Positions 1 to 64,000 of a DNA stretch of 64,000 nucleotides are shown here, one piece after another. Made by a program: the position numbers and the translations under genes. Numbering within the stretch: position 1 is the first letter of the stretch; each line of letters begins with the position of its first letter. The notes beneath the pieces were generated by a model that ran no database searches, was not told where the DNA came from, and worked only from the letters and a program-made list of their open reading frames with translations. The stretch comes from Ignavibacteria bacterium (GTDB taxonomy: Bacteria; Elusimicrobiota; Endomicrobiia; PHAN01), in NCBI GenBank assembly GCA_041694835.1, contig JBGFRZ010000082.1, positions 1-64,000 of the forward strand. Direction: 5' to 3'.

Positions 1-980
1 TTGGACTCCCTTATATCGTGTTCGTCCCATATCTCGCCGACAATCTCCTCAACTATGTCTTCTATGGTCACAAGTCCGGTAAGTTGACCGTGTTCATTGA
101 CTATAAGAGCCATGTGGAAATTGCCTGTTTTGAATTTTCTGAGAAGTTTTTCTATCTCGATGTTCTCCGGGAAAAAATAAGGTGGTCTTAGAAGGTCGTC
201 TATGACGATTAAATCTTTGTTTCTGAATGAAAAAGCGATGTCTTTTGCATAGATTATCCCGACTATGTTGTCGATGGAGCCGCGATATGCAGGCAGGCGC
301 GAATATCCTGATTTTATTATTTTGTCGAAAATTTCGCCTCTCGACAGATTCAAATCGATAGCAACAATATCCCTTAGCGGCACCATGATGTCTTCTATGG
401 TTTTTTGTTTAAAGTTTATTATGTTTGTCAGGATGTTTTTTGTGTCTCTTGTTACAGGAAGGCTGGGGGCATCGAGAAAATGCTTTATCTCAGCAATCCC
501 CCTGAAAGATGTCTCCGGGTGTTTTCCTTTGCCTATGAGAAACTCCGATATATTTACAAGAAATCTGTTTATGAAATCAAAATGGCTTGAAAGCCAAACG
601 ATAAACCCGATACTTTTCGCTCCTACAGAAACAGCGTTGTATCTTGAATACACCTTCGGAATTATCTCGCTGAAAATAAGAACGAGAACCGGTGTGGCAA
701 TCGGTATAGCGAGAGCGATGTTTCTGTTATGCTCTGCTATGTCGTTTGCGATACTTACCGATATAACGGCAATACCAACCGTAACTAAATTTGTCGCGAC
801 AAGCAGGGTGCTTAAGACCTTTTCGGGTTCCTGTATCCAGAAATTGAAAGCATCATTTTTACTCTCATGCATTTGCGATTTAGTTAAACTCGTTATAGCC
901 GTTTCGCTACCGGCAAAAAAAGCGCGGACGGCAAAAGAAAGAATATAGAGCCCAAATTTAATAAATATTATGATTTCCAT
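1..980 (-). CDS. CNNM (DUF21) + CBS-pair hemolysin/CorC-family protein, 3' partial (runs off window start)
   Basis: Not in ORF track because no stop lies in the window. Manual translation from ATG at 980 gives MEIIIF...FFAGSETAITSL; near base 1 it reads FHMALIVNEHGQLTGLVTIEDIVEEIVGEIWDEHD in the same frame. Confidence 0.9.
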   Translation of the reverse strand, partial: MEIIIFIKFGLYILSFAVRAFFAGSETAITSLTKSQMHESKNDAFNFWIQEPEKVLSTLLVATNLVTVGIAVISVSIANDIAEHNRNIALAIPIATPVLVLIFSEIIPKVYSRYNAVSVGAKSIGFIVWLSSHFDFINRFLVNISEFLIGKGKHPETSFRGIAEIKHFLDAPSLPVTRDTKNILTNIINFKQKTIEDIMVPLRDIVAIDLNLSRGEIFDKIIKSGYSRLPAYRGSIDNIVGIIYAKDIAFSFRNKDLIVIDDLLRPPYFFPENIEIEKLLRKFKTGNFHMALIVNEHGQLTGLVTIEDIVEEIVGEIWDEHDIRES

Positions 981-989
981 AGTTTCGTT

Positions 990-1988
990 TTATTTTGTTT
1001 TTTTATCATATTCGTCGAGTATCTCGCCCACCAGTTCCTCCAAAACATCCTCAAGCGTTACAATGCCGAGGATATTGCCATGTTCATCTGAAACGAACGC
1101 TGCGTGAAAATTACCCGCCTGAAATTCTTTGAGGAGATGCCCTACCGACTTATCATGCGGAATTATATAAGCCGTTCTCACCATGCTGTCATCTATCGAT
1201 TCCTCGCCGGATGCAAGTTTTTTAAGTATGTCTTTTATATGGATATATCCGACAATTCTGTATGGCTCCTTCTTGATTATAGGGACGCGACTTCTGCTCG
1301 TTTCGATGAATCTGTCTATAAGATTTTCATCGCTTCTGTCCATAGAGACGCCCTCTATTTTTTCAACGGGTGTCATTATTTTGCTCACATCAGTTTCACC
1401 AAGCCCAAGCAACTTTTCCATCATCGCCGATGTGTCCGCAGGTAAATTGGCTTCCGCGAAAAGATGTCTCAACTCTTCTATACTGAACTCTTCCATGCGG
1501 CTGAAAGGAACTATTCTCTTTGCTGGGAAGAACTTTTCGAATATAAACTCTACAGCAGAAAAAATTGGTCCAAATATCCGCAATAGAAACTCGTATACGG
1601 GAAGCACTGCCAGAGAAAACCTTTCGGCGTTTCTGCGAGCATAAACCTTAGGGGTTATTTCACCTAAAATAAGTATCAAAAAAGTTGCAAGAAGCCATGT
1701 GGAAAATTCTACAATCTCATTTGGAAGAAATACTATTGTCTCTAAAGCAATAACGGTGATAAAAGAGCTCAGGAACATATCTGTGAATGTGTTTCCCACA
1801 AGAATTAACGTAAGTATGTAGTGAGGCTTTTCAAGCCAGTATCTAAGCGATACCGTCCATTTCGGATGAATTGCTATAATTTTTTTTATCCTTGACGATG
1901 AAAGGGATGTCAGAGCGGTCTCTGTCCCCGACCAAAAGGAAGATAAACAGAAAAGCAAAAAGATGAGAATTATAACTAGTAGCAGCAT
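990..1988 (-). CDS. CNNM (DUF21) + CBS-pair hemolysin-family protein, without C-terminal CorC/HlyC domain
   Basis: SGTETALTSL, LGEITPK, SRSRVP and GIVTLEDVLEELVGEILDEYD motifs. Confidence 0.9.
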   Translation of the reverse strand: MLLLVIILIFLLFCLSSFWSGTETALTSLSSSRIKKIIAIHPKWTVSLRYWLEKPHYILTLILVGNTFTDMFLSSFITVIALETIVFLPNEIVEFSTWLLATFLILILGEITPKVYARRNAERFSLAVLPVYEFLLRIFGPIFSAVEFIFEKFFPAKRIVPFSRMEEFSIEELRHLFAEANLPADTSAMMEKLLGLGETDVSKIMTPVEKIEGVSMDRSDENLIDRFIETSRSRVPIIKKEPYRIVGYIHIKDILKKLASGEESIDDSMVRTAYIIPHDKSVGHLLKEFQAGNFHAAFVSDEHGNILGIVTLEDVLEELVGEILDEYDKKTK

Positions 1989-2027
1989 ATTTTCAGTTTG
2001 TTCTTTTGATGCTATGGTTTGAGAGTT

Positions 2028-2099
2028 TGTAGTTGCCCCCGACTGCGTCAGGCAGGCATTTATGGGCGGTTTTAATACGCCGATAAATCGGCGACTACA
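2028..2099. repeat. GTAG-type REP-like inverted pair
   Basis: TGTAGTTGCC...GGCGACTACA inverted ends with internal hairpin GCCGATAAATCGGC; the same half-site ATAAATCGGCAACTACA recurs near 52165-52181. Confidence 0.6.
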
Positions 2100-2123
2100 A
2101 TGCTCTTTAACTGTTTTTTGTAG

Positions 2124-2675
2124 TCAACAGTTTCGCTTGTTTAAGTGTTCGACTATTTTATCTTGAACCCCCCACATTTTTTTTCTTTCTTTTGCCGTAT
2201 AATCCCTATACCCCGCTACATGTAGAAAGCCGTGTATCATAAGTATCTCCAATTCTTTTTTAAGAGACTTTTTTTTACACTCCGAATGAACGCGGGACTG
2301 TCTTTCAGCCTGAGGAACTGATATAAAAATGTCCCCCGAAACACTCGGCGGTTTCAAGTAAACCCCGCGCCACGCCTTTAGAGACGTGGCTTGGGGGAAT
2401 AACCCTGCGGGAAAACCGTTTCCCTTCATCCCCGTCTTTACAAACGGGGCTTTCTGTGGTGCGGGGTAAAAAAAAGAGAGCACGTCTGTAACTTCGTCTT
2501 TATTCAGATACTTGCGATTCAATTTTCTTATTTCCGTGTCGCCAACAAGTATTATATTAACATACCCTGAAATGCCGGGAAAAAAATTTTTCCAAACTTT
2601 GATAACTTTTTTTTTAAAAATGGATGGTCTGATTTTCCGTCTTGTTTTGTTGAATAAATTCACCTCTCTATTCAT
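2124..2675 (-). CDS. ybeY: rRNA maturation endoribonuclease YbeY carrying a 36-aa in-frame insertion
   Basis: LNRKYLNKDEVTDVLSF, GDIFIS and IHGFLHVAGY motifs; the third Zn-ligand His position reads GYRDY; sits in the phoH-HDIG-ybeY-CNNM neighbourhood. Confidence 0.9.
   Translation of the reverse strand: MNREVNLFNKTRRKIRPSIFKKKVIKVWKNFFPGISGYVNIILVGDTEIRKLNRKYLNKDEVTDVLSFFYPAPQKAPFVKTGMKGNGFPAGLFPQATSLKAWRGVYLKPPSVSGDIFISVPQAERQSRVHSECKKKSLKKELEILMIHGFLHVAGYRDYTAKERKKMWGVQDKIVEHLNKRNC
2362..2467. mobile_element. MITE (ACCCCG-ended, family C type) inserted in frame in ybeY
   Basis: TIR ACCCCGCGCCAC / GTGGTGCGGGGT (11/12), flanked by AA on both sides; 106+2=108 nt=36 codons; two internal hairpins. 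Confidence 0.8.
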
Positions 2676-4186
2676 GTCTTTTGTTCCTCGCCAGATGGAG
2701 ACGCTGTCTCCGAAAGAGTTTCTGGCTTTTCTGTGCGCTGATATCTTACATGCAAAATGCCGCTGAGGGTTCTCGTCATAACCTCTGAGATAATCTCAAT
2801 ATCCCTGAGAGTGAGAGGGGAATCGTTCAACTGCCCGTCAACGAATTTGTTGTTTATAATCTTCCTTACCATGTTCGATATCGCTGAAGGTTTCAACGCC
2901 TCTATACTTCTTGACGCCGCTTCGACGGAGTCGGCTAGCATCAAAACCGCGCTCTCCATACTTCTCGGCTTAACGCCGCTGTAGCGAAAATCGCTTTCGT
3001 CTATGCTTATATCCTTTTTGATAGCCTTTTGATAAAACTGAATTATGAGAGACGTTCCGTGATGCTCCTCAATAAACTCTATTATCTTTCTGTTCATCCT
3101 GTTTTTTCTCGCAAGCTCCACTCCCTCTTTGACATGTGCCATCAAAACCATACCCGACATGCTCGGCTCGACGATATCGTGAGGGTTTGAAATAAACAAC
3201 TGATTTTCGATGAAATACTCCGGTTTAAAGAGCTTCCCTATGTCATGATAATAAGCGCCAACTCGCGCCAGACGACCACTTGCACCTATAGCGTTACATG
3301 CAGCTTCGGCGAGCGCCGCCGTGACCATGGAGTGATGGTATGTTCCCGGCGCTTCAACCATCATCTTTTTAAGAATAGGTCTGTTGGTGTCGGAGATTTC
3401 AACGAGACTGATGGGACTTAATCGCCCAAAGACGCTTTCAATAAGCGGGAGGAAAAGAAGGTTCACTATAGATACAAGAACTCCGGAAAACATAGCAATA
3501 ATGATGCCGACATTCGAAAACTCGAGTATGTAAAGTTCTCTTGCGAGCGCAACAATAATAACGTTTATCACGGAAAGCTTGAGCCCCGCATGGATTACGT
3601 CCCGTCTGGAGTTTATCTTCGCCGAAAACAAGACGGCCGCGAACGAGGAGAGCATATAGATTGCAAAATAATGCCAGTTTTTCGTCGTAAGAAAAACAAA
3701 ACTCAAAAGTATGGAAAAAATAGCGAAAATTGAAGTTGTTACTTTAGAAAAAACGAGCGCAGCAATCAAAACCGTGGAAGTTGCCGGAAAGATGGACTCA
3801 AATCCGTAAATCCCGCAGATAAAGATGCCGTAAATGTTCAGGAGTGTGAGAAACATCAAAAGAACAGTTGATGATAAATCGGACCAGACTTCATACGACG
3901 CGTGATAGAGCGCAAATAGGTAAAATCCAAAAATCCCCAGGGTTATAATGGCGTGGGAGATGAAAGTCGTGAAATCTCCGAATAAAAGAAAACTCTGGAC
4001 AAGAATAAGGACGGCGACCGCATAAAAAACATAAAGGACCGGAATGTCGATTCCTCTATTCCAAAATCTCTTTCCCCCTTTTCTCGATTTTTTCCACTTT
4101 ATTGACTCAAGTTTCCCGATAAGCCGTTCTGCCATCTCTACGGCCGCTTTAAGCAGTCCCAATATTATCATTACCAATTTTTTCAT
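2672..4186 (-). CDS. 7TM-HD (HDIG) membrane phosphohydrolase, PgpH/YqfF-like
   Basis: Multiple TM helices, then EAPGTYHHS, YYHDIGK, EHHGT and LADSVEAA; start moved to ATG 4186 (track GTG 4198). Confidence 0.88.
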   Translation of the reverse strand: MKKLVMIILGLLKAAVEMAERLIGKLESIKWKKSRKGGKRFWNRGIDIPVLYVFYAVAVLILVQSFLLFGDFTTFISHAIITLGIFGFYLFALYHASYEVWSDLSSTVLLMFLTLLNIYGIFICGIYGFESIFPATSTVLIAALVFSKVTTSIFAIFSILLSFVFLTTKNWHYFAIYMLSSFAAVLFSAKINSRRDVIHAGLKLSVINVIIVALARELYILEFSNVGIIIAMFSGVLVSIVNLLFLPLIESVFGRLSPISLVEISDTNRPILKKMMVEAPGTYHHSMVTAALAEAACNAIGASGRLARVGAYYHDIGKLFKPEYFIENQLFISNPHDIVEPSMSGMVLMAHVKEGVELARKNRMNRKIIEFIEEHHGTSLIIQFYQKAIKKDISIDESDFRYSGVKPRSMESAVLMLADSVEAASRSIEALKPSAISNMVRKIINNKFVDGQLNDSPLTLRDIEIISEVMTRTLSGILHVRYQRTEKPETLSETASPSGEEQKT

Positions 4187-4199
4187 AGTTGAACGCACC

Positions 4200-4362
4200 T
4201 TTAGAGTTTAAGAGTTCAATGTCAGAGCGGCAGCAAGTAATGAATAGTAGCGAGCATCGGGCAGATAGTAGATAGGGAATTGTGGTTTGAAAAAGTTTGC
4301 AGTTGCCCCATCTACCCGCTACCATCTACCATCTACTATCTACTATTCGCTATTTGCTATTT
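4200..4362. repeat. Degenerate 7/8-mer tandem repeats in inverted arrangement
   Basis: CCATCTA/CTATCTA/CTATTTG run at about 4308-4362; complementary TAGTAGATAG-type run at about 4240-4275. Confidence 0.7.
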
Positions 4363-4402
4363 TTTTGCTTCTTACTTTTTAATTTTTAATTCTGTCTTTT
4401 CT

Positions 4403-5338
4403 CTATTTGCTTTTGAATTCCCATGTTTCGCAGGCGCTGATTATTTTTTTTACGACATGATGTCTTACGACATCCTCTTCGGTAAAACTTATGAATTTTA
4501 TCTCATTTATATCTTTTAGAACTTGGGTTGCTATCAAAAGACCCGAGAAGTTTTTCTTTTCGAGGTCTATCTGGGTTATATCACCCGTTACTACCGCCTT
4601 GCTCCCGAAACCGAGTCTCGTTAAAAACATCTTCATCTGTGTGAAAGTGGTATTCTGTGCCTCATCGAGTATTATAAAGGCGTCATCTATAGTCCTTCCT
4701 CGCATATAGGCGAGAGGGATTATTTCAATGACTTCATCTTCCTTGAGCGTTCTGAATTTGTGTGCACCCAAAATGCCCGTAAAAGCATCATAAAGCGGCT
4801 TCAGATAAGGCTCTACCTTCTCATAAAGCGTCCCCGGTAGAAATCCGAGTTTTTCGCCCGCCTCCACGACGGGCCGCGTCAGGACTATTTTTGAAATTTT
4901 TCCCTCATAAAGCGCCTTTATCGACGATGCGACAGCAAGGAAAGTCTTTCCGGTCCCGGCCGGGCCGGTCGATATTACGACGTCGTAGTTTCCGATGGCA
5001 TCTACATAATCCTTCTGATGGGGGGTTCTTGGCGATATGTGCTTGTGGGCGGGGGTCGTTACTATCGTTTCATATTTTCCGTGCGTTTCTATGTGAAGAT
5101 GTCTGTGCGATTTGTTCAGCTGTCCATGCTGACGGAACTCATTTATCATATCGATGGCTTTATCGACCTTTCCCGAGGCACCTCTTACTGAAATTATAAA
5201 ATCTCCTCTCGCGTGGGACTGTCTGGAGAATATCTGAACGTCGAGACGATGCTCTATGTCTTTCAGGTTTTCATCTCTTGCGCCGAAAAGCCGCAGCGCT
5301 TCGTCAAAATTTGTAAGATGAATTTTTTTTGTAACCAT
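4403..5338 (-). CDS. phoH: PhoH family ATPase
   Basis: GPAGTGKT, LTRPVVEAGEKLGFLPG, AYMRGRT, LDEAQN. Confidence 0.95.
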   Translation of the reverse strand: MVTKKIHLTNFDEALRLFGARDENLKDIEHRLDVQIFSRQSHARGDFIISVRGASGKVDKAIDMINEFRQHGQLNKSHRHLHIETHGKYETIVTTPAHKHISPRTPHQKDYVDAIGNYDVVISTGPAGTGKTFLAVASSIKALYEGKISKIVLTRPVVEAGEKLGFLPGTLYEKVEPYLKPLYDAFTGILGAHKFRTLKEDEVIEIIPLAYMRGRTIDDAFIILDEAQNTTFTQMKMFLTRLGFGSKAVVTGDITQIDLEKKNFSGLLIATQVLKDINEIKFISFTEEDVVRHHVVKKIISACETWEFKSK

Positions 5339-5424
5339 AATATCCGCTGTTGCCAGCGTCTTCGGGGAAAAATTTATTAAATCCCTCTTGTTGCCGGCTG
5401 CAAGCCATCAGTCGCTATTTTTAT

Positions 5425-6150
5425 TCAATGCGTATGCAACAACCAGCCGGCCATATATACCAAAACGACACCTAAAAGTAAAATAGCCGGGGTCAAGCGG
5501 TCACGTTTCTTATGCGACTCCGGTATCAAATCCGCTGCGGCGATATATAAAAAACTTCCGGCGGTAAATGCAAGCAAAATCGCAAGTATATTTACCGGTA
5601 AGGATTTAGCGAAAGAGCCGAACGATATCGCCCCGAGAGGCGTTGCGACGGCAACCAATGTAGAGTTGACATAAATTTTTTTCTTATCGCTGCCAGCGTG
5701 AAGCAAAATAGCGCTGATAGAGATACCCTCTGGAAATTCATGTAAAATCACTGCCAGAGCCGTAAACAAACCGATGCCGTGTCCGACCTCAAAACCGACA
5801 GCTATAGCCACACCGTCCAACAGCGAATGAACGAATAACCCGATGAATGATATGGTGCCAAGCTTGTGGATCTCGCATTTCTCGTCGCGGCAAGGATGAA
5901 ACATTATTATATTTTCGATTATATAAAAACTCAGAAAACCGAGCAAAACATAAATCAGCGCGCCCATGCCGGCCGATTCACATGACTCGGGAATCAGATG
6001 AAAAAAAGCGGTGCCAAGCATAACGCCCGCCGCGAAACTTACCAGATAGACGGTGTATTTCTTGAGCATGCTTTCGTTCCAGATGACGAGCGCTGCTCCG
6101 ACGAGAGTCGCCAGCCCGGCCACAAACGAGTAAATTATTATGTTATACAT
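5425..6150 (-). CDS. ZIP family metal transporter
   Basis: HSLLDGVAI, LHEFPEG and FLYIAAADLIPE motifs; hydrophobic. Confidence 0.9.
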   Translation of the reverse strand: MYNIIIYSFVAGLATLVGAALVIWNESMLKKYTVYLVSFAAGVMLGTAFFHLIPESCESAGMGALIYVLLGFLSFYIIENIIMFHPCRDEKCEIHKLGTISFIGLFVHSLLDGVAIAVGFEVGHGIGLFTALAVILHEFPEGISISAILLHAGSDKKKIYVNSTLVAVATPLGAISFGSFAKSLPVNILAILLAFTAGSFLYIAAADLIPESHKKRDRLTPAILLLGVVLVYMAGWLLHTH

Positions 6151-6154
6151 TTTT

Positions 6155-6338
6155 AGGTCTTCTCCATTTTTTGTTGTGCGTATAAAAACAAAGTGTTTGA
6201 GCGGGTTTAATCAAGTGTGAACGCTTGATTGCCCCGCTCCCGATTTATCGGGACGAGAATGAGCGAAAATACTTTGTTTTTACACATCATAGCGGTATTG
6301 CAAAATCCTTACCCAATGTTACAACAACATTTGGAGAA
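6155..6338. mobile_element. MITE family B, copy 1 (right end degenerate)
   Basis: Near-identical to 15224-15600 and 49555-49722; left end GGTCTTCTCCA, right end TTGGAGAA. Confidence 0.85.
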
Positions 6339-6372
6339 TTTATCTCATAAAGGATGCGGTGTGGATGTGGGG

Positions 6373-7263
6373 CTAATCAACCAGACGTGGTTCGTAACAC
6401 ACTCTGTCGCTACATTTTTCGCACTCAACCTCCAGGGTGGTGTGGCTAATTTTGAATTTTTTATCCAGAAGTCCCCTGACGGCATCAAGGATTTTTTGGC
6501 TTTCGCTCGCTTTTATGTCATCTATCAGTATGTGACCACTCAAATTCCTCGATTCGCTTGAAATGCTCCATATATGGACGTCGTGGAAATCGAACACCCC
6601 TGGCATTTTTTTAACCTCTTCTACAACCTTCTCAACGCTTAAATCGGCTGGCGCTGATTCAAGAAGAATGTTCAACGATTCAAATATCAGACCCGCTGCA
6701 CTCTTTACGATAATGCCCGCTATCAGAATTCCGAGGAGCGAATCTATCACTGTGATACCAGTAAAAAATATCAAAACGGCTCCAACTATCACGCCTACCG
6801 ACGACAGAGCGTCTCCAAGAATATGATAATAAGCCCCGCGAAGATTTATATTGCGTCCGCGCTCTTTTTTAAGTATAAACAATCCGAACGCATTACCCAG
6901 GAATCCTATGAAAGCGACCGCAAGCATTATCCGACTCTTTATTTCAACCGGCGTAAAGAACCTTGATATCGTTTCGTAAAAGATAAAAATGGAAAGACCC
7001 AGAAGCAATACTCCGTTCATAAAAGCGGCCAAAACCTCCATACGTTTCCATCCGAACGTCTTTCTGCGGGTGTGCGGCATCCTGGATATATGGACTGCGA
7101 TATAACTAACGACCAAGGCCGTGCTGTCCGTTAGCATATGTCCGGCGTCGCTCATCAAAGCGAGTGATCCGGAGATGAAAGAACCTATCACTTCAAGGAT
7201 CATAAGCAAGGTGTTCAAAGCGATTATTATCAAAAGTTTGTTTTCGGATTTCATCGTCAACAT
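6373..7263 (-). CDS. Cation diffusion facilitator (CzcD/ZitB-like) transporter
   Basis: SLALMSDAGHMLTD, HILGDALSS, HDVHIWSI. Confidence 0.92.
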   Translation of the reverse strand: MLTMKSENKLLIIIALNTLLMILEVIGSFISGSLALMSDAGHMLTDSTALVVSYIAVHISRMPHTRRKTFGWKRMEVLAAFMNGVLLLGLSIFIFYETISRFFTPVEIKSRIMLAVAFIGFLGNAFGLFILKKERGRNINLRGAYYHILGDALSSVGVIVGAVLIFFTGITVIDSLLGILIAGIIVKSAAGLIFESLNILLESAPADLSVEKVVEEVKKMPGVFDFHDVHIWSISSESRNLSGHILIDDIKASESQKILDAVRGLLDKKFKISHTTLEVECEKCSDRVCYEPRLVD

Positions 7264-7274
7264 ATTGATATTTT

Positions 7275-7450
7275 GAGACCGCTGAAAAACCTTAATTTTT
7301 TGAACGATTTGGCAGTTTTAGGTTAAAAGTTGAAATCGTTTAGACCGCAATGTCTGACGAGCAAAGCGAGGAGTTTTGCGGTCTGATTGAAACTTTTAAC
7401 CGTTAAGAAACTGCTCTTTAAGTGAAAAAGATGGGTTTTTCAACACTCTC
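7275..7450. mobile_element. MITE family A, copy 1 (176 bp)
   Basis: TIR GAGACCGCTGAAAAACC / GGTTTTTCAACACTCTC; 5-bp duplication ATTTT (7270-74, 7451-55); three further copies in window. Confidence 0.9.
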
Positions 7451-7463
7451 ATTTTACAACTTT

Positions 7464-7491
7464 TTGAAAGTAATTTACAAATTGATATAAT
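7464..7491 (+). promoter_or_regulatory. Putative sigma70 promoter for PBP1A gene
   Basis: TTGAAA-16 bp-TATAAT with extended TG (TGATATAAT 7483-7491). Confidence 0.55.
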
Positions 7492-7606
7492 GAGAATGCT
7501 GAAAAACCACGCCGAGGAGTAGAAATAGGACGCAGATTTTCGCAGATTTGGTAGATATTAAAAACATCTGCGCCAATCTTGTCAAAATCGGCATTGAGCT
7601 GCGTCC
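7492..7606. mobile_element. MITE family D, partial copy (A-type TIR at left end only)
   Basis: GAGAATGCTGAAAAACCACGCCGAGGAGTAGAAATAGGACGCAGAT... matches the reverse complement of parts of 15616-15909. Confidence 0.7.
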
Positions 7607-7653
7607 AAAGATAAAAAAGATGGTGTATACCGCAAAACTCATCTTCATTCGCT

Positions 7654-9765
7654 ATGTTTAATTTTACTTTAATAAATTTTTATCTGAAAAAATATAGATT
7701 TATTTTAATAGCCTTGTTGTTTATATCGCCGCTGGCGGCTACCGCCTACATAAACAGCATTATAAAAGAACTGCCACCGATAGAAACCATTCAAACCTAC
7801 ACGCCTGCGCTTGCAACAAAAGTTTACGACAGAAACAAAAACCTTATATGCGAACTTTTCACGGAAAAGAGGCGGCTTATATCTCTCGGTGAAATATCGG
7901 AACACATTAAAAAAGCCATAATAGCCACAGAAGACACCGATTTCTACAAGCACTACGGCTTTAGCCCACGCGGCATAATAAGAGCGGCAGTAAATAATAT
8001 CCTGCATAGAAGAAAACGGGGGATACAAGGCGGTTCAACCCTGACCCAACAGCTTTCAAAAGCGATATTCTTAAGCCGCGAAAGAACCATAAACAGAAAA
8101 ATAAGAGAGTTGCTTATGGCGGTACAGCTCGAAAGAAATCTTTCGAAAGACGAGATATTGGAGCTGTATTTCAATCAGATTTACTTCGGGTCTGGCGCTT
8201 ACGGGATAGAAGCCGCCTCTAGGATGTATTTCGCTAAATCCCCGGGAGAACTGAACCTCGCCGAAGCCGCGCTTCTTGCCGGGATTGTGAAGGCGCCGAA
8301 TTACTACTCTCCGTTCACAAACATCGAAAGGGCAAAGTCAAGAAGAGCCACGGTTCTTTCAAGGATGAAACGCGTCGGATTCATAAGCGATGAAGAGAAA
8401 AAAGAAGCCAACCTCGAGGCGGTGCCTGCGGAAAAAACCCCCATCTATTCAAACATCGGTTCTTACTTCGTCGAGTATATAAGAATCCAGCTTGAGCCGA
8501 TATTGGGCGACGGCATGATATACAAGGGCGGGCTTTCTATATACACAACGCTCGACCTTGAACTTCAGGCGGCGGCGGAAGAAGCATTTGATTCAAATAT
8601 GAAACTTCTTGAAAACGAACCCAAGATAAAAAAGAATCTTTTGGTAAACGGTTCGACAAATACCCTACAGGGAGCGCTTCTTGCAACAGATATAAAAACA
8701 GGTGAAATCCTTGCTATGATAGGTGGAAGAAACTTTAAAATTTCCCAGTTCAACAGAGCTACTCAGGCGTTCAGACAGCCGGGTTCAAGCTTCAAGCCGA
8801 TAATCTACACCGCCGCGATCGAAAGCGGATTCAAAGCCACGAGTATCCTCGACGATGCCCCACTTGTGTATCTCAACGACGGAAGGGACTGGTATCTCGC
8901 TTCAAGAACAACGGACTTTCTTTCGACGCTTGATGAAAAAACTTTAGATGACCCCATGAAGGTGTGGGTTCCCCAGAACTACAAGAGAAGATACCACAGC
9001 ATAGTCACTTTCAGGCAGGCGTTGGAACAGTCGTTAAACTCGGTGTCCATAAGAATCCTTGAGACGGTGACCCCGAATACAGCCATAACCTACGCGGGGA
9101 AAATGGGCATAACCTCGCCTCTTACGAACACCCTCTCGCTTGCTCTGGGTGCAAGCGACGTGACATTATACGAGATGACACGTGCGTTTGGGACATTCGG
9201 AAATTACGGAATAAAAACGAAGCCTTTCGCTATAAGAAAAGTAGAAGACAAGACCGGGATAAAGATAATCGAAAATATGCCCGAAGAAGAGGAGGTGCTT
9301 TCAGCCGCAACATGCTTCATTATGACTCACATAATGAAAGGCGTTATAGAAAGAGGGACGGCGAAAGTCATAGGGGGCGTGGAAACGGATGCCGCCGGAA
9401 AAACCGGAACGACCAATGATAACACCGATGCATGGTTTATAGGCTACACCCCCGAAATCTCATGCGGAATCTGGATAGGTTTCGACGATAAAACCCCCAT
9501 GGGAGAAGGAATGACGGGTGGAAGGATGGCCGCTCCAATTTGGCGCGACTTCATAAAAAAAATTCCAAAGACGACGACGGAATTTTCCGTTCCAAAGAGG
9601 GTTGTTTTTAAGATGATAGATCCGACAACGGGACTTCTCGCCGAAGATGGCAACACAAAAGCGTACGCGGAAGCATTCATATCCGGGACCGAACCAAGCG
9701 AATTTGCGGAGGGGCTTTCAACCTACCAGTTAAAGGAAATAAAAGATGACTCCGAGGGTTTTTAA
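7654..9765 (+). CDS. Class A penicillin-binding protein 1A
   Basis: N-terminal TM; transglycosylase EDTDFYKH and GGSTLTQQ; transpeptidase SSFK, SLN, KTG. Confidence 0.95.
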   Translation: MFNFTLINFYLKKYRFILIALLFISPLAATAYINSIIKELPPIETIQTYTPALATKVYDRNKNLICELFTEKRRLISLGEISEHIKKAIIATEDTDFYKHYGFSPRGIIRAAVNNILHRRKRGIQGGSTLTQQLSKAIFLSRERTINRKIRELLMAVQLERNLSKDEILELYFNQIYFGSGAYGIEAASRMYFAKSPGELNLAEAALLAGIVKAPNYYSPFTNIERAKSRRATVLSRMKRVGFISDEEKKEANLEAVPAEKTPIYSNIGSYFVEYIRIQLEPILGDGMIYKGGLSIYTTLDLELQAAAEEAFDSNMKLLENEPKIKKNLLVNGSTNTLQGALLATDIKTGEILAMIGGRNFKISQFNRATQAFRQPGSSFKPIIYTAAIESGFKATSILDDAPLVYLNDGRDWYLASRTTDFLSTLDEKTLDDPMKVWVPQNYKRRYHSIVTFRQALEQSLNSVSIRILETVTPNTAITYAGKMGITSPLTNTLSLALGASDVTLYEMTRAFGTFGNYGIKTKPFAIRKVEDKTGIKIIENMPEEEEVLSAATCFIMTHIMKGVIERGTAKVIGGVETDAAGKTGTTNDNTDAWFIGYTPEISCGIWIGFDDKTPMGEGMTGGRMAAPIWRDFIKKIPKTTTEFSVPKRVVFKMIDPTTGLLAEDGNTKAYAEAFISGTEPSEFAEGLSTYQLKEIKDDSEGF

Positions 9766-9834
9766 CAAGGGAATTAAAAAATCTGACATATAATTATAAA
9801 AAAAACTTCTGCACCAAAGATAGCATGACAAAAA

Positions 9835-10830
9835 TCACAGAACCGAGCCAGCGCGACAAAGTCTATCGTTTATCGTCCTGCCAATTCCTCTGTCGGCGAC
9901 TTTCATAGCGACGATGGAATCGACTTTTTCGGCGTCAAACCGTCTGAAACAACTGTAGAGTTTCCTCGACAATTCGTCTAAAGTCGAATATGTTCTGAAA
10001 TAAAATTCGCCATTTTTAAACCTTTCGAAGATTTTCAAATACTTTTTGTTTATTAAAACCCCGATTTTCCCGCTTCCGCACTTTAAAATAAATTCCGTCA
10101 TGCTATCAAAATTGTCGAAAACATAGAGGGATGTTTGGGGACTGTAATGTCTTTCATACATCCCCGGGGCAAGAATCTTTTTTGCACCCACTTTAACCGA
10201 AATTTTCATACCAAGAGTTTTTTCGATGTCTTCAACCGTGACGGCTCCGAACCTGAGAATCAAGGGTATTTTTTTCGTCACGTCGATTATCGTCGATTCG
10301 AGACCGTGCTTTGTTCTGCCGCCGGGGAGAGTAAAATCGATATCGCTTTCTTTTGAAAAATCTTCTTTTACATGATTAAACTCAGTAGCGCTGACAAAGC
10401 CAAAAACATTGGCGCTCGGCGCCGCTATTGGCGTTCCCGACATCTTTATAAGTTCGAGAGCGATTTTATCAGAAGGCATCCTGACCGCCACGGTGTCAAG
10501 CCCGGAGGTCACAACATCCGGAATTTTCTTTTTTTTTCTGAAAATAAGCGTGAGAGGTCCAGGCCAGAATCTTTTGATGAGTTTGTTCGCAGCTGAAGGA
10601 ATTTTTTTTGTAATATCATCAAGCATGCTTTCGTCGGATATGTGCACTATCAGAGGATTTTCCGATGGTCTTTTTTTTATCTCGAATATTTTTTTGCACG
10701 CTCTTTCGTTAAAGACGTTCGCTCCTATTCCGTAGACGGTTTCAGTGGGAAAAACAACGACCCCTCCTTTTTTAATGATGTTTGCGGCGGTTTTTATCTT
10801 TTTGCTTATGTCTTTTTTAATCGGTCGCAT
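9835..10830 (-). CDS. tsaC: L-threonylcarbamoyladenylate synthase (SUA5-type)
   Basis: FPTETVYG, KKRPSENPLIVH, APSAN, PGMYERHYSP and C-terminal SUA5 domain; start set at ATG 10830. Confidence 0.92.
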   Translation of the reverse strand: MRPIKKDISKKIKTAANIIKKGGVVVFPTETVYGIGANVFNERACKKIFEIKKRPSENPLIVHISDESMLDDITKKIPSAANKLIKRFWPGPLTLIFRKKKKIPDVVTSGLDTVAVRMPSDKIALELIKMSGTPIAAPSANVFGFVSATEFNHVKEDFSKESDIDFTLPGGRTKHGLESTIIDVTKKIPLILRFGAVTVEDIEKTLGMKISVKVGAKKILAPGMYERHYSPQTSLYVFDNFDSMTEFILKCGSGKIGVLINKKYLKIFERFKNGEFYFRTYSTLDELSRKLYSCFRRFDAEKVDSIVAMKVADRGIGRTINDRLCRAGSVL

Positions 10831-11968
10831 GTTTTGAGACGGATGAGACAAACTTGTCGTATTCCGCTTTTGATTGGAGGGCGTCTTTGGTGTATTTACA
10901 GCCTGGACTCCACAGGAGCCACTGATAAACCCCCGAATCGTAGCATGCCTGTATCTGAGCCCTTACTTCTTTCGGACCATATTTGTGGCCGAGAGAAAAA
11001 TCCTGAAGATACGGCCTCAATTTTTTCTTCATATCGCCGAGACGACGGGACGCTCCTGATATGCTTATATATACGGTTTCGTAAGGATGGGCGTTGGGAT
11101 TGTCTATGCCGTATTCCCCTTTGTTGTAGTGAGACGGATAAACCATCGGGCAGACGGCATCTATGACTTCCGACATCTCGACTATCCTCTGGCCTATGCC
11201 CATGTCGTGGTTTGCCGTCGTAGTAAGCCCAAAAACGCAGATTGAAATATCAACGCCGAGTGGCTTCAGCCTTCTATGTGCCTCTTTCAAAAATCCCTGA
11301 AGAGCTCCGATGGCTGAAATTGAAGAGTGCCTCACCGAATATCTGCAATTTCTGGTGTTGCCGTCGGACGGAAAACGGATGTAATCGAACTGTATCTCGT
11401 CGAAACCGAGCACAGCCGCACGCTCGGCAATTTTTATGTTGTAATCCCACACATCCTTGTTATAGGGATCTGACCATGAAATACCTTTTCTGTCCTGCCA
11501 TACTTCTCCGTCGGGCGTTTTAACAGCCCATGCCGGTTTTTCCTTGGCGGTTTTGTCATCTTTGAAGACAACGATTCTTGCCGAAGTGAAAACCCCTTTC
11601 GATTTTAACTCCTCGAGATATTCCTTTAAATCCGGTATGGCGTTTACGAAGTTGCCAAGTTCATTAACTTCTTTGACGCCCGACACATAAACCTCGCCCT
11701 TGTACTCCTTGATAGCGATGACGGCGGTGTTAAGTTCCGTCTCTTCAAAAAGCGAATTTATCGATGAGCGAAGCCTTTTTGAACCCGCTACCCAACTTGT
11801 CAGATGAATTCCGCGAACATAATCCGGCCTTTCTGCAATCCTCGTGGCCAACTTTTTCGGAGGCTCGATTTCAGCGCGTTTACTGTCGGCTTCAATAATC
11901 AATTTACGGCTTATCAATGCGATTGAAATCGCAACAACAAATAAAAATATTACCAATGTTCTCTTCAT
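10817..11968 (-). CDS. Putative glycoside hydrolase (DUF4015-like TIM barrel), exported
   Basis: N-terminal hydrophobic segment; ARIVVFKD, GFDEIQFDYIRFP, PMVYPSHY. Confidence 0.8.
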   Translation of the reverse strand: MKRTLVIFLFVVAISIALISRKLIIEADSKRAEIEPPKKLATRIAERPDYVRGIHLTSWVAGSKRLRSSINSLFEETELNTAVIAIKEYKGEVYVSGVKEVNELGNFVNAIPDLKEYLEELKSKGVFTSARIVVFKDDKTAKEKPAWAVKTPDGEVWQDRKGISWSDPYNKDVWDYNIKIAERAAVLGFDEIQFDYIRFPSDGNTRNCRYSVRHSSISAIGALQGFLKEAHRRLKPLGVDISICVFGLTTTANHDMGIGQRIVEMSEVIDAVCPMVYPSHYNKGEYGIDNPNAHPYETVYISISGASRRLGDMKKKLRPYLQDFSLGHKYGPKEVRAQIQACYDSGVYQWLLWSPGCKYTKDALQSKAEYDKFVSSVSKHATD

Positions 11969-13020
11969 AATTCTATGAAATCGACGGCAGGCAGTCGGGT
12001 TATATTAAAATTATAGGGGCGATGGAAAACGCCTTTTTCAGTTATAATCGCTGTAATAAACTTAGCGGGTGTAACATCGAAAGCCGGATGAAGCGCCGGG
12101 GCGCCGACAGGTGCTATCGACTTTCCGCCGATATAAACGACCTCTTCAGGCGCCCTTTGTTCTATAGGTATTTCCTTCCCGCTTTTTTTTGAAAAGTCTA
12201 TGCTTGAAGAAGGAGCAGCTACATAAAAAGGTATTCTGTGATATTTCGCCAAAACAGCTAGCGCATAAGTCCCAATTTTATTTGCGGCATCGCCGTTGGC
12301 GGTTATTCTGTCGGCACCGACTATAACCGCGTCTATCTCGCCCCTCGACATATAATAACCCGGCATATTGTCGGTTATCAGAAAATATGGTATTTTTTCC
12401 TCTTTCAGTTCCCATGCCGTCAGACGGGCGCCCTGAAGATAGGGGCGGGTTTCATCGACGAAAACACTTTTTATTTTTCCGTCTTTGAAAGCCCTTCTTA
12501 TAATTCCGAGCGCCGTTCCATATCCGGCGGTGGCCAAAGCCCCGGCGTTGCAGTGAGTCAGAACATTCGATTTTTTTCTAAAAAGCGCGGCGCCAAAAGC
12601 TCCTATTTTTTTATTCATCGCAATATCTTCATTGAATATGTCATTCGCTTCGGACAGCAGCTTTTCCCTCATCTCCGTAATCCCTGATCCGACGACATTA
12701 TTCGCCACCATTTTCATCCTCTCCACCGCCCAGGCAACATTAACCGCCGTAGGTCTTGTGGCGGCGAGAATATCTCCGATTTTTTTTATATGCTCTCGCA
12801 TGGTGCGAGCGTCTTTTTTTTTGCAGGTCAGGAAACCCATATAAAATCCGTAAGCCGCAGCGCAACCTATCGCGGGGGCACCCCTTATAACCATTTCTTT
12901 GATAGCGTTCGCCACCTTCTTATGATTGTCGCAAACTACATATCTGATTTTATGCGGCAGGTTCTTCTGGTCGAGAATGTATAATTTGTTGCTTTTGAAA
13001 TACATCGTTCTGGTTTTCAT
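11965..13020 (-). CDS. mtnA: S-methyl-5-thioribose-1-phosphate isomerase
   Basis: IRGAPAIG, TRPTAVN, THCNAGALAT, ETRPYLQGARLT, NKIGTY. Confidence 0.95.
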   Translation of the reverse strand: MKTRTMYFKSNKLYILDQKNLPHKIRYVVCDNHKKVANAIKEMVIRGAPAIGCAAAYGFYMGFLTCKKKDARTMREHIKKIGDILAATRPTAVNVAWAVERMKMVANNVVGSGITEMREKLLSEANDIFNEDIAMNKKIGAFGAALFRKKSNVLTHCNAGALATAGYGTALGIIRRAFKDGKIKSVFVDETRPYLQGARLTAWELKEEKIPYFLITDNMPGYYMSRGEIDAVIVGADRITANGDAANKIGTYALAVLAKYHRIPFYVAAPSSSIDFSKKSGKEIPIEQRAPEEVVYIGGKSIAPVGAPALHPAFDVTPAKFITAIITEKGVFHRPYNFNITRLPAVDFIEL

Positions 13021-13120
13021 ATCAATAATTTAGCGATGAAGAGTCGGAGAGTTTACAAGTTTAGTGGTTGGAACGTTTCTGAAATTCCTGAACCGCACCG
13101 CACTTAAACCCGATATTTTT

Positions 13121-13384
13121 TCACGGGATCCTGTCAAGCACCTCTCTCAATTTTTCTTCGCAGTGGTCGCATATTTCAATTGTCTTTTCGCGGCCTCGCC
13201 CCCCCTTTCTCAAGAATACAGAATTCCTTCCTATCTCAAAAAAGTCAGCGAGAAAATCCAGGAGGAGCTGGTTCGTTGTCCCGGAAAAGGTGTTGCACAT
13301 AAGATTCACTTTAAGAATAGTTCCTATTCTCGATATGACCTCGTTTCTTTTGGCGTTGGGTATAACCCTTACTTTTATCATCAT
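13121..13384 (-). CDS. DUF167/YggU family protein
   Basis: IKVRVIPNAKRNE...G..N..L..FLA...G...REK pattern; follows yggS-proC; GGAGG upstream. Confidence 0.75.
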   Translation of the reverse strand: MMIKVRVIPNAKRNEVISRIGTILKVNLMCNTFSGTTNQLLLDFLADFFEIGRNSVFLRKGGRGREKTIEICDHCEEKLREVLDRIP

Positions 13385-13404
13385 AACTCAACACCTCCAT
13401 TCTT

Positions 13405-13720
13405 ACCCCGTTAGAAATATTCTATGATTGTCCCGCCACTTGCTCATCTGTCGCCGGACACACCTTTCGGTGTACAAGCATGTGGTTGGATTGTCCTTTG
13501 GTCTAATTCTGTTATTCATTATGAGATTATTGAAAAACCCATCTTTTTCACTTAAAGAGCAGTTTCTTAACGGTTAAAAGTTTCAATCAGACCGCAAAAC
13601 TCCTCGCTTTGCTCGTCAGACATTGCGGTCTAAACGATTTCAACTTTTAACCTAAAACTGCCAAATCGTTCAAAAGATTAAGGTTTTTCAACGAGCTCAT
13701 TATGTAATTTCTAACGGGGT
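13405..13720. mobile_element. MITE family C, inserted at proC stop codon and containing a family A copy
   Basis: Perfect 14-bp TIR ACCCCGTTAGAAAT / ATTTCTAACGGGGT, flanked by TT on both sides. Confidence 0.85.
13523..13698. mobile_element. MITE family A, copy 2 (176 bp, inverted)
   Basis: Reverse complement of copy 1; duplication ATTAT at 13518-22 and 13699-703. Confidence 0.9.
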
Positions 13721-14518
13721 TTACTTCGACAGTTCGCCCGCTCTCTTTTCCGCCTTAAAAATGGCCTCAAGAAGAATTTCTTTAAACTTTTTTTCGCTCA
13801 GATGCTTAAATGCCGCTGCCGTCGTTCCCCCCGGAGAAGTGACAGCATCCCTCAAGACCTCTGGAGCTTTGTCCGTTTTTAAAAGCATCTCCGAAGAGCC
13901 CTTTATGACGCGATAAACAAGCGTGCGCGATATTTTTTCGTCTAATCCCATCTTTTTTGCGGCTTTGAGCATTATTTCGGCGATATAGAAAATATACGCC
14001 GGTCCTGAACCGGAAAATGCCGTGACAGCATTCATCAATTGCTCATCAACCCTCAATATCACTGCCGATTTTCCAAGAATTTTATTCAGTAAATCCAAAT
14101 CAGATTTTTTTACATCTTTACCGTGCGAATAACAAACTACGCCGGCGCCGACAATAAGCGGGGTGTTCGGCATCGTCCTTACAACCCTTGAGCAACCAAG
14201 TTTACTTTCTATAAATTTTATCGTAATTCCCGCCGCGATCGATATAAACAAATGATTTTCACCGATGTGATTTTTTATTTCATCCAACAAACCTTCAAAC
14301 TGCTGCGGCTTAACGCACAAAAAAACAACTTCAGAATTTTTCACAGCGGCGATGTTGTTTTTTTCAGTATTTACCTCAAATCTTTTTTTTATATAACGGA
14401 GCCGGCTACTCCTCGTATCGGTCGCTATAATGTTTTTTGGGGATATGCCGCTCGACAAAGAAGCCGAGATGAGCGCTTCGGCCATATTCCCCGAACCCAA
14501 AAAACATATTTTTTTCAT
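13721..14518 (-). CDS. proC: Pyrroline-5-carboxylate reductase
   Basis: FLGSGNMA, RTMPNTP, SGSGPAY, VTSPGGTT. Confidence 0.95.
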   Translation of the reverse strand: MKKICFLGSGNMAEALISASLSSGISPKNIIATDTRSSRLRYIKKRFEVNTEKNNIAAVKNSEVVFLCVKPQQFEGLLDEIKNHIGENHLFISIAAGITIKFIESKLGCSRVVRTMPNTPLIVGAGVVCYSHGKDVKKSDLDLLNKILGKSAVILRVDEQLMNAVTAFSGSGPAYIFYIAEIMLKAAKKMGLDEKISRTLVYRVIKGSSEMLLKTDKAPEVLRDAVTSPGGTTAAAFKHLSEKKFKEILLEAIFKAEKRAGELSK

Positions 14519-14524
14519 AAACTT

Positions 14525-15214
14525 TTAAGAAAATATCGCTGTGCCGAGTCTGACCATGTTAGAGCCCTCTTCCACCGCCACCTCAAAGTCATTGGACATT
14601 CCCATCGACAAAATTGGGGATGATGAGTAGGGATTGGGGGATGGAAAAAACGAATAAAACTTTTCATGGTTTTCTTTCGCCCGACGGAAATATGGTCTTG
14701 CGAGCTCCGGGTCGTCGAAAAAAGGGGCCATGGTCATTATTCCTAAAATTCTTATGCTGCTTAATTTGGACACCTGCTTGATAACTCCGCCCAAGTCGTC
14801 CGGATGGAAACCATATTTCGATTCTTCCTCGGAAACTCTGACTTCCAGGAGGCAGTCCTGCGTCTTGTTTGCTTCTTGTGAGTGTTTGTTTATCTCAATG
14901 GCCAATCGCATGCTGTCGAGCGATTGAATTAAATTAAACATTTCCACGGCTTTTTTCGATTTATTTGTTTGAAGGTGGCCTATCAAATGCCATGTGAGAT
15001 TATGGTTTTTAAGTCCGGTGTATTTTTCTCGGGCTTCCTGCACACGGCTTTCACCTATATCGGTTATGCCATTTTGGATGGCTTCTTTTATTTTTTGAGG
15101 AGGGATGTTTTTTGTCACACAGACGAGCTTTATATCGGAAGGATTTCTACCCGATTTTTCAGCCGAGCGCGATATTCTTCTTTTTATATCTTCGATTTTT
15201 TCCTTTACAGACAT
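14525..15214 (-). CDS. yggS: PLP homeostasis protein YggS
   Basis: VCVTK, GESRVQE, WHLIGHLQTNK, LSMGMSND, VRLGTAIF. Confidence 0.95.
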   Translation of the reverse strand: MSVKEKIEDIKRRISRSAEKSGRNPSDIKLVCVTKNIPPQKIKEAIQNGITDIGESRVQEAREKYTGLKNHNLTWHLIGHLQTNKSKKAVEMFNLIQSLDSMRLAIEINKHSQEANKTQDCLLEVRVSEEESKYGFHPDDLGGVIKQVSKLSSIRILGIMTMAPFFDDPELARPYFRRAKENHEKFYSFFPSPNPYSSSPILSMGMSNDFEVAVEEGSNMVRLGTAIFS

Positions 15215-15223
15215 AAAATTTCA

Positions 15224-15600
15224 GGGTCTTCTCCACTTTTTGTTGTGCGTATAAAAACAAAGTGTTTGAGCGGGTTTAATCAAGTGTGAACACTTGATTG
15301 CCCCGCAGTCCCGATTTATCGGGACGAGAATGAGCGAAAATACTTTGTTTTTACATCATGAGCTCGTTGAAAAACCTTAATTTTTTGAACGATTTGGCAG
15401 TTTTAGGTTAAAAGTTGAAATCGTTTAGACCGCAATGTCCGACGAGCAAAGCGAGGAGTTTTGCGGTCTGATTGAAACTTTTAACCGTTAAGAAACTGCC
15501 CTTTAAGTGAAAAAGATGGGTTTTTCAATAATCTCATCATACATTATAGCGGTATTGCAAAATCCTTACCCAATGTTACAACAACATTTGGAGAAGAGCC
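15224..15600. mobile_element. MITE family B, copy 2, interrupted by family A copy 3
   Basis: TIR GGGTCTTCTCCA / TGGAGAAGAGCC; flanks AAATTTCA / AAATTATA (6/8). Confidence 0.85.
15360..15535. mobile_element. MITE family A, copy 3 (176 bp)
   Basis: TIR GAGCTCGTTGAAAAACC / GGTTTTTCAATAATCTC; duplication ATCAT at 15355-59 and 15536-40. Confidence 0.9.
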
Positions 15601-15615
15601 AAATTATACTATTAT

Positions 15616-15909
15616 GAGCTCGTTGACGCTTCACTAAAACTCATCAATCACTTTTTTTAGACGCAGCTCAATGCCGATGTTGACAAGATTGACATATCTA
15701 CCAAATCTGCGAAAATCTGCGTCCTAAAAAGTAATTGAACGCAGATGAAAAAAGATTTGAACCACGAAAGCGCGAAAACACGAAAATACTTGTAAAGAAT
15801 TTTGTGATTTCTAATTTTCGTGATTTCGTGGTAAAGTTTTTAATCTATGACAATCCTGTAAATCTGCGTCCTATTTCTACTCCCGCGGCGTGGGTTTTTC
15901 AACAACCTC
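15616..15909. mobile_element. MITE family D (A-type ends) with nested inverted-repeat modules
   Basis: Ends GAGCTCGTTGA / TCAACAACCTC; duplication ATTAT at 15611-15 and 15910-14; internal ACGCAGAT..ATCTGCGT and ACCACGAAA..TTTCGTGGT pairs. Confidence 0.75.
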
Positions 15910-15929
15910 ATTATATCAAATTTCGAGAG

Positions 15930-15965
15930 AAAAAAAAAGCCCCGCACCGATAAGGCGCGGGGCTT
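15930..15965 (-). terminator. Rho-independent terminator of groESL
   Basis: Minus strand AAGCCCCGCGCC-TTATC-GGTGCGGGGCTT followed by a T run. Confidence 0.9.
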
Positions 15966-15991
15966 AACACTTAAGTTATTACTTCTCTATG

Positions 15992-17620
<1,629 letters not shown>

Positions 17621-17689
17621 TTAAAAAATTTTAGCTCCCATAGATTAACGTTTTAACGATTGTTAAAAAACTCCCAACCAGTCACCGAA

Positions 17690-17983
17690 TTATTTTACAG
17701 TTCCAAGGATATCTTCCTGATTCATTATAAGATATTCAATATCCTCTATCTTAACTTCCGTGCCGGAGTATTTGCCGAAAAGAATCTTGTCTCCGACTTT
17801 TACATCCATAGGAATAAGCTTCCCGTCTTCTGTTCTTTTTCCCGGACCCGCCGCTATGACCTCGCCTTCCTGCGGCTTTTCCTTAGCGGTGTCGGGAATG
17901 ATGATTCCGCCTTTTTTTACCTCTTTTGCTTCCAGGGGTTTCACGAGAACCCTGTCGCCTAATGGTTGGAACTTCATAAGCAT
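17690..17983 (-). CDS. groS: Co-chaperonin GroES
   Basis: [24 protein letters not shown]. Confidence 0.99.
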
Positions 17984-18010
17984 TACCTCCTTGTTTTTAT
18001 GGTTTTATAA

Positions 18011-18037
18011 TTAGCACTCTATATTTAGGATTGCTGA
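18011..18037. promoter_or_regulatory. CIRCE element (HrcA operator)
   Basis: TTAGCACTC-N9-GATTGCTGA (2 mismatches to GAGTGCTAA) between promoter and groES. Confidence 0.85.
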
Positions 18038-18066
18038 TTATACAAAAATAGAAAAGGTCTTGTCAA
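18037..18066 (-). promoter_or_regulatory. sigma70 promoter of groESL
   Basis: TTGACA (18066-61), 18 bp, TATAAT (18042-37). Confidence 0.85.
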
Positions 18067-18160
18067 GTCCCTTCAATAATTCATGGAATATCACGAAATG
18101 TGCTCGAAATTTTTTTATGATAATGCCAATTTATCACAGATTTCAACAGGGACAAATCGC

Positions 18161-19078
18161 CTATTTCATTTCACTAGTTTCGAAAAGGCAGGAGGCTTTC
18201 TTTACGGCGGAGGAAGACGCGTAAGGATGAGCCTCTATTATCTTCGTAGTTTCAAAATTCGTATAAGGTAAAAACTGTTTGAAGTCTAATTCACCTTCTC
18301 CGGGCGCGTAGTGGTCTTTCAGCCCTCTGACATCGTGGAGATGGAATCCGAAGATTTTTTCTTTGTACGGCTCCAGGAGTTCTTTATGTGACTCCATAAA
18401 TCCCATTCTTATGAATATCTCGGCATGACCTGTGTCGTACCAAAGACCGAGTTTTTTCGATTTAATTTCGTTGAATATTGTTTCGAATTCTCTAAGCAAG
18501 GGAATTTCGTGATAGAAAAACCTATTTTCAAGAGCTATCTTTATTCCTTTGCTCTCGGCATACTCCACTATTTCTTTAAGCGACTTAATGGCATTCAATA
18601 AATACCTTTCGGCGGATTTCTCTCTGTTGGCCTTGAGCTCTTCTAAATATCTCCGGTAAAGTTGAGATTTAACCCCAAACTCCTGAACGAATCTCCCAAA
18701 ATCTCTTCCGCTCGGCTTTATCATAACCTCTCCCGCATGTATGACTACAACGGGCGCCCCGACTGAGAAAGCCGTGTCTATGGTTTTTTTTGTAAGCTCC
18801 AGGGCAATCTCCCTCTCGCTTTTATCTTCGGATGTTATGAAATAAGGGCTATAAGGGGTCCTCCCGTCGGGTATTTTTCCGACTTTCGGGCAGAAGTTGT
18901 GGATGCTCAAAATTTTACATTCACCTTTGAGCACCGAATTTTTTATGTCGGACAACCATATGGAAGGAATGTCTATATTTAATTCGAAATTATCGTATCC
19001 AAGTCGGGCGGCGTGCTCCAAAAGATTCGTCCAACTTTTAGAAATATCAATAAGGTATGCGGTTGAAATTCCAATCAT
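18161..19078 (-). CDS. Sugar phosphate isomerase/epimerase family (xylose isomerase-like TIM barrel)
   Basis: SIHNF, VIHAG, ALENR, YDTGHA, HLHD, DHYAPGEG. Confidence 0.8.
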   Translation of the reverse strand: MIGISTAYLIDISKSWTNLLEHAARLGYDNFELNIDIPSIWLSDIKNSVLKGECKILSIHNFCPKVGKIPDGRTPYSPYFITSEDKSEREIALELTKKTIDTAFSVGAPVVVIHAGEVMIKPSGRDFGRFVQEFGVKSQLYRRYLEELKANREKSAERYLLNAIKSLKEIVEYAESKGIKIALENRFFYHEIPLLREFETIFNEIKSKKLGLWYDTGHAEIFIRMGFMESHKELLEPYKEKIFGFHLHDVRGLKDHYAPGEGELDFKQFLPYTNFETTKIIEAHPYASSSAVKKASCLFETSEMK

Positions 19079-19096
19079 AAAACTAATTGGCGGGAT

Positions 19097-19657
19097 TTAC
19101 TGCTCTTGTTCAAGCAAAAGACTGCCTTCTGGCGGTGGAGTAAAATCTTCTATCGTCGGAAGCTCGCTTAAATGCTTGAGTCCGAAATACTTTAAAAATT
19201 CGGATGTAGTGCTATACAAAAGAGGGCGGCCAAGCGACTCTTTTCTGCCTACGATTTTTATGAGTTTTCTTTCAAGAAGTGTTTCAATGACACCGCCGGA
19301 CTCAACGCCTCTTATCTGCTCTATGTCGAGGCGCGTTATAGGCTGGCGGTATGCTATGATTGAAAGCGCCTCAAGAGCGGGGGGCGACAACTTCAGTCTC
19401 GTTTTTTCCTTATACAATTTTTTTACCAAAACCGAATACCCGGGCTTTGTCGCAAACTGAAAACCTCCGGCGACTTCTTTTATTTCAATAGGAGAGTTGC
19501 GGCTTTTAAGTTCTTCAGAGATATTGCCTATGGCGATCTTTACATCTTCTTCCGTTATATCTTGGCCGATTACTTCTTTAATCTTTGAAATTGAAACGGG
19601 CTTGTCCGTAATAAACAAAATCACTTCAACCGCTTTTAAGAACTCTTGAAATTCCAT
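19097..19657 (-). CDS. scpB: SMC-Scp complex subunit ScpB
   Basis: ALEALSIIAYRQPITR, IRGV, GRPLLYSTT..FL..FGL. Confidence 0.95.
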   Translation of the reverse strand: MEFQEFLKAVEVILFITDKPVSISKIKEVIGQDITEEDVKIAIGNISEELKSRNSPIEIKEVAGGFQFATKPGYSVLVKKLYKEKTRLKLSPPALEALSIIAYRQPITRLDIEQIRGVESGGVIETLLERKLIKIVGRKESLGRPLLYSTTSEFLKYFGLKHLSELPTIEDFTPPPEGSLLLEQEQ

Positions 19658-19898
19658 AATCCGATACTCAATTTTACCCGTATTTGTTCCTGCCCACGGA
19701 ATGTTTCCCCACTGATAATTTCTTCAACCTTTTTGCTTCCTGATGGAATAGTTGAATTAAAAGAAGAAACAGTATAAGAATCGCTGTCCTTCAATTCAAT
19801 TAACTCTCCGCCCGTGAAGATTTTTCTGCATAAGTTTCTTAAAAAGTTGTTTTTAAAGAACTTGTAATCCAGGTCAGAAGTGAATTGCGCAGATATAA

Positions 19899-20600
19899 TT
19901 ATTCGGGTTTATATTCTATCAAATAAAGGCGGATTTCTCCAAAACTCTCTTTCTGCCTGGCTATAACCTGACTCAATCTTATAAGCTCGAGCACCGCAAG
20001 GAAACAGACCGCGATACCCATCCTTGTTTTTTCCTTTAAGAGTATCTCCGTAAAAGAAATAAATTTTTTTTCTTGTATCGCTTCAAGTATCTCGGCTATT
20101 TTTCTTTCTGTCGGAATCTCTTCATAGACTATCTTTTTGACGTCATCGGGCAAAACCTTTATCGCATTTTTGAAAGTGTCAAGGAGATCAAAAAGAGAGA
20201 CATCGAGAGTGTAGTCATCGGAGGAAAATTCGGGACGTCCCCTATAGAAAACATCCTTGTTTTTTTCTTCGTATGAGGACAATATCCCCGCTATCTCCTT
20301 GTACTTCTGGTATTCCGTCAGTTTGTCTTTCAAGTCGCCAATAAACTTCTCGGCCTCGGCTTTTGCTTCTTCCGAAGGAAGCATAGAACGGGCCTTTATC
20401 TCAAGAAGGGTCGAAGCCATCACCAGAAACTCGCCAGCCAGATCCAGATTTAATTCCTTCATCAAATTGAAATAATCAAGAAACTCGCCGGTGATGTGCG
20501 ATATCTTTATATCCTTTATCTCAAGGTCGTTTTTTTTTATAAGGTGGAGCAGAAGATCTAGTGGGCCTTCGAATATTGGTATGTGAACTTCGTATGACAT
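19899..20600 (-). CDS. scpA: Segregation/condensation protein A (kleisin)
   Basis: FEGPLDLLLHLI, FLAVLEL. Confidence 0.95.
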   Translation of the reverse strand: MSYEVHIPIFEGPLDLLLHLIKKNDLEIKDIKISHITGEFLDYFNLMKELNLDLAGEFLVMASTLLEIKARSMLPSEEAKAEAEKFIGDLKDKLTEYQKYKEIAGILSSYEEKNKDVFYRGRPEFSSDDYTLDVSLFDLLDTFKNAIKVLPDDVKKIVYEEIPTERKIAEILEAIQEKKFISFTEILLKEKTRMGIAVCFLAVLELIRLSQVIARQKESFGEIRLYLIEYKPE

Positions 20601-20604
20601 ATTC

Positions 20605-20836
20605 AGTAGATATGGAATTTATGAGTTGTGGAATTCGGGAATTGTGGAGATTGCTTGTGGCTCGATGCTCGCTCCGTTAGAAATAGCAGAGTTCGCAAGT
20701 AGAAACCAAAAGTTTCAGTGAACTTGCACCCATCAAAGATTTCTAATGGGGCTCGTGACTCGCGGTTAGTTTCCTCCATCCACCAGCCACTAACCACCAG
20801 GCACTTTTTTAACTCTCTAACTCTTAAACTCTCTCC
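20605..20836. repeat. Intergenic mosaic of degenerate 7/8-mer tandem repeats
   Basis: GGAATTGT-like, GCTCGTG-like, CCACCAG/CCACTAA and TAACTCTC-like runs. Confidence 0.6.
20671..20752. mobile_element. MITE family C, short copy (82 bp)
   Basis: GCTCCGTTAGAAAT / ATTTCTAATGGGGC ends flanked by TC on both sides; inserted in a heptamer run. Confidence 0.7.
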
Positions 20837-20837
20837 T

Positions 20838-21812
20838 TCAGGACACTCCGAGGACTTTTTTTACTTCTGAGATTGTTTGATTGGCAATTTTTCTCGCCTT
20901 TGTCGCGCCGATGTCCAGTAATTCTGTGATTTTTTTATCATCTATTTGTTTTCTCTTTTCCCTTATGGGGTTCAATTTCGATTCGAGGTATTCAAGAAGA
21001 GCCTTTTTGCAGGCGACACAACCGATTTTCCCCCGTTTGCATTCGTCTTCCCTTTTTCTACAGTCAGGGTTGAACATCTTGTGGAACGAAAAAACCACGC
21101 AACCTTCGGGATGTCCCAAATCGTCCACCTTTATCTTCAGCGGATCGGTGAACATAGACCTGATTTTTTGCTCCAAAACATTTTTTTCGTCTGAAAGCAA
21201 TATCGTGTTGTTATACGATTTCGACATCTTTCTGCCGTCGGTGCCAGGAACTTTTGGAACTTCAGTTATAAGCGATTTCGGCTCGGGGAAAATTTTTTTG
21301 TAAAGCGAGTTGAATCTTCTGGCTATCTCGCGAGTCATTTCGATGTGTGGGAGCTGGTCCTCTCCAACCGGAACAGCGGTCGCCTTATAGAGCAGTATAT
21401 CGGCGGCCTGAAGAAGAGGGTATCCTAAAAATCCATAAGTGTGAAGTTCCCTGTCTTTGAGTTCTTTAATCTGCTCTTTGTATGTGGGACATCGGGAAAG
21501 CCATCCGAGAGGGGTTATCATAGATAAATACAAGTGAAGCTCTGAGTGTTGTGGCATATCGGATTGCCTGAAAACAACGGATATTCCGGGGGCTATCCCA
21601 CAAGAAATCCAGTCGCGAACAATTTCGATGGTATTTTTTGAAAGTTCGTTCGGATTTTCGTATTCGGTTGTGAGGGCGTGTATATCGGCGACCATAAAAA
21701 AGCAGTCATATTCGCTCTGAAGTGTAATCCAGTTGTTTAACACTCCTACAAGATGACCGATATGGAGGGAACCCGTGGGACGCATCCCGGAAAGAATTGT
21801 TCCTTTAGACAT
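20838..21812 (-). CDS. trpS: Tryptophan--tRNA ligase
   Basis: SGMRPTG, HIGH, YPLLQAADIL, VPVGEDQ, KMSKS. Confidence 0.97.
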   Translation of the reverse strand: MSKGTILSGMRPTGSLHIGHLVGVLNNWITLQSEYDCFFMVADIHALTTEYENPNELSKNTIEIVRDWISCGIAPGISVVFRQSDMPQHSELHLYLSMITPLGWLSRCPTYKEQIKELKDRELHTYGFLGYPLLQAADILLYKATAVPVGEDQLPHIEMTREIARRFNSLYKKIFPEPKSLITEVPKVPGTDGRKMSKSYNNTILLSDEKNVLEQKIRSMFTDPLKIKVDDLGHPEGCVVFSFHKMFNPDCRKREDECKRGKIGCVACKKALLEYLESKLNPIREKRKQIDDKKITELLDIGATKARKIANQTISEVKKVLGVS

Positions 21813-22431
21813 AAAACGGAGCGCCTATCAAATTTCTAACTATGAAATTTACTATCGGCATTAAAAGTCGCCATAATGTGCCGGTCGCCATCAAAAACAT
21901 TATTATAAAAATGCCGTATGGTTCGAGTTTCATATACTCGTGGCTCAAGCTTGGCGGTAAAATAGCGGCGACAACACGGGAGCCGTCGAGCGGAGGAATT
22001 GGAACAAGATTAAAAATCGGCAGAAGAACATTTATTACCACAGCGTACAAAAGAAATTGATGCAAAATCATATCTGACATGCCCACAAAGTCAAGCACAT
22101 AAATCACGAATGCGCATAAGACAGCGAGAAGAATATTTGAAAGAGGTCCTGCAACGCTTACGAATTTCATGTCCCTTGTAGGGTCATTCAACCTATAAGG
22201 ATTTACCGGAACCGGTTTCGCCCATGCGAAAAGAAAAGGAGCTCCGCTCAATATTAAAAACAACGGTAATAATATTGAACCAAAAAAATCCAGATGCGGA
22301 ATCGGGTTGAATGTGAGCCGACCCATTATTCTTGCGGTGTCGTCGCCCCTTCTTTCAGCCATCCATCCGTGAGCATATTCATGAAGAATCACCGAAAAAA
22401 TGAGAATCGGTATCTGATATATCAAATACAT
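21805..22431 (-). CDS. Site-2 protease (peptidase M50)
   Basis: HEYAH, AGPLSN, FNLVPIPPLDG. Confidence 0.93.
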   Translation of the reverse strand: MYLIYQIPILIFSVILHEYAHGWMAERRGDDTARIMGRLTFNPIPHLDFFGSILLPLFLILSGAPFLFAWAKPVPVNPYRLNDPTRDMKFVSVAGPLSNILLAVLCAFVIYVLDFVGMSDMILHQFLLYAVVINVLLPIFNLVPIPPLDGSRVVAAILPPSLSHEYMKLEPYGIFIIMFLMATGTLWRLLMPIVNFIVRNLIGAPFYV

Positions 22432-22447
22432 AATTTAAGTTAAACGC

Positions 22448-22501
22448 GAGAGCATTGAAAAATTCATCTCTTTCAGTCCGTGGCGGTTTTTCAATGCTCC
22501 A
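22448..22501. mobile_element. Minimal element or remnant with A-type TIRs
   Basis: GAGCATTGAAAAA / TTTTTCAATGCTC perfect 13-bp inverted repeat; no target duplication visible. Confidence 0.5.
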
Positions 22502-22530
22502 ATTATATCTTTTTAGGAAGGAGAATACAA
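22502..22530 (-). promoter_or_regulatory. Putative sigma70 promoter of the S2P-trpS-scpAB genes
   Basis: TTGTAT-17 bp-TATAAT on minus strand. Confidence 0.55.
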
Positions 22531-22556
22531 ATTATTTTGTTTGTAAAATCGAAACT

Positions 22557-23414
22557 TTAATATGGGAGTCCTGATTTCAATTTGCGCGAGAACTGATACT
22601 TGTTAAGGAATTTCTCCGGGTCGTTTATCGTCTTCAGCAATTCTCTCAATTTATTTTTCAAAGTTTTCTCTTTGAAATTTTTTATCTTCTCTGCTGAAAC
22701 TTCAGGAAAAAATCTCGCCGACATGTCCAAATCTTCGAGCTTCTTAAATATTTCATGCGGTTTTTTTTCTCCGAGTATGGCAATCAACTCTTTTCCCGCG
22801 CGAGCGCTTGAGAGTTTTTCGATTACTCCGAAAGATGCTGCTTTTTCCATATAATTCTTTGTTTTTTGTTCTATCTCGAAATTGAAACGGCATGCAAATC
22901 TGACTGCACGGATTATCCTCGTGGGATCATCGATAAAACTCTTCTCGTGCAGAACTCTGAGCAGTCCTTTTTTTAAATCTTCCAATCCTCCGTAATAATC
23001 AATTATCATCCCGGAGGCGGGCTTACAACATCCGTCCTCAAGTTTTATCGCCATAGCATTTATCGTAAAATCCCTTCTGGATAGATCTTTTTTTAACGAA
23101 ACGCCGAGGTTTACCCTGGGAAGTGCCGCAGGGGATATGTATGTCTCGCTACGGGATGTGGCGAAGTCGATTCTTGTTCCGTCGGTGAATTCGAAAATAT
23201 ACGTTCCAAATTGTTCATGGCGAGTGAAATTCGAGGCTGTTTTTGTTTTCAACTCCTTTGTCAACTTTTCAGGAGAACCGACTACAACTATATCCGCATC
23301 CTTTGTTTTTATTCCAAGCAGACGGTCTCTGACATATCCGCCGACAATATAGGCATGGGTTTTTGTTTCGGTGGTCAATCTGGAAATCAGCTTGAGTTTG
23401 TTTTCAAGAGACAT
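22557..23414 (-). CDS. CCA/poly(A) polymerase family tRNA nucleotidyltransferase
   Basis: VGGYVRD, DADIV, DLSRRDFTINAMA, DDPTRIIRAVRF; start moved to ATG 23414 (MSLENK). Confidence 0.9.
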   Translation of the reverse strand: MSLENKLKLISRLTTETKTHAYIVGGYVRDRLLGIKTKDADIVVVGSPEKLTKELKTKTASNFTRHEQFGTYIFEFTDGTRIDFATSRSETYISPAALPRVNLGVSLKKDLSRRDFTINAMAIKLEDGCCKPASGMIIDYYGGLEDLKKGLLRVLHEKSFIDDPTRIIRAVRFACRFNFEIEQKTKNYMEKAASFGVIEKLSSARAGKELIAILGEKKPHEIFKKLEDLDMSARFFPEVSAEKIKNFKEKTLKNKLRELLKTINDPEKFLNKYQFSRKLKSGLPY

Positions 23415-23430
23415 GTTTTTCAGAAGGAAA

Positions 23431-23450
23431 ATTCGAACATTTGTTCGAAT
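23431..23450. promoter_or_regulatory. Palindrome ATTCGAAC-ATTT-GTTCGAAT (GAAC-N4-GTTC, LexA-box-like), copy 1
   Basis: Identical 18-bp core at 44656 and 52043. Confidence 0.55.
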
Positions 23451-23617
23451 CTTTAAACAATAATTTTTTTGGAGGGGGTTGGGTCTGTTTTTAATTCTGA
23501 AAACCAAAAATACCGACACGACCAACACCGCCGGGGCAGGGCACAACCCACTTCGGCAGAAATTCTTTTACAATAAAAGAAGCATTATCCCTCTAATAAA
23601 ACTCGTCGATACGCCTC

Positions 23618-24556
23618 TCATTTGAATTTGTCGCCCGCTTTAAGTCTTGCCCCCTGCATATATTCCCATGCGGACATCCTTTTTTTATTCTCGGGACGGA
23701 CTTCAAGAATCTTTAAATATCCTTTTTTACATTTTACCAAAAATCCTTCGTTTTTTACAATCTCAACTACCTGGCCAGCCACAGCGACGGCATGTTTGTC
23801 GCTTACGTCCAATGACTCTGATTTAAAAATTTTTACAACGTTGCCGGCAGGCGCTATCGCATATGCGACAGGCCAGTTTATAATCCCTCTTATAAGATTA
23901 TGAATCTCTAAAGACGACTTGTCCCAGTTTATCCTGCCATCCTCCTTCCTCAATATGGGGGCATAACTCTCTATCCCCGACTGCTTCTTTATTTTTAAAT
24001 TGTCAAAGAATATTGCGTCAAAAGCATCATCAAGCAGTTCTTTCCCCAAAGTCAAAAGTTTCTCCTCTAACGTTATGGCGTCGTCATCGCTTGATATTCC
24101 AATTTCCCTCTGGAGTATTATATCACCCGTATCAAGACCGCTTTCTATGAAAAAAACTGTGACGCCGGTTTTTTTTTCACCGTTTATAATAGCCCTTTGT
24201 ATCGGAGCGGCGCCTCTGTATTTAGGTAGAAGTGAAAAGTGAACATTTATGCAGCCGTGTTCAGGAATTTTAAAAACGTCTTCCGGGATTATCTTACCAT
24301 AAGAAACAACGACAAAAAGTTGAGAGCCGAGAGTTGAGAGATGAGCGATAAAACCATCATCTTTTAAGTTTTTCGGCGTAAAAACTTTTAAATTATTTTT
24401 GAGCGCAAATTCTTTTACGGGCGACGCCTGCAAGGATAATCCGCGGCCAGCCGGTCTGTCGGGAGAAGTTACGACGCCGACAACTTCCTCTTTTCGAAGA
24501 ATATGTTCGAGAAAAATCCTCGATATATTCGGTGTGCCGAAAAAAACTATTTTCAT
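23618..24556 (-). CDS. fmt: Methionyl-tRNA formyltransferase
   Basis: FFGTP, PDRPAGRG, INVHFSLLPKYRGAAPI. Confidence 0.97.
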   Translation of the reverse strand: MKIVFFGTPNISRIFLEHILRKEEVVGVVTSPDRPAGRGLSLQASPVKEFALKNNLKVFTPKNLKDDGFIAHLSTLGSQLFVVVSYGKIIPEDVFKIPEHGCINVHFSLLPKYRGAAPIQRAIINGEKKTGVTVFFIESGLDTGDIILQREIGISSDDDAITLEEKLLTLGKELLDDAFDAIFFDNLKIKKQSGIESYAPILRKEDGRINWDKSSLEIHNLIRGIINWPVAYAIAPAGNVVKIFKSESLDVSDKHAVAVAGQVVEIVKNEGFLVKCKKGYLKILEVRPENKKRMSAWEYMQGARLKAGDKFK

Positions 24557-24600
24557 TATACGCCATAAGAGAATACAAAACGAAAAAATTCGCTAAAAAT

Positions 24601-25101
24601 TTACTTATTCGCTTTTTTTTTGTATTCTCTGAATACCTTGATTCTCTGAATCACGGGCAAGCGAGCAAGAAAAACAATACCGTTGATGTGATCCAATTCA
24701 TGCTGTATCGCACGACTCAAAAGTCCGGTGGCTTCGAAATCAACGGGAAGGCCATCAACATTAAGGGCGGCGACATTGATTTTATTGAATCTTTTCACCG
24801 ATGCCGTTATTCCCGGAAAAGAGAGACACCCTTCCTCCATAAACTCTTTTCCATCTTTTTTCTTTATCTCGGGGTTTATCAGAACGATGGGGTTGTTTTT
24901 TTCTCCGTCTCTTATATCAACAACGCAAAGCCTCAGATTTTTTCCTACCTGATTGGCGGCGAGGCCGACTCCCTGATTTTCGTACATCGTCTCGAACATA
25001 TCTTCTATCAAACTCTTTATTTCAGGCGTAATCTCTTTGACGGGAGAGCACTTTCTCTTGAGGATTTTTTCAGGATATCTCAATATATTCAATTTCGCCA
25101 T
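24601..25101 (-). CDS. def: Peptide deformylase
   Basis: GVGLAANQ, EGCLS, QHELDH. Confidence 0.97.
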   Translation of the reverse strand: MAKLNILRYPEKILKRKCSPVKEITPEIKSLIEDMFETMYENQGVGLAANQVGKNLRLCVVDIRDGEKNNPIVLINPEIKKKDGKEFMEEGCLSFPGITASVKRFNKINVAALNVDGLPVDFEATGLLSRAIQHELDHINGIVFLARLPVIQRIKVFREYKKKANK

Positions 25102-26009
25102 AACCTATAATTCCTGATAGCAAATTTCACAGCTTCTATCATCGCCGATGGATTCGCAAGATTTTTTCCGGCTATGTCGAAGGCTGTGCCATGGCCGGGA
25201 GATGTCCTCAAAAACGGGAGACCGAGCGTCACATTCACAATCCTGTTGGGGTGCGTCACCTTAAGAGGGAGCATAGCCTGATCATGATACATCGCTACAC
25301 AAAAATCGAAACAACCTTTTGACATCTTCAAAAAAGCGACATCAGGCGGCATAGGGCCCAATATTTTTACCTTTTCCTTTTCAATCACTCTTATGGCGGG
25401 CTCTATTATTTTTTTCTCCTCACCGCCTATGATTCCACCGTCTGAAGCGTGAGGATTAAGGGAACAGACAGCTATTTTGATATCTCTTCCGAAGTACTCC
25501 AAAAGAAGTTTTACCGCGCTGACAATTTTTTTAACCGAAATATTTTTCGGAACATCTGAAATCGGTATATGCCTTGTTAAAAGCATCGATTTCATTTTCC
25601 CTGCGACCATAATCATCTCGACTTCTGGCGAAGTTGTAAGATCTTTCAACATCTCAGTGTGACCATGATATTTTATACCTGCTAATCGCAGCGAAACTTT
25701 GGAGACCGGGGCGGTGACAACGGCATCGACCTTTTTTTCGATAGCAAGTTTGACGGCAGCCTTGATGAAATCGTAAGAAGCCAAACCTGCTGAGGCGGAC
25801 GGGCGGCCGGGGCTTGTTTTTTTTAGATTGCAAGGGATATTCAGGAATTCAACATTTGGTATGCGGGCTTTTAGAAATTTTTCGTCCCCCACGACGATGA
25901 TTTTCGCAAGTTCTGTTATACTTTTTTCTTTAATGGCTTTAAGCGTAATCTCGGGACCTATGCCAAAAACGTCGCCGATTGTTATCGCTATTCTCGGCTT
26001 TATTGACAT
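25089..26009 (-). CDS. pdxA: 4-hydroxythreonine-4-phosphate dehydrogenase PdxA
   Basis: GIGPEI, GHTE, LNPHA, MYHDQ, RTSPGHGTAFDIAG. Confidence 0.93.
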   Translation of the reverse strand: MSIKPRIAITIGDVFGIGPEITLKAIKEKSITELAKIIVVGDEKFLKARIPNVEFLNIPCNLKKTSPGRPSASAGLASYDFIKAAVKLAIEKKVDAVVTAPVSKVSLRLAGIKYHGHTEMLKDLTTSPEVEMIMVAGKMKSMLLTRHIPISDVPKNISVKKIVSAVKLLLEYFGRDIKIAVCSLNPHASDGGIIGGEEKKIIEPAIRVIEKEKVKILGPMPPDVAFLKMSKGCFDFCVAMYHDQAMLPLKVTHPNRIVNVTLGLPFLRTSPGHGTAFDIAGKNLANPSAMIEAVKFAIRNYRLWRN

Positions 26010-27088
26010 TAAAACGGATTTATTTTGATATTCGATTTTTTTCTAAGCGTAGCCAGGTATTCTTCGTATTTTTTTGTGGCGTTTTTCTGCGTAAGATAAT
26101 CGAGCAAGTCGTTTTTCACATCCTCATAACCGAGATCTTTGCCGACTCTCCTTTCCTCAACGAATATCAGATGATATCCGAAATCGGTAAGAACAGGCTC
26201 CGATACTTTCCCAACTTCTATGCCAAATGCCACTTTTTCGAATTCGGGCACCATGTCGCCCCTGACAAAATAACCCAGATCGCCGCCATTGTCTTTCGAG
26301 CCGGGATCTTCAGAATAAAGCCGTGCCATCTCAGAAAAACTTTTGCTATCCTTAATTTTTTTTCTTACATCCTTTATTCTTGAAAGAGCCTCGAGCTTCT
26401 CTTTCGGCGCGGCGTCTTTTGCAACCATTATCAGTATATGTCGCGCTCTCACCTTTTCCTGCGATTCCCTTTTTATGAGACGGGCTATCATCTCTATATC
26501 CCTTTCTTCGTCGCTCATCTTATTGATATCGGTGGGGGTTTTTCCGGGGTCATAAATTTTTATTCTTTCAAAAAGTTCCATCGCTTCTTTTTCGGAAGGT
26601 TTTTCAATCTTAGATTTAACCTCCGTTTCAATAAGTCTTATCACTGTCAGTTGCTGCTTTATTTTCTCCTCAAAATTTTTTATCGAAAGACCTTGATTTT
26701 TAATCTCGGCCTGAAACTCTGCCTCGGAACGAAATCTTTTCTTTATCTGTTCAATCCCGTTTTCAAGTTCCCTTTTTGTAACCGCCACCCTCTGCTTTTT
26801 AGCTTCCTGGGAAAGAAGTCTTTGATCTATCATCTCGTCCATCAGACGCTTTTTGAGTTTTTTTTCTTCTTCCTCGTCGAAACCGGGAGATAGTTTTTTA
26901 TAATTGTCCAAGATGGGCCTTGCTATGTTTTCGAGCTCGGAAAGCATAATCGGTTCGTTGTTGACAACCGCTATCGTTTTATCGACAGTTTTCGCCGTTA
27001 AAAACGGCGCCGTAAAAATCAAAAATGACAAAAAGCCAGCGACTACACTTATAGTCCTTCTAGTCCTTCCCACAATTCCAATTTTCAT
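26009..27088 (-). CDS. SurA-like peptidyl-prolyl isomerase
   Basis: Signal peptide, DKTIAVVNNEPI, ARHILI, GGDLGYF, FGYHLI. Confidence 0.88.
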   Translation of the reverse strand: MKIGIVGRTRRTISVVAGFLSFLIFTAPFLTAKTVDKTIAVVNNEPIMLSELENIARPILDNYKKLSPGFDEEEEKKLKKRLMDEMIDQRLLSQEAKKQRVAVTKRELENGIEQIKKRFRSEAEFQAEIKNQGLSIKNFEEKIKQQLTVIRLIETEVKSKIEKPSEKEAMELFERIKIYDPGKTPTDINKMSDEERDIEMIARLIKRESQEKVRARHILIMVAKDAAPKEKLEALSRIKDVRKKIKDSKSFSEMARLYSEDPGSKDNGGDLGYFVRGDMVPEFEKVAFGIEVGKVSEPVLTDFGYHLIFVEERRVGKDLGYEDVKNDLLDYLTQKNATKKYEEYLATLRKKSNIKINPF

Positions 27089-27978
27089 TGAACCTCCTGT
27101 TCCGACAATGTTGCCTTTTCAAGGATATCTTCGTTGATCTTGACTTTCCTCATGGCAATCGTTTTTTTAAGCCAGTCGTCGAATTTAATTTTTATTATCA
27201 TTCTTCTGATATCGGCTTGCGCATCTGCAAGTTTTATTTCCGGTAAAAGCTTCTCGCCGGTCTTCTTTACAATGTGATAGCCGTAATCCGATTTTACCAC
27301 CTCGGAATAATCGCCTATTTTCAGAGATTTGGCGGCTTCTTCCATCTCGGGGGCGAGATCCCCTTTTCGAACATTGCCCAAAAATCCACCTCTCTGAGAG
27401 CTCATAGGATCGCTTGAGTAAGCCGAGGCAATCGATTCAAACGAATCGCCGCGCTTCAATTTCCCAACGACCTCGGCCGCGGTTTTTTCATCTAAAAGTA
27501 ATATATGGCTTATCGACATCTCGACTGGTTTTCTGAAATCTTCTATGTTCTTCTTGTAGTATTCATCTATCTCGCTCTCCGTCGGCACAAGATCTTTCTC
27601 GTTGAGCCTCCTTAAAAAAAGCTCCATCATAAGGTTTTCCTTGAAATCTAAAAGACGTTTTCTCATTTCATCCTCATATTTCTTTAATGTCTCCTTAAAC
27701 TCTTTGGTGCCGGATATTCCCGCCTTCTTTGATTCTTTCAAAACGACTTTTTCCCTTACAATCAAATCTAAAAACTGTTTCTGGCCGCGCTTTGACGAAA
27801 GATACTTCTTGTAAGCGGGAGGCGAGCTTTCAATCCTCTGCATAAATTCACTCAAAGATATCTCATCGCCGGAAATCACCGCCACTACATCTTTTTTTTT
27901 GGCACATCCAACAAACGACACCGATAAAATCAAAGCTGCGGCTAAAAATAAAAAAAATTCTTTTATATTTATTTTCAT
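27085..27978 (-). CDS. PpiC/PrsA-type peptidyl-prolyl isomerase, probable lipoprotein
   Basis: Lipobox-like FVGC; SHILL, GGFLG, YGYHIV; start moved to ATG 27978 preceded by GGAGG. Confidence 0.85.
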   Translation of the reverse strand: MKINIKEFFLFLAAALILSVSFVGCAKKKDVVAVISGDEISLSEFMQRIESSPPAYKKYLSSKRGQKQFLDLIVREKVVLKESKKAGISGTKEFKETLKKYEDEMRKRLLDFKENLMMELFLRRLNEKDLVPTESEIDEYYKKNIEDFRKPVEMSISHILLLDEKTAAEVVGKLKRGDSFESIASAYSSDPMSSQRGGFLGNVRKGDLAPEMEEAAKSLKIGDYSEVVKSDYGYHIVKKTGEKLLPEIKLADAQADIRRMIIKIKFDDWLKKTIAMRKVKINEDILEKATLSEQEVQ

Positions 27979-28010
27979 CGGTTCAGCCTCCAAAGGTTCT
28001 TTCATATTAT

Positions 28011-28175
28011 GAGCTCGTTGAAAAACCTTAATCTTTTGAACGATCTGGCAGTTTCAGGTTAAAAGTTGAAATCGTTTAGACCGCAATGTCTGACGGGCAA
28101 AACAAGGAGTTTCGCGGTCTGATTGAAACTTTTAACCGTTAAGAAACCGCCCTTTATGGGTTTTTCAACAATTTC
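28011..28175. mobile_element. MITE family A, copy 4 (165 bp, 11-bp deletion), overlapping mfd 3' end
   Basis: Matches copies 1-3; flanks ATTAT / ATTGT. Confidence 0.85.
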
Positions 28176-31100
28176 ATTGTAGCAAATTCCAGTATTTTTT
28201 CCAACATCTCCTTTAAAAAAATAATTTTATCCTTACCATGCGGAGGCGATTTAACATTAATTCTTCTTTCCGTCATAAAGTGAATATCTTTTCCTATCTC
28301 GCTTATCATTTTCTTTAATCCGGATTCGCCAAATGCTATGCCTTTACAAAACCTTATCTCGAAACCATCGGCTGTTTCCTTTACTTCTGATATGCCTTTT
28401 TGTCTCAAATAAACTTTAAATTTTGCGATTGAAACTACTTTGGATACGCTTTCAGGGAGTTTTCCAAACCTGTCTTTTAATTCACTGACGATAAAATCCA
28501 CTTCTCCGTCGGTTTTTGAGGAAACAAACCTTCTGTAAAAAGATATTCTTATGTTGTCTTGATTGATATACTCTTTAGGAATTATGGCGGGATATGAAAT
28601 ATCGATTGACGGTTCGACGAATTCTTCGCCATTCGACTTTTCCGAAGATTTTAAATTTTTTACGGCGTCAGAGAGCATCTTTGTGTATAAATCAAACCCT
28701 ACGGCTGACAAAAAACCGTGCTGACGATACCCAAAAAGCGACCCCGCCCCGCGAATCTCAAGATCCCGACGGGCAAGATTGTATCCGCTCCCGAGTACGG
28801 AAAACTCCCGAAGGGCTTCAAGTCGCTCAACGGCGGATTCGGTCAGATCTTTTGAATCGTAAAAAAGATAACAATACGCCTTTTGATTTTTGCGTCCCAC
28901 TCGCCCCCTTAATTGGTAAAGTTGAGCCAGGCCAAAGTTTTCCGCACCATCAATTATTATGGTGTTCACCTGAGGAATGTCGATTCCTGACTCCACTATC
29001 GTCGTCGCTATAAGACAATCCAATTTGCCGCCATAAAAATCTACGAGCACTTTTTCTATCTCTTTTGAATGCATCTTCCCGTGCACAATACCGCATTTGA
29101 GAGCGCCTAGCAAATCGGCCAGATGTTTTAATTTTTTATCTAAAAACTCTATCTTGTTGTAGATATAGAAAACCTGTCCCCCTCTTGAAATTTCGTTATA
29201 AATTGCGGTTTTAATACGCTCCTTTGAAAATGGCTCTATCGATGTCTCTATGGGTTTTCTACCTATGGGGGGCGTCTCTATTAGCGAAACATCTTTTATG
29301 CCGTTCAATGCCGCGCCGAGCGTTCGAGGGATAGGTGTGGCACTCATATAAAGCGTGTGGATATTTTTTTTTATATGTCTTATTTTTTCTTTCTGTCTGA
29401 CGCCAAATCGGTGTTCTTCGTCGATGATTAGAAGCCCCAAATTTTTAAATGAAATATCTTTGGATAAAATCCTGTGCGTCGCTATGGTTATGTCAACCGT
29501 TCCCTTTTTTATTCCATCAATAATTTTTTTTTGTTCGGATTTTTTTTGGAATCTGTGGAGCGGCTCTATATTTATCGGAAAGAGCGCCAGACGCTCTTTG
29601 AATCTATTGTAATGTTGCATAGCGAGTATCGTGGTAGGGACAATGATTGCAACTTGAAGTGAGTTGCATACCGATTTGAACGCAGCGCGAAGGGCGACCT
29701 CTGTTTTTCCAAATCCAACATCGCCTAATATCAACCTGTCGGCAGGTCGAGACATTTTAAGATCTTTCATTACATCGTCAATGGCGGATTTTTGGTCCGC
29801 CGTTTCTTCGTAAGGAAACGACTCGGCCAATTCTTTCTCCCATATGGTGTCTTCAGACATTTGCTGTGATGATATGGTTTCTCTGAGGGCGTAGAGTTTT
29901 AACAACTCCTTCGCAAAATTTTCAGCCGAACGGTTAGCGCGAAGCTTGGCACTATTCCACAAATGAGGCGCATCAAGGTCGGCAAGTTTTGGTTTGAGAC
30001 CTTCAACACCCTGATATTTTTTAATCCTGCTAAATTCTGTTATCGCGACAAACAATCTGTCGCCGTGTTTGTACTCAAGCTCAACAAACTCTTGTAGAGG
30101 GAATTCCTGAAGCGAGATGCCGATATATTTCCCTACACCGTAGTTTTCATGGACAACGTAATCTCCCGATGAAATCTCCCAAAGCCCCTCGGTTCTCCTG
30201 GAAGGCTTCTTGTATTCTTTGTCGCGAAAGATATGAGTGTTGAGAAAAAACTGAGAAGTTGAAAGTGTGAAAATTTTTTCTTTGTGGTTGACAAAACCCT
30301 CTGAAAGAGGCCCCTTGATAATTTTAAATCCCAAATCCACTCCAAATAGTTCGATAAATCTTTTTGATTCACCCTGTGTTGTGTAAAATAAAACTTTCTT
30401 GTAGCCCTCTAATTTTTTCAAATCCTCAAGGAGAAGTTTGGACTTGCCACCGTAGAAACTATTTTTCTGATAACCAAGCTCGAGAGATTCATCTGATACT
30501 GATAGCGGTGTGTTCTGATAGATTGTGCTGAAAAGATGTCCGTATTTTTCTACGAATGCGTACGAATGTTCGGAGGTATCCAAAAAAGCGACGGAATCAG
30601 GGGGGAGCCAGTTGACTATGCTTTCGGAGTTAATCTCATTTGCCGGCAAAACTTCAAACTGCTCTTTTTCTTCAATCGATATCTGTTCGTCCGGCGAAAA
30701 GGTCTTTATCTCTTCAACTAAATTTCCGTTTAAAACCAATCTCATCGGTTTTTCCGAAAGCACGGGCCAGATATCGACTATTTCGCCTCTGACTGCAAAA
30801 CTTCCCATATCTTCCACGAATTCCTCCCTTTTATATCCTGCCTCGGAAAAAAGTCCCGCAATTTCCGAATATACATTCCCGCATTTTATCCTTAACCTTT
30901 TTTTTGCAAACTCTTCTTTCGTATATGTTTTCGACGACACTGCTTCGAAGGTTGAAAGAAACACAGTTATTTTCTTAAAACTGTCGGCGATATTTTTTAG
31001 CGTTTTTATCCTTTCATACACATCTGACAAAGGAAAAACAAAAACGCCTGTCTCAAGGGCAATGGAGTCGGCATATGCTATTATATTGTCCGCCATAACA

Positions 31101-31219
31101 TCGACTCTTTTTTCGTCGGACAAGACAAAAAATATTTTTGTTTTATAAAATGGAATTAATTTCACTATGAAGTGCTCAAAACCACTTCCTCCCAGACCGC
31201 AAACTTTTTTTATTTTCAT
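28154..31219 (-). CDS. mfd: Transcription-repair coupling factor Mfd
   Basis: UvrB-like FAVRGEIVDIWP, RID GDYVVHENYGVG, GDVGFGKT, DEEHRFG, QLRGRVGR and TRCF domain. Confidence 0.95.
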   Translation of the reverse strand: MKIKKVCGLGGSGFEHFIVKLIPFYKTKIFFVLSDEKRVDVMADNIIAYADSIALETGVFVFPLSDVYERIKTLKNIADSFKKITVFLSTFEAVSSKTYTKEEFAKKRLRIKCGNVYSEIAGLFSEAGYKREEFVEDMGSFAVRGEIVDIWPVLSEKPMRLVLNGNLVEEIKTFSPDEQISIEEKEQFEVLPANEINSESIVNWLPPDSVAFLDTSEHSYAFVEKYGHLFSTIYQNTPLSVSDESLELGYQKNSFYGGKSKLLLEDLKKLEGYKKVLFYTTQGESKRFIELFGVDLGFKIIKGPLSEGFVNHKEKIFTLSTSQFFLNTHIFRDKEYKKPSRRTEGLWEISSGDYVVHENYGVGKYIGISLQEFPLQEFVELEYKHGDRLFVAITEFSRIKKYQGVEGLKPKLADLDAPHLWNSAKLRANRSAENFAKELLKLYALRETISSQQMSEDTIWEKELAESFPYEETADQKSAIDDVMKDLKMSRPADRLILGDVGFGKTEVALRAAFKSVCNSLQVAIIVPTTILAMQHYNRFKERLALFPINIEPLHRFQKKSEQKKIIDGIKKGTVDITIATHRILSKDISFKNLGLLIIDEEHRFGVRQKEKIRHIKKNIHTLYMSATPIPRTLGAALNGIKDVSLIETPPIGRKPIETSIEPFSKERIKTAIYNEISRGGQVFYIYNKIEFLDKKLKHLADLLGALKCGIVHGKMHSKEIEKVLVDFYGGKLDCLIATTIVESGIDIPQVNTIIIDGAENFGLAQLYQLRGRVGRKNQKAYCYLFYDSKDLTESAVERLEALREFSVLGSGYNLARRDLEIRGAGSLFGYRQHGFLSAVGFDLYTKMLSDAVKNLKSSEKSNGEEFVEPSIDISYPAIIPKEYINQDNIRISFYRRFVSSKTDGEVDFIVSELKDRFGKLPESVSKVVSIAKFKVYLRQKGISEVKETADGFEIRFCKGIAFGESGLKKMISEIGKDIHFMTERRINVKSPPHGKDKIIFLKEMLEKILEFATMKLLKNP

Positions 31220-31244
31220 AATTTGATTCTTCGGGACCGCCCTT

Positions 31245-31274
31245 TTGAATTTATCGCTGCAAATATGATATAAT
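31245..31274 (+). promoter_or_regulatory. Putative sigma70 promoter of plus-strand operon
   Basis: TTGAAT-18 bp-TATAAT with extended TG. Confidence 0.6.
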
Positions 31275-31315
31275 ATTTCGGACTAAAACAACAAAGATAT
31301 TTTTGCTTCGAAATT

Positions 31316-32572
31316 ATGGAAAGCGTAAGCATAATATTGCTTCTATTCTCCTCGATGTTGCTGCTCATTTATTTGTTTTACTACAAATCCGAAAAAAAGA
31401 AAGGCGGGGAAGTTAAACTTCTATACGAATCCCAGATAAAAAAACTTCAGAAACAAATCAACCAACACAGGACAACGCTTGATAATCTCCTCGCTCTCCT
31501 TATGGAAATCCACGAATTCGGCGACGTTGCGTCGGGAAGCGCATCGAAAAGCGAGCTTGCGAACATCATAATAAACGCGGCGTGCAAACTCATGCGATCC
31601 GGCAACGGCTCCCTTATGCTTATTGATCCTCAGACAAATGAACTCTCGATAGCGGCGAGCGTTGGATTGCCCGAAGAAGTTGTATTGACGACAAAAATGA
31701 AGCCCGGGGAGGGCATAGCCGGAAGAGTCGCAAAGACGGGAAAACCAATTTTCGTTGAAAATATTGAGATGGATATAAGATTTCTGAAGGTGAGCGGCGT
31801 ACATTATCCGACAAAATCTTTTTTGTCGGTGCCTCTCAAGATAAAAGAAAGAATAATAGGCGTTCTTAACGTTTCCCCCGGCGAAAAAGAAAAGAGTTTT
31901 GAAGAGAGCGATATGTATCTTGTCACTATACTGGCCGATGTTGCAGCAATGACTTTGGAAAATGTCGCTCTTTATTCAAATCTGCAGATGTTCTATATGG
32001 ACATGGTTCAGACTATAGCGAGGATGATAGACGCTAAGGACTCCTACACGCACGAACACGCCGACAGAGCGCGAAAATACGCCAACCTTATAGCAAGAAA
32101 ATTAAACCTCCCCGCGGAGATGGTGAAGCATGTAGAATATGCGGCGCTGATGCACGATATAGGAAAGATCGGGATTGAAGAAAGTATATTGAGAAAGCCG
32201 GGAAAGCTTACAATCGAGGAGATATCAATCATAAGGAAACATCCGTCCATAGGCAATAAAATCATATCTCCGGTCACATTTTTGAACCCTGTCGCGCCGA
32301 TGATTCTTTATCATCAGGAGTGGTATAACGGACAGGGATATCCCGAGGGCTTGAAAAAAGAAGAAATTCCTTTGGGGGCGAGAATCGTGGCTGTTATCGA
32401 CGCTTACGACGCGATGTGTTCAGAGAGGCCGTACAGAAAAGCGATGTCAAAGGATTATGCCATAAATGAGTTGAAAAGAGGAGCGGGGATACAATTCGAT
32501 CCAAAGGTTGTCGATAAATTCATCGAAATTCTTCACGAAGAAGATATGTCAGAAGTTTATTCTCCAAAATGA
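31316..32572 (+). CDS. Membrane-anchored GAF + HD-GYP cyclic dinucleotide phosphodiesterase
   Basis: N-terminal TM; GAF (GEGIAGRVA, SVPL); HDIGKIG, HQEWYNGQGYP, GIQFDP. Confidence 0.9.
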   Translation: MESVSIILLLFSSMLLLIYLFYYKSEKKKGGEVKLLYESQIKKLQKQINQHRTTLDNLLALLMEIHEFGDVASGSASKSELANIIINAACKLMRSGNGSLMLIDPQTNELSIAASVGLPEEVVLTTKMKPGEGIAGRVAKTGKPIFVENIEMDIRFLKVSGVHYPTKSFLSVPLKIKERIIGVLNVSPGEKEKSFEESDMYLVTILADVAAMTLENVALYSNLQMFYMDMVQTIARMIDAKDSYTHEHADRARKYANLIARKLNLPAEMVKHVEYAALMHDIGKIGIEESILRKPGKLTIEEISIIRKHPSIGNKIISPVTFLNPVAPMILYHQEWYNGQGYPEGLKKEEIPLGARIVAVIDAYDAMCSERPYRKAMSKDYAINELKRGAGIQFDPKVVDKFIEILHEEDMSEVYSPK

Positions 32573-33270
32573 CCGGCGCTCTTTTTGTCGTTTCAACGCC
32601 TATAGGTAATATAAAGGACATAACCCTAAGGGCGCTCGAAACTTTGAAAGAAGCGGATTTCATAGTCTGTGAGGATACAAGAGAAACCAAAAAACTTCTG
32701 TCTCATTACTCCATACACGAAAAAAACGCTCTGATAAGTTTTTTTACTTACAATCAACAAAGAAGAATACCGGAGATAATCGGCAAGTTGAAAAGCGGCT
32801 GTAAAATCGCCCTTGTTTCGGAAAGAGGCACACCGGGAATATCTGACCCGGGTTTTTTTTTGATAGATGCCGTCATAAAAGAAAATTTAAAAGTCGTGAC
32901 GGTTCCTGGAACAGTCGCTTTCGCTGCGGCGATTGTCGCATCCGGACTTCCGACCGACGATTTTGTATTCCTGGGCTTCTTGAGGAAAAAGCCGGGGAAG
33001 CTAAAAAGACAAATATCGGAAGCTGCGGTTTTGAACAAAACCATAATTTTCTACGAGTCTCCGAAAAGACTCAAAAAAACGTTGGCGATTGTTAAAGAGA
33101 TTATGCCTGCAAGCGCAAAAATCTGTATCGCAAGAGAATTAACGAAGACCTTTGAGGAATTTATAAGGGGGAGGCTGGACGAAATTGAAAAAGACATCAG
33201 ACAAAAAGATATCAGGGGCGAACTCGTAGTTTTGATACACGCTAATTCAAGAGAGAAACATCATGATTAA
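32569..33270 (+). CDS. rsmI: 16S rRNA (C1402) 2'-O-methyltransferase
   Basis: TPIGNIKDITLRA, CEDTR, GTPGISDPG, YESPKR, ARELTK. Confidence 0.95.
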   Translation: MTGALFVVSTPIGNIKDITLRALETLKEADFIVCEDTRETKKLLSHYSIHEKNALISFFTYNQQRRIPEIIGKLKSGCKIALVSERGTPGISDPGFFLIDAVIKENLKVVTVPGTVAFAAAIVASGLPTDDFVFLGFLRKKPGKLKRQISEAAVLNKTIIFYESPKRLKKTLAIVKEIMPASAKICIARELTKTFEEFIRGRLDEIEKDIRQKDIRGELVVLIHANSREKHHD

Positions 33271-34300
33271 AGCCGGTGTTGTCGGAATATTAGGATATGT
33301 CGGTGAGGAACTAATAAAAATATTGGCTCGCCATCCAAATATAAAAATGGCGAAACTCTGCGATAAAGGAGCGGGGCTGCCAAAACCGATGAGAGAAATA
33401 TATCCCGACATTTTTCAGATTTCTAAATTGCCATGCGAAAATCTTGTTTTAGACGAGGTCGCCGCATCCTGCGATATTGTTTTTCTTGCATTGCCGCATG
33501 TTGAATCGGCAAAAATCGCTGCGGAATTCTTGAAAAAAGGGAAAAAAGTTATAGATTTAAGTGCCGATTTCCGTCTGAAAGATGCTAACATATATGAAAA
33601 TTGGTATAATGCCGCACATCCTCACCCTTCTCTTTTGAAAGATGCTGTCTATGGAATCCCTGAACTTTACAAAGACGAAATTGAAAACGCCTCTCTTATA
33701 GCAAACCCTGGTTGTTATCCTACGACGATAATTTTGGCTTTGGCGCCGCTTTTGATGGCTAAAACCATCTCCGTGGACATGTCGTCAATAGTAGTAAGTT
33801 CAAACAGCGGCGTTTCTGGTGGTGGCAGAAACTTCGCGAAACTCTACTTTGAAAAAGAGCATCCAAACCACAAACCCTACAACATCGGGGGCACACATAG
33901 GCATATCCCCGAGATAGAACAGGAACTCGCTCGTATCGCAAAACCGACACAACCGCTCACCATAACATTTTCTCCGCATATAATCCCCGTGGAAAGAGGA
34001 ATGCTATCCGACATTTACATAAACCTGACGGAAAAAATAGAAGCGGACGGATTGCGTGAAATTTACGACGACTTCTATAAAAACAAACCATTCGTAAAGG
34101 TTCTACCCGATAAAAAACTGCCCGAAATAAAAAATGTCGTCAACACAAACTTCTGTGAAATAAGCGTGAATGTTGACAAAAGGACAGATCGCATAGTGCT
34201 AATGTCTGCCATCGATAACCTCATAAAAGGCGCCGCCGGACAGGCGGTACAAAATATGAATATAATGTTCGGTTTTGACGAATCTGATGGAATACTGTAA
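33263..34300 (+). CDS. argC: N-acetyl-gamma-glutamyl-phosphate reductase
   Basis: FLALPH, DLSADFR, ANPGCYPT, HRHIPEI, DNLIKGAAGQAVQN. Confidence 0.97.
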   Translation: MIKAGVVGILGYVGEELIKILARHPNIKMAKLCDKGAGLPKPMREIYPDIFQISKLPCENLVLDEVAASCDIVFLALPHVESAKIAAEFLKKGKKVIDLSADFRLKDANIYENWYNAAHPHPSLLKDAVYGIPELYKDEIENASLIANPGCYPTTIILALAPLLMAKTISVDMSSIVVSSNSGVSGGGRNFAKLYFEKEHPNHKPYNIGGTHRHIPEIEQELARIAKPTQPLTITFSPHIIPVERGMLSDIYINLTEKIEADGLREIYDDFYKNKPFVKVLPDKKLPEIKNVVNTNFCEISVNVDKRTDRIVLMSAIDNLIKGAAGQAVQNMNIMFGFDESDGIL

Positions 34301-34328
34301 GAAAATTTAAAAATAAAATTAAAATATC

Positions 34329-35174
34329 ATGAACTCAAAAGAAGCATATCTTGACTTCATTAAACGGTTTACTCATTTAGTTAGTAAAAATCCACATCTT
34401 ATCAAAATAACTCTCGGTAATATTTTTACAATGCGATTGATAGGAAACAAAACACATGGAGATATGGCTGAAATTGGTATTTGCGAATTTATTAATCAAT
34501 ATATGTATGATTTTAAGTCAATCCATGTTGGGAAAGACTTATTTCGTGCTAAAGAACACGAAGAAGATATCAAAATTGTAAATGAAATCCAGAATGTAAA
34601 TTTTACAATAAGTCTTAAAGCATATGGCGATGGACCACTTCAACTTTCAACTGATAAGAATTTTCAGATGTTCCCAAAATTACAGAAGTGTGTAAAGACA
34701 ATAACATTGCCAGCCAAACTTGATGCAGTTTTTAATGACCCATCTTTTAGTGAGTTTGGGAATATTAATGTCTTACCACTCATATATGACGAGCGAAGGA
34801 AAAAATGCAATATCATGGTGTTTGATTTTGAGAAAGCAAGAAAAAACACATATAAAATAGAGTTAGAAAAACTTGGAAAAGGCAGAAAACATCCTGTTTA
34901 CAAATTTTATGATAAAGACAGTGATTATATTTGCGAGGTTCGGTATGGAGATGCTGCTGCAAATGCGCTGCAAAGGGGATTGTGGACAAACACTAAAAAT
35001 GCGATTAATTATTTTAACAGCATAACAGGTGGCTGGATAGATTACTCGGATAACAAGTTGCTTGTTCTTCTTTTTTCACATGCTTTTGTTTCAACGATTG
35101 ACGGTCATAAAAAAGCACTCGAGGTTTTAAAAGCAGATATTCAAACTCAAAAAGAAAAATCAAATCTGAAATAA
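34329..35174 (+). CDS. Hypothetical protein, putative type II restriction endonuclease
   Basis: AT-rich, 1 bp upstream of a DNA MTase; PD-(D/E)xK-like pattern GDMAE...EEDI...ISLKAY; no named family recognised. Confidence 0.6.
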   Translation: MNSKEAYLDFIKRFTHLVSKNPHLIKITLGNIFTMRLIGNKTHGDMAEIGICEFINQYMYDFKSIHVGKDLFRAKEHEEDIKIVNEIQNVNFTISLKAYGDGPLQLSTDKNFQMFPKLQKCVKTITLPAKLDAVFNDPSFSEFGNINVLPLIYDERRKKCNIMVFDFEKARKNTYKIELEKLGKGRKHPVYKFYDKDSDYICEVRYGDAAANALQRGLWTNTKNAINYFNSITGGWIDYSDNKLLVLLFSHAFVSTIDGHKKALEVLKADIQTQKEKSNLK

Positions 35175-35175
35175 A

Positions 35176-36309
35176 ATGAACCAAACATTATTCCCAGACA
35201 TTGTAGTAGATTATCCTTACACTGAAGGGATTAAATATACCGGGTCCAAACTCAAACTCTTACCATACATTATTCAACTGGCACAAAAGGTTCAGCCCAA
35301 AATTATATTTGATGGATTCTCAGGCACTACAAGAGTAGCCCAAGCATTTGCCCGATTGGGTTATCAGGTGATAACAAATGATGTTGCTGTTTGGTCAAAA
35401 GTATTTGCTAATTGTTATTTGAAAGCGAAAAAAGATAATAATTATTATCAAAAAATAATTGACCACTTGAATTCTCTGCGTGACAAAGACGGTTGGTTTA
35501 GCGAAAATTATGGTGGAGAGCCAAACAACGGAAAATCCGTTCAGAAAGACGGGGGCAAAAAGTTGTGGCAAGTTCATAACACTCGCAAACTTGATGCCAT
35601 ACGAGAGGAAATTGATAATTTGGACTTAAATGAAATAGATAAATCAGTGTTGCTAACCAGTTTAATTTTAGCGCTTGATAAAGTTGATAATACTATCGGA
35701 CACTACGCTGCTTATTTAACTGAATGGGCACCGCGTTCCTATAATACAATGAAAATGCAATTACCAGGCATTATTCGTTCGCAACAAAGTCACATTATTT
35801 ATAATGAGGACATATTTAATATTTTAGATAAAGTAAATGCTGACTTGGCTTATTACGACCCACCATATGGGTCAAACAACGATAAAATGCCACCCTCACG
35901 AGTAAGATACGCTGCATATTATCATATCTGGACTACAATTTGTCTGAATGATAAGCCAAAATTATTTGGAAGGGCAAGAAGACGAATTGATTCTTCCGAT
36001 AATTTTGCCAGTTCAGTTTTTGAGGAATTCAGAAAAGGAACTTCAGGAAAATTTGTTGTTGTGGAGGCGATAGAAAAGTTAATTAAACTCTCAAAAACAA
36101 AATACATAATACTTTCTTATAGTTCAGGCGGAAGGGCAACTGCAGAGGAGTTGAAAGAAGTTTTAAGCAGTTCCGGCAATATATTAGAGATTATTTCTGT
36201 CAACTACAAAAAAAATGTAATGGCCGGCATGAGATGGACTAATGATTGGATACGAGATACCGAATCGCCAAATAAAGAGTACCTATTTTTATTAGAAAAA
36301 ACTATATAA
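35176..36309 (+). CDS. N6-adenine DNA methyltransferase, alpha/D12 class
   Basis: KYTGSK, motif I FDGFSGT and ND before motif IV YYDPPY; ILSYS; EYLF. Confidence 0.9.
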   Translation: MNQTLFPDIVVDYPYTEGIKYTGSKLKLLPYIIQLAQKVQPKIIFDGFSGTTRVAQAFARLGYQVITNDVAVWSKVFANCYLKAKKDNNYYQKIIDHLNSLRDKDGWFSENYGGEPNNGKSVQKDGGKKLWQVHNTRKLDAIREEIDNLDLNEIDKSVLLTSLILALDKVDNTIGHYAAYLTEWAPRSYNTMKMQLPGIIRSQQSHIIYNEDIFNILDKVNADLAYYDPPYGSNNDKMPPSRVRYAAYYHIWTTICLNDKPKLFGRARRRIDSSDNFASSVFEEFRKGTSGKFVVVEAIEKLIKLSKTKYIILSYSSGGRATAEELKEVLSSSGNILEIISVNYKKNVMAGMRWTNDWIRDTESPNKEYLFLLEKTI

Positions 36310-36434
36310 ATCTATTGATTTGATTCGCTCCAAAAAGTTCTTATTCATATTAAATTCAAAAAAGTTTTAGCATTAAAGTTATACAATCAAGAAACAAAAA
36401 AATTGATTGCCTCTATCAGGCAATCTATCACAAA

Positions 36435-37658
36435 ATGAGTAAAACAAATCAATTGCCAATAGGGTTTAACGCTGCGGGAGTATTTTGCGGATTGAAAAAG
36501 AACGGCAAGAACGACCTTGCATTTTTCTATTCCGAAAAACCTTGCGACGCCGTGGGAGTTTTTACCAAAAACCTGGTCAAGGCGGCACCAATTATCGTCT
36601 CACAAAAAAACATAAAAAACAAAATCTCGGCAATTATCGCAAACTCAGGATGTGCAAACGCCTGCACTGGCCAAAAAGGAATCAGGGACGCTCAAAAAAT
36701 GTGTAAACTGACAGCGAAAAATTTAGGCGTAAAATCAAAAAACATTTTAGTCGCTTCAACCGGCGTCATAGGTCAATATCTGCCGATGGACAAAATAGAA
36801 TATGGAATAAAAAAACTTAATCACTTAATCGCTCAATCACTTAATCACTGTCATCTATCTGCGGTTGAAGGAATTATGACCACCGACACCTTCCCGAAAA
36901 TCGTTCATAAAAAATTCCACCTTCCTTCTCTATCCTCTATTCCCTATCCCCTATCCCCTGTCTCTATCTGGGGTTGTTGCAAAGGCGCCGGGATGATTCA
37001 TCCTGATCTGGCCACTATGCTTTGCTTCATTTTTACCGATGCGGCGATATCGCAAAAACTTCTTAAAGAAGCGCTGTCAGAAGCAGTCGAAAAAAGTTTT
37101 AACAGGATATCTATCGACGGTGACACATCCACGAATGATTGTGTTTTTATACTCGCAAACAGCGAAGCGAAAAACAAAAAAATAGTTAAAAAAGACAAAG
37201 GTTATTTTATTTTTAAGAACAACCTTGAAAAAATAACGATTGAACTCGCAAAAATGGTCGTTAAGGACGGTGAAGGAGCGACAAAGCTCGTAAAAATATC
37301 GGTCAAAAACGCCTTTTCCGAAAATATCGCAAGAAAGATAGCCTCGACGGTCGCCACATCGCCCCTCGTAAAGACCGCCATTTTTGGAAGTGATGCAAAC
37401 TGGGGAAGGATTATAGCGGCGGTTGGAAGAAGCGGGGTAAAAATTGAACCCGACAAAATAGATATTTTTTTTGATAATTTGGCAGTCGCTAAAAGTGGTA
37501 TGGCGATGAACTTTTCAGAAAAAATGGCGAAAAAAGTTCTTGATAAAAAAGAATTTACGATAACAGTCGATTTAAAATCCGGCAAAAGCGATTATTATTA
37601 CTACACATCAGATCTAACAACGGATTATGTTAAGATAAACGCATCATACAGGAGCTGA
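36435..37658 (+). CDS. argJ: Ornithine acetyltransferase ArgJ
   Basis: NSGCANACTG, STGVIG, IMTTDT, KGAGMIHP, DGDTSTND, DGEGATK. Confidence 0.96.
   Translation: MSKTNQLPIGFNAAGVFCGLKKNGKNDLAFFYSEKPCDAVGVFTKNLVKAAPIIVSQKNIKNKISAIIANSGCANACTGQKGIRDAQKMCKLTAKNLGVKSKNILVASTGVIGQYLPMDKIEYGIKKLNHLIAQSLNHCHLSAVEGIMTTDTFPKIVHKKFHLPSLSSIPYPLSPVSIWGCCKGAGMIHPDLATMLCFIFTDAAISQKLLKEALSEAVEKSFNRISIDGDTSTNDCVFILANSEAKNKKIVKKDKGYFIFKNNLEKITIELAKMVVKDGEGATKLVKISVKNAFSENIARKIASTVATSPLVKTAIFGSDANWGRIIAAVGRSGVKIEPDKIDIFFDNLAVAKSGMAMNFSEKMAKKVLDKKEFTITVDLKSGKSDYYYYTSDLTTDYVKINASYRS
36815..36846 (+). repeat. In-frame 8-mer tandem repeat in argJ
   Basis: ACTTAATC ACTTAATC GCTCAATC ACTTAATC (LNHLIAQSLNH). Confidence 0.85.
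36930..36964 (+). repeat. In-frame 7-mer tandem repeat in argJ
   Basis: CTATCCT CTATTCC CTATCCC CTATCCC CTGTCTC (LSSIPYPLSPVS). Confidence 0.85.
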
Positions 37659-37664
37659 CGCTCG

Positions 37665-38120
37665 GTGAAAAAAATCGTCTTTGTCTGCACAGGAAACACA
37701 TGTAGATCGGTTCTTGCCGAGTACATGTTCAGAAAGATGCTTGATGAGGACAACGGGATGAGAAATTCTTTTGAAATTTTGTCCTGCGGAACAGATGCTT
37801 CGCCTTTTTATAAAATACCGGAGTTCGTGACAAAAATGCTAAAAAAAGAAGGGATTGAAGAGGTGCTACACAACTCCACACAAATTGACGCACAAATTTT
37901 CAAAAACGCGGAAATGTTCTTTGTGATGGAAAATCATCATAAAATGTTTATAGAACAAAATTTCGAAAAAACCGGAAAAGTTTTTCTGCTTGGAGAAAGC
38001 GAAGAAATCCCTGACCCCATAGGCATGTCTGAGGAATTTTATTTTGAAACATTTCAAAACATAAAAAAATATCTGACAACCTTAAAGGAAAAACTAAAAA
38101 ATGACTATCAAAAAAAATGA
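37665..38120 (+). CDS. Low molecular weight protein tyrosine/arginine phosphatase
   Basis: [10 protein letters not shown]-loop, IPDPIG. Confidence 0.9.
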
Positions 38121-39345
38121 CCCCGAAGTATTTTTGTTAATAAAAAACGAGGTGGAAAGACAAAGGAACACCATTGAACTGATTGCATCTGAGAATTTTA
38201 CTTCATCCGATGTCATGGATGCCCAGGGTTCTGTTCTCACAAATAAATATGCTGAGGGTTACCCCGGGAAAAGATACTACGGCGGCTGCGAGTTTGTCGA
38301 CGGTGTAGAAAATCTTGCAAGGGAGCGAGTCAAAAAACTCTTTGGCGCCGAACACGCCAATGTCCAACCTCACTCGGGAACACAGGCAAATATGGTGATT
38401 TATTTCGCGGTTTTAAATCCGGGGGACACTATAATGGGAATGCACCTTTCCCACGGAGGACATCTCTCCCACGGGCACCCCGCGAGTTTCTCTGGCAAAT
38501 ACTTCAACATCACACCGATAAATCTGAGAAAAAAGGACTCCCTCATAGATTACTCCGAGATAAAACGTCTTGCTAAAAAACATATGCCAAAGCTTATAGT
38601 CGGCGGTTCTTCCTCGTATTCAAGGATAATCGACTGGAAAAAAATTTCAGAGATAGCAAAAAGCATAAACGCCTATTTTATGGCTGATGTGGCTCACTAC
38701 GCGGGGATGATTGCAGCCGGAATTTATCCTTCGCCCGTTCCTTACGCCGATTTTATCACATTCACCACACACAAAACGATGCGCGGCCCCCGTGGTGGCG
38801 TAATACTTTGCAAAAATGAATTCGCAACCGCGATAGACAGAACGATATTCCCCGGAACTCAAGGTGGACCGCTTATGCACGTTATAGCGGCGAAAGCGGT
38901 GGCTTTCAGGGAGGCGGCGACAGAAAAATTCAGGAAGTACCAGAATCAAGTTCTGAAAAACTCGAGAAACCTCGCCGAGGTTCTGATGAATGAAGGGATA
39001 AAGGTCGTAAGTGGAGGTACGGATTGCCATATGTTTCTGGTTGATGTGACGCCACTCGGGCTTACCGGAATAGTAGCCGAAAAACTTCTTGAAGAAGTTG
39101 GCATAACCGTAAACAAAAACTCAATTCCATATGACTCTCAAAAACCGGCGATAGGCTCGGGGATAAGAATAGGAACGCCGGCCGTCACAACGAGAGGTAT
39201 GGAAGAAAAGGAGATGGAAAAGATCGCCCTGATGCTCTCGTCGATACTTAAACATCCGAAAAACATAAAAATAAAGAATAAAGTCGTGCGAGATGTAAAA
39301 AATCTCTGCAAAAAATTTTCCCTATACAAAAATTTGAAAATATAA
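38101..39345 (+). CDS. glyA: Serine hydroxymethyltransferase
   Basis: [31 protein letters not shown]. Confidence 0.98.
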
Positions 39346-39466
39346 CCGGAAGGCGCTGATAATAAAGAAAATTTTTAAAGGGTGTTAAAGAGTTATCAAT
39401 GTTCTTTTGCAGCCTTGGCGACGGAATTATCGTAGAAATCCGAAGGATTTCATGGGAGGTTGGGCA

Positions 39467-40096
39467 ATGAAAAACGTGATAATTATCGGTCATCCGCTCG
39501 TGCAACACAAACTCAGCGTACTAAGAAACCACGAGACAAAGCCCAAGGACTTCAGGGCGGTACTTCAGGAGATATCGGCTCTGATGTTCTATGAGGTTAC
39601 AAGAAATGTCGGCACTAAAATATCGAAGGTAAAAACCCCTCTCGGGGTATCAAGCACAAGGATAATTTCGGGAAAGATGATAAGTCTCGTTCCGATACTA
39701 AGGGCCGGTCTCGGAATGGTCGAAGGAATTCTGCCTCTCTTGCCACAGTCGAGGATAGGGCACATCGGTCTTTACCGCGATCCGAGAACGCTTCTGCCGG
39801 TCGATTACTTCATAAAACTCCCGAATGACATAGATAAACGCCTCGTCATACTTCTTGATCCTATGCTCGCCACAGGCAACTCGCTTGTCGAGGCGATAAA
39901 CATATTAAAAAAGGAAAAAGTCGGTAAAATCGCCTATCTCGGGATACTCGGCTGCCCTGAAGGAATAAAAAATGTCAGGAAGTTTCATCCCGAAGTGCCG
40001 CTCTATATGGCGGCCGTGGACAGAAAGTTAGATTCGCATGGATACATAATCCCCGGTCTTGGCGACGCCGGAGACAGACTTTTTGGAACGAAATGA
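39467..40096 (+). CDS. upp: Uracil phosphoribosyltransferase
   Basis: HPLVQHKL, PILRAGLGM, DPMLATG, PGLGDAGDR; start ATG 39467 after GGAGG. Confidence 0.96.
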   Translation: MKNVIIIGHPLVQHKLSVLRNHETKPKDFRAVLQEISALMFYEVTRNVGTKISKVKTPLGVSSTRIISGKMISLVPILRAGLGMVEGILPLLPQSRIGHIGLYRDPRTLLPVDYFIKLPNDIDKRLVILLDPMLATGNSLVEAINILKKEKVGKIAYLGILGCPEGIKNVRKFHPEVPLYMAAVDRKLDSHGYIIPGLGDAGDRLFGTK

Positions 40097-40097
40097 A

Positions 40098-41105
40098 ATG
40101 ATTTACATCGCCGGATTTTTATTTTCATTCATCGGAGCGGCGATATTCGTGCCGCTATCGATACTCCTCGCCAGAAAATTCGACGTCCTCGACTATCCGA
40201 AGGCGAGGAAAGTCCATCGACTCCCGCTCCCCAGATGGGGAGGCGTAGGCATCTACATGGGTTTTGCCACAGGGATTTTCGCAATATATCACATCTTCCC
40301 GTCTTTCAAGGAGTTCCTTCAGCAAAGTTATAAAAATCTCCTCTTGGAAAAACAGTTCTGGGGCGTGATACTTGGTTCATCGGTCGCCATGGTGATGGGT
40401 GCGGTCGATGACAAAAAAAACATAAGAGCCATAACAAAATTGCTCGTACAGATAATAGCGGCGTACGTTGCCATGGACTACGGGGTGAGAATATTCGCTC
40501 TCAACATACCGTTTTATAAAACTATCAATTTCCCTCAGTGGTTTTCACAGGCGGTCACGGTTTTATGGTTGATAGGATTCATGAACACGATAAACCTTGC
40601 CGACGGTCTCGACGGACTTGCGGGGGGCATCGTCTTTATAGCATCCTTGACATTCTTTACGGTCAGCCTCATACAAAAACAAACAGCGAGTTTCGGGCTC
40701 GCAAATCAACTGACGCTCTCTGCGGTATTCGCGATAATAGTCGCTGGAACCTCTCTCGGTTTCCTGATTTTTAACTTCCCCCCCGCGAGAGTTTTTATGG
40801 GCGATTCAGGAGCTCTTTTTCTTGGATTTATGCTCGCTACGATATCCGCCACGGGAGCCCTGAAATCAACCGCTTTCCTATCGCTTTTCATACCCATTAT
40901 AGTCATCGCTCTACCGATTCTCGACGTATGCCTTTCTATTTTCAGGAGATGGCGCAAAGGGGTGAAGCTCTCCACCCCAGACAAAGAACATATACACCAT
41001 AAGTTTTTGAAATTCGGATGGACGCAGAGGGAAGTTGTTCTTTTGATGTATGTCTTTACGTTGATTCTTTCAAACATCGCTGTGATAACGACAATCATCA
41101 AATAA
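40098..41105 (+). CDS. WecA/TagO-type undecaprenyl-phosphate GlcNAc-1-phosphate transferase (MraY family)
   Basis: GAVDD, NLADGLDGLA, FMGDSG, HIHH; start ATG 40098. Confidence 0.92.
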   Translation: MIYIAGFLFSFIGAAIFVPLSILLARKFDVLDYPKARKVHRLPLPRWGGVGIYMGFATGIFAIYHIFPSFKEFLQQSYKNLLLEKQFWGVILGSSVAMVMGAVDDKKNIRAITKLLVQIIAAYVAMDYGVRIFALNIPFYKTINFPQWFSQAVTVLWLIGFMNTINLADGLDGLAGGIVFIASLTFFTVSLIQKQTASFGLANQLTLSAVFAIIVAGTSLGFLIFNFPPARVFMGDSGALFLGFMLATISATGALKSTAFLSLFIPIIVIALPILDVCLSIFRRWRKGVKLSTPDKEHIHHKFLKFGWTQREVVLLMYVFTLILSNIAVITTIIK

Positions 41106-41110
41106 AACAC

Positions 41111-42247
41111 ATGTCTAAAAAAATACTCTTTGTTTTCGGAACAAGACCCGAAGCCATAAAGATGGCGCCGGTGATTAAACGCTTCCAAGTTCCAGGTTCC
41201 AGGTTCAAGGCAAGCGTTTGCGTTACAGCACAACACAGACAGATATTGGACGATGTCCTGAAACTATTTGAAATAAAACCTGACTACGATCTCAACATAA
41301 TGCAGGAAAACCAGACGCTCACCCATATAACCACCGAGACACTGAATCGCCTTGAAAAAGTTCTGACGAAAGAGAAACCAGACATGGTCCTCGTCCACGG
41401 CGACACGACAACAACATTCGCTGCTGCTCTTGCCGCCTTCTACAAAAAAATCCCTGTGGGCCACGTGGAGGCCGGTTTGAGAACTTACGACAAAAACCAT
41501 CCTTATCCAGAGGAGGCCAACAGGCTGCTAACCGACTCCATATGCGATATATATTTTGCTCCGACAAAAACGGCTGAAGCGGCGCTTAAAAAAGAAAATA
41601 TACCCGCAAAAAATATCCTGATAACCGGCAACACCGTCATCGACGCTCTATATTTTGCCTTGAACCAAAAAAAAGAATTTTCAAATTTATCGTTAAGAAA
41701 TATGTTTTCATCCGTCATCCGTCATCCGTCATCCGCTATTATATTATTGACCTGCCACAGGAGAGAAAACTTTGGAAAACCCATCATCAACATATTCAAT
41801 GCCATAAAGGTCGTATCGGAAAAATATAGAGTAACGGTGATATATCCTGTCCATCCGAACCCCAACATAAAAGAGCCTGCAAAAAAAATACTCGGTGGAG
41901 CAAAAAATATAAAACTCATTGAACCTTTAAACTATTTCGACCTCGTGAAACTCATGGCGAAGTCATATTTTGTCGTCACCGACTCAGGCGGCATACAGGA
42001 AGAAGCGCCATCTCTGGGCAAACCGGTTCTGGTGCTGAGGAATGTTTCCGAGAGACCCGAGGCCATTAAATCCGGGGTTGCGAAAGTGATAGGAACTGAC
42101 TACAAGAATGTAAAATATGAAATTGAAAAACTTCTGACCAACAAAAACGCTTACAACAAAATGTCACGTGGAGTTAATCCCTACGGCGATGGAAAGGCGA
42201 GCCAGAGAATTTTAGACGCCGTCAAATTTTATTTTAGTGCTCTGTGA
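41111..42247 (+). CDS. wecB: UDP-N-acetylglucosamine 2-epimerase (non-hydrolysing)
   Basis: GTRPEAIK, VHGDT, HVEAGLR, HRREN, DSGGIQEEA, NPYGDG; start ATG 41111. Confidence 0.96.
   Translation: MSKKILFVFGTRPEAIKMAPVIKRFQVPGSRFKASVCVTAQHRQILDDVLKLFEIKPDYDLNIMQENQTLTHITTETLNRLEKVLTKEKPDMVLVHGDTTTTFAAALAAFYKKIPVGHVEAGLRTYDKNHPYPEEANRLLTDSICDIYFAPTKTAEAALKKENIPAKNILITGNTVIDALYFALNQKKEFSNLSLRNMFSSVIRHPSSAIILLTCHRRENFGKPIINIFNAIKVVSEKYRVTVIYPVHPNPNIKEPAKKILGGAKNIKLIEPLNYFDLVKLMAKSYFVVTDSGGIQEEAPSLGKPVLVLRNVSERPEAIKSGVAKVIGTDYKNVKYEIEKLLTNKNAYNKMSRGVNPYGDGKASQRILDAVKFYFSAL
41183..41210 (+). repeat. In-frame 7-mer tandem repeat in wecB
   Basis: TTCCAAG TTCCAGG TTCCAGG TTCAAGG (FQVPGSRFK). Confidence 0.85.
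41708..41735 (+). repeat. In-frame 7-mer tandem repeat in wecB
   Basis: (TCATCCG)x4 (SSVIRHPSS). Confidence 0.9.
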
Positions 42248-42262
42248 ATTTCGCTGTTTATA

Positions 42263-42583
42263 ATGATGAAAAAATACATAAAAGGAAAGCACGAATATAT
42301 TATTTGGGGGAAAAAAGCCAAACAGGTGAAAACCTTGTTGAAAAAAAAGAGGGGAATTAATTCCCCCCTGCATGAGCCGTCGCAAGAGCGCGGTATCAGC
42401 ATAATATCCGAGAGCTATCCGGATGAATTTACGATTATCGCAAATCAAGATGAGTTTATTATAGACTTTCTGAAACATCTTGCGCCGAATCACTTAAAAA
42501 TCTTAAAAAGATTTATAATCTCGCCGAAGAAAGTTAAAGAGCTCTTGTTAAATTCCGGGTTTAGTTTTCCAACGTCGGTGTAA
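42263..42583 (+). CDS. Hypothetical protein
   Basis: 106-aa ORF continuing the operon; overlaps the convergent gene by 36 bp; no recognised motif. Confidence 0.45.
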   Translation: MMKKYIKGKHEYIIWGKKAKQVKTLLKKKRGINSPLHEPSQERGISIISESYPDEFTIIANQDEFIIDFLKHLAPNHLKILKRFIISPKKVKELLLNSGFSFPTSV

Positions 42584-43426
42584 CCAGAACCAGTGGTCGG
42601 GATATTTCAGGACAAACTCTTCAAGTTTTTTGGTGTATCTTTGGGTATAAATTTTTATGGCTTCCTCTTCGTCTAAATCGGGAGATGGCGGCGGGATTTC
42701 TTCGAAATAAATCCTGAATCTCTTACCCTCTCTGACTATGAAGCAGCTAACAAGCGTCGATTTCGTTCTTATGGCGAGCGCCGCGGGACCTTTTGGGGTG
42801 GAAGAAGGTCGTCCAAGAAAATCCACAAATACCCCTCTTTCGCGAGCGTCCTGGTCAGAAAGTATGCCGACCATCTCGCCGGATTTCAGAGCTTTAAGAA
42901 TTTTCAGTGTCATCTCAAGAGGAATTATCTTCATTCCTTTTTTTGTTCTATAAGAATTCAAGAGTTCATCAGCTTTTATGTTGTGTTGTCTCTTGACGAG
43001 AAAATTCACGGGAAAGTATTTAACAAGAACTGCTCCCATAAGCTCCCAGTTGCCAAAGTGCCCCGAGACAAAAATCGCCCCTTTTTTTGCTGCGGCAAGT
43101 TTCTCTAACAAATTGCGTCCCTCTATCTCGACCATTTTGTCTATGTCTTCAATCGTGAGTTTTGGAAAAAATATCAACTCTACCATTGAAGTCAAAAACT
43201 GGATATAGACGCCGCGGGCCAGTTCCCAAATCTCAGATTTAGTTTTATCTCTGAACGTTTCTTCGAGGCGGTTTATGACCTCTTTCCTTCTTATTGGAAG
43301 TATATAAAATACAAACCCGCCCAGAATCCTCGCAAAAAATCTTCCAAAATCCAAAGGGAAGAGACGCAGTATGTGCGCCGTCATTTGAAGAGTGAGATAC
43401 AGCAAGAAGTAAAATATTTTTTTCAT
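42548..43426 (-). CDS. Lipid A late acyltransferase (LpxL/HtrB-like lysophospholipid acyltransferase)
   Basis: GHFGNWE, LSDQ, VDFLG, YPDHWFWLHRRWK. Confidence 0.9.
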   Translation of the reverse strand: MKKIFYFLLYLTLQMTAHILRLFPLDFGRFFARILGGFVFYILPIRRKEVINRLEETFRDKTKSEIWELARGVYIQFLTSMVELIFFPKLTIEDIDKMVEIEGRNLLEKLAAAKKGAIFVSGHFGNWELMGAVLVKYFPVNFLVKRQHNIKADELLNSYRTKKGMKIIPLEMTLKILKALKSGEMVGILSDQDARERGVFVDFLGRPSSTPKGPAALAIRTKSTLVSCFIVREGKRFRIYFEEIPPPSPDLDEEEAIKIYTQRYTKKLEEFVLKYPDHWFWLHRRWKTKPGI

Positions 43427-44637
43427 GAGTTTGTGGAACCTTCGCCCAACTTTACAACATCTTCATTCCGCCGTTCGCCCCTGCGGGTTGAACTTCTTCT
43501 TGTAACCATGTCGGCTAACCAAGAATACTCTATGAATATCGCTTTATCCGGGCACATCTCGTGGCAGCACATACACTCGATGCAGTAATCTTTTCTTACA
43601 ACAACGCGGTTATCTTCCCTGAATATGGCGCTGGCCGGGCACGATTTAAGGCAGAGCTGACATCTGGTGCAGATATCATCGTCTATCTTCGGCTTGGCCC
43701 AGAAAATCTTCCTGATCATAGGACCCAGAAATCGGGGAACCATTTTTATTTTCCAGTTCGATGGTTTCTTAAAATCGCTTATTCTGAAATCTTCCATTTT
43801 TCCATCGCCGAGGACATCTATTTCTGCAAAACGAGAATTGCCCAATTTGATTTTTTCGGCTGCTCTTATCGTCGGGTCACGTTGAGGGTCGAACCCCATT
43901 ATATATGCTATTACGGCATCAACCGCAACAAGGTCATTTCCCATTATTATAAGCCCGGTTTTTCTGATGCTCCCCGCCAGGGGTCCTTCGCCCTCCATCG
44001 AAGTTATGGCATCGACTATCGCGAATCTCGGCTTTATATGAAATGCTATATCGGCCAGGACTTCCCCGAAGTCGTCGGGATGGGTGGATAGAAAATGATA
44101 ATGGGCCTTCCTCAGTCCTGATATGCATCCGTAGAGATTTTTTATCGCACCTGTGAAAAGCATAAGGGTGTGTGTCTTCATTTTCGGAAGTGAAATGAGA
44201 GCATCGGCTTCGAAGACGGCATTTGAAATCTCAAGACTTTTTATTCTTTTGTTTCGAAGATTGGACTGAATTATTTTTGACCCGTATTTTTCAAAAACTA
44301 TTTTATTCGCTCCTTCTTTTTCACAACTTCCGCTTATACCGGTTTCTTGCCAAACCCTTTCTACTCCGCTTACGGCACCGCCGGGGCTGTCGCCGACCGC
44401 TATAGCATCGCTGTTTTTTTTGAAACATCTAATGCATGCTCTTAAAAATTCTGGGTGGGTCGTTATGCCTGTTTCCGGCTTTTTCGCTGAAAGCATGTTT
44501 GGTTTAAGGAGTATCTTCTCGCCTTTCTTAAAAAAGGAATCGATACCGCCTAAAATATCGAACCCTCTTTCTAAGACGGCATGGATTTTATCGGCATTAT
44601 AATCTTTGCATTTCAATATCGCGACCTTTGATTTCAT
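43423..44637 (-). CDS. DUF362 protein with C-terminal 2x[4Fe-4S] ferredoxin domain
   Basis: LLKPN, TTHP, PKMKTH, KNLYG, MEGEGP; CxxCxxCxxxCP twice. Confidence 0.88.
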   Translation of the reverse strand: MKSKVAILKCKDYNADKIHAVLERGFDILGGIDSFFKKGEKILLKPNMLSAKKPETGITTHPEFLRACIRCFKKNSDAIAVGDSPGGAVSGVERVWQETGISGSCEKEGANKIVFEKYGSKIIQSNLRNKRIKSLEISNAVFEADALISLPKMKTHTLMLFTGAIKNLYGCISGLRKAHYHFLSTHPDDFGEVLADIAFHIKPRFAIVDAITSMEGEGPLAGSIRKTGLIIMGNDLVAVDAVIAYIMGFDPQRDPTIRAAEKIKLGNSRFAEIDVLGDGKMEDFRISDFKKPSNWKIKMVPRFLGPMIRKIFWAKPKIDDDICTRCQLCLKSCPASAIFREDNRVVVRKDYCIECMCCHEMCPDKAIFIEYSWLADMVTRRSSTRRGERRNEDVVKLGEGSTNS

Positions 44638-44655
44638 ATTTTTCAGACGGAACTA

Positions 44656-44673
44656 TCGAACATTTGTTCGAAT
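44656..44673. promoter_or_regulatory. LexA-box-like palindrome, copy 2
   Basis: TCGAACATTTGTTCGAAT, 18 nt from ATG of the DUF362 gene. Confidence 0.55.
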
Positions 44674-45405
44674 TTACCGACGAAACATTTTTATCTTTAG
44701 AATTTTATAGACAAAAACCGGAAGGTTAATCACACTTTTTATGCGGCGAGGCTCCTGAATAAGTCTGTAAAGCCATTCGGCGCCGAGAGTTCTGAATATT
44801 CCGGGTGCCCTCTTAAGTTTCCCGGATATGACGTCAAAACTGCCTCCGACGCCCATAGCGATTTTTACATTCATATTTTTTAAATTCTCGCCTATCCAGA
44901 TTTCTTGCTTCGGTATGCCGAGCCCAACAAAGAGTATATTCGCGTGGCTTGTGGCGATTTTTCTTACAACATCGTCCGACTCTTCATATGAAAAATAGCC
45001 GCTATGAAATCCCGCTATATGCAATGTGGGGAACATTGACTTTAATTTTTCAAAGGCCTTTTCGATGATTTCGGCGGATGAACCAAGCAAAAATATGCTG
45101 AATTTATTCTGCGCGGCGAGACGGAGTATCCTGAAAACAAGGTCAATGCCGGCTGTATTTTTTATCTTATGATTATACAAAAATTTGACGGCCCATGAAA
45201 TTCCGGAAGATTCGGGAATTATAAGATCCGAGTTTAAAACTGCCGCACTAAATGCCCGATTTTTTTTCATCTCAATACACATCAGCGAGTTGAAGGTGAC
45301 TATCTGGTGGGGTTTGTCCGACGAAAGGTACTCTCTTATTTTTTCATCAAACTCATCTTCCGAGAAACAGACAAGCGGTATGCCGTCGAAGTCGATGCTC
45401 TCCAT
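44674..45405 (-). CDS. WecG/TagA/CpsF family glycosyltransferase
   Basis: GIDL, GFHSGYF, VGLGIPKQE, GVGGSFD, RAP, EWLYRL..EPRR. Confidence 0.92.
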   Translation of the reverse strand: MESIDFDGIPLVCFSEDEFDEKIREYLSSDKPHQIVTFNSLMCIEMKKNRAFSAAVLNSDLIIPESSGISWAVKFLYNHKIKNTAGIDLVFRILRLAAQNKFSIFLLGSSAEIIEKAFEKLKSMFPTLHIAGFHSGYFSYEESDDVVRKIATSHANILFVGLGIPKQEIWIGENLKNMNVKIAMGVGGSFDVISGKLKRAPGIFRTLGAEWLYRLIQEPRRIKSVINLPVFVYKILKIKMFRR

Positions 45406-45410
45406 TTAAA

Positions 45411-48400
45411 CTAAACCGCCACAGGTGACGATAAATCGGCCGGGGGTTTTTCGAACTTCATCGAGATGATTTTCGAAACTCCGAACTCTTCCATCGTAAC
45501 ACCATAGATGACATCGGCTCTGAGCATGGTGCGTTTGTTGTGGGTTATCATAAGAAACTGTGACTTTTCGGTGAATGTCTCCAGAAGATTCAGAAATCTC
45601 TCGACGTTCGATTCGTCAAGCGGAGCATCGACCTCGTCCAGAAGGCAAAAGGGAGACGGCCTTACTAGATATATGGCAAAAAGGAGGGCCACGGCCGTAA
45701 GGGATTTCTCTCCCCCCGAGAGAAGGTTTATGTTTTGAAGTTTTTTCCCGGGCGGCTGGGCTATTATCTCGACCCCGCTCTCGAGTATGTTTTCCTTGTC
45801 GGTAAGAATGAGATCTGCCTGTCCCCCCTCAAAGAGCTTTGTAAAGATGTTCTGAAAATTTTCTCTCACTTTTTCCCATGTTTCAGAGAACTGCTGTTTC
45901 GTCGTCTGATTAATTTTCGCTATTATCTCTTCAAGATCCGCTTTGGCATTTTCAAGATCGTTTTTTTGCTGAAGTATGAACTCATATTTTTTGTTCAGGG
46001 CATCGTACTCTTCGGGAGCGGCAAGATTTACCGAGCCAAGGAGTTCTATCTTTTTCCTGAGCTTCGAAAGCTCCTCAGCGTCAAGAAGCGACTCCGAGAG
46101 ACGATGTCTGGCGACTTCCTCATTCACCTCGAACTCATCGGCGAGTCTGGACAGATGCGCCGAAATTTCAACATTATATGTCTTTATCTCAAGCTCGAGG
46201 TGATGTATCTTTTCCAGAAGGGATTCCTTTTCGAGTGCGAACTTCTGGATATTTGCCTCAAGAGCGGCGAGTTCTGAGTTTTTGGAGTCCCTTTCTTTCA
46301 AAATCTCCTCAAGATGCGACTGCATCTGTGTTTTTTCGGTCTGACATCTTTTTATCAACTCGATGTTTTCAGAGTTTGTGCCTCTATGGATTTCTGTCTC
46401 TTTTTTCCAGTTTTCTATCTCGCTTGCGTTGTTTTCAATGCTGTTTTTCAGGAACGTTATCTTGGAATCGACAAGCTGAATGTTGTTTTTTAAAGACTCT
46501 ATCTGCGGATTAATCTTCATAAGCTCCGCTTTTATATCATCTATCTTCTTTTTCTTCCGCTCTTCTTCCGGTCTGATTTTCTCAATCTCTTCGTCGAGAG
46601 CGGCAACTTTATCCCTTGACGCCTTTTCTCTGATTTCCAGTTCTTCTATCTCTTTCGTCGTATCGCTTATGGTTTTCGCAATTTTTTCCATATCCGCTTT
46701 TGTCTGCGAGAATTCCTCGCTGATGAGGTTTTGCAGGTTTATTTTCTCCCTGAGAAGTCCCCTCATCTGTGATATCTCCTTCTCATACCATCTTAAAGCG
46801 AAATCTTTATCGTTTTTCAAATCCTCGGCAGTTTTCAACTCTTTTTTAAGAGCCTCGTTCTCGGAAATAACAATGTCGAACTCTTCTTTTGAATTTTCGA
46901 AAATTTTCATTTCTGATTTGAGGGCGGATTCGTTTTCCTTTTTTTTCACAATCACCTCCGCCTGAACGGACGCTATCTTGCCACCGCGAATGAGCACTCC
47001 ATCGTAAACTACTTCTCCGTCAAGTCTTACGGACGACAAAAGATAATTTATCGCTTTGCTGCATTCTGCCGGAATTTCCATCATTTCATCGACTTTTTTA
47101 TTTTTCGTGAAGTGTTCTATTTTCTCATCAACAACGAATGTAAGTCCGCCGAGTTCTTTTTCCGAAAGTAAATTTATCGCGGCTAATGCGTCGCTTTCCG
47201 TCTGAGCTATTATATAGTACGCTTTCTCGCCCAAAAGAGCGGACACGACTTTTTCAAACCCTTGTTTAATTTTTATCAGATCCATCACGGGTCCTTTTAT
47301 GTGAGGAAATTCAGACAACACTGTCCGTATGGACGATAAAACCGGATCGGTAGTTTCGAACTGTGCAAATGCCTTAAGTTCTCCCTCCAGCAACGATATC
47401 GTCTGTTTCAACTGGAAAATCCTGTTTCTCAGTTCCTCGGCTTTCGCCTCGGTCTCTTTAAGTTTGGAAATCGATGCCGAAAAACTTATATCAAGAGCTC
47501 CCTTTTGATTTTTTATCTCGCTTTCCTCCGACGATTTCTTCGATATTTCTTCCTCGAGATTTTTTATCTCATTTAAGTTATCGTTGATTTCAGAATTCAA
47601 TCTATTGGCGTCGGCATCCAAATGCTGAAGGTCAGATTCAAGTCTGGCTTTCAGGTTTGTCTTCTCCGTGAGGCGTGGAAGGAAAGATGACCATATGCGA
47701 TTCCTCTCTTCTTCGCGACAAGAGTAAATCTCGGAGTATCTTTTTGCGACGACTTCATAATCCGAAGAGTCGAGTTCACATCTTTCAATGATTTTCGAGG
47801 CGGCAAGCTCGGAGTCGGAGAGCTTCCCGGAAAGACCTTTTAGGCTCTCTTCAAGAGCCGATATTTCTGCAAAACCTCTTTCCATCTCCTCTGTCCGTGA
47901 TTTTATTTTTTCTTCGGCGATTTTTATCATCGCTTCGGACTGTTCGATTTTCGAATCCGCAATCTCTATCTTCGACGATATTCTTGAGATTTCGTCCTGA
48001 AGCGTTATAATTTTATTATCCGCATCTATTGCCCATGCTTTTATTCTCTCGGCAGAAGCAAGAAGTCCGTCTATGCTTGCGATGTTTTTATGCTTCTCAT
48101 CGACGAGCGGACAAAGTTCTTTTTGGAGTTCATCAATCTTCCTTCTGTTTTCGTCTATGCGGTGGATTATCTGTGTGATCTCCGCTCTTAGAAGTTCATC
48201 TTTGAGTTTCTGATACTGCTTTGACTTTCTCGCCGCCGACTCAAGTGCTTTAACCTGTTCGTGGTGAAACGAAAGAAGAACGTTAATCCGGCTTATGTCC
48301 TGTTGGACCCTTTCGATCTTCCTCAGGGATTCTTCTTTTCTGAACTTATATCTGGATATGCCGGCGGCTTCTTCAAGAAGTTCTCTTTTTTCTTCGGACT

Positions 48401-48857
48401 TGGAGCCAATTATAAACTCGACGCGACCCTGCTCTATAATGGAGTAGCCGTCAGCGCCTATCCCCGTGTCGGCGAATAAATCCCTTATATCTTTAAGGCG
48501 ACATGGAGAGTTGTTTATGAAATACTCGCATTCTCCCGATCTGAAAATCTTCCTTGTTATGACGACTTCCGAAAAATCTATCGGAAGGACGTTTTGAGCG
48601 TTGTCGAATATCAGCGAAACCTCGGCCATGCCGAGAGGGGGGCGGTTTTGTGTTCCGTTGAATATTACATCAACCATCTGTTTCGAGCGGAGCGACTTTG
48701 CGCTCTGCTCTCCTAGTACCCACTTTATGGCGTCCGATACATTTGATTTGCCACAGCCGTTGGGTCCGACTATTATAGAAATTCCCGGGCCGAATTCAAG
48801 TTTTGTTTTTTCGGCAAATGACTTAAATCCTATGACTTCGATATTTTTAAGATACAT
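45411..48857 (-). CDS. smc: Chromosome segregation protein SMC
   Basis: GPNGCGKSN Walker A, long coiled coils, hinge, LSGGE signature, LDEVDAPLD. Confidence 0.96.
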   Translation of the reverse strand: MYLKNIEVIGFKSFAEKTKLEFGPGISIIVGPNGCGKSNVSDAIKWVLGEQSAKSLRSKQMVDVIFNGTQNRPPLGMAEVSLIFDNAQNVLPIDFSEVVITRKIFRSGECEYFINNSPCRLKDIRDLFADTGIGADGYSIIEQGRVEFIIGSKSEEKRELLEEAAGISRYKFRKEESLRKIERVQQDISRINVLLSFHHEQVKALESAARKSKQYQKLKDELLRAEITQIIHRIDENRRKIDELQKELCPLVDEKHKNIASIDGLLASAERIKAWAIDADNKIITLQDEISRISSKIEIADSKIEQSEAMIKIAEEKIKSRTEEMERGFAEISALEESLKGLSGKLSDSELAASKIIERCELDSSDYEVVAKRYSEIYSCREEERNRIWSSFLPRLTEKTNLKARLESDLQHLDADANRLNSEINDNLNEIKNLEEEISKKSSEESEIKNQKGALDISFSASISKLKETEAKAEELRNRIFQLKQTISLLEGELKAFAQFETTDPVLSSIRTVLSEFPHIKGPVMDLIKIKQGFEKVVSALLGEKAYYIIAQTESDALAAINLLSEKELGGLTFVVDEKIEHFTKNKKVDEMMEIPAECSKAINYLLSSVRLDGEVVYDGVLIRGGKIASVQAEVIVKKKENESALKSEMKIFENSKEEFDIVISENEALKKELKTAEDLKNDKDFALRWYEKEISQMRGLLREKINLQNLISEEFSQTKADMEKIAKTISDTTKEIEELEIREKASRDKVAALDEEIEKIRPEEERKKKKIDDIKAELMKINPQIESLKNNIQLVDSKITFLKNSIENNASEIENWKKETEIHRGTNSENIELIKRCQTEKTQMQSHLEEILKERDSKNSELAALEANIQKFALEKESLLEKIHHLELEIKTYNVEISAHLSRLADEFEVNEEVARHRLSESLLDAEELSKLRKKIELLGSVNLAAPEEYDALNKKYEFILQQKNDLENAKADLEEIIAKINQTTKQQFSETWEKVRENFQNIFTKLFEGGQADLILTDKENILESGVEIIAQPPGKKLQNINLLSGGEKSLTAVALLFAIYLVRPSPFCLLDEVDAPLDESNVERFLNLLETFTEKSQFLMITHNKRTMLRADVIYGVTMEEFGVSKIISMKFEKPPADLSSPVAV

Positions 48858-48908
48858 GGCTTATCAAGATTTTTCCTTTTTTTATTAAATACTATCAAAT
48901 TTTGTCAT

Positions 48909-48937
48909 ATTCTATCAAATAAAATATGTTATGTCAA
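48909..48937 (-). promoter_or_regulatory. sigma70 promoter of smc
   Basis: TTGACA-17 bp-TAGAAT with extended TG. Confidence 0.75.
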
Positions 48938-48944
48938 TAATTCC

Positions 48945-48997
48945 CAAAAAAAATTCTCCCCGCCTGAACCTTTGCGAAGAAGGTGGCAGGGAGAAAT
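48945..48997 (-). terminator. Probable terminator downstream of DUF4416 gene
   Basis: Minus strand TTCTCCCTGCC...GGCGGGGAGAA stem followed by a T run. Confidence 0.6.
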
Positions 48998-49042
48998 CTA
49001 ATATACTAATAATAAATTTTTTTTATTTTGTCAAGGTTTTTT

Positions 49043-49552
49043 TCAAACGGTTTCAAGTTGAAGGAGCAATTTTTCTCTAACACCCATAATAAAATCCATA
49101 AATGTTCCGGATTTGTAATCGGGGTATGTCCAGGGAAGAAATTGAAATTTGTTTTTAGCGAACTGTAGAGTTATCTCGGCATATATCCCCTCATTAAGAT
49201 AAATCCTATGCGAAAAATCCTTAGTGGATGGCAGAACGAGCTTTGAAGGCGCGAGATATCCGGGATCTATGTTGACGGTTCTTCCGGTGCCGCGAGAAAA
49301 TTTTTTTTCGAGTTTATTGGTTTTCAGTTTTATTTCCGTTATCATCTCGGGTGATATCAATCTTTCGAAATCTAACCAATACCTTTTCAGGTTTTCGCCC
49401 ATCTCTTCGGAGTAATAATCGGTAAAATCGAAAGGAATAATTTTGCTTTTTAAATCAATCGAGCCGAATCTCTTTTCGAGCTCAAATAAAACTGGTGTGT
49501 CGTCATCACGGGCGCTGATAATTCCAACAATCAACTTCATACCTTTTTTCAT
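49043..49552 (-). CDS. DUF4416 family protein
   Basis: TDYYSEEMG, RTVNIDPGY, TKDFSHRIYL, PWTYPDY; start ATG 49552 (track extension is MITE-derived). Confidence 0.85.
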   Translation of the reverse strand: MKKGMKLIVGIISARDDDTPVLFELEKRFGSIDLKSKIIPFDFTDYYSEEMGENLKRYWLDFERLISPEMITEIKLKTNKLEKKFSRGTGRTVNIDPGYLAPSKLVLPSTKDFSHRIYLNEGIYAEITLQFAKNKFQFLPWTYPDYKSGTFMDFIMGVREKLLLQLETV

Positions 49553-49554
49553 TT

Positions 49555-49722
49555 GGGTCTTCTCCATTTTTTGTTGTGCGTATAAAAACAAAGTGTTTGA
49601 GCGGGTTTAATCAAGTGTGAACACTTGATTGCCTCGCAGTCCCGATTTATCGGGACGAGAATGAGCGAAAATACTTTGTTTTTACCCTTACCCAATGTTA
49701 CAACAACATTTGGAGAAGAGCC
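49555..49722. mobile_element. MITE family B, copy 3
   Basis: TIR GGGTCTTCTCCA / TGGAGAAGAGCC; exact 8-bp duplication TTTCATTT (49547-54, 49723-30). Confidence 0.9.
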
Positions 49723-49908
49723 TTTCATTTCTTAGGGGTTTGCTCGTCAGTTGTCCCCCATCAACTGTCAAGATGGTATCGGGAATTTCGAAACTCTTCG
49801 GTATTCATTTTCAATTGATTCAGCGGTTGGTGGGGGACTCCTCGGAGCGCCCTGAAATCGCCTCAAACTTAGTTCTCCAAAATGTCAACATTATTCTTTG
49901 GCAATCCC

Positions 49909-51951
49909 TTATCTCTTCAACAGCGCTATCAGCCGCGACTTCGGAACGGCAAATATCTTTCCAAGTTTTTCCGAGCTTAACCATATCGTATTCCCGCTTC
50001 CTGAAAATCCGCTTATCTTGAAGTTTTTCCGGAAAGCATCGGGCAATGTATAGACGACAGAAACGCTTAATCGCTCGTCGAGTTTATGGAGATATATCTG
50101 ATTTGTAGAAGAATCGCAGCTCCACAGATTTTTCCCGTCGTGCCACACCCCCACCGGCGTCGGTCCAGGGGATTTATACGACTTCAATATCTCAAAATCT
50201 CCGGTTTCCTCGTCAAGCCGTCCGTGATAAATGAGACCCTTCGTCATATCGGTCGCAAAAACATCCCCTTTCACCATAGCGATCCCATTTAAACTCAACT
50301 CGCCGGTAGCATAGGTCTTTATGATGCTAAACGATTCGTTTATAATATGCCTGTTTATCTTTTTGCTCCACGGATTGACTGAATACAGCGCTCCGTCATC
50401 ATACGCTATGGCCGAGAAGTTGTTTTCCGGGAAATGATATATCCTCTTCAAAGAAAGTTTATCGTCGAGCATATGATGGTATACACTCCCGCTCTGCCAG
50501 TCGCAGCTCCATATGTACGAAGTGTCGAGAGCGATGGATGTTGGGAAGGAATAAGGCACATGATACTCTCTCACTCTTTCAAGGGGAATAAAAAAAGTTC
50601 TAAAATAAGCGGCCGCCATCAAAAATACAGCCAACAAGGGCAACAATATGTATCTTGTTTTTTTCTTTCCCGGGATTAGCGACAGCCAATGTTCCTCGGA
50701 AGCTATCGAACTTTCCAGTATAGCATCAATCTGTTCAGAGGCGCTCGCAGAATCAGATAAATCCGTAAAAATATGGACGGGCGGCAAATTTTTTACAGCT
50801 CTATTCAAAATGCCCACAAATATCGTCGGAACAAACGGGAGATTTTTCAACACTTTTTTGGCAACCAAGATATCGGAAGTGATTATCGCAAGCGGTTTTA
50901 TATTTTTTAAATCGCGTACCTTAAATCTGTTCAGATGAAATACCTCGGGAACTCCGATTTTTTTGGAAATATTTTCAAACCCTTTCGCTTCCCCTATAAA
51001 AACGATTTTTCTTTTTGTTTTTTTCTTTGGCTCAAACGTGAGAGTTTCAAGCGACTTTGCGTTTTCGGATATTTTTTTCGAGTAATACGAAACCTCGTCG
51101 CATGGGAGCTGTCTTTGCGTTCTTCTGTAGGCAATTAGATTTTCAACGATGGAAAGTTGATTGCTTAAATAATCATTGAAGTCATTGATCGCGCCCAAAA
51201 AATCGTTTTTGAGACTTCCTATTTCTTCGCTTGACTTCATCCTTGCGCTTTCGACATTGAATTTGAGCGATTTATTCTCCTCATTCAGCCTTTCTTTATG
51301 AGCGGCGAGAGATTCTATGGTTTCATCACGCTTCTGAATCTCACCCTTAAAACGAGAAATCTCGTTGGCAAAAGATTCTTCGACTTCGCTAAAACGTCTG
51401 TTCATCTCGGAAAGGGAGTTTTGGAGTATATTTATATTTTCGCTCAAGATACGTTTTTCTTCGGCGAAAGTTTTCTGAAACATCTCCTTCTCGCTTATGT
51501 TTTCATCTTTAAGGCGAGCCACGGTTTCGTTCAGTGTGTTTATTTTTTCGAGAAGCTGCCTTGTTTCCGATTCGGCATCCTTTATTTTTTCTTCCCAGAG
51601 TATCCTGTTTTTTTCAAGAAGCAAATCGGCCTCTTTGAGCCTGAATTTCTCCTGCCAGTCCTTGAGCTCCCTTTCAAAACTTTTCTCGAGATCCTTCAAT
51701 TTCTCTTCGTAATTTTTTAAGTTAATATCCTGCTGGCTGAGTTTGGATTCTAAAATCTTTTTTTCCTCTTCCTTCGACTGAATCCTCTTTTCCCAAAGCA
51801 TCTTTTCCTCTTCAAGACGCTTTTGCCAATAACCCGAAGAGACCGGTGACGTGAAGCGGCTTGTAAGCTCGTCTTGAATTTCGAGTTCGGATTTTAACTT
51901 TGCAAGTTCCTTCTCAAGTTCAGAATAATTTTCGTTGCGATTGTCGTCCAT
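49909..51951 (-). CDS. Coiled-coil / TM / beta-propeller membrane protein
   Basis: About 250 aa E/K-rich N-terminus, alpha/beta middle domain, TM YILLPLLAVFLMAAAYF, repeats PTSIALD..IWSCD / PVGVWHDGKNLWSCD; start ATG 51951 after GAGGAG. Confidence 0.8.
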   Translation of the reverse strand: MDDNRNENYSELEKELAKLKSELEIQDELTSRFTSPVSSGYWQKRLEEEKMLWEKRIQSKEEEKKILESKLSQQDINLKNYEEKLKDLEKSFERELKDWQEKFRLKEADLLLEKNRILWEEKIKDAESETRQLLEKINTLNETVARLKDENISEKEMFQKTFAEEKRILSENINILQNSLSEMNRRFSEVEESFANEISRFKGEIQKRDETIESLAAHKERLNEENKSLKFNVESARMKSSEEIGSLKNDFLGAINDFNDYLSNQLSIVENLIAYRRTQRQLPCDEVSYYSKKISENAKSLETLTFEPKKKTKRKIVFIGEAKGFENISKKIGVPEVFHLNRFKVRDLKNIKPLAIITSDILVAKKVLKNLPFVPTIFVGILNRAVKNLPPVHIFTDLSDSASASEQIDAILESSIASEEHWLSLIPGKKKTRYILLPLLAVFLMAAAYFRTFFIPLERVREYHVPYSFPTSIALDTSYIWSCDWQSGSVYHHMLDDKLSLKRIYHFPENNFSAIAYDDGALYSVNPWSKKINRHIINESFSIIKTYATGELSLNGIAMVKGDVFATDMTKGLIYHGRLDEETGDFEILKSYKSPGPTPVGVWHDGKNLWSCDSSTNQIYLHKLDERLSVSVVYTLPDAFRKNFKISGFSGSGNTIWLSSEKLGKIFAVPKSRLIALLKR

Positions 51952-52040
51952 ATTTTTTTCTCCTCGCCCCCTGATAAATACTGGGTCCATACCACCAAGT
52001 CGGAAATTAAATTTTCATTCTGCATCACAGGTGTTGGAAT

Positions 52041-52060
52041 ATTCGAACATTTGTTCGAAT
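52041..52060. promoter_or_regulatory. LexA-box-like palindrome, copy 3
   Basis: ATTCGAACATTTGTTCGAAT, identical to copy 1. Confidence 0.55.
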
Positions 52061-52074
52061 TTATCGTCTCACAA

Positions 52075-52232
52075 ATTACTATGTACAAATTACCAACTAC
52101 CTGTTTTTTGCAGACCAGGGTCTCCCGCTACATCGCACTGCTTTGCTATGCCTCTACACTGCCAATAAATCGGCAACTACAATCTGTCATCCGTCATTCA
52201 TCATTTACTATTTGCTATCTACTATCTACTGA
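52075..52232. repeat. Concatenated REP half-sites and heptamer repeats
   Basis: Three units ending CTACA (CCCGCTACA, GCCTCTACA, GGCAACTACA), then TCATCCG/TCATTCA and CTATTTG/CTATCTA runs. Confidence 0.6.
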
Positions 52233-52234
52233 TT

Positions 52235-53776
52235 TTACGGTATTATCAAAATCTCGCCGGGACGGACAATGCCTTTTTCAATTTTTTCCTTGTTCGCTTC
52301 GTAAATTTTGTTCCATTTATCTTTTGTGCCGTAATACCTCTGCGAAATCGACTGCAACGTTTCTCCGGGAAGCACCTTATGCGTTCTTGCGGCAGGTGGC
52401 GGCGGTGTTCTTTCAGGACGTCTGCGCATCTCCTCGGAAATAACAGACGGACTGGAGACCTCTACATTTAAAATATCGGTAATGTTTTTTTCGGGAGTTT
52501 TTGTAAATTCCGCCGGTGAGGGCGGGGTTGATATTAAAACCGGAATAATCTCTTTTTTCTGGACAGGCGCATAAGTGGATATTTCAGCGGTAAACTCCGT
52601 TAGAAGTAAGTCACCAGAGGCGGCCGGCCCCGATGAATATAGGGGAACTTCTAACGGGATAAATTGTTTTTCTTGCACGAGAGCGGGTTCAGGCGGTGGT
52701 ATCGGCAACTTTCTGTGTTCTTCGAATTTGACGGGATGGAATGTTTCCCGCGTTTTAACGACATCTTTTTTTCTTTCACCGAAATAAACCGAAATACCGA
52801 ACATATGACTCCCCGACATTTCAGACATACCCCCTAAAGGATACAACATCGCATAGTCGAAAGAAATATTTTTAATGTTCATTCCGAGACCCGCTGTAAT
52901 CCTCCTGTAATTATTGCTGCCAAAATTGAACCCTGTCCTCAAAACAAGTACTTCGTTTAACAATTTCTTTTCGACTCCCAAATTGACCGTCTGCCGTTCG
53001 GACGATATTACATAATCGGCGGCAAGCAGAAAATCTTTTTCCTCGTATGACGCTCCGAATACATTTCCGGCCGGTCTCTTGTATTTTTTATTATCTTCGC
53101 TTTCAATCTCCGTGTGATAACCAAATTTTATATTGCCGAACCGCAAAATAACTCCCAATGGAAAAGACATGAAATCTCTGTTATACGGTTCTCTAAATAC
53201 GGGGTCGACTTTTTGATAATTATCTCGTATGGGAATTCTTATCAAATAATTTTTGACGCCAGCGCCGACGAAAACAAAATTATGCGGGTTCCACGAAAAG
53301 TTGAGCGCATAAATTTCTTCAGAATAATAATCACCGAGGGAAAGACCGCTGTAGCCTGCGCCAAAACCGAAATTTCTAAAAGGTATTCCGAAAGAAAAAG
53401 AAGCGTTTGATATATTGCTCCTGTCATCTAGACCAATATGCAGTTTGCTGTAGCCAAACGAGAGAGTCGTATTTCTAAGAGACGAAACGCTCGATGGATT
53501 AAAAAACACAACTCCCGCATCCTCCGTCATAGAAGCCGCTGCCATACCGAGAGAACTTATGCGAGCGAAAGCAGGTTTTTCCTCGAAAGCCGCATAAAGG
53601 CAGACAATAGGCAATAGGCAGTGGGCAATAGTAAAATATAGGCAATAGGCAATAGGCAGTAGGCGGTAGTAGTTGGCGGTTGGCGATTTGTGATATGAAT
53701 AACGAGCCACAAGCCACGAGCCACGAGCCACCAATAAACTTTTAAACTCTTGAACTATCCTCTGTCTTTTATTCAT
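52235..53776 (-). CDS. PorV/PorP-like outer membrane beta-barrel with Pro-rich linker and C-terminal LysM domain
   Basis: ARISSLGMA...DAGVVFFNP start typical of FadL/PorV-like barrels; alternating strands ending HMFGISVYF; LysM HKVLPGETLQSISQRYYG...IYEAN. Confidence 0.8.
   Translation of the reverse strand: MNKRQRIVQEFKSLLVARGSWLVARYSYHKSPTANYYRLLPIAYCLYFTIAHCLLPIVCLYAAFEEKPAFARISSLGMAAASMTEDAGVVFFNPSSVSSLRNTTLSFGYSKLHIGLDDRSNISNASFSFGIPFRNFGFGAGYSGLSLGDYYSEEIYALNFSWNPHNFVFVGAGVKNYLIRIPIRDNYQKVDPVFREPYNRDFMSFPLGVILRFGNIKFGYHTEIESEDNKKYKRPAGNVFGASYEEKDFLLAADYVISSERQTVNLGVEKKLLNEVLVLRTGFNFGSNNYRRITAGLGMNIKNISFDYAMLYPLGGMSEMSGSHMFGISVYFGERKKDVVKTRETFHPVKFEEHRKLPIPPPEPALVQEKQFIPLEVPLYSSGPAASGDLLLTEFTAEISTYAPVQKKEIIPVLISTPPSPAEFTKTPEKNITDILNVEVSSPSVISEEMRRRPERTPPPPAARTHKVLPGETLQSISQRYYGTKDKWNKIYEANKEKIEKGIVRPGEILIIP
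53599..53756 (-). repeat. 7/8-mer tandem repeats encoding the N-terminus of the barrel-LysM protein
   Basis: Plus strand GGCAATA-type, TTGGCGG and GAGCCAC-type runs. Confidence 0.85.
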
Positions 53777-53794
53777 TTCTATCGCCTGTCTTTT

Positions 53795-56700
53795 TTATCT
53801 CGCCACCACGACTGTGCCGTTTTTTATTTTATCTCCGACTTTCAACTGATAGATGTAAACTCCCGTCGGAAGCGCTCCGCCCGATTGTTCTTTGCCATTC
53901 CAAACCACCCATAAATCGCTCTTTTTCTCCATCTCTGCCACTTTATAGCCGCTCAAATCAAAAATCTCACCCGTGACACTTTCGGAGAAAGGATTTTCGA
54001 AAGTTACATTAAACTCATCGTTTATCCCATCGCCGTTGGGTGTGAAAACTTTCGGCCATGCGTTTAAAATTTTAAACTCCACCGCTCTTTGAAGAGAGCG
54101 AACCCTGAACTCCCCCGAGTATCTCGCATCTGCAATTAAATATGCCCCCAAATATCTCCCGCCAAGATTGACCCACTCCACTCCGTTAAACCAGAAGACA
54201 GCATAACTGGCGACTTCTGAAGGTGTCTTTGAAACTGCGGGCGACGAAGCAGTGAGGTTTTCAAGTTGAAATTTAAGAGTCAGAGGTTTTTTGAATCCAG
54301 TTTTTATCAATGCCCCTTCCCTATCCATTATTTCAACCATATACGAGAGTTTCGTCTTCTGGTCGTCGGGTGGGTTTTCTTTCTTTGTAATTTTAACGGA
54401 ATAATCCGGTCTTAAAATTTCGGGTTCAGCAACAATTTGGAATTTGCCGTTTTCCGAATGATGAATGTTTTGATTTGGTTCGCCTGCCACCAATACTGCC
54501 GATGGCTCGCCAAGGACTCCAAGTGTATTTATTGCTCTAACCATATAATAGATATTAACGTCAGAGACCAAAGCGAGTGTCAATGTGCTAGAAGATGCGG
54601 GGACAAATGCCACATGGTTAGAAGTAAACAAGTCGTCAAATCTATGGGCCACGTAAACCCTGAAGCCTGCGAGGTTTCCTGGAGAGGAACCATCTGTATT
54701 TTTAATGGGCGCAGTCCACGAAAGGACTATATCTTTTGTATTTGGGATATCAAACTTAAAGTTCGTTGGAGGCAGGGGTCTTGCTGAAGGGTTTGTATAA
54801 AAACTCCAGTCAGTTGTTGGCGTAGAGCGACTCGTTTTATCTACTGCATAAACCCGCCAGTAATAGGTGCTGTCGACCAAGAGGGTCTTATCGAGGGGGA
54901 CTTGATACGACAAAGAAGCAATATTTGAAACAACTTTTCTTGAAGAAAAATCGGGCGATGTCGAATGCCATAACTCATAAACCACAAAGTCTTCAGGGTC
55001 TGGGTCAAAAGAAGATGACCACGAGAAATTAGGCATAAGCGTTTCTATAATGGCCCCGTTGGCTGGGGAAAGCAGAGAAAACGCCGAAGGATTTTCTTCA
55101 ATTGAATTTACCTTGAAACTTAAAACACTTGACCATCTCTGATTGCCCCATATATCGCAAGCAACTGCCCTCCACCAATAAGTTCCGTTCTCTTTAAGTT
55201 CCAGGGTTATATATGAAGTGGTTGTAATTCCGACTGAAGACACAAAGACATTGAAATTTTCATAAGACGAATAATGGACATCATACCAGAATGTATCCGA
55301 TTCGGGGTCTGAACTTGGTGACCATATTAAAGTTGGCGTTCTAGTCGAAATTATCCCTGATGGACTAACAGGAACAAAAGGGTTTGGTGGCAGATTGACT
55401 GCAATAAAACTTCGCGATAGTGTATCTGTTGAACCCGTAAGTGTTGAATGCGCCGTAACATACCAGTAATATGTCGTGTTGTTGGACAGGTCACTTTGAA
55501 ATGTATATGAGGTAATATATATCGGAGAAATCTGAGTTTTAATGGCAAAAAGCGAATTCGTGGAATAAGTCAGAGTGTAATAATACACATAATCATAAGG
55601 GTCAGGGTCTGTTGTTTCCTGCCACAAAAGAGTGGGCTTGAGATAACTATAAAAAGAGCCATCCAGTGGCGAAAGCAGAGAAAAAGCTTTTGGATTTTCT
55701 GAAGTTGCATCAACTATAAAAAACCAGGTTGAGGAATGCGTCATGGCATTAAAGGAATCAATAGCAATAACATACCACCAATATGTAGTGTTTTCATTTA
55801 GCGATGTAGTGACCGAAAAAGGTGGGGAACTAATTCCGACTGAAGAGACAAAAATAGAGAAATTTGAGACGGAAGAATAAAAGATGGAGTAGGTGACGGT
55901 GTCCCCATCCGGATCGATTGCACTTTGCCAACTTAAAGACAGCGTCTGGGTTCTAATTATTCCCGAAGATGCGAGCAAATTGAAACTGCCCGGCGGAAAA
56001 TTTACCGCTTTTACCGTAAAACTTGAAATTTCCGATTGCGTCGTCAGGTTATCCGGAGACGACCTTGCGACAACTCTCCACCAATACACCGCATCTTCCT
56101 GTAAATCTATCAATTGATAGTAGGTGGTGAGTATATCGAAAATGACTGGCGGGGCTGGAGTGGCTGTGGTTGAAGAGTAAGAAATTCCGTAATATACAGT
56201 ATTGCCGGGGTCTAAATCAATAGCGATGCTCCATCGAAGTGTCGGTGATGATGTAAAAATCATTGTGCCGCCCGTGGGCCAGAGAAGTGAAAATGGCTGA
56301 GGCGGTTCATTCACAGTATTTAATCTAAAACTGCCGGTTGACGACGAAACGGTTTCGCGGCCCGTCGTGTCTCTTGCATGAACCTTCCAGAAATACCTGG
56401 CGTTTTCAGTTAAATTCCACCACGGCGACCAGGATAACTGATTAATGCCCGACACTCTGGTAGAAACATTTGATTCAAAACTGATAGATGTAGAAATATA
56501 AACATTATAAACAACAAAATCTGCAGGGTCAGGGTCGGAAGAAGCGTTCCACCAAAGCGTCGGCTGAAGGGTACCGGTTTCTATGGTGTCATTTATCGGC
56601 TGAATAAGCGAAAAAGCCGTCGGCGATTCGCTCGTCGCATTTACAACAAACTGAGGGGTGCCGGTTACTCCCAATGAAAGTAGTCCTTCTGAATCCCTCG

Positions 56701-57433
56701 CATAGACACGCCAGTAGTATGTCGTGTTTTCGTTTAGCGCGGGGGTTGTCCAATTTGTCTGGGTTATATTCTCCACAACGCTTTTTGGCGAAAAATTGCT
56801 TGCGGTTGAATACCAAAGGATGTAACTCGTTATACTGTCGCCGTAGATATTGTCTGTGCCGACAGGAAATCCACCGGCATTTGTCACATCGCCCCATGCC
56901 AGAAAGACCAATGAAGAAAAAACAACTGTTGTCGGGGTTCCTGTGTAGTTGTAGCCACTTACATTCCCAGGTGAGTTGTTCTGAGTCGCCGACTGGGGCT
57001 CAGGACTTGAAGTGTCAAGCAGCGACCAGTTGATGTTGTCCGTCGAAGATTTTATCGCAAAAAAATATGTTATATTATTTACAAGAGATGAAACGACTCT
57101 CATCTCCGAGTTGCTGGAAGAAGTTGAAGTCGAAAATTTTATCCTGTAGGGGTAAGAAATCGATGTGGAGTTGTTTGTCCAGTCGGCTTCTGCGACTATT
57201 ACCCGGTAACTCGAAACTCTTACCTCGTACCATTGAGGCGCTCCTTCCGGCCCACCTGGAGCTGTCCATTGAAGGGTTATGTGTCTGAAGCCGCTTGATC
57301 TTATTGAGAGATCGGTGACCTGATTTGGAACAGCGTTCAGGGTCGTTAATCCAAATAAAAAAAGTATCGTCGGCCAAAAAAAACGAACGGGGCGAAACTT
57401 ATCGATATCCGACAGTTTTGTCCGATGTTTCAT
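53795..57433 (-). CDS. Secreted Ig/FN3-repeat protein with CHU_C (gliding motility / T9SS type B-like) C-terminal domain
   Basis: Signal-like N-terminus; 7 related ~97-aa repeats (mostly F.L..P...W...DPD...LxExxxYxW) between two FN3-like domains; FTPNGDGINDEF...GVYIY...GTVVVAR. Confidence 0.85.
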   Translation of the reverse strand: MKHRTKLSDIDKFRPVRFFWPTILFLFGLTTLNAVPNQVTDLSIRSSGFRHITLQWTAPGGPEGAPQWYEVRVSSYRVIVAEADWTNNSTSISYPYRIKFSTSTSSSNSEMRVVSSLVNNITYFFAIKSSTDNINWSLLDTSSPEPQSATQNNSPGNVSGYNYTGTPTTVVFSSLVFLAWGDVTNAGGFPVGTDNIYGDSITSYILWYSTASNFSPKSVVENITQTNWTTPALNENTTYYWRVYARDSEGLLSLGVTGTPQFVVNATSESPTAFSLIQPINDTIETGTLQPTLWWNASSDPDPADFVVYNVYISTSISFESNVSTRVSGINQLSWSPWWNLTENARYFWKVHARDTTGRETVSSSTGSFRLNTVNEPPQPFSLLWPTGGTMIFTSSPTLRWSIAIDLDPGNTVYYGISYSSTTATPAPPVIFDILTTYYQLIDLQEDAVYWWRVVARSSPDNLTTQSEISSFTVKAVNFPPGSFNLLASSGIIRTQTLSLSWQSAIDPDGDTVTYSIFYSSVSNFSIFVSSVGISSPPFSVTTSLNENTTYWWYVIAIDSFNAMTHSSTWFFIVDATSENPKAFSLLSPLDGSFYSYLKPTLLWQETTDPDPYDYVYYYTLTYSTNSLFAIKTQISPIYITSYTFQSDLSNNTTYYWYVTAHSTLTGSTDTLSRSFIAVNLPPNPFVPVSPSGIISTRTPTLIWSPSSDPESDTFWYDVHYSSYENFNVFVSSVGITTTSYITLELKENGTYWWRAVACDIWGNQRWSSVLSFKVNSIEENPSAFSLLSPANGAIIETLMPNFSWSSSFDPDPEDFVVYELWHSTSPDFSSRKVVSNIASLSYQVPLDKTLLVDSTYYWRVYAVDKTSRSTPTTDWSFYTNPSARPLPPTNFKFDIPNTKDIVLSWTAPIKNTDGSSPGNLAGFRVYVAHRFDDLFTSNHVAFVPASSSTLTLALVSDVNIYYMVRAINTLGVLGEPSAVLVAGEPNQNIHHSENGKFQIVAEPEILRPDYSVKITKKENPPDDQKTKLSYMVEIMDREGALIKTGFKKPLTLKFQLENLTASSPAVSKTPSEVASYAVFWFNGVEWVNLGGRYLGAYLIADARYSGEFRVRSLQRAVEFKILNAWPKVFTPNGDGINDEFNVTFENPFSESVTGEIFDLSGYKVAEMEKKSDLWVVWNGKEQSGGALPTGVYIYQLKVGDKIKNGTVVVAR

Positions 57434-57981
57434 ATCTTTATATGTGTGTAATTAAGCCATCTTATGATTTTTGAGAATACGCTCTTTTTCTCATTCCTCA
57501 CAATCTTGAGTGATGTGAGTTTAAGGTTTAATCTTCTTATCTCGTCCTCATACTGCTTGAGAGTATTTTTATGGCCGCTTATTGCGACCGATTGAGTATC
57601 GATAATATCTTCTTTTTTGTGCAGCACAAGCAAGAAATCTTTTCGCCAGTTTGCGAATTCTTTCGCCTGAACGGAAATCTTCGCCAACTCGTTTTTCAGA
57701 GTTTCTATCTCGTCGCGAAGTTTTTCGTTTTCTTCCCTTATGCTGTTTTTCTCATCCTCAAGAAGTTGCATTTTTTGATTGCCATCCTCCGCCATCCGAG
57801 ATAAAATCTCATTCTTTTTGTTTAAATCAGATCTCAGTCTTGTGATTTCGCTCATATACAGATTGTTTTTCTCTCTGAACAAAGATGATTCTGGCATTTC
57901 ACCACGACAACCGAATTCATCCTCGAGGCGCTCTATCTTTTTAAGAAGCTCTGAAACTTTAGTTGCTCTTTGGCTTGCCAT
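57430..57981 (-). CDS. Small coiled-coil protein with amphipathic C-terminus
   Basis: AAGGAG RBS; E/K/L-rich heptads; overlaps both neighbours. Confidence 0.8.
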   Translation of the reverse strand: MASQRATKVSELLKKIERLEDEFGCRGEMPESSLFREKNNLYMSEITRLRSDLNKKNEILSRMAEDGNQKMQLLEDEKNSIREENEKLRDEIETLKNELAKISVQAKEFANWRKDFLLVLHKKEDIIDTQSVAISGHKNTLKQYEDEIRRLNLKLTSLKIVRNEKKSVFSKIIRWLNYTHIKI

Positions 57982-60900
57982 CGTTTCTCCTTATCTTGAT
58001 TATGGGTTCGTTCAGGTTTTCCCAGAACTTCTTAAACGACGATGCCTTCTTTCCTTCTGAAAACTCTCCCTCGCCCTCTTTATCGACAAATTTCCTAATC
58101 GCCTTCTTGAGTTCATTTATTTCCTCGTCCTTAATTGAGATTTCAATCTCACGGGCTTTGTATTTTTTTGTTATTTCATCTATAATTTCTTTCAGCTCAA
58201 ATACATCCGAGGTTGCGATTTTGGTCGCTGAATTTTTCAGATTTTCATAAGCGTCCGATATCTCTCTCTTCTGAGATTCCATCTCCTCAATTTTTCCGCG
58301 ATACTCGCTATTTAAAAGCGATATATTTTTCTCGAGGTTCTCCGCTCTCGCTTTTAGTACCGCTCTTTCCTCTTCTTTCGCCTTTAACTCGGAATCTTTC
58401 AAAGACAGTTCTTCCTGTGCGGTCTTTATTGAGTGCTCCATTTCGGCTCTTATTTCACTTAACTCTGAATTCAGGGCGGATTTCATCTGCGATTTTTCTT
58501 TTAAAAGGGTTTCAATCTGATTTCTGTATTTCTCCTCCATCTCCCTTTGAATTTCCAATTCCTTCCGCCTGTAGTCGAGATGAAGCCTCTCGATTTCTCC
58601 CTCTTTCGAAATGATATCGGCTTTAAGTCTGTCTTTTTCATCGTACCACTTTGTGAGCATCTGCTCATAATTTTTTTTAGACTCTTCGACCTCTTTCCTA
58701 AGACGTTCGAACTCAAAGGCATTTTCCATCTCCACTTCCCTTCTCACTTCAAGCTCCATCTGCTTCCATTCGGCATTCATATTTCTTATCTGGTTTTCTT
58801 TTAGAACAATATCCTGTTTGATGTTGTTTGCTTCTTTTTGAGCCGATGAAATCTCCTCTCTGAGTTTAACGGTTTCTATCTGATAGTTCTTCTTCTCTAA
58901 TTCAAGAGAAGTGATTTTTCTTTCAATCTCGCCTTTCTCAATCCTAGAATTATTCAGAATCTCCTGCTCTTTCATCAACTGCTCGGCGAGCTTTCTGTTT
59001 AACTCTTCCTTCTGTCTGGCGAATTCATTTTGGACTTCCCTGATTCTTGCGTCGGCATCTTTTTCTCTGAGTAAAATCGCGTGATTCAGATCGGACACCG
59101 CTTTTCTTGCATGTTCAAGCTCAAAACGAATGTGCTCCGCCTCTTTTGAGAGCGCATTACAGCGCGACTCTTCCTTTGAAAAACTCTCTATCAGACGATG
59201 AATTTCCCCGTTAAGCTCCGATATTTTGCTTTCATATCCGCCGATAGTTTTTGATTTTTCCCTCTCAAATTCTTTTGCAAGGTTTGCGACTTCTCTTTCC
59301 GCATCTCGCTGAATATTTACAACATCATTCCTGAGCGACGTGATTTTGGCCTCACTTTCGCTCGTCAACCTTGATATAGTCTCCTGATAATTCTTTTCAA
59401 TTTCCTTTATCCTGACTTCGGCCTCCCTCTCTTTTAGCTCGATAGCGTGATTGCTCTCCGCTATCTTATGACTTGCGTTATCGAGCTCAAAAGTTATCGA
59501 TGCGATTTTCTGCGAGTATGAATCGTTTTTAGATGATAACTCGACTATATGACTTCTAGAGTCGGTCAGATCTTTCTCCATGATTTTTTTGTCCTGTTCC
59601 AACCGCAAACTCCTCATTTCAAACTCTTTCATTCGCGCCGCGTACTGTTGCATCTGATTTTCATATAAAGAGTCACTTCTCTGTGCGTCCTGTCTCAGGA
59701 TAGAAATTTTCTGCTCATACTCCGCTTCTTTCTGTTCAAGCCTCTGCAACCATTGGGCTTCGGCGATTCCGAGTTGAGCTTCCTTTGAGCTAAGTTTTGA
59801 GTCGTATTCGGCCGAAAGGGTTCTCAATTTTTCTTCGTAATGCCTTTTAATGTTTTCGAGTTCGGTTTCCTTCAAACGGACGGCGCTATTAAAATCTCTT
59901 TCGTGATCGGCGAAATATACCTTCAGAGATTTTATCTCCTCTTCCTTCTTTTGTATCTCAAAACCAGATTCCTGGATTTTTTTGTTAAGCTGTTCCTTGT
60001 AAAATAATATCTCCCTGAGAAGTTTGTCCTGTTCTGTTTTAGTCTTCCCCTGGAAAAGCGCAAACTGCGTCTTCAGGAGAAAATACTCCTTCTCTTTCGC
60101 TTCGGCACATTTGACGAGTTCGTTTTTCTCGGTTCTCATCTTTTCAATAAGATGGACGAGCTTCTCGCCCTTTTCTTTCTGCTCCCTTAATTGAACCGAA
60201 GACATTGCAATCTGCGCCTTTATCGCAAGAAACTCTCTATCTCTTTCTTCAAGTTGTTTCAGGAGAATATTTTTTTCTTCCTGATTTTTTGCGACAGATT
60301 CCTTCAAGTCCCTCAAAGCGGCGTCTCTGTCGGATTCCATCCTTGAAATCCTGTTTTCAAAGTCGTCTTTTTGTTCAAGCAGATTTTTCTCGAATGCAAG
60401 CTTCAGTTTCGAGAGCTCTTCTTCTTTATTTCTCAGAGATGTGGACCATCCAAGTTTTTCTTCGTGCCATTTTCTCTCGAGATCTTTTATCTTCAGGGAA
60501 AACTGTTCTTCAATCTCTGTCTCCTGGAAGTCCCTCTGCTGCATCTGTGTCTTTAACGTCTGAACCCATGTTTCTCTCTCTTGAGAGAGTCTTTCCTCAA
60601 GTTCTTTTATCTTCGATTCGGCTTTCGCTTTCGCTTCCTCTATTTCCTGCTCTCTTTTTTCCCGCCTGAGGCGTTCTTGAATGTCTTTTATAGATTCCTC
60701 GACTTTGGAGGCCATCGCTTCTTCTTCCTTAGACTTCATCATCTGTAAGAGAAGTTTTTCCCTTTCCTGCTGAAGTTGATTCTGAAGTTCTATTATCTGC
60801 TGTTGAAGTTTGGTGGCGGACGCGTCGGAGGCGGGGGTGTCCAAGATGGGCAGATGCTGTGCGGGCGGCTTCAGAGGCAGCCCGGTCCTTTTGGGGAGTA

Positions 60901-61006
60901 CGGGCGAGCCCGAAGATGGTTTCGGGGGCAGCGGTAGATTTGGTTTTCCTCCTGCGTGTTGACCTTTCGATGGCAAAGGCGGAAGTTTGGGTTTTTTATC
61001 TTCCAT
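57959..61006 (-). CDS. Giant coiled-coil protein with Pro-rich N-terminal head
   Basis: GGAGG RBS; about 60 aa Pro-rich head, then about 900 aa Pro-free E/K/Q-rich helix. Confidence 0.88.
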   Translation of the reverse strand: MEDKKPKLPPLPSKGQHAGGKPNLPLPPKPSSGSPVLPKRTGLPLKPPAQHLPILDTPASDASATKLQQQIIELQNQLQQEREKLLLQMMKSKEEEAMASKVEESIKDIQERLRREKREQEIEEAKAKAESKIKELEERLSQERETWVQTLKTQMQQRDFQETEIEEQFSLKIKDLERKWHEEKLGWSTSLRNKEEELSKLKLAFEKNLLEQKDDFENRISRMESDRDAALRDLKESVAKNQEEKNILLKQLEERDREFLAIKAQIAMSSVQLREQKEKGEKLVHLIEKMRTEKNELVKCAEAKEKEYFLLKTQFALFQGKTKTEQDKLLREILFYKEQLNKKIQESGFEIQKKEEEIKSLKVYFADHERDFNSAVRLKETELENIKRHYEEKLRTLSAEYDSKLSSKEAQLGIAEAQWLQRLEQKEAEYEQKISILRQDAQRSDSLYENQMQQYAARMKEFEMRSLRLEQDKKIMEKDLTDSRSHIVELSSKNDSYSQKIASITFELDNASHKIAESNHAIELKEREAEVRIKEIEKNYQETISRLTSESEAKITSLRNDVVNIQRDAEREVANLAKEFEREKSKTIGGYESKISELNGEIHRLIESFSKEESRCNALSKEAEHIRFELEHARKAVSDLNHAILLREKDADARIREVQNEFARQKEELNRKLAEQLMKEQEILNNSRIEKGEIERKITSLELEKKNYQIETVKLREEISSAQKEANNIKQDIVLKENQIRNMNAEWKQMELEVRREVEMENAFEFERLRKEVEESKKNYEQMLTKWYDEKDRLKADIISKEGEIERLHLDYRRKELEIQREMEEKYRNQIETLLKEKSQMKSALNSELSEIRAEMEHSIKTAQEELSLKDSELKAKEEERAVLKARAENLEKNISLLNSEYRGKIEEMESQKREISDAYENLKNSATKIATSDVFELKEIIDEITKKYKAREIEISIKDEEINELKKAIRKFVDKEGEGEFSEGKKASSFKKFWENLNEPIIKIRRNDGKPKSN

Positions 61007-64000
61007 TTTTCCCTCCTGATTTGTTATTTATCTTGTTTGTTAATTCCTTCTCAAAGCTAATCAGATTCTCGTTTTTAGGTTCTATGGATATCGCCTTTTT
61101 TATCGCCATAAGAGCGTCATCCAGTTTGTCTGTGTTATAAAAGCATAAGGACATATACTGCTGTGCTTCCGCGCTGGATGGATTATTCCGAGTGAACTCC
61201 CTCAGTATTTCCAAAGACTCGGAGTAACTGCCTTGTTCGCAAAGTTCTACGGCTCTTTTCAAAAGCATCGGTCTGACTTCTTTTGGTGTCTGTCCATAAG
61301 AAACCATCTTTCCCATAAAGTCGTCGGCGAATTTCTTAAGATTTTCCCTCATCTCCCGTCGACGAATGCTTTCTGCCATTATTTCTTTTGTAGTCATTTG
61401 CATACCGGCCTCGAGCACATCGAGTTGATTCATCTTAAGTTCAAGCAGTTTTGTGAATCTATCTTTTTCCGACATTATAGAGTTTTCAAGTTCTGATATT
61501 TCCCGAACCATAGAGATAAGTTCGGTGTTTTTATCCTCATAAAGCTTTAACTGAGCGGATATCTCCGGAGAATCCTTCATATAAGAGGCTCCCGCATCCG
61601 CAAGCTCTTTTCTTAAATTCTCTATGGCTTGAGATGAGAGTTTATGCTGCGACTTATTCTTATCGATTGTCTCTTCCAGAACTCCTTTTAGTTCATCAAT
61701 ATATTTTTGGAGCTCTTCTCCGCGCTTTTTTGTTTCATTTTGCAGACGCTCATTTCTCAACTCAAGTCGTTTTGAGAGGGTGGTTATCTTTTCTTCTTCC
61801 ATATAGATTTTGTTTTTAGACTCTGACAAATAATCGTTGTATTTCCTGAGAAGTTCCGTCAAATCTTTTTCGAGCTTTTTCAAGAGGTTCTTGCTTTTTT
61901 TCTCATGCCTCAATCGCGCAGTCTCGAACTCGGACTTCGAAAGTGCCACTTTGAGTTTTCTGGATTCTATTTCCTTTTCAATCTCTCCGATTATCTTTGC
62001 CGAAGAGTTCTCGCTTTCTTTCAACTTACTTTCCCAAAGATTCACTTCGGCGAGGAGCGTTTCTCTCTCTTTAAGAAGCTTCGCTTCCTGAAGGACCCAT
62101 TCGGATTCGAGGCGATTTTTTTCATCGTCATATTTTGCCTCTAGTTCTCTTTGCGTTTTTATTTTCCCGGAAATCGTTTCCCCGGTTTCCTTCTTTAACT
62201 TTTCCATTTCAGACGACAACTTTTCCATCTCTCGCTCGATCTTTTCTTTCTCGGCGAGGTGTTCTTTCGTTATTCGTTGCTCTTCGTCGGTCACATAGGA
62301 TTCCCATGTTGTTATTTTGTTTCCGAGCTCTTTCATCTCTTCTTCTTTTTGCGATTTTAAATTGCTCCAGTAATCGCCTTGCTCTCTGATAGTCTTTTGA
62401 AGAGTTGATATCTGCTCTTCAAGTCTTTTATTCGTATCAGTCCAGGTTGTCTCTTTATTCTTTAGTTCATTTTTTGTCTGTTCAAGAGATGCCTGTGATT
62501 TATTGATGAACGCATTCAGCTCGCTCGTCTTGGAGCAAAGCGCGGTTTTGCCCGCATTCTGAACTTCCAAAAAGTTGTTTTGGAGCATCGTCAGTTCTTC
62601 GGCCAGAACTTTTCTCTCGTTTTCATAATTTTCGTTTTGCTTTTTTTCCTCCTCGTGCCATGATTTTTCTCTTAAAGCCATCTGCGTCTTCAGGACATAA
62701 AGTTGCCTGTCCAGAATCCTTACTTCATCGCGATTCGTTCCGACTAGAGCTTTTAGCTTATGTTCTAACTCATCCCTCTTCCTATCAAGCGAATGTTTCT
62801 CGGCGGCATAATTCTGTGATGAGTTTTCAAACTTTGTTTTCATTTCATCTTCCAATACTTTTAGATTCTGCTGTCCAACTTTCAGTTTTTCTTCAACTTC
62901 GGATAACTCTTGCTCCTGCTTGATTTTTATGGCTTTCATCTGGTTTTCAAGATTTTCTTTCCTTTTTTCAATTCTTTTGACGAACTGCTCATGCGATTGA
63001 AAATATGAATCTCTATTTTTTGTGTAATTATCCTCCTGTTCCTTCAATTTCGCATTTAGTTCCTGAATCTGCTGCTGCCTTGTGGCAACCATCCCCGGAT
63101 GTTTTTCTTCCAACTGCGCAAGTTCCATTTCATTCGATGTAATTTTGGAAATCAGCAGTTCTTTGACTTTATTAAACTCGCTTTCCATATGATTCAACCT
63201 GGCTTTATACTCCTGTTCAAACCTCAAGTGGTCCGACTTAAGCTTTTCAATTTCACGCTTTTTCTCCGCCAGCAACTCCGCATGGCGGGATTTCATCTCT
63301 TCCGATTCATTTTCAATCTTTTCTATTTCCTCATTTATGAGCTTTTTTTCATTTTCATTTTCTAACTCAAGAATTTTTATTTCTTTTTCATATTTGTGAA
63401 TGTTGGTTTCACGAGATGCGTTTAAAAAAGTTATCTTGTTATCGAACTCTATTAAGATATCAGCATGTTTTTTTCTTGTTTCATCAAGTTTTTTTGAAGA
63501 TTCTTCGAGTTTTTTTCTGACCAACTCAAGCTCCGCGCTTATTATGCTCTCCTTTTCTTCTATCTCATATTTATTTGCCGAAATTAAATCATTCACTTTT
63601 TTACTTATCGCTTGTATATGTCTTTCGGACTCCGAAATTTCACTTTCGCATTTTTCTTTAAAAAAATTAAACCCGACTTTCGTCCTTTCAAGCGACTCTA
63701 TCGCTATCTTCTTCTTGCCTTCAAGTTCAAAGCGGGTGGCGTCCAAATTTTTTTGTAACACCGCTGTCTTTTCCAAAAGAACTTTTTCTAACTGATTGTT
63801 CTCATCGTTTTTCGCGCTTACGGTCTCATCAAATCTCTTTTGTTCTGAAATCACCACACTATTCAATTCCTCTATTTTAGCCTCAATACTTCCTTTTTCT
63901 TCTTTTAGTTTTACATTAAAACTTTCAAGCGCAAGAGAATGATTTTTCTTTTCATCTTCCATCTTTTGCATCAAAGACTGATGGACATTTTCAAGTTCCT
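60996..64000 (-). CDS. Giant coiled-coil protein with C-terminal TPR-like repeats, 5' partial
   Basis: Frame stays open from 63974 to the window end (ELENVHQSLMQK); C-terminal AEAQQYMSLCFY...DDALMAIKKAISIEPKN is TPR-like. Confidence 0.88.
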   Translation of the reverse strand, partial: ELENVHQSLMQKMEDEKKNHSLALESFNVKLKEEKGSIEAKIEELNSVVISEQKRFDETVSAKNDENNQLEKVLLEKTAVLQKNLDATRFELEGKKKIAIESLERTKVGFNFFKEKCESEISESERHIQAISKKVNDLISANKYEIEEKESIISAELELVRKKLEESSKKLDETRKKHADILIEFDNKITFLNASRETNIHKYEKEIKILELENENEKKLINEEIEKIENESEEMKSRHAELLAEKKREIEKLKSDHLRFEQEYKARLNHMESEFNKVKELLISKITSNEMELAQLEEKHPGMVATRQQQIQELNAKLKEQEDNYTKNRDSYFQSHEQFVKRIEKRKENLENQMKAIKIKQEQELSEVEEKLKVGQQNLKVLEDEMKTKFENSSQNYAAEKHSLDRKRDELEHKLKALVGTNRDEVRILDRQLYVLKTQMALREKSWHEEEKKQNENYENERKVLAEELTMLQNNFLEVQNAGKTALCSKTSELNAFINKSQASLEQTKNELKNKETTWTDTNKRLEEQISTLQKTIREQGDYWSNLKSQKEEEMKELGNKITTWESYVTDEEQRITKEHLAEKEKIEREMEKLSSEMEKLKKETGETISGKIKTQRELEAKYDDEKNRLESEWVLQEAKLLKERETLLAEVNLWESKLKESENSSAKIIGEIEKEIESRKLKVALSKSEFETARLRHEKKSKNLLKKLEKDLTELLRKYNDYLSESKNKIYMEEEKITTLSKRLELRNERLQNETKKRGEELQKYIDELKGVLEETIDKNKSQHKLSSQAIENLRKELADAGASYMKDSPEISAQLKLYEDKNTELISMVREISELENSIMSEKDRFTKLLELKMNQLDVLEAGMQMTTKEIMAESIRRREMRENLKKFADDFMGKMVSYGQTPKEVRPMLLKRAVELCEQGSYSESLEILREFTRNNPSSAEAQQYMSLCFYNTDKLDDALMAIKKAISIEPKNENLISFEKELTNKINNKSGGKNGR

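Follow-up and report, generated by a model that had tools for sequence, protein, structure and literature searches.

A flagellar-type rotor fusion, giant coiled coils, and an adhesin cassette in one operon point to an undescribed cell-envelope machine in Elusimicrobiota

Introduction

What do six adjacent genes do whose products include very large coiled-coil proteins, a secreted immunoglobulin (Ig)-repeat protein, and an outer membrane (OM) barrel with a LysM domain, and do these genes form a system of their own? They lie within positions 49909 to 64000 of the window, the 64,000-nucleotide stretch of DNA analyzed here, in an Endomicrobiia (Elusimicrobiota) genome. The Elusimicrobiota are mostly uncultured, and genomic leads are therefore the main route to the cell biology of the phylum. 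A sequence-only reading had taken the six genes for a candidate envelope-spanning system. As set out below, the operon to which they belong points to an undescribed cell-envelope machine in cells without a flagellum. All genomes compared are metagenome bins.

Layout of the locus

The six open reading frames (ORFs), here called g3 to g8, are co-oriented on the minus strand. The g3/g4, g4/g5, and g5/g6 junctions are overlaps of 11, 23, and 4 bp, and g6 and g7 are separated by 18 bp, in agreement with the initial description of the first five genes. The spacer between g7 and g8 (51991 to 52234, without strand) is 244 bp long if the g8 ORF (49909 to 51990, minus strand, 693 aa) starts at its first ATG, and 283 bp long if it starts at Met14 (position 51951), the likely start. 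Met14 is the start in 10/10 aligned g8 relatives and has GAGGAG just upstream; with this likelier start, the original estimate of about 280 bp agrees. The same spacer had been described as mostly repeat DNA, which holds for 33 bp of heptamer repeats (TRF, 52203 to 52235) and for a dispersed core of ~45 bp (about 52033 to 52077) with 25 further matches in the genome, but not for the remainder, which is unique. The repeat spacer is absent from relatives, and g7 and g8 lie 12 to 21 bp apart at three of their loci (L018, L027, and L019).

The proposal that the six genes are a system of their own does not survive inspection of the flanking DNA. They are the 3' part, the downstream two-thirds, of an operon of ~20 kb in which two cyclic di-GMP (c-di-GMP) riboswitches are followed by genes for a small sorting-signal protein, a PorV-family barrel-TPR protein, and a FliF/FliG fusion, and then by g3 to g8. 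Both riboswitches are predicted in the orientation of the operon, a short way ahead of its genes at contig positions ~70165 to 69736 (RF03167, 60 bits, cut-off 59; RF01051, 45.2 bits, cut-off 35), and the same riboswitch class precedes 4/5 linked loci of relatives that were scanned. The small first protein matches sorting-domain models only. The barrel scores 140.5 bits on NCBIfam PorV_fam (cut-off 90) and ends in a periplasmic TPR tail, while the gene directly upstream of g3 combines FliG_M (E = 3.9e-13), FliG_C (E = 2.2e-24), and YscJ_FliF_C (E = 7.6e-5) with TPR in a membrane-anchored fusion with a cytoplasmic TPR tail. A scan of positions 48500 to 64000 found no riboswitch, and a consensus scan found no terminator-like site at the g5/g6 or g6/g7 junctions. 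The latter scan returned 40 promoter-like sites against 26 expected and 25 terminator-like sites against 15.7 expected, all consensus matches only and none decisive; two weak promoter-like sites fall at 52269 to 52221, just ahead of the g7-g8 spacer. Among the papers listed on Elusimicrobia with FliG, MotA, or type IX secretion and on non-flagellar FliG-like proteins, we found no account of this operon, supplements aside.

The coiled-coil proteins

The ORF call for g3 (60996 to 63998 within the window, minus strand) is open at the window edge. Initially described as encoding more than 1000 aa, the gene is real and encodes a coiled coil, but its size needed correction: it occupies 60996 to 64000 and runs on past the window edge as far as contig position 65846. 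The full product is a cytoplasmic coiled coil of 1616 aa that ends in a pair of TPRs, and the window encodes its last 1000 aa. TPR falls below the cut-off in this copy but TPR_2 is matched in 7/10 family members, consistent with the domain call made from the letters. Directly downstream lie g4 (57959 to 61006, minus strand, 1015 aa) and g5 (57430 to 57981, minus strand, 183 aa). A crude heptad measure bears out the coiled-coil calls for all three proteins, covering 0.80 of g3, 0.84 of g4, and 0.80 of g5, compared to 0.33, 0.26, and 0.34 in shuffled sequences. Both g3 and g4 are long, uninterrupted, and heptad rich, with no transmembrane (TM) helix.

In hhalign, g3 and g4 align over 835 columns with a probability of 99.5% (E = 1.9e-22), and on this profile comparison they are paralogs of a family found only in Elusimicrobiota. 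They map to no known family, and the possibility that the coiled coils belong to known, unrelated families did not materialize. The alignment of 10 g3 members spans 1657 columns for proteins of ~1600 aa, a length kept in 9/10 relatives at identities to the g3 of the window down to ~20%. The g4 family comprises 21 proteins in a large collection; every named one is from Elusimicrobiota, with no Pfam domain in any. Its conserved features are the Pro-rich head already noted from the sequence, a Trp-bearing segment (about residues 60 to 345), and an amphipathic C-terminal tail. In 8/11 members, the hydrophobic moment of this tail reaches the 97th percentile or higher. The small g5 is lineage specific, and no separate ortholog was found in the stretches of 10 relatives. 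By eye, its tail resembles that of the g4 family. An origin of g5 as the split-off end of g4 was rejected, as the alignment of g4 with its relatives extends over a C-terminal tail of its own and BLASTP of g5 against g4 shows no significant similarity (E = 0.6). A 1115-aa protein encoded after MotB on contig C81 was likewise rejected as a relative of g4 (hhalign probability, 0.07%).

The adhesin cassette

Genes g6 to g8 constitute a separate, recurrent cassette of type IX-style cargo, PorV/PorP-like docking barrel, and inner membrane adaptor. The cargo, g6 (53795 to 57433, minus strand, 1212 aa), was correctly read as a secreted Ig-repeat protein: it matches Pfam fn3, Ig_Rha78A_N, and CHU_C (45.1 bits, cut-off 27, E = 1.1e-11), contains six repeats of ~100 aa, and carries a C-terminal sorting domain of type B (residues ~1127 to 1212; TIGR04131 score of 34.6 against a cut-off of 35). 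Its orthologs are 27 to 48% identical. The product of g7 (52235 to 53776, minus strand, 513 aa) begins with a signal peptide encoded in part by heptamer repeats in frame. A 14-strand PorV/FadL-type barrel (~100 to 335) follows and is joined by a disordered, Pro-rich linker to the LysM domain at the C terminus. The LysM score (23.8 bits, cut-off 20.9) and the modeled barrel, with 14 strands and blocks at pLDDT of ~85 to 95, uphold the earlier call of an OM barrel-LysM protein. The scores of g7 on PorP_SprF (21.8, cut-off 22.3) and PorV_fam (44.7, cut-off 90) are below threshold. Foldseek matched the barrel best to 6h3i_F (E = 8.5e-9; TMt, 0.62), then to 8gl6_F and FadL; 6h3i is titled a type 9 translocon entry, and its chain F is presumably PorV. 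All cysteines of g7 and of the upstream barrel lie in the signal region, and the tails of both proteins contain none. The original remark that no described system of this composition was recognized therefore holds only in part, since the Ig/FN3 protein and barrel correspond to a type IX-style type-B cargo with a PorP/PorV-like partner.

Structure prediction suggests that operon products may be in contact in one pair, the g7 barrel and the g6 sorting domain. The predicted complex scored 0.83 compared to 0.00 for the best of three controls, a mark reached by 58/80 solved complexes and 2/110 mismatched pairs. Contacts agreed between runs to 89% or more, with a partner pLDDT of at least 82. The prediction resembles the solved PorV-substrate complex 8gl6, so this pass may reflect likeness (memory) rather than binding.

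The adaptor, g8, comprises a coiled coil (~19 to 260; heptads at residues 9 to 262), a pseudo-receiver domain (~330 to 440), a TM helix (445 to 470), and a periplasmic five-bladed β-propeller (~475 to 693), with residues 320 to 693 modeled at a pLDDT of 87.9. The coiled coil, TM helix, and propeller had all been recognized from the letters. The family profile of g8 matches receiver domains in the PDB (E = 4.4e-12), and Pfam Response_reg, not found in g8, is carried by its paralogs. In the alignment of g8 orthologs, the acidic pair and acceptor position of receivers are not conserved, and the domain is therefore a pseudo-receiver rather than a response regulator. Sister cassettes encode a genuine histidine kinase along with a genuine receiver-TM-propeller protein, and other sister proteins are TPR-TM-propeller proteins. 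Listed at first as the fourth coiled coil, g8 descends from a two-component pair of kinase-like coiled coil and receiver, and not from a filament protein. It is split into two separate ORFs in genomes G003 and G009. The best structural matches of its propeller are glutaminyl cyclases (TMt, 0.67 to 0.75; 3nok, 0.75; 3nol, 0.72; 3mbr, 0.71). A role as a glutaminyl cyclase (PF05096) was rejected: there was no Pfam match, and a profile search of the PDB returned virginiamycin B lyase and no cyclases. The propeller was placed by the atlas in a mixed propeller clan. A word-indexed homolog search returned six proteins for g8 and three for the g7 barrel, too few for statements about range.

The coiled coil of g8 aligns with the g4 family at an hhalign probability of 94.9% (E = 4.6e-8), with tryptophans in register, while controls against the SMC coiled coil of the window gave 0.75% and 4.9%. 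By this measure, the coiled coil of g8 is homologous to g4, a homology that could reflect shared ancestry without binding. No enzyme family was matched in any of the six proteins, which together reach from the cytoplasm through the inner membrane, peptidoglycan layer, and OM to the cell surface; both the reported lack of an ATPase or other enzyme motif and the proposed occupation of every compartment thus stand.

Rotor, stator, and secretion parts in the genome

The genome encodes two FliG_C proteins and two MotA/MotB pairs with MotB plug and OmpA domains, on contigs C54 and C81. The orphan C54 MotA is closer than the C81 copy to all 32 fusion-linked MotAs (median identity, 55.6% versus 36.3%), from which we infer that C54 MotAB, located on another contig, is probably the stator of the operon. 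FlhA (PF00771), flagellin (PF00669), and FliMN_C (PF01052) were each found in 0/5 genomes (96 to 100% complete) and matched in four control genomes. An alternative role for the operon in defense (e.g., anti-phage Zorya) was rejected, as PADLOC gave no significant match for the nine operon proteins. In that search, g5 and g8 had marginal coiled-coil matches (E > 3e-4), MotB alone resembled ZorB, and neither MotA matched ZorA.

On the secretion side, a 1697-aa SprA-like protein is encoded on contig C72 (TIGR04189, 137.7 bits, E = 2.6e-40, below the cut-off of 200) by a gene that adjoins lptF/lptG and is unlinked to the operon. Collinear SprA/Sov-like pieces, representing a distant homolog, occur in 5/5 genomes. 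GldK gave weak partial matches, far below the cut-off, in 3/5 genomes. Profiles for GldL, GldM, and GldN matched in 0/5 genomes but were blank in the control genomes as well, so these blanks are uninformative and a conventional type 9 motor may still be present. The PorU model NF033707 was matched in 5/5 genomes solely through its C-terminal sorting-domain end (~877 to 1095), the rest being unmatched; 19 places in the genome match this end, and PorV/PorP-like barrels are numerous.

Conservation across Elusimicrobiota

Comparison of gene neighborhoods, as proposed by the sequence-only reading, showed the genes to be syntenic in relatives. The order g0 to g4 was the same in the stretches of 10/10 relatives. 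Among 52 loci with DNA downstream of the FliF/FliG fusion, 50 have a g3/g4-like or coiled-coil-rich ORF next to it, and at 27 loci such an ORF is followed by MotA and MotB. Genes for g4 and the fusion co-occur in 11/40 relatives, and neither was found in 26/40, including 20/20 genomes of family f4; the three discordant cases involve contig ends or incomplete assemblies. Six genomes from four families (G000, G001, G002, G003, G009, and G039) have the cassette immediately behind g4, and in G009 it is tandemly duplicated. In family f3 (G004 and G010), the cassette is apart from the rotor operon, and at the f3 loci with a scan of the ORFs beyond g4, these encode M16 peptidases. Coupling of cassette and rotor operon is therefore not obligatory.

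Comparison with known systems

The core of the flagellar motor comprises the FliF MS-ring, FliG, and the MotA5B2 stator. Like it, this system has a gene with FliF-C, FliG_M, and FliG_C domains and Mot-type stators with MotB plug and OmpA domains. Unlike in the flagellum, the rotor is fused, TPR tailed, and flanked by PorV-like barrels and coiled coils, and the five genomes gave no match for FlhA, flagellin, or FliM/N. Crescentin, FilP, and Scy are bacterial intermediate-filament-like coiled-coil proteins, long heptad-rich rods without enzymatic domains. Similarly, g3 and g4 are enzyme-free heptad rods, but they have no detectable homology to those proteins and are fixed in a rotor-stator operon.

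Type-B cargo is paired with a PorP/SprF-like barrel and PorE in PG1035-PorP-PorE of Porphyromonas gingivalis, and with SprF in SprB-SprF of Flavobacterium johnsoniae (PMC9143113, PMC5053529). As in those systems, a gene for a type-B sorting-domain surface protein here adjoins a gene for a FadL/PorV-type barrel, the predicted holder of that domain, and the set of domains attributed to PorE (TPR, β-propeller, and peptidoglycan binding) is spread over the LysM of g7, the propeller of g8, and the sister TPR-TM-propeller proteins. In contrast to the Bacteroidota systems described there, the locus belongs to Elusimicrobiota, the LysM that would serve as peptidoglycan anchor is fused to the barrel, and the propeller is on an inner membrane protein with a cytoplasmic coiled coil and pseudo-receiver. 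A further difference from type IX systems as presented there is that PorU was not found in the five genomes and that g7 is below the PorP_SprF and PorV_fam cut-offs.

Bacteroidota gliding and type 9 secretion are described as having a GldLM motor, a GldKN track, and SprF bound to the track by its C-tail (PMC12635249). Here, too, adhesin-carrying barrels have periplasmic C-terminal extensions, and these could connect the barrels to a structure further inside that an ion motor drives. Compared with the Bacteroidota machinery, the motor parts are MotAB and a FliF/FliG fusion instead of GldLM, the extensions are TPR (upstream barrel) or LysM (g7) with cysteine-free tails, and the giant cytoplasmic coiled coils have no counterpart. 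In the Agl-Glt focal-adhesion gliding machine of Myxococcus xanthus, the cytoplasmic platform includes AglZ, an elongated coiled coil that bears a receiver domain, and the giant scaffold GltI (PMC11761067). The two systems share an ion motor, an envelope-spanning set with OM barrels and an adhesin, periplasmic and cytoplasmic TPR proteins, and a cytoplasmic platform, with no sequence relationship shown. They differ in that the Myxococcus motor is TolQR-like (AglRQS) and its adhesin a lipoprotein, compared to MotAB/FliG and a sorting-domain protein here, and in that the receiver-like domain of g8 is between coiled coil and TM helix.

Proposed mechanism and alternatives

Our preferred, if tentative, reading, which we judge to fall a little short of probable, is a c-di-GMP-controlled, proton-driven MotAB envelope machine with one adhesin cassette added that displays or moves adhesins. 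We speculate that C54 MotAB would turn or push a ring of the FliF/FliG fusion and that g3 and g4 would build an elongated scaffold or track at the cytoplasmic face of the rotor, a continuous coil of ~1500 residues being of the order of 0.2 µm. The amphipathic tail of g4 could hold this scaffold at the membrane. The g8 adaptor might dock on it via the shared coiled-coil segment; its periplasmic end would then lie beneath the g7-g6 complex, with LysM as the tie of that complex to peptidoglycan. Under c-di-GMP control, such a machine would place, display, or move surface adhesins, much as gliding machines do. A bolder proposal, which we regard as doubtful, is that this is a third kind of surface-conveyor or gliding machine, in which MotAB and the FliF/FliG ring, instead of GldLM or AglRQS, would drive adhesin-holding barrels, with the coiled coils of ~1600 and 1000 aa as a ruler or track of ~0.2 µm, cassettes that plug in via g8, and c-di-GMP as the switch.

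It is also conceivable, if somewhat unlikely, that two unrelated units are simply neighbors, the g6-g8 adhesin cassette being one of many of its type IX-style kind served by a SprA-like translocon and g3 to g5 belonging to the rotor operon, with no joint working. The unlinked cassettes of G004 and G010 and the tandem duplicate in G009 are consistent with such independence, as are at least eight other cargo-barrel pairs in the genome with no rotor nearby, the histidine kinase and receiver-TM-propeller of the sister cassettes, which amount to a self-contained signaling logic, and the repeat-bearing spacer of 244 to 283 bp ahead of g8. However, adjacency to g4 is kept in six genomes across four families, the homology of the g8 coiled coil to g4 is well above the coiled-coil control, and neither a riboswitch in 48500 to 64000 nor a terminator-like site at g5/g6 or g6/g7 sets the cassette apart. 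Moreover, 0/2 unlinked cassettes scanned had a riboswitch of their own, so separate c-di-GMP control is not evident.

If instead the rotor-stator core substituted for GldLM as the energizer of a divergent type IX secretion system, the coiled coils and g8 would be secretion accessories, with no part in motility or display. The SprA/Sov-like protein of ~1700 aa in 5/5 genomes, the 19 sorting-domain-end matches, the many PorV/PorP-like barrels, the lack of matches for GldL, GldM, and GldN, the weak GldK matches, and the unmatched body of PorU would suit this explanation. We consider it improbable: the control genomes were blank for GldL, GldM, and GldN as well, FliG is on the cytoplasmic side, from which motion would need a route to the translocon, and the SprA-like gene sits beside lptF/lptG, away from the operon. 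Least probable, in our estimation, is an intermediate-filament-like or polar cytoskeleton in its own right that merely places an adhesin export site. Uninterrupted heptad-rich rods without a TM helix, and a g3 length held at ~1600 aa in 9/10 relatives despite low sequence identity, would be expected of such a structure, but the family adjoins the FliF/FliG fusion (50/52 loci), lies between fusion and MotAB at 27 loci, and shows, in g4, a phyletic pattern that tracks the fusion.

Significance

To our knowledge, the ion-driven machines described in cell envelopes amount to a handful, namely, the flagellar motor, Tol/Ton, the type 9/gliding motor, and Agl-Glt. The analysis of the six genes gives concrete, testable roles to three large families of "hypothetical" proteins, and the predicted pairing of type IX-style cargo and barrel occurs well outside the Bacteroidota. 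A flagellar rotor-stator core wired to type IX-style barrels, adhesins, and giant coiled coils in a phylum without flagella would show reuse of that core for another output and would also bear on the kinship of the flagellar motor with gliding or secretion machines.

Organization of the operon

Six ORFs follow one another on the minus strand, g3 from 60996 to the window edge, g4 at 57959-61006, g5 at 57430-57981, g6 at 53795-57433, g7 at 52235-53776 and g8 at 49909-51990. The spacing described in the sequence-only reading was confirmed, with overlaps of 11, 23 and 4 bp and an 18-bp gap between g6 and g7. Read beyond the window edge, g3 reaches a full size of 1616 aa; the contig is 126.7 kb long (the window is its first 64 kb) and belongs to a bin of 1.9 Mb in 89 contigs, with 42% G+C and 97% completeness. 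The gap between g7 and g8 measures 244 bp from the first ATG of g8 or 283 bp from Met14, which is the start in all 10 aligned relatives and is preceded by GAGGAG. Heptamer repeats make up 33 bp of this gap, and a core of ~45 bp within it (about 52033-52077) has 25 further genomic matches on at least 13 contigs. Because the counterparts of g7 and g8 lie just 12-21 bp apart in three relatives, the spacer is a local insertion. On its own strand g8 is followed (44674-49591) by genes for a DUF4416 protein (E 7.7e-57), an SMC protein (45411-48857; named from its translation and from other proteins' NCBIfam matches to the SMC model) and a 243-aa ORF.

Upstream of g3, three genes share its strand: one for a 122-aa protein with little beyond a signal peptide and a type-IX-like sorting domain, one for a 544-aa barrel of the PorV/PorQ family bearing a TPR tail (140.5 bits in NCBIfam against a cut-off of 90) and one for a 604-aa fusion of FliF-C, FliG_M, FliG_C and TPR domains. 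Immediately before the 122-aa gene, the operon strand carries two aptamers of the c-di-GMP-I class (60 bits, cut-off 59; 45.2 bits, cut-off 35), and the class recurs upstream of the operon in four of five scanned linked loci of relatives. An RNA-family scan of 48500-64000 found none.

Coiled coils linked to a FliF/FliG fusion

Heptads cover ~80% of g3, g4 and g5 by a crude measure, compared to 26-34% in shuffles. None of the three has a TM helix or an above-threshold match in Pfam, NCBIfam or PADLOC. Profile alignment of g3 with g4 (hhalign probability 99.5%, E 1.9e-22, 835 columns) identifies them as paralogues; as a control, the g4 profile gave 0.75% probability against the coiled coil of the window's SMC. 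The length of g3 is held while its sequence drifts: it spans 1546-1616 aa in nine of 10 relatives (1861 aa in the other), identity to the window's copy drops to about 20%, and the 10-member alignment has 1657 columns. Its C-terminal TPR was matched in seven of 10 family members and is thus supported at family level. The g4 family has 21 members in a large collection, with no Pfam domain, and every named one is from Elusimicrobiota. Conserved in g4 are a Pro-rich head, a Trp-bearing stretch (residues ~60-345) and, at the C-terminus, a short tail that is amphipathic and rich in Trp and may target membranes or serve as a TPR ligand. The g5 tail resembles that of the g4 family by eye; g5 has no significant similarity to g4 and no orthologue in the relatives' stretches.

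The order small protein, barrel-TPR, fusion, g3, g4 is retained in all 10 relatives' stretches. Relatives of the fusion gene occupy 57 loci in Elusimicrobiota, the closest in Endomicrobiia (one carries an unspecific label, none another phylum). Where DNA downstream of the fusion was available, a g3/g4-like or coiled-coil-rich ORF was next or next but one in 50 of 52 loci, and Pfam confirmed the gene identities in three loci. MotA and MotB follow the g3/g4-like ORF in 27 loci and the fusion directly in one; 12 Endomicrobiia-type loci have g3 and g4, with MotAB absent from the 10-kb flank. Across 40 relatives, g4 and a fusion orthologue were detected together in 11, whereas 26, among them all 20 genomes of family f4, yielded neither, and the three discordant cases fall at contig ends or in genomes 77-79% complete; as kin are not independent, this is a pattern rather than a statistic.

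Two FliG_C proteins and two stator pairs of the Mot type are encoded in the genome: the pair on contig C81 adjoins a paralogous FliG-like gene, and that on contig C54 is an orphan. Against 32 fusion-downstream MotAs of other Elusimicrobiota, the C54 MotA outscored the C81 MotA in every case (median identity 55.6% versus 36.3%). Since its MotA is the closer of the two, we take the C54 pair to be the putative relocated stator of the rotor operon. Ahead of the C54 pair (L109:272-5208) are two ORFs (473 and 463 aa) whose N-termini resemble signal peptides and which match no Pfam family; pyruvate phosphate dikinase comes after the pair. The C81 locus (L004, C81:1-17209) begins with a giant 2278-aa BNR/fn3 protein with a FlgD_ig-type sorting domain and a second barrel-TPR, then continues with the FliG_M/FliG_C protein, which lacks a TPR tail, MotA, two MotB and an 1115-aa protein. 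The last belongs to no family and was rejected as a relative of g4.

No FlhA, flagellin or FliM/N domain was detected in any of the five genomes searched (96-100% complete), and four control genomes were positive. Membership of a flagellum was ruled out, as was membership of a defence system. No PorU was found that would mark a canonical type-9 system.

The adhesin cassette

The cargo g6 carries six repeats of ~100 aa, fn3 domains and a C-terminal type-B sorting domain (CHU_C, 45.1 bits; cut-off 27). Its neighbor g7 comprises a signal peptide, a modeled 14-strand barrel, a disordered Pro-rich linker and LysM. In the signal-peptide region (53605-53756), in-frame heptamer repeat words encode the hydrophobic stretch; g7 orthologues have no such insert. 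The N-terminus of the C81 FliG-like ORF (L004:9096-9300) uses the same repeat-encoded peptide words, with 57% identity over 61 aa. By sequence, g7 scores slightly below curated family cut-offs. Its top structural matches are 6h3i chain F (a type-9 translocon entry, TMt 0.62) and 8gl6 chain F, both of which we take to be PorV, followed by FadL.

The g7 barrel and the g6 sorting domain are predicted to form a complex (score 0.83; best of three controls 0.00), past a mark that 58 of 80 solved complexes attained, as did two of 110 mismatched pairs. Runs shared at least 89% of contacts, with partner pLDDT of at least 82. As a like complex has already been solved, the prediction is a likeness and not proof. 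At least eight further cargo-barrel neighbors occur in this genome. A distant SprA/Sov homologue of 1697 aa (137.7 bits on TIGR04189, against a cut-off of 200) is encoded immediately behind lptF and lptG on contig C72 (L108:6157-11250), with counterparts in all five genomes searched.

In the model of g8 residues 320-693 (pLDDT 87.9), an alpha/beta domain is followed by a TM helix and then by a five-bladed propeller. The propeller fold is closest to glutaminyl cyclases (TMt 0.67-0.75), of which g8 is not a member by sequence. The g8 family profile matches receiver domains (E 4.4e-12), and the genome also encodes g8 paralogues that are true Response_reg-TM-propeller proteins; profile and model together identify the alpha/beta domain as receiver-like. 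The receiver acidic residues are not retained in the alignment of g8 orthologues. The N-terminal coiled coil matches the N-terminus of a histidine kinase (29% identity over 136 aa, E 3e-15) found at the equivalent place in a sister cassette (contig C53), and g8 is two separate ORFs in relatives G003 and G009. Because of this kinase-like N-terminus, the receiver-like domain and the two-ORF form, g8 resembles a kinase-regulator pair that has fused and degenerated. It had been counted among the coiled-coil scaffold or filament proteins, a place that its kinase and receiver likeness does not support. The Response_reg-TM-propeller family, in which a response regulator would have its output domain in the periplasm, includes members at L107 (C64:14000-20000), L089 (C82) and L094 (C84:85800-87600), the first adjoining a histidine kinase and a barrel-LysM protein. 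Relatives also have TPR-TM-propeller variants (L090, L092, L093).

One machine or two

Cargo, barrel-LysM, coiled coil and (pseudo-)receiver-TM-propeller recur as a unit, as a trio or quartet. We consider it rather unlikely that this cassette and the rotor genes are two units that are merely adjacent. Such a reading would fit G004 and G010 (family f3), where the cassette lies away from g4, and M16 peptidases follow g4 in both f3 loci scanned downstream; it fits less well with the six genomes of four families (G000, G001, G002, G003, G009 and G039) where the cassette directly follows g4, twice in tandem in G009. What ties the two halves together most strongly is homology, the g8 coiled coil aligning with the conserved region of g4 at 94.9% probability (E 4.6e-8, tryptophans in register); the match to g3 was 91.4% and the control against SMC 4.9%. 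The shared coiled-coil segments may be a sign that g8 binds g4. Our tentative preference is for a single c-di-GMP-controlled, MotAB-driven machine that would place or move adhesins.

Parts of such a machine have parallels elsewhere. By analogy and by model, g6 and g7 would work like the type-B cargo pairs of Bacteroidota, in which PorP binds PG1035 and SprF binds SprB (PMC9143113). The PorE domain set (TPR, propeller and peptidoglycan-binding domain; PMC5053529) occurs in this genome too, but on different polypeptides. The barrels here have TPR or LysM tails, unlike those of Bacteroidota, whose C-tails attach to a moving periplasmic track (PMC12635249). Overall, the parts list parallels the Agl-Glt machinery of Myxococcus (PMC11761067), which combines an ion motor and an adhesin with a set of proteins spanning the envelope and with a cytoplasmic platform that includes a giant scaffold and a coiled-coil protein with a receiver. 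Added here are the paralogy of g3 and g4, the nature of the g6-g8 cassette and the apparent two-component ancestry of g8, together with the g8-g4 homology link, the modeled cargo-barrel contact and the putative assignment of the orphan stator.
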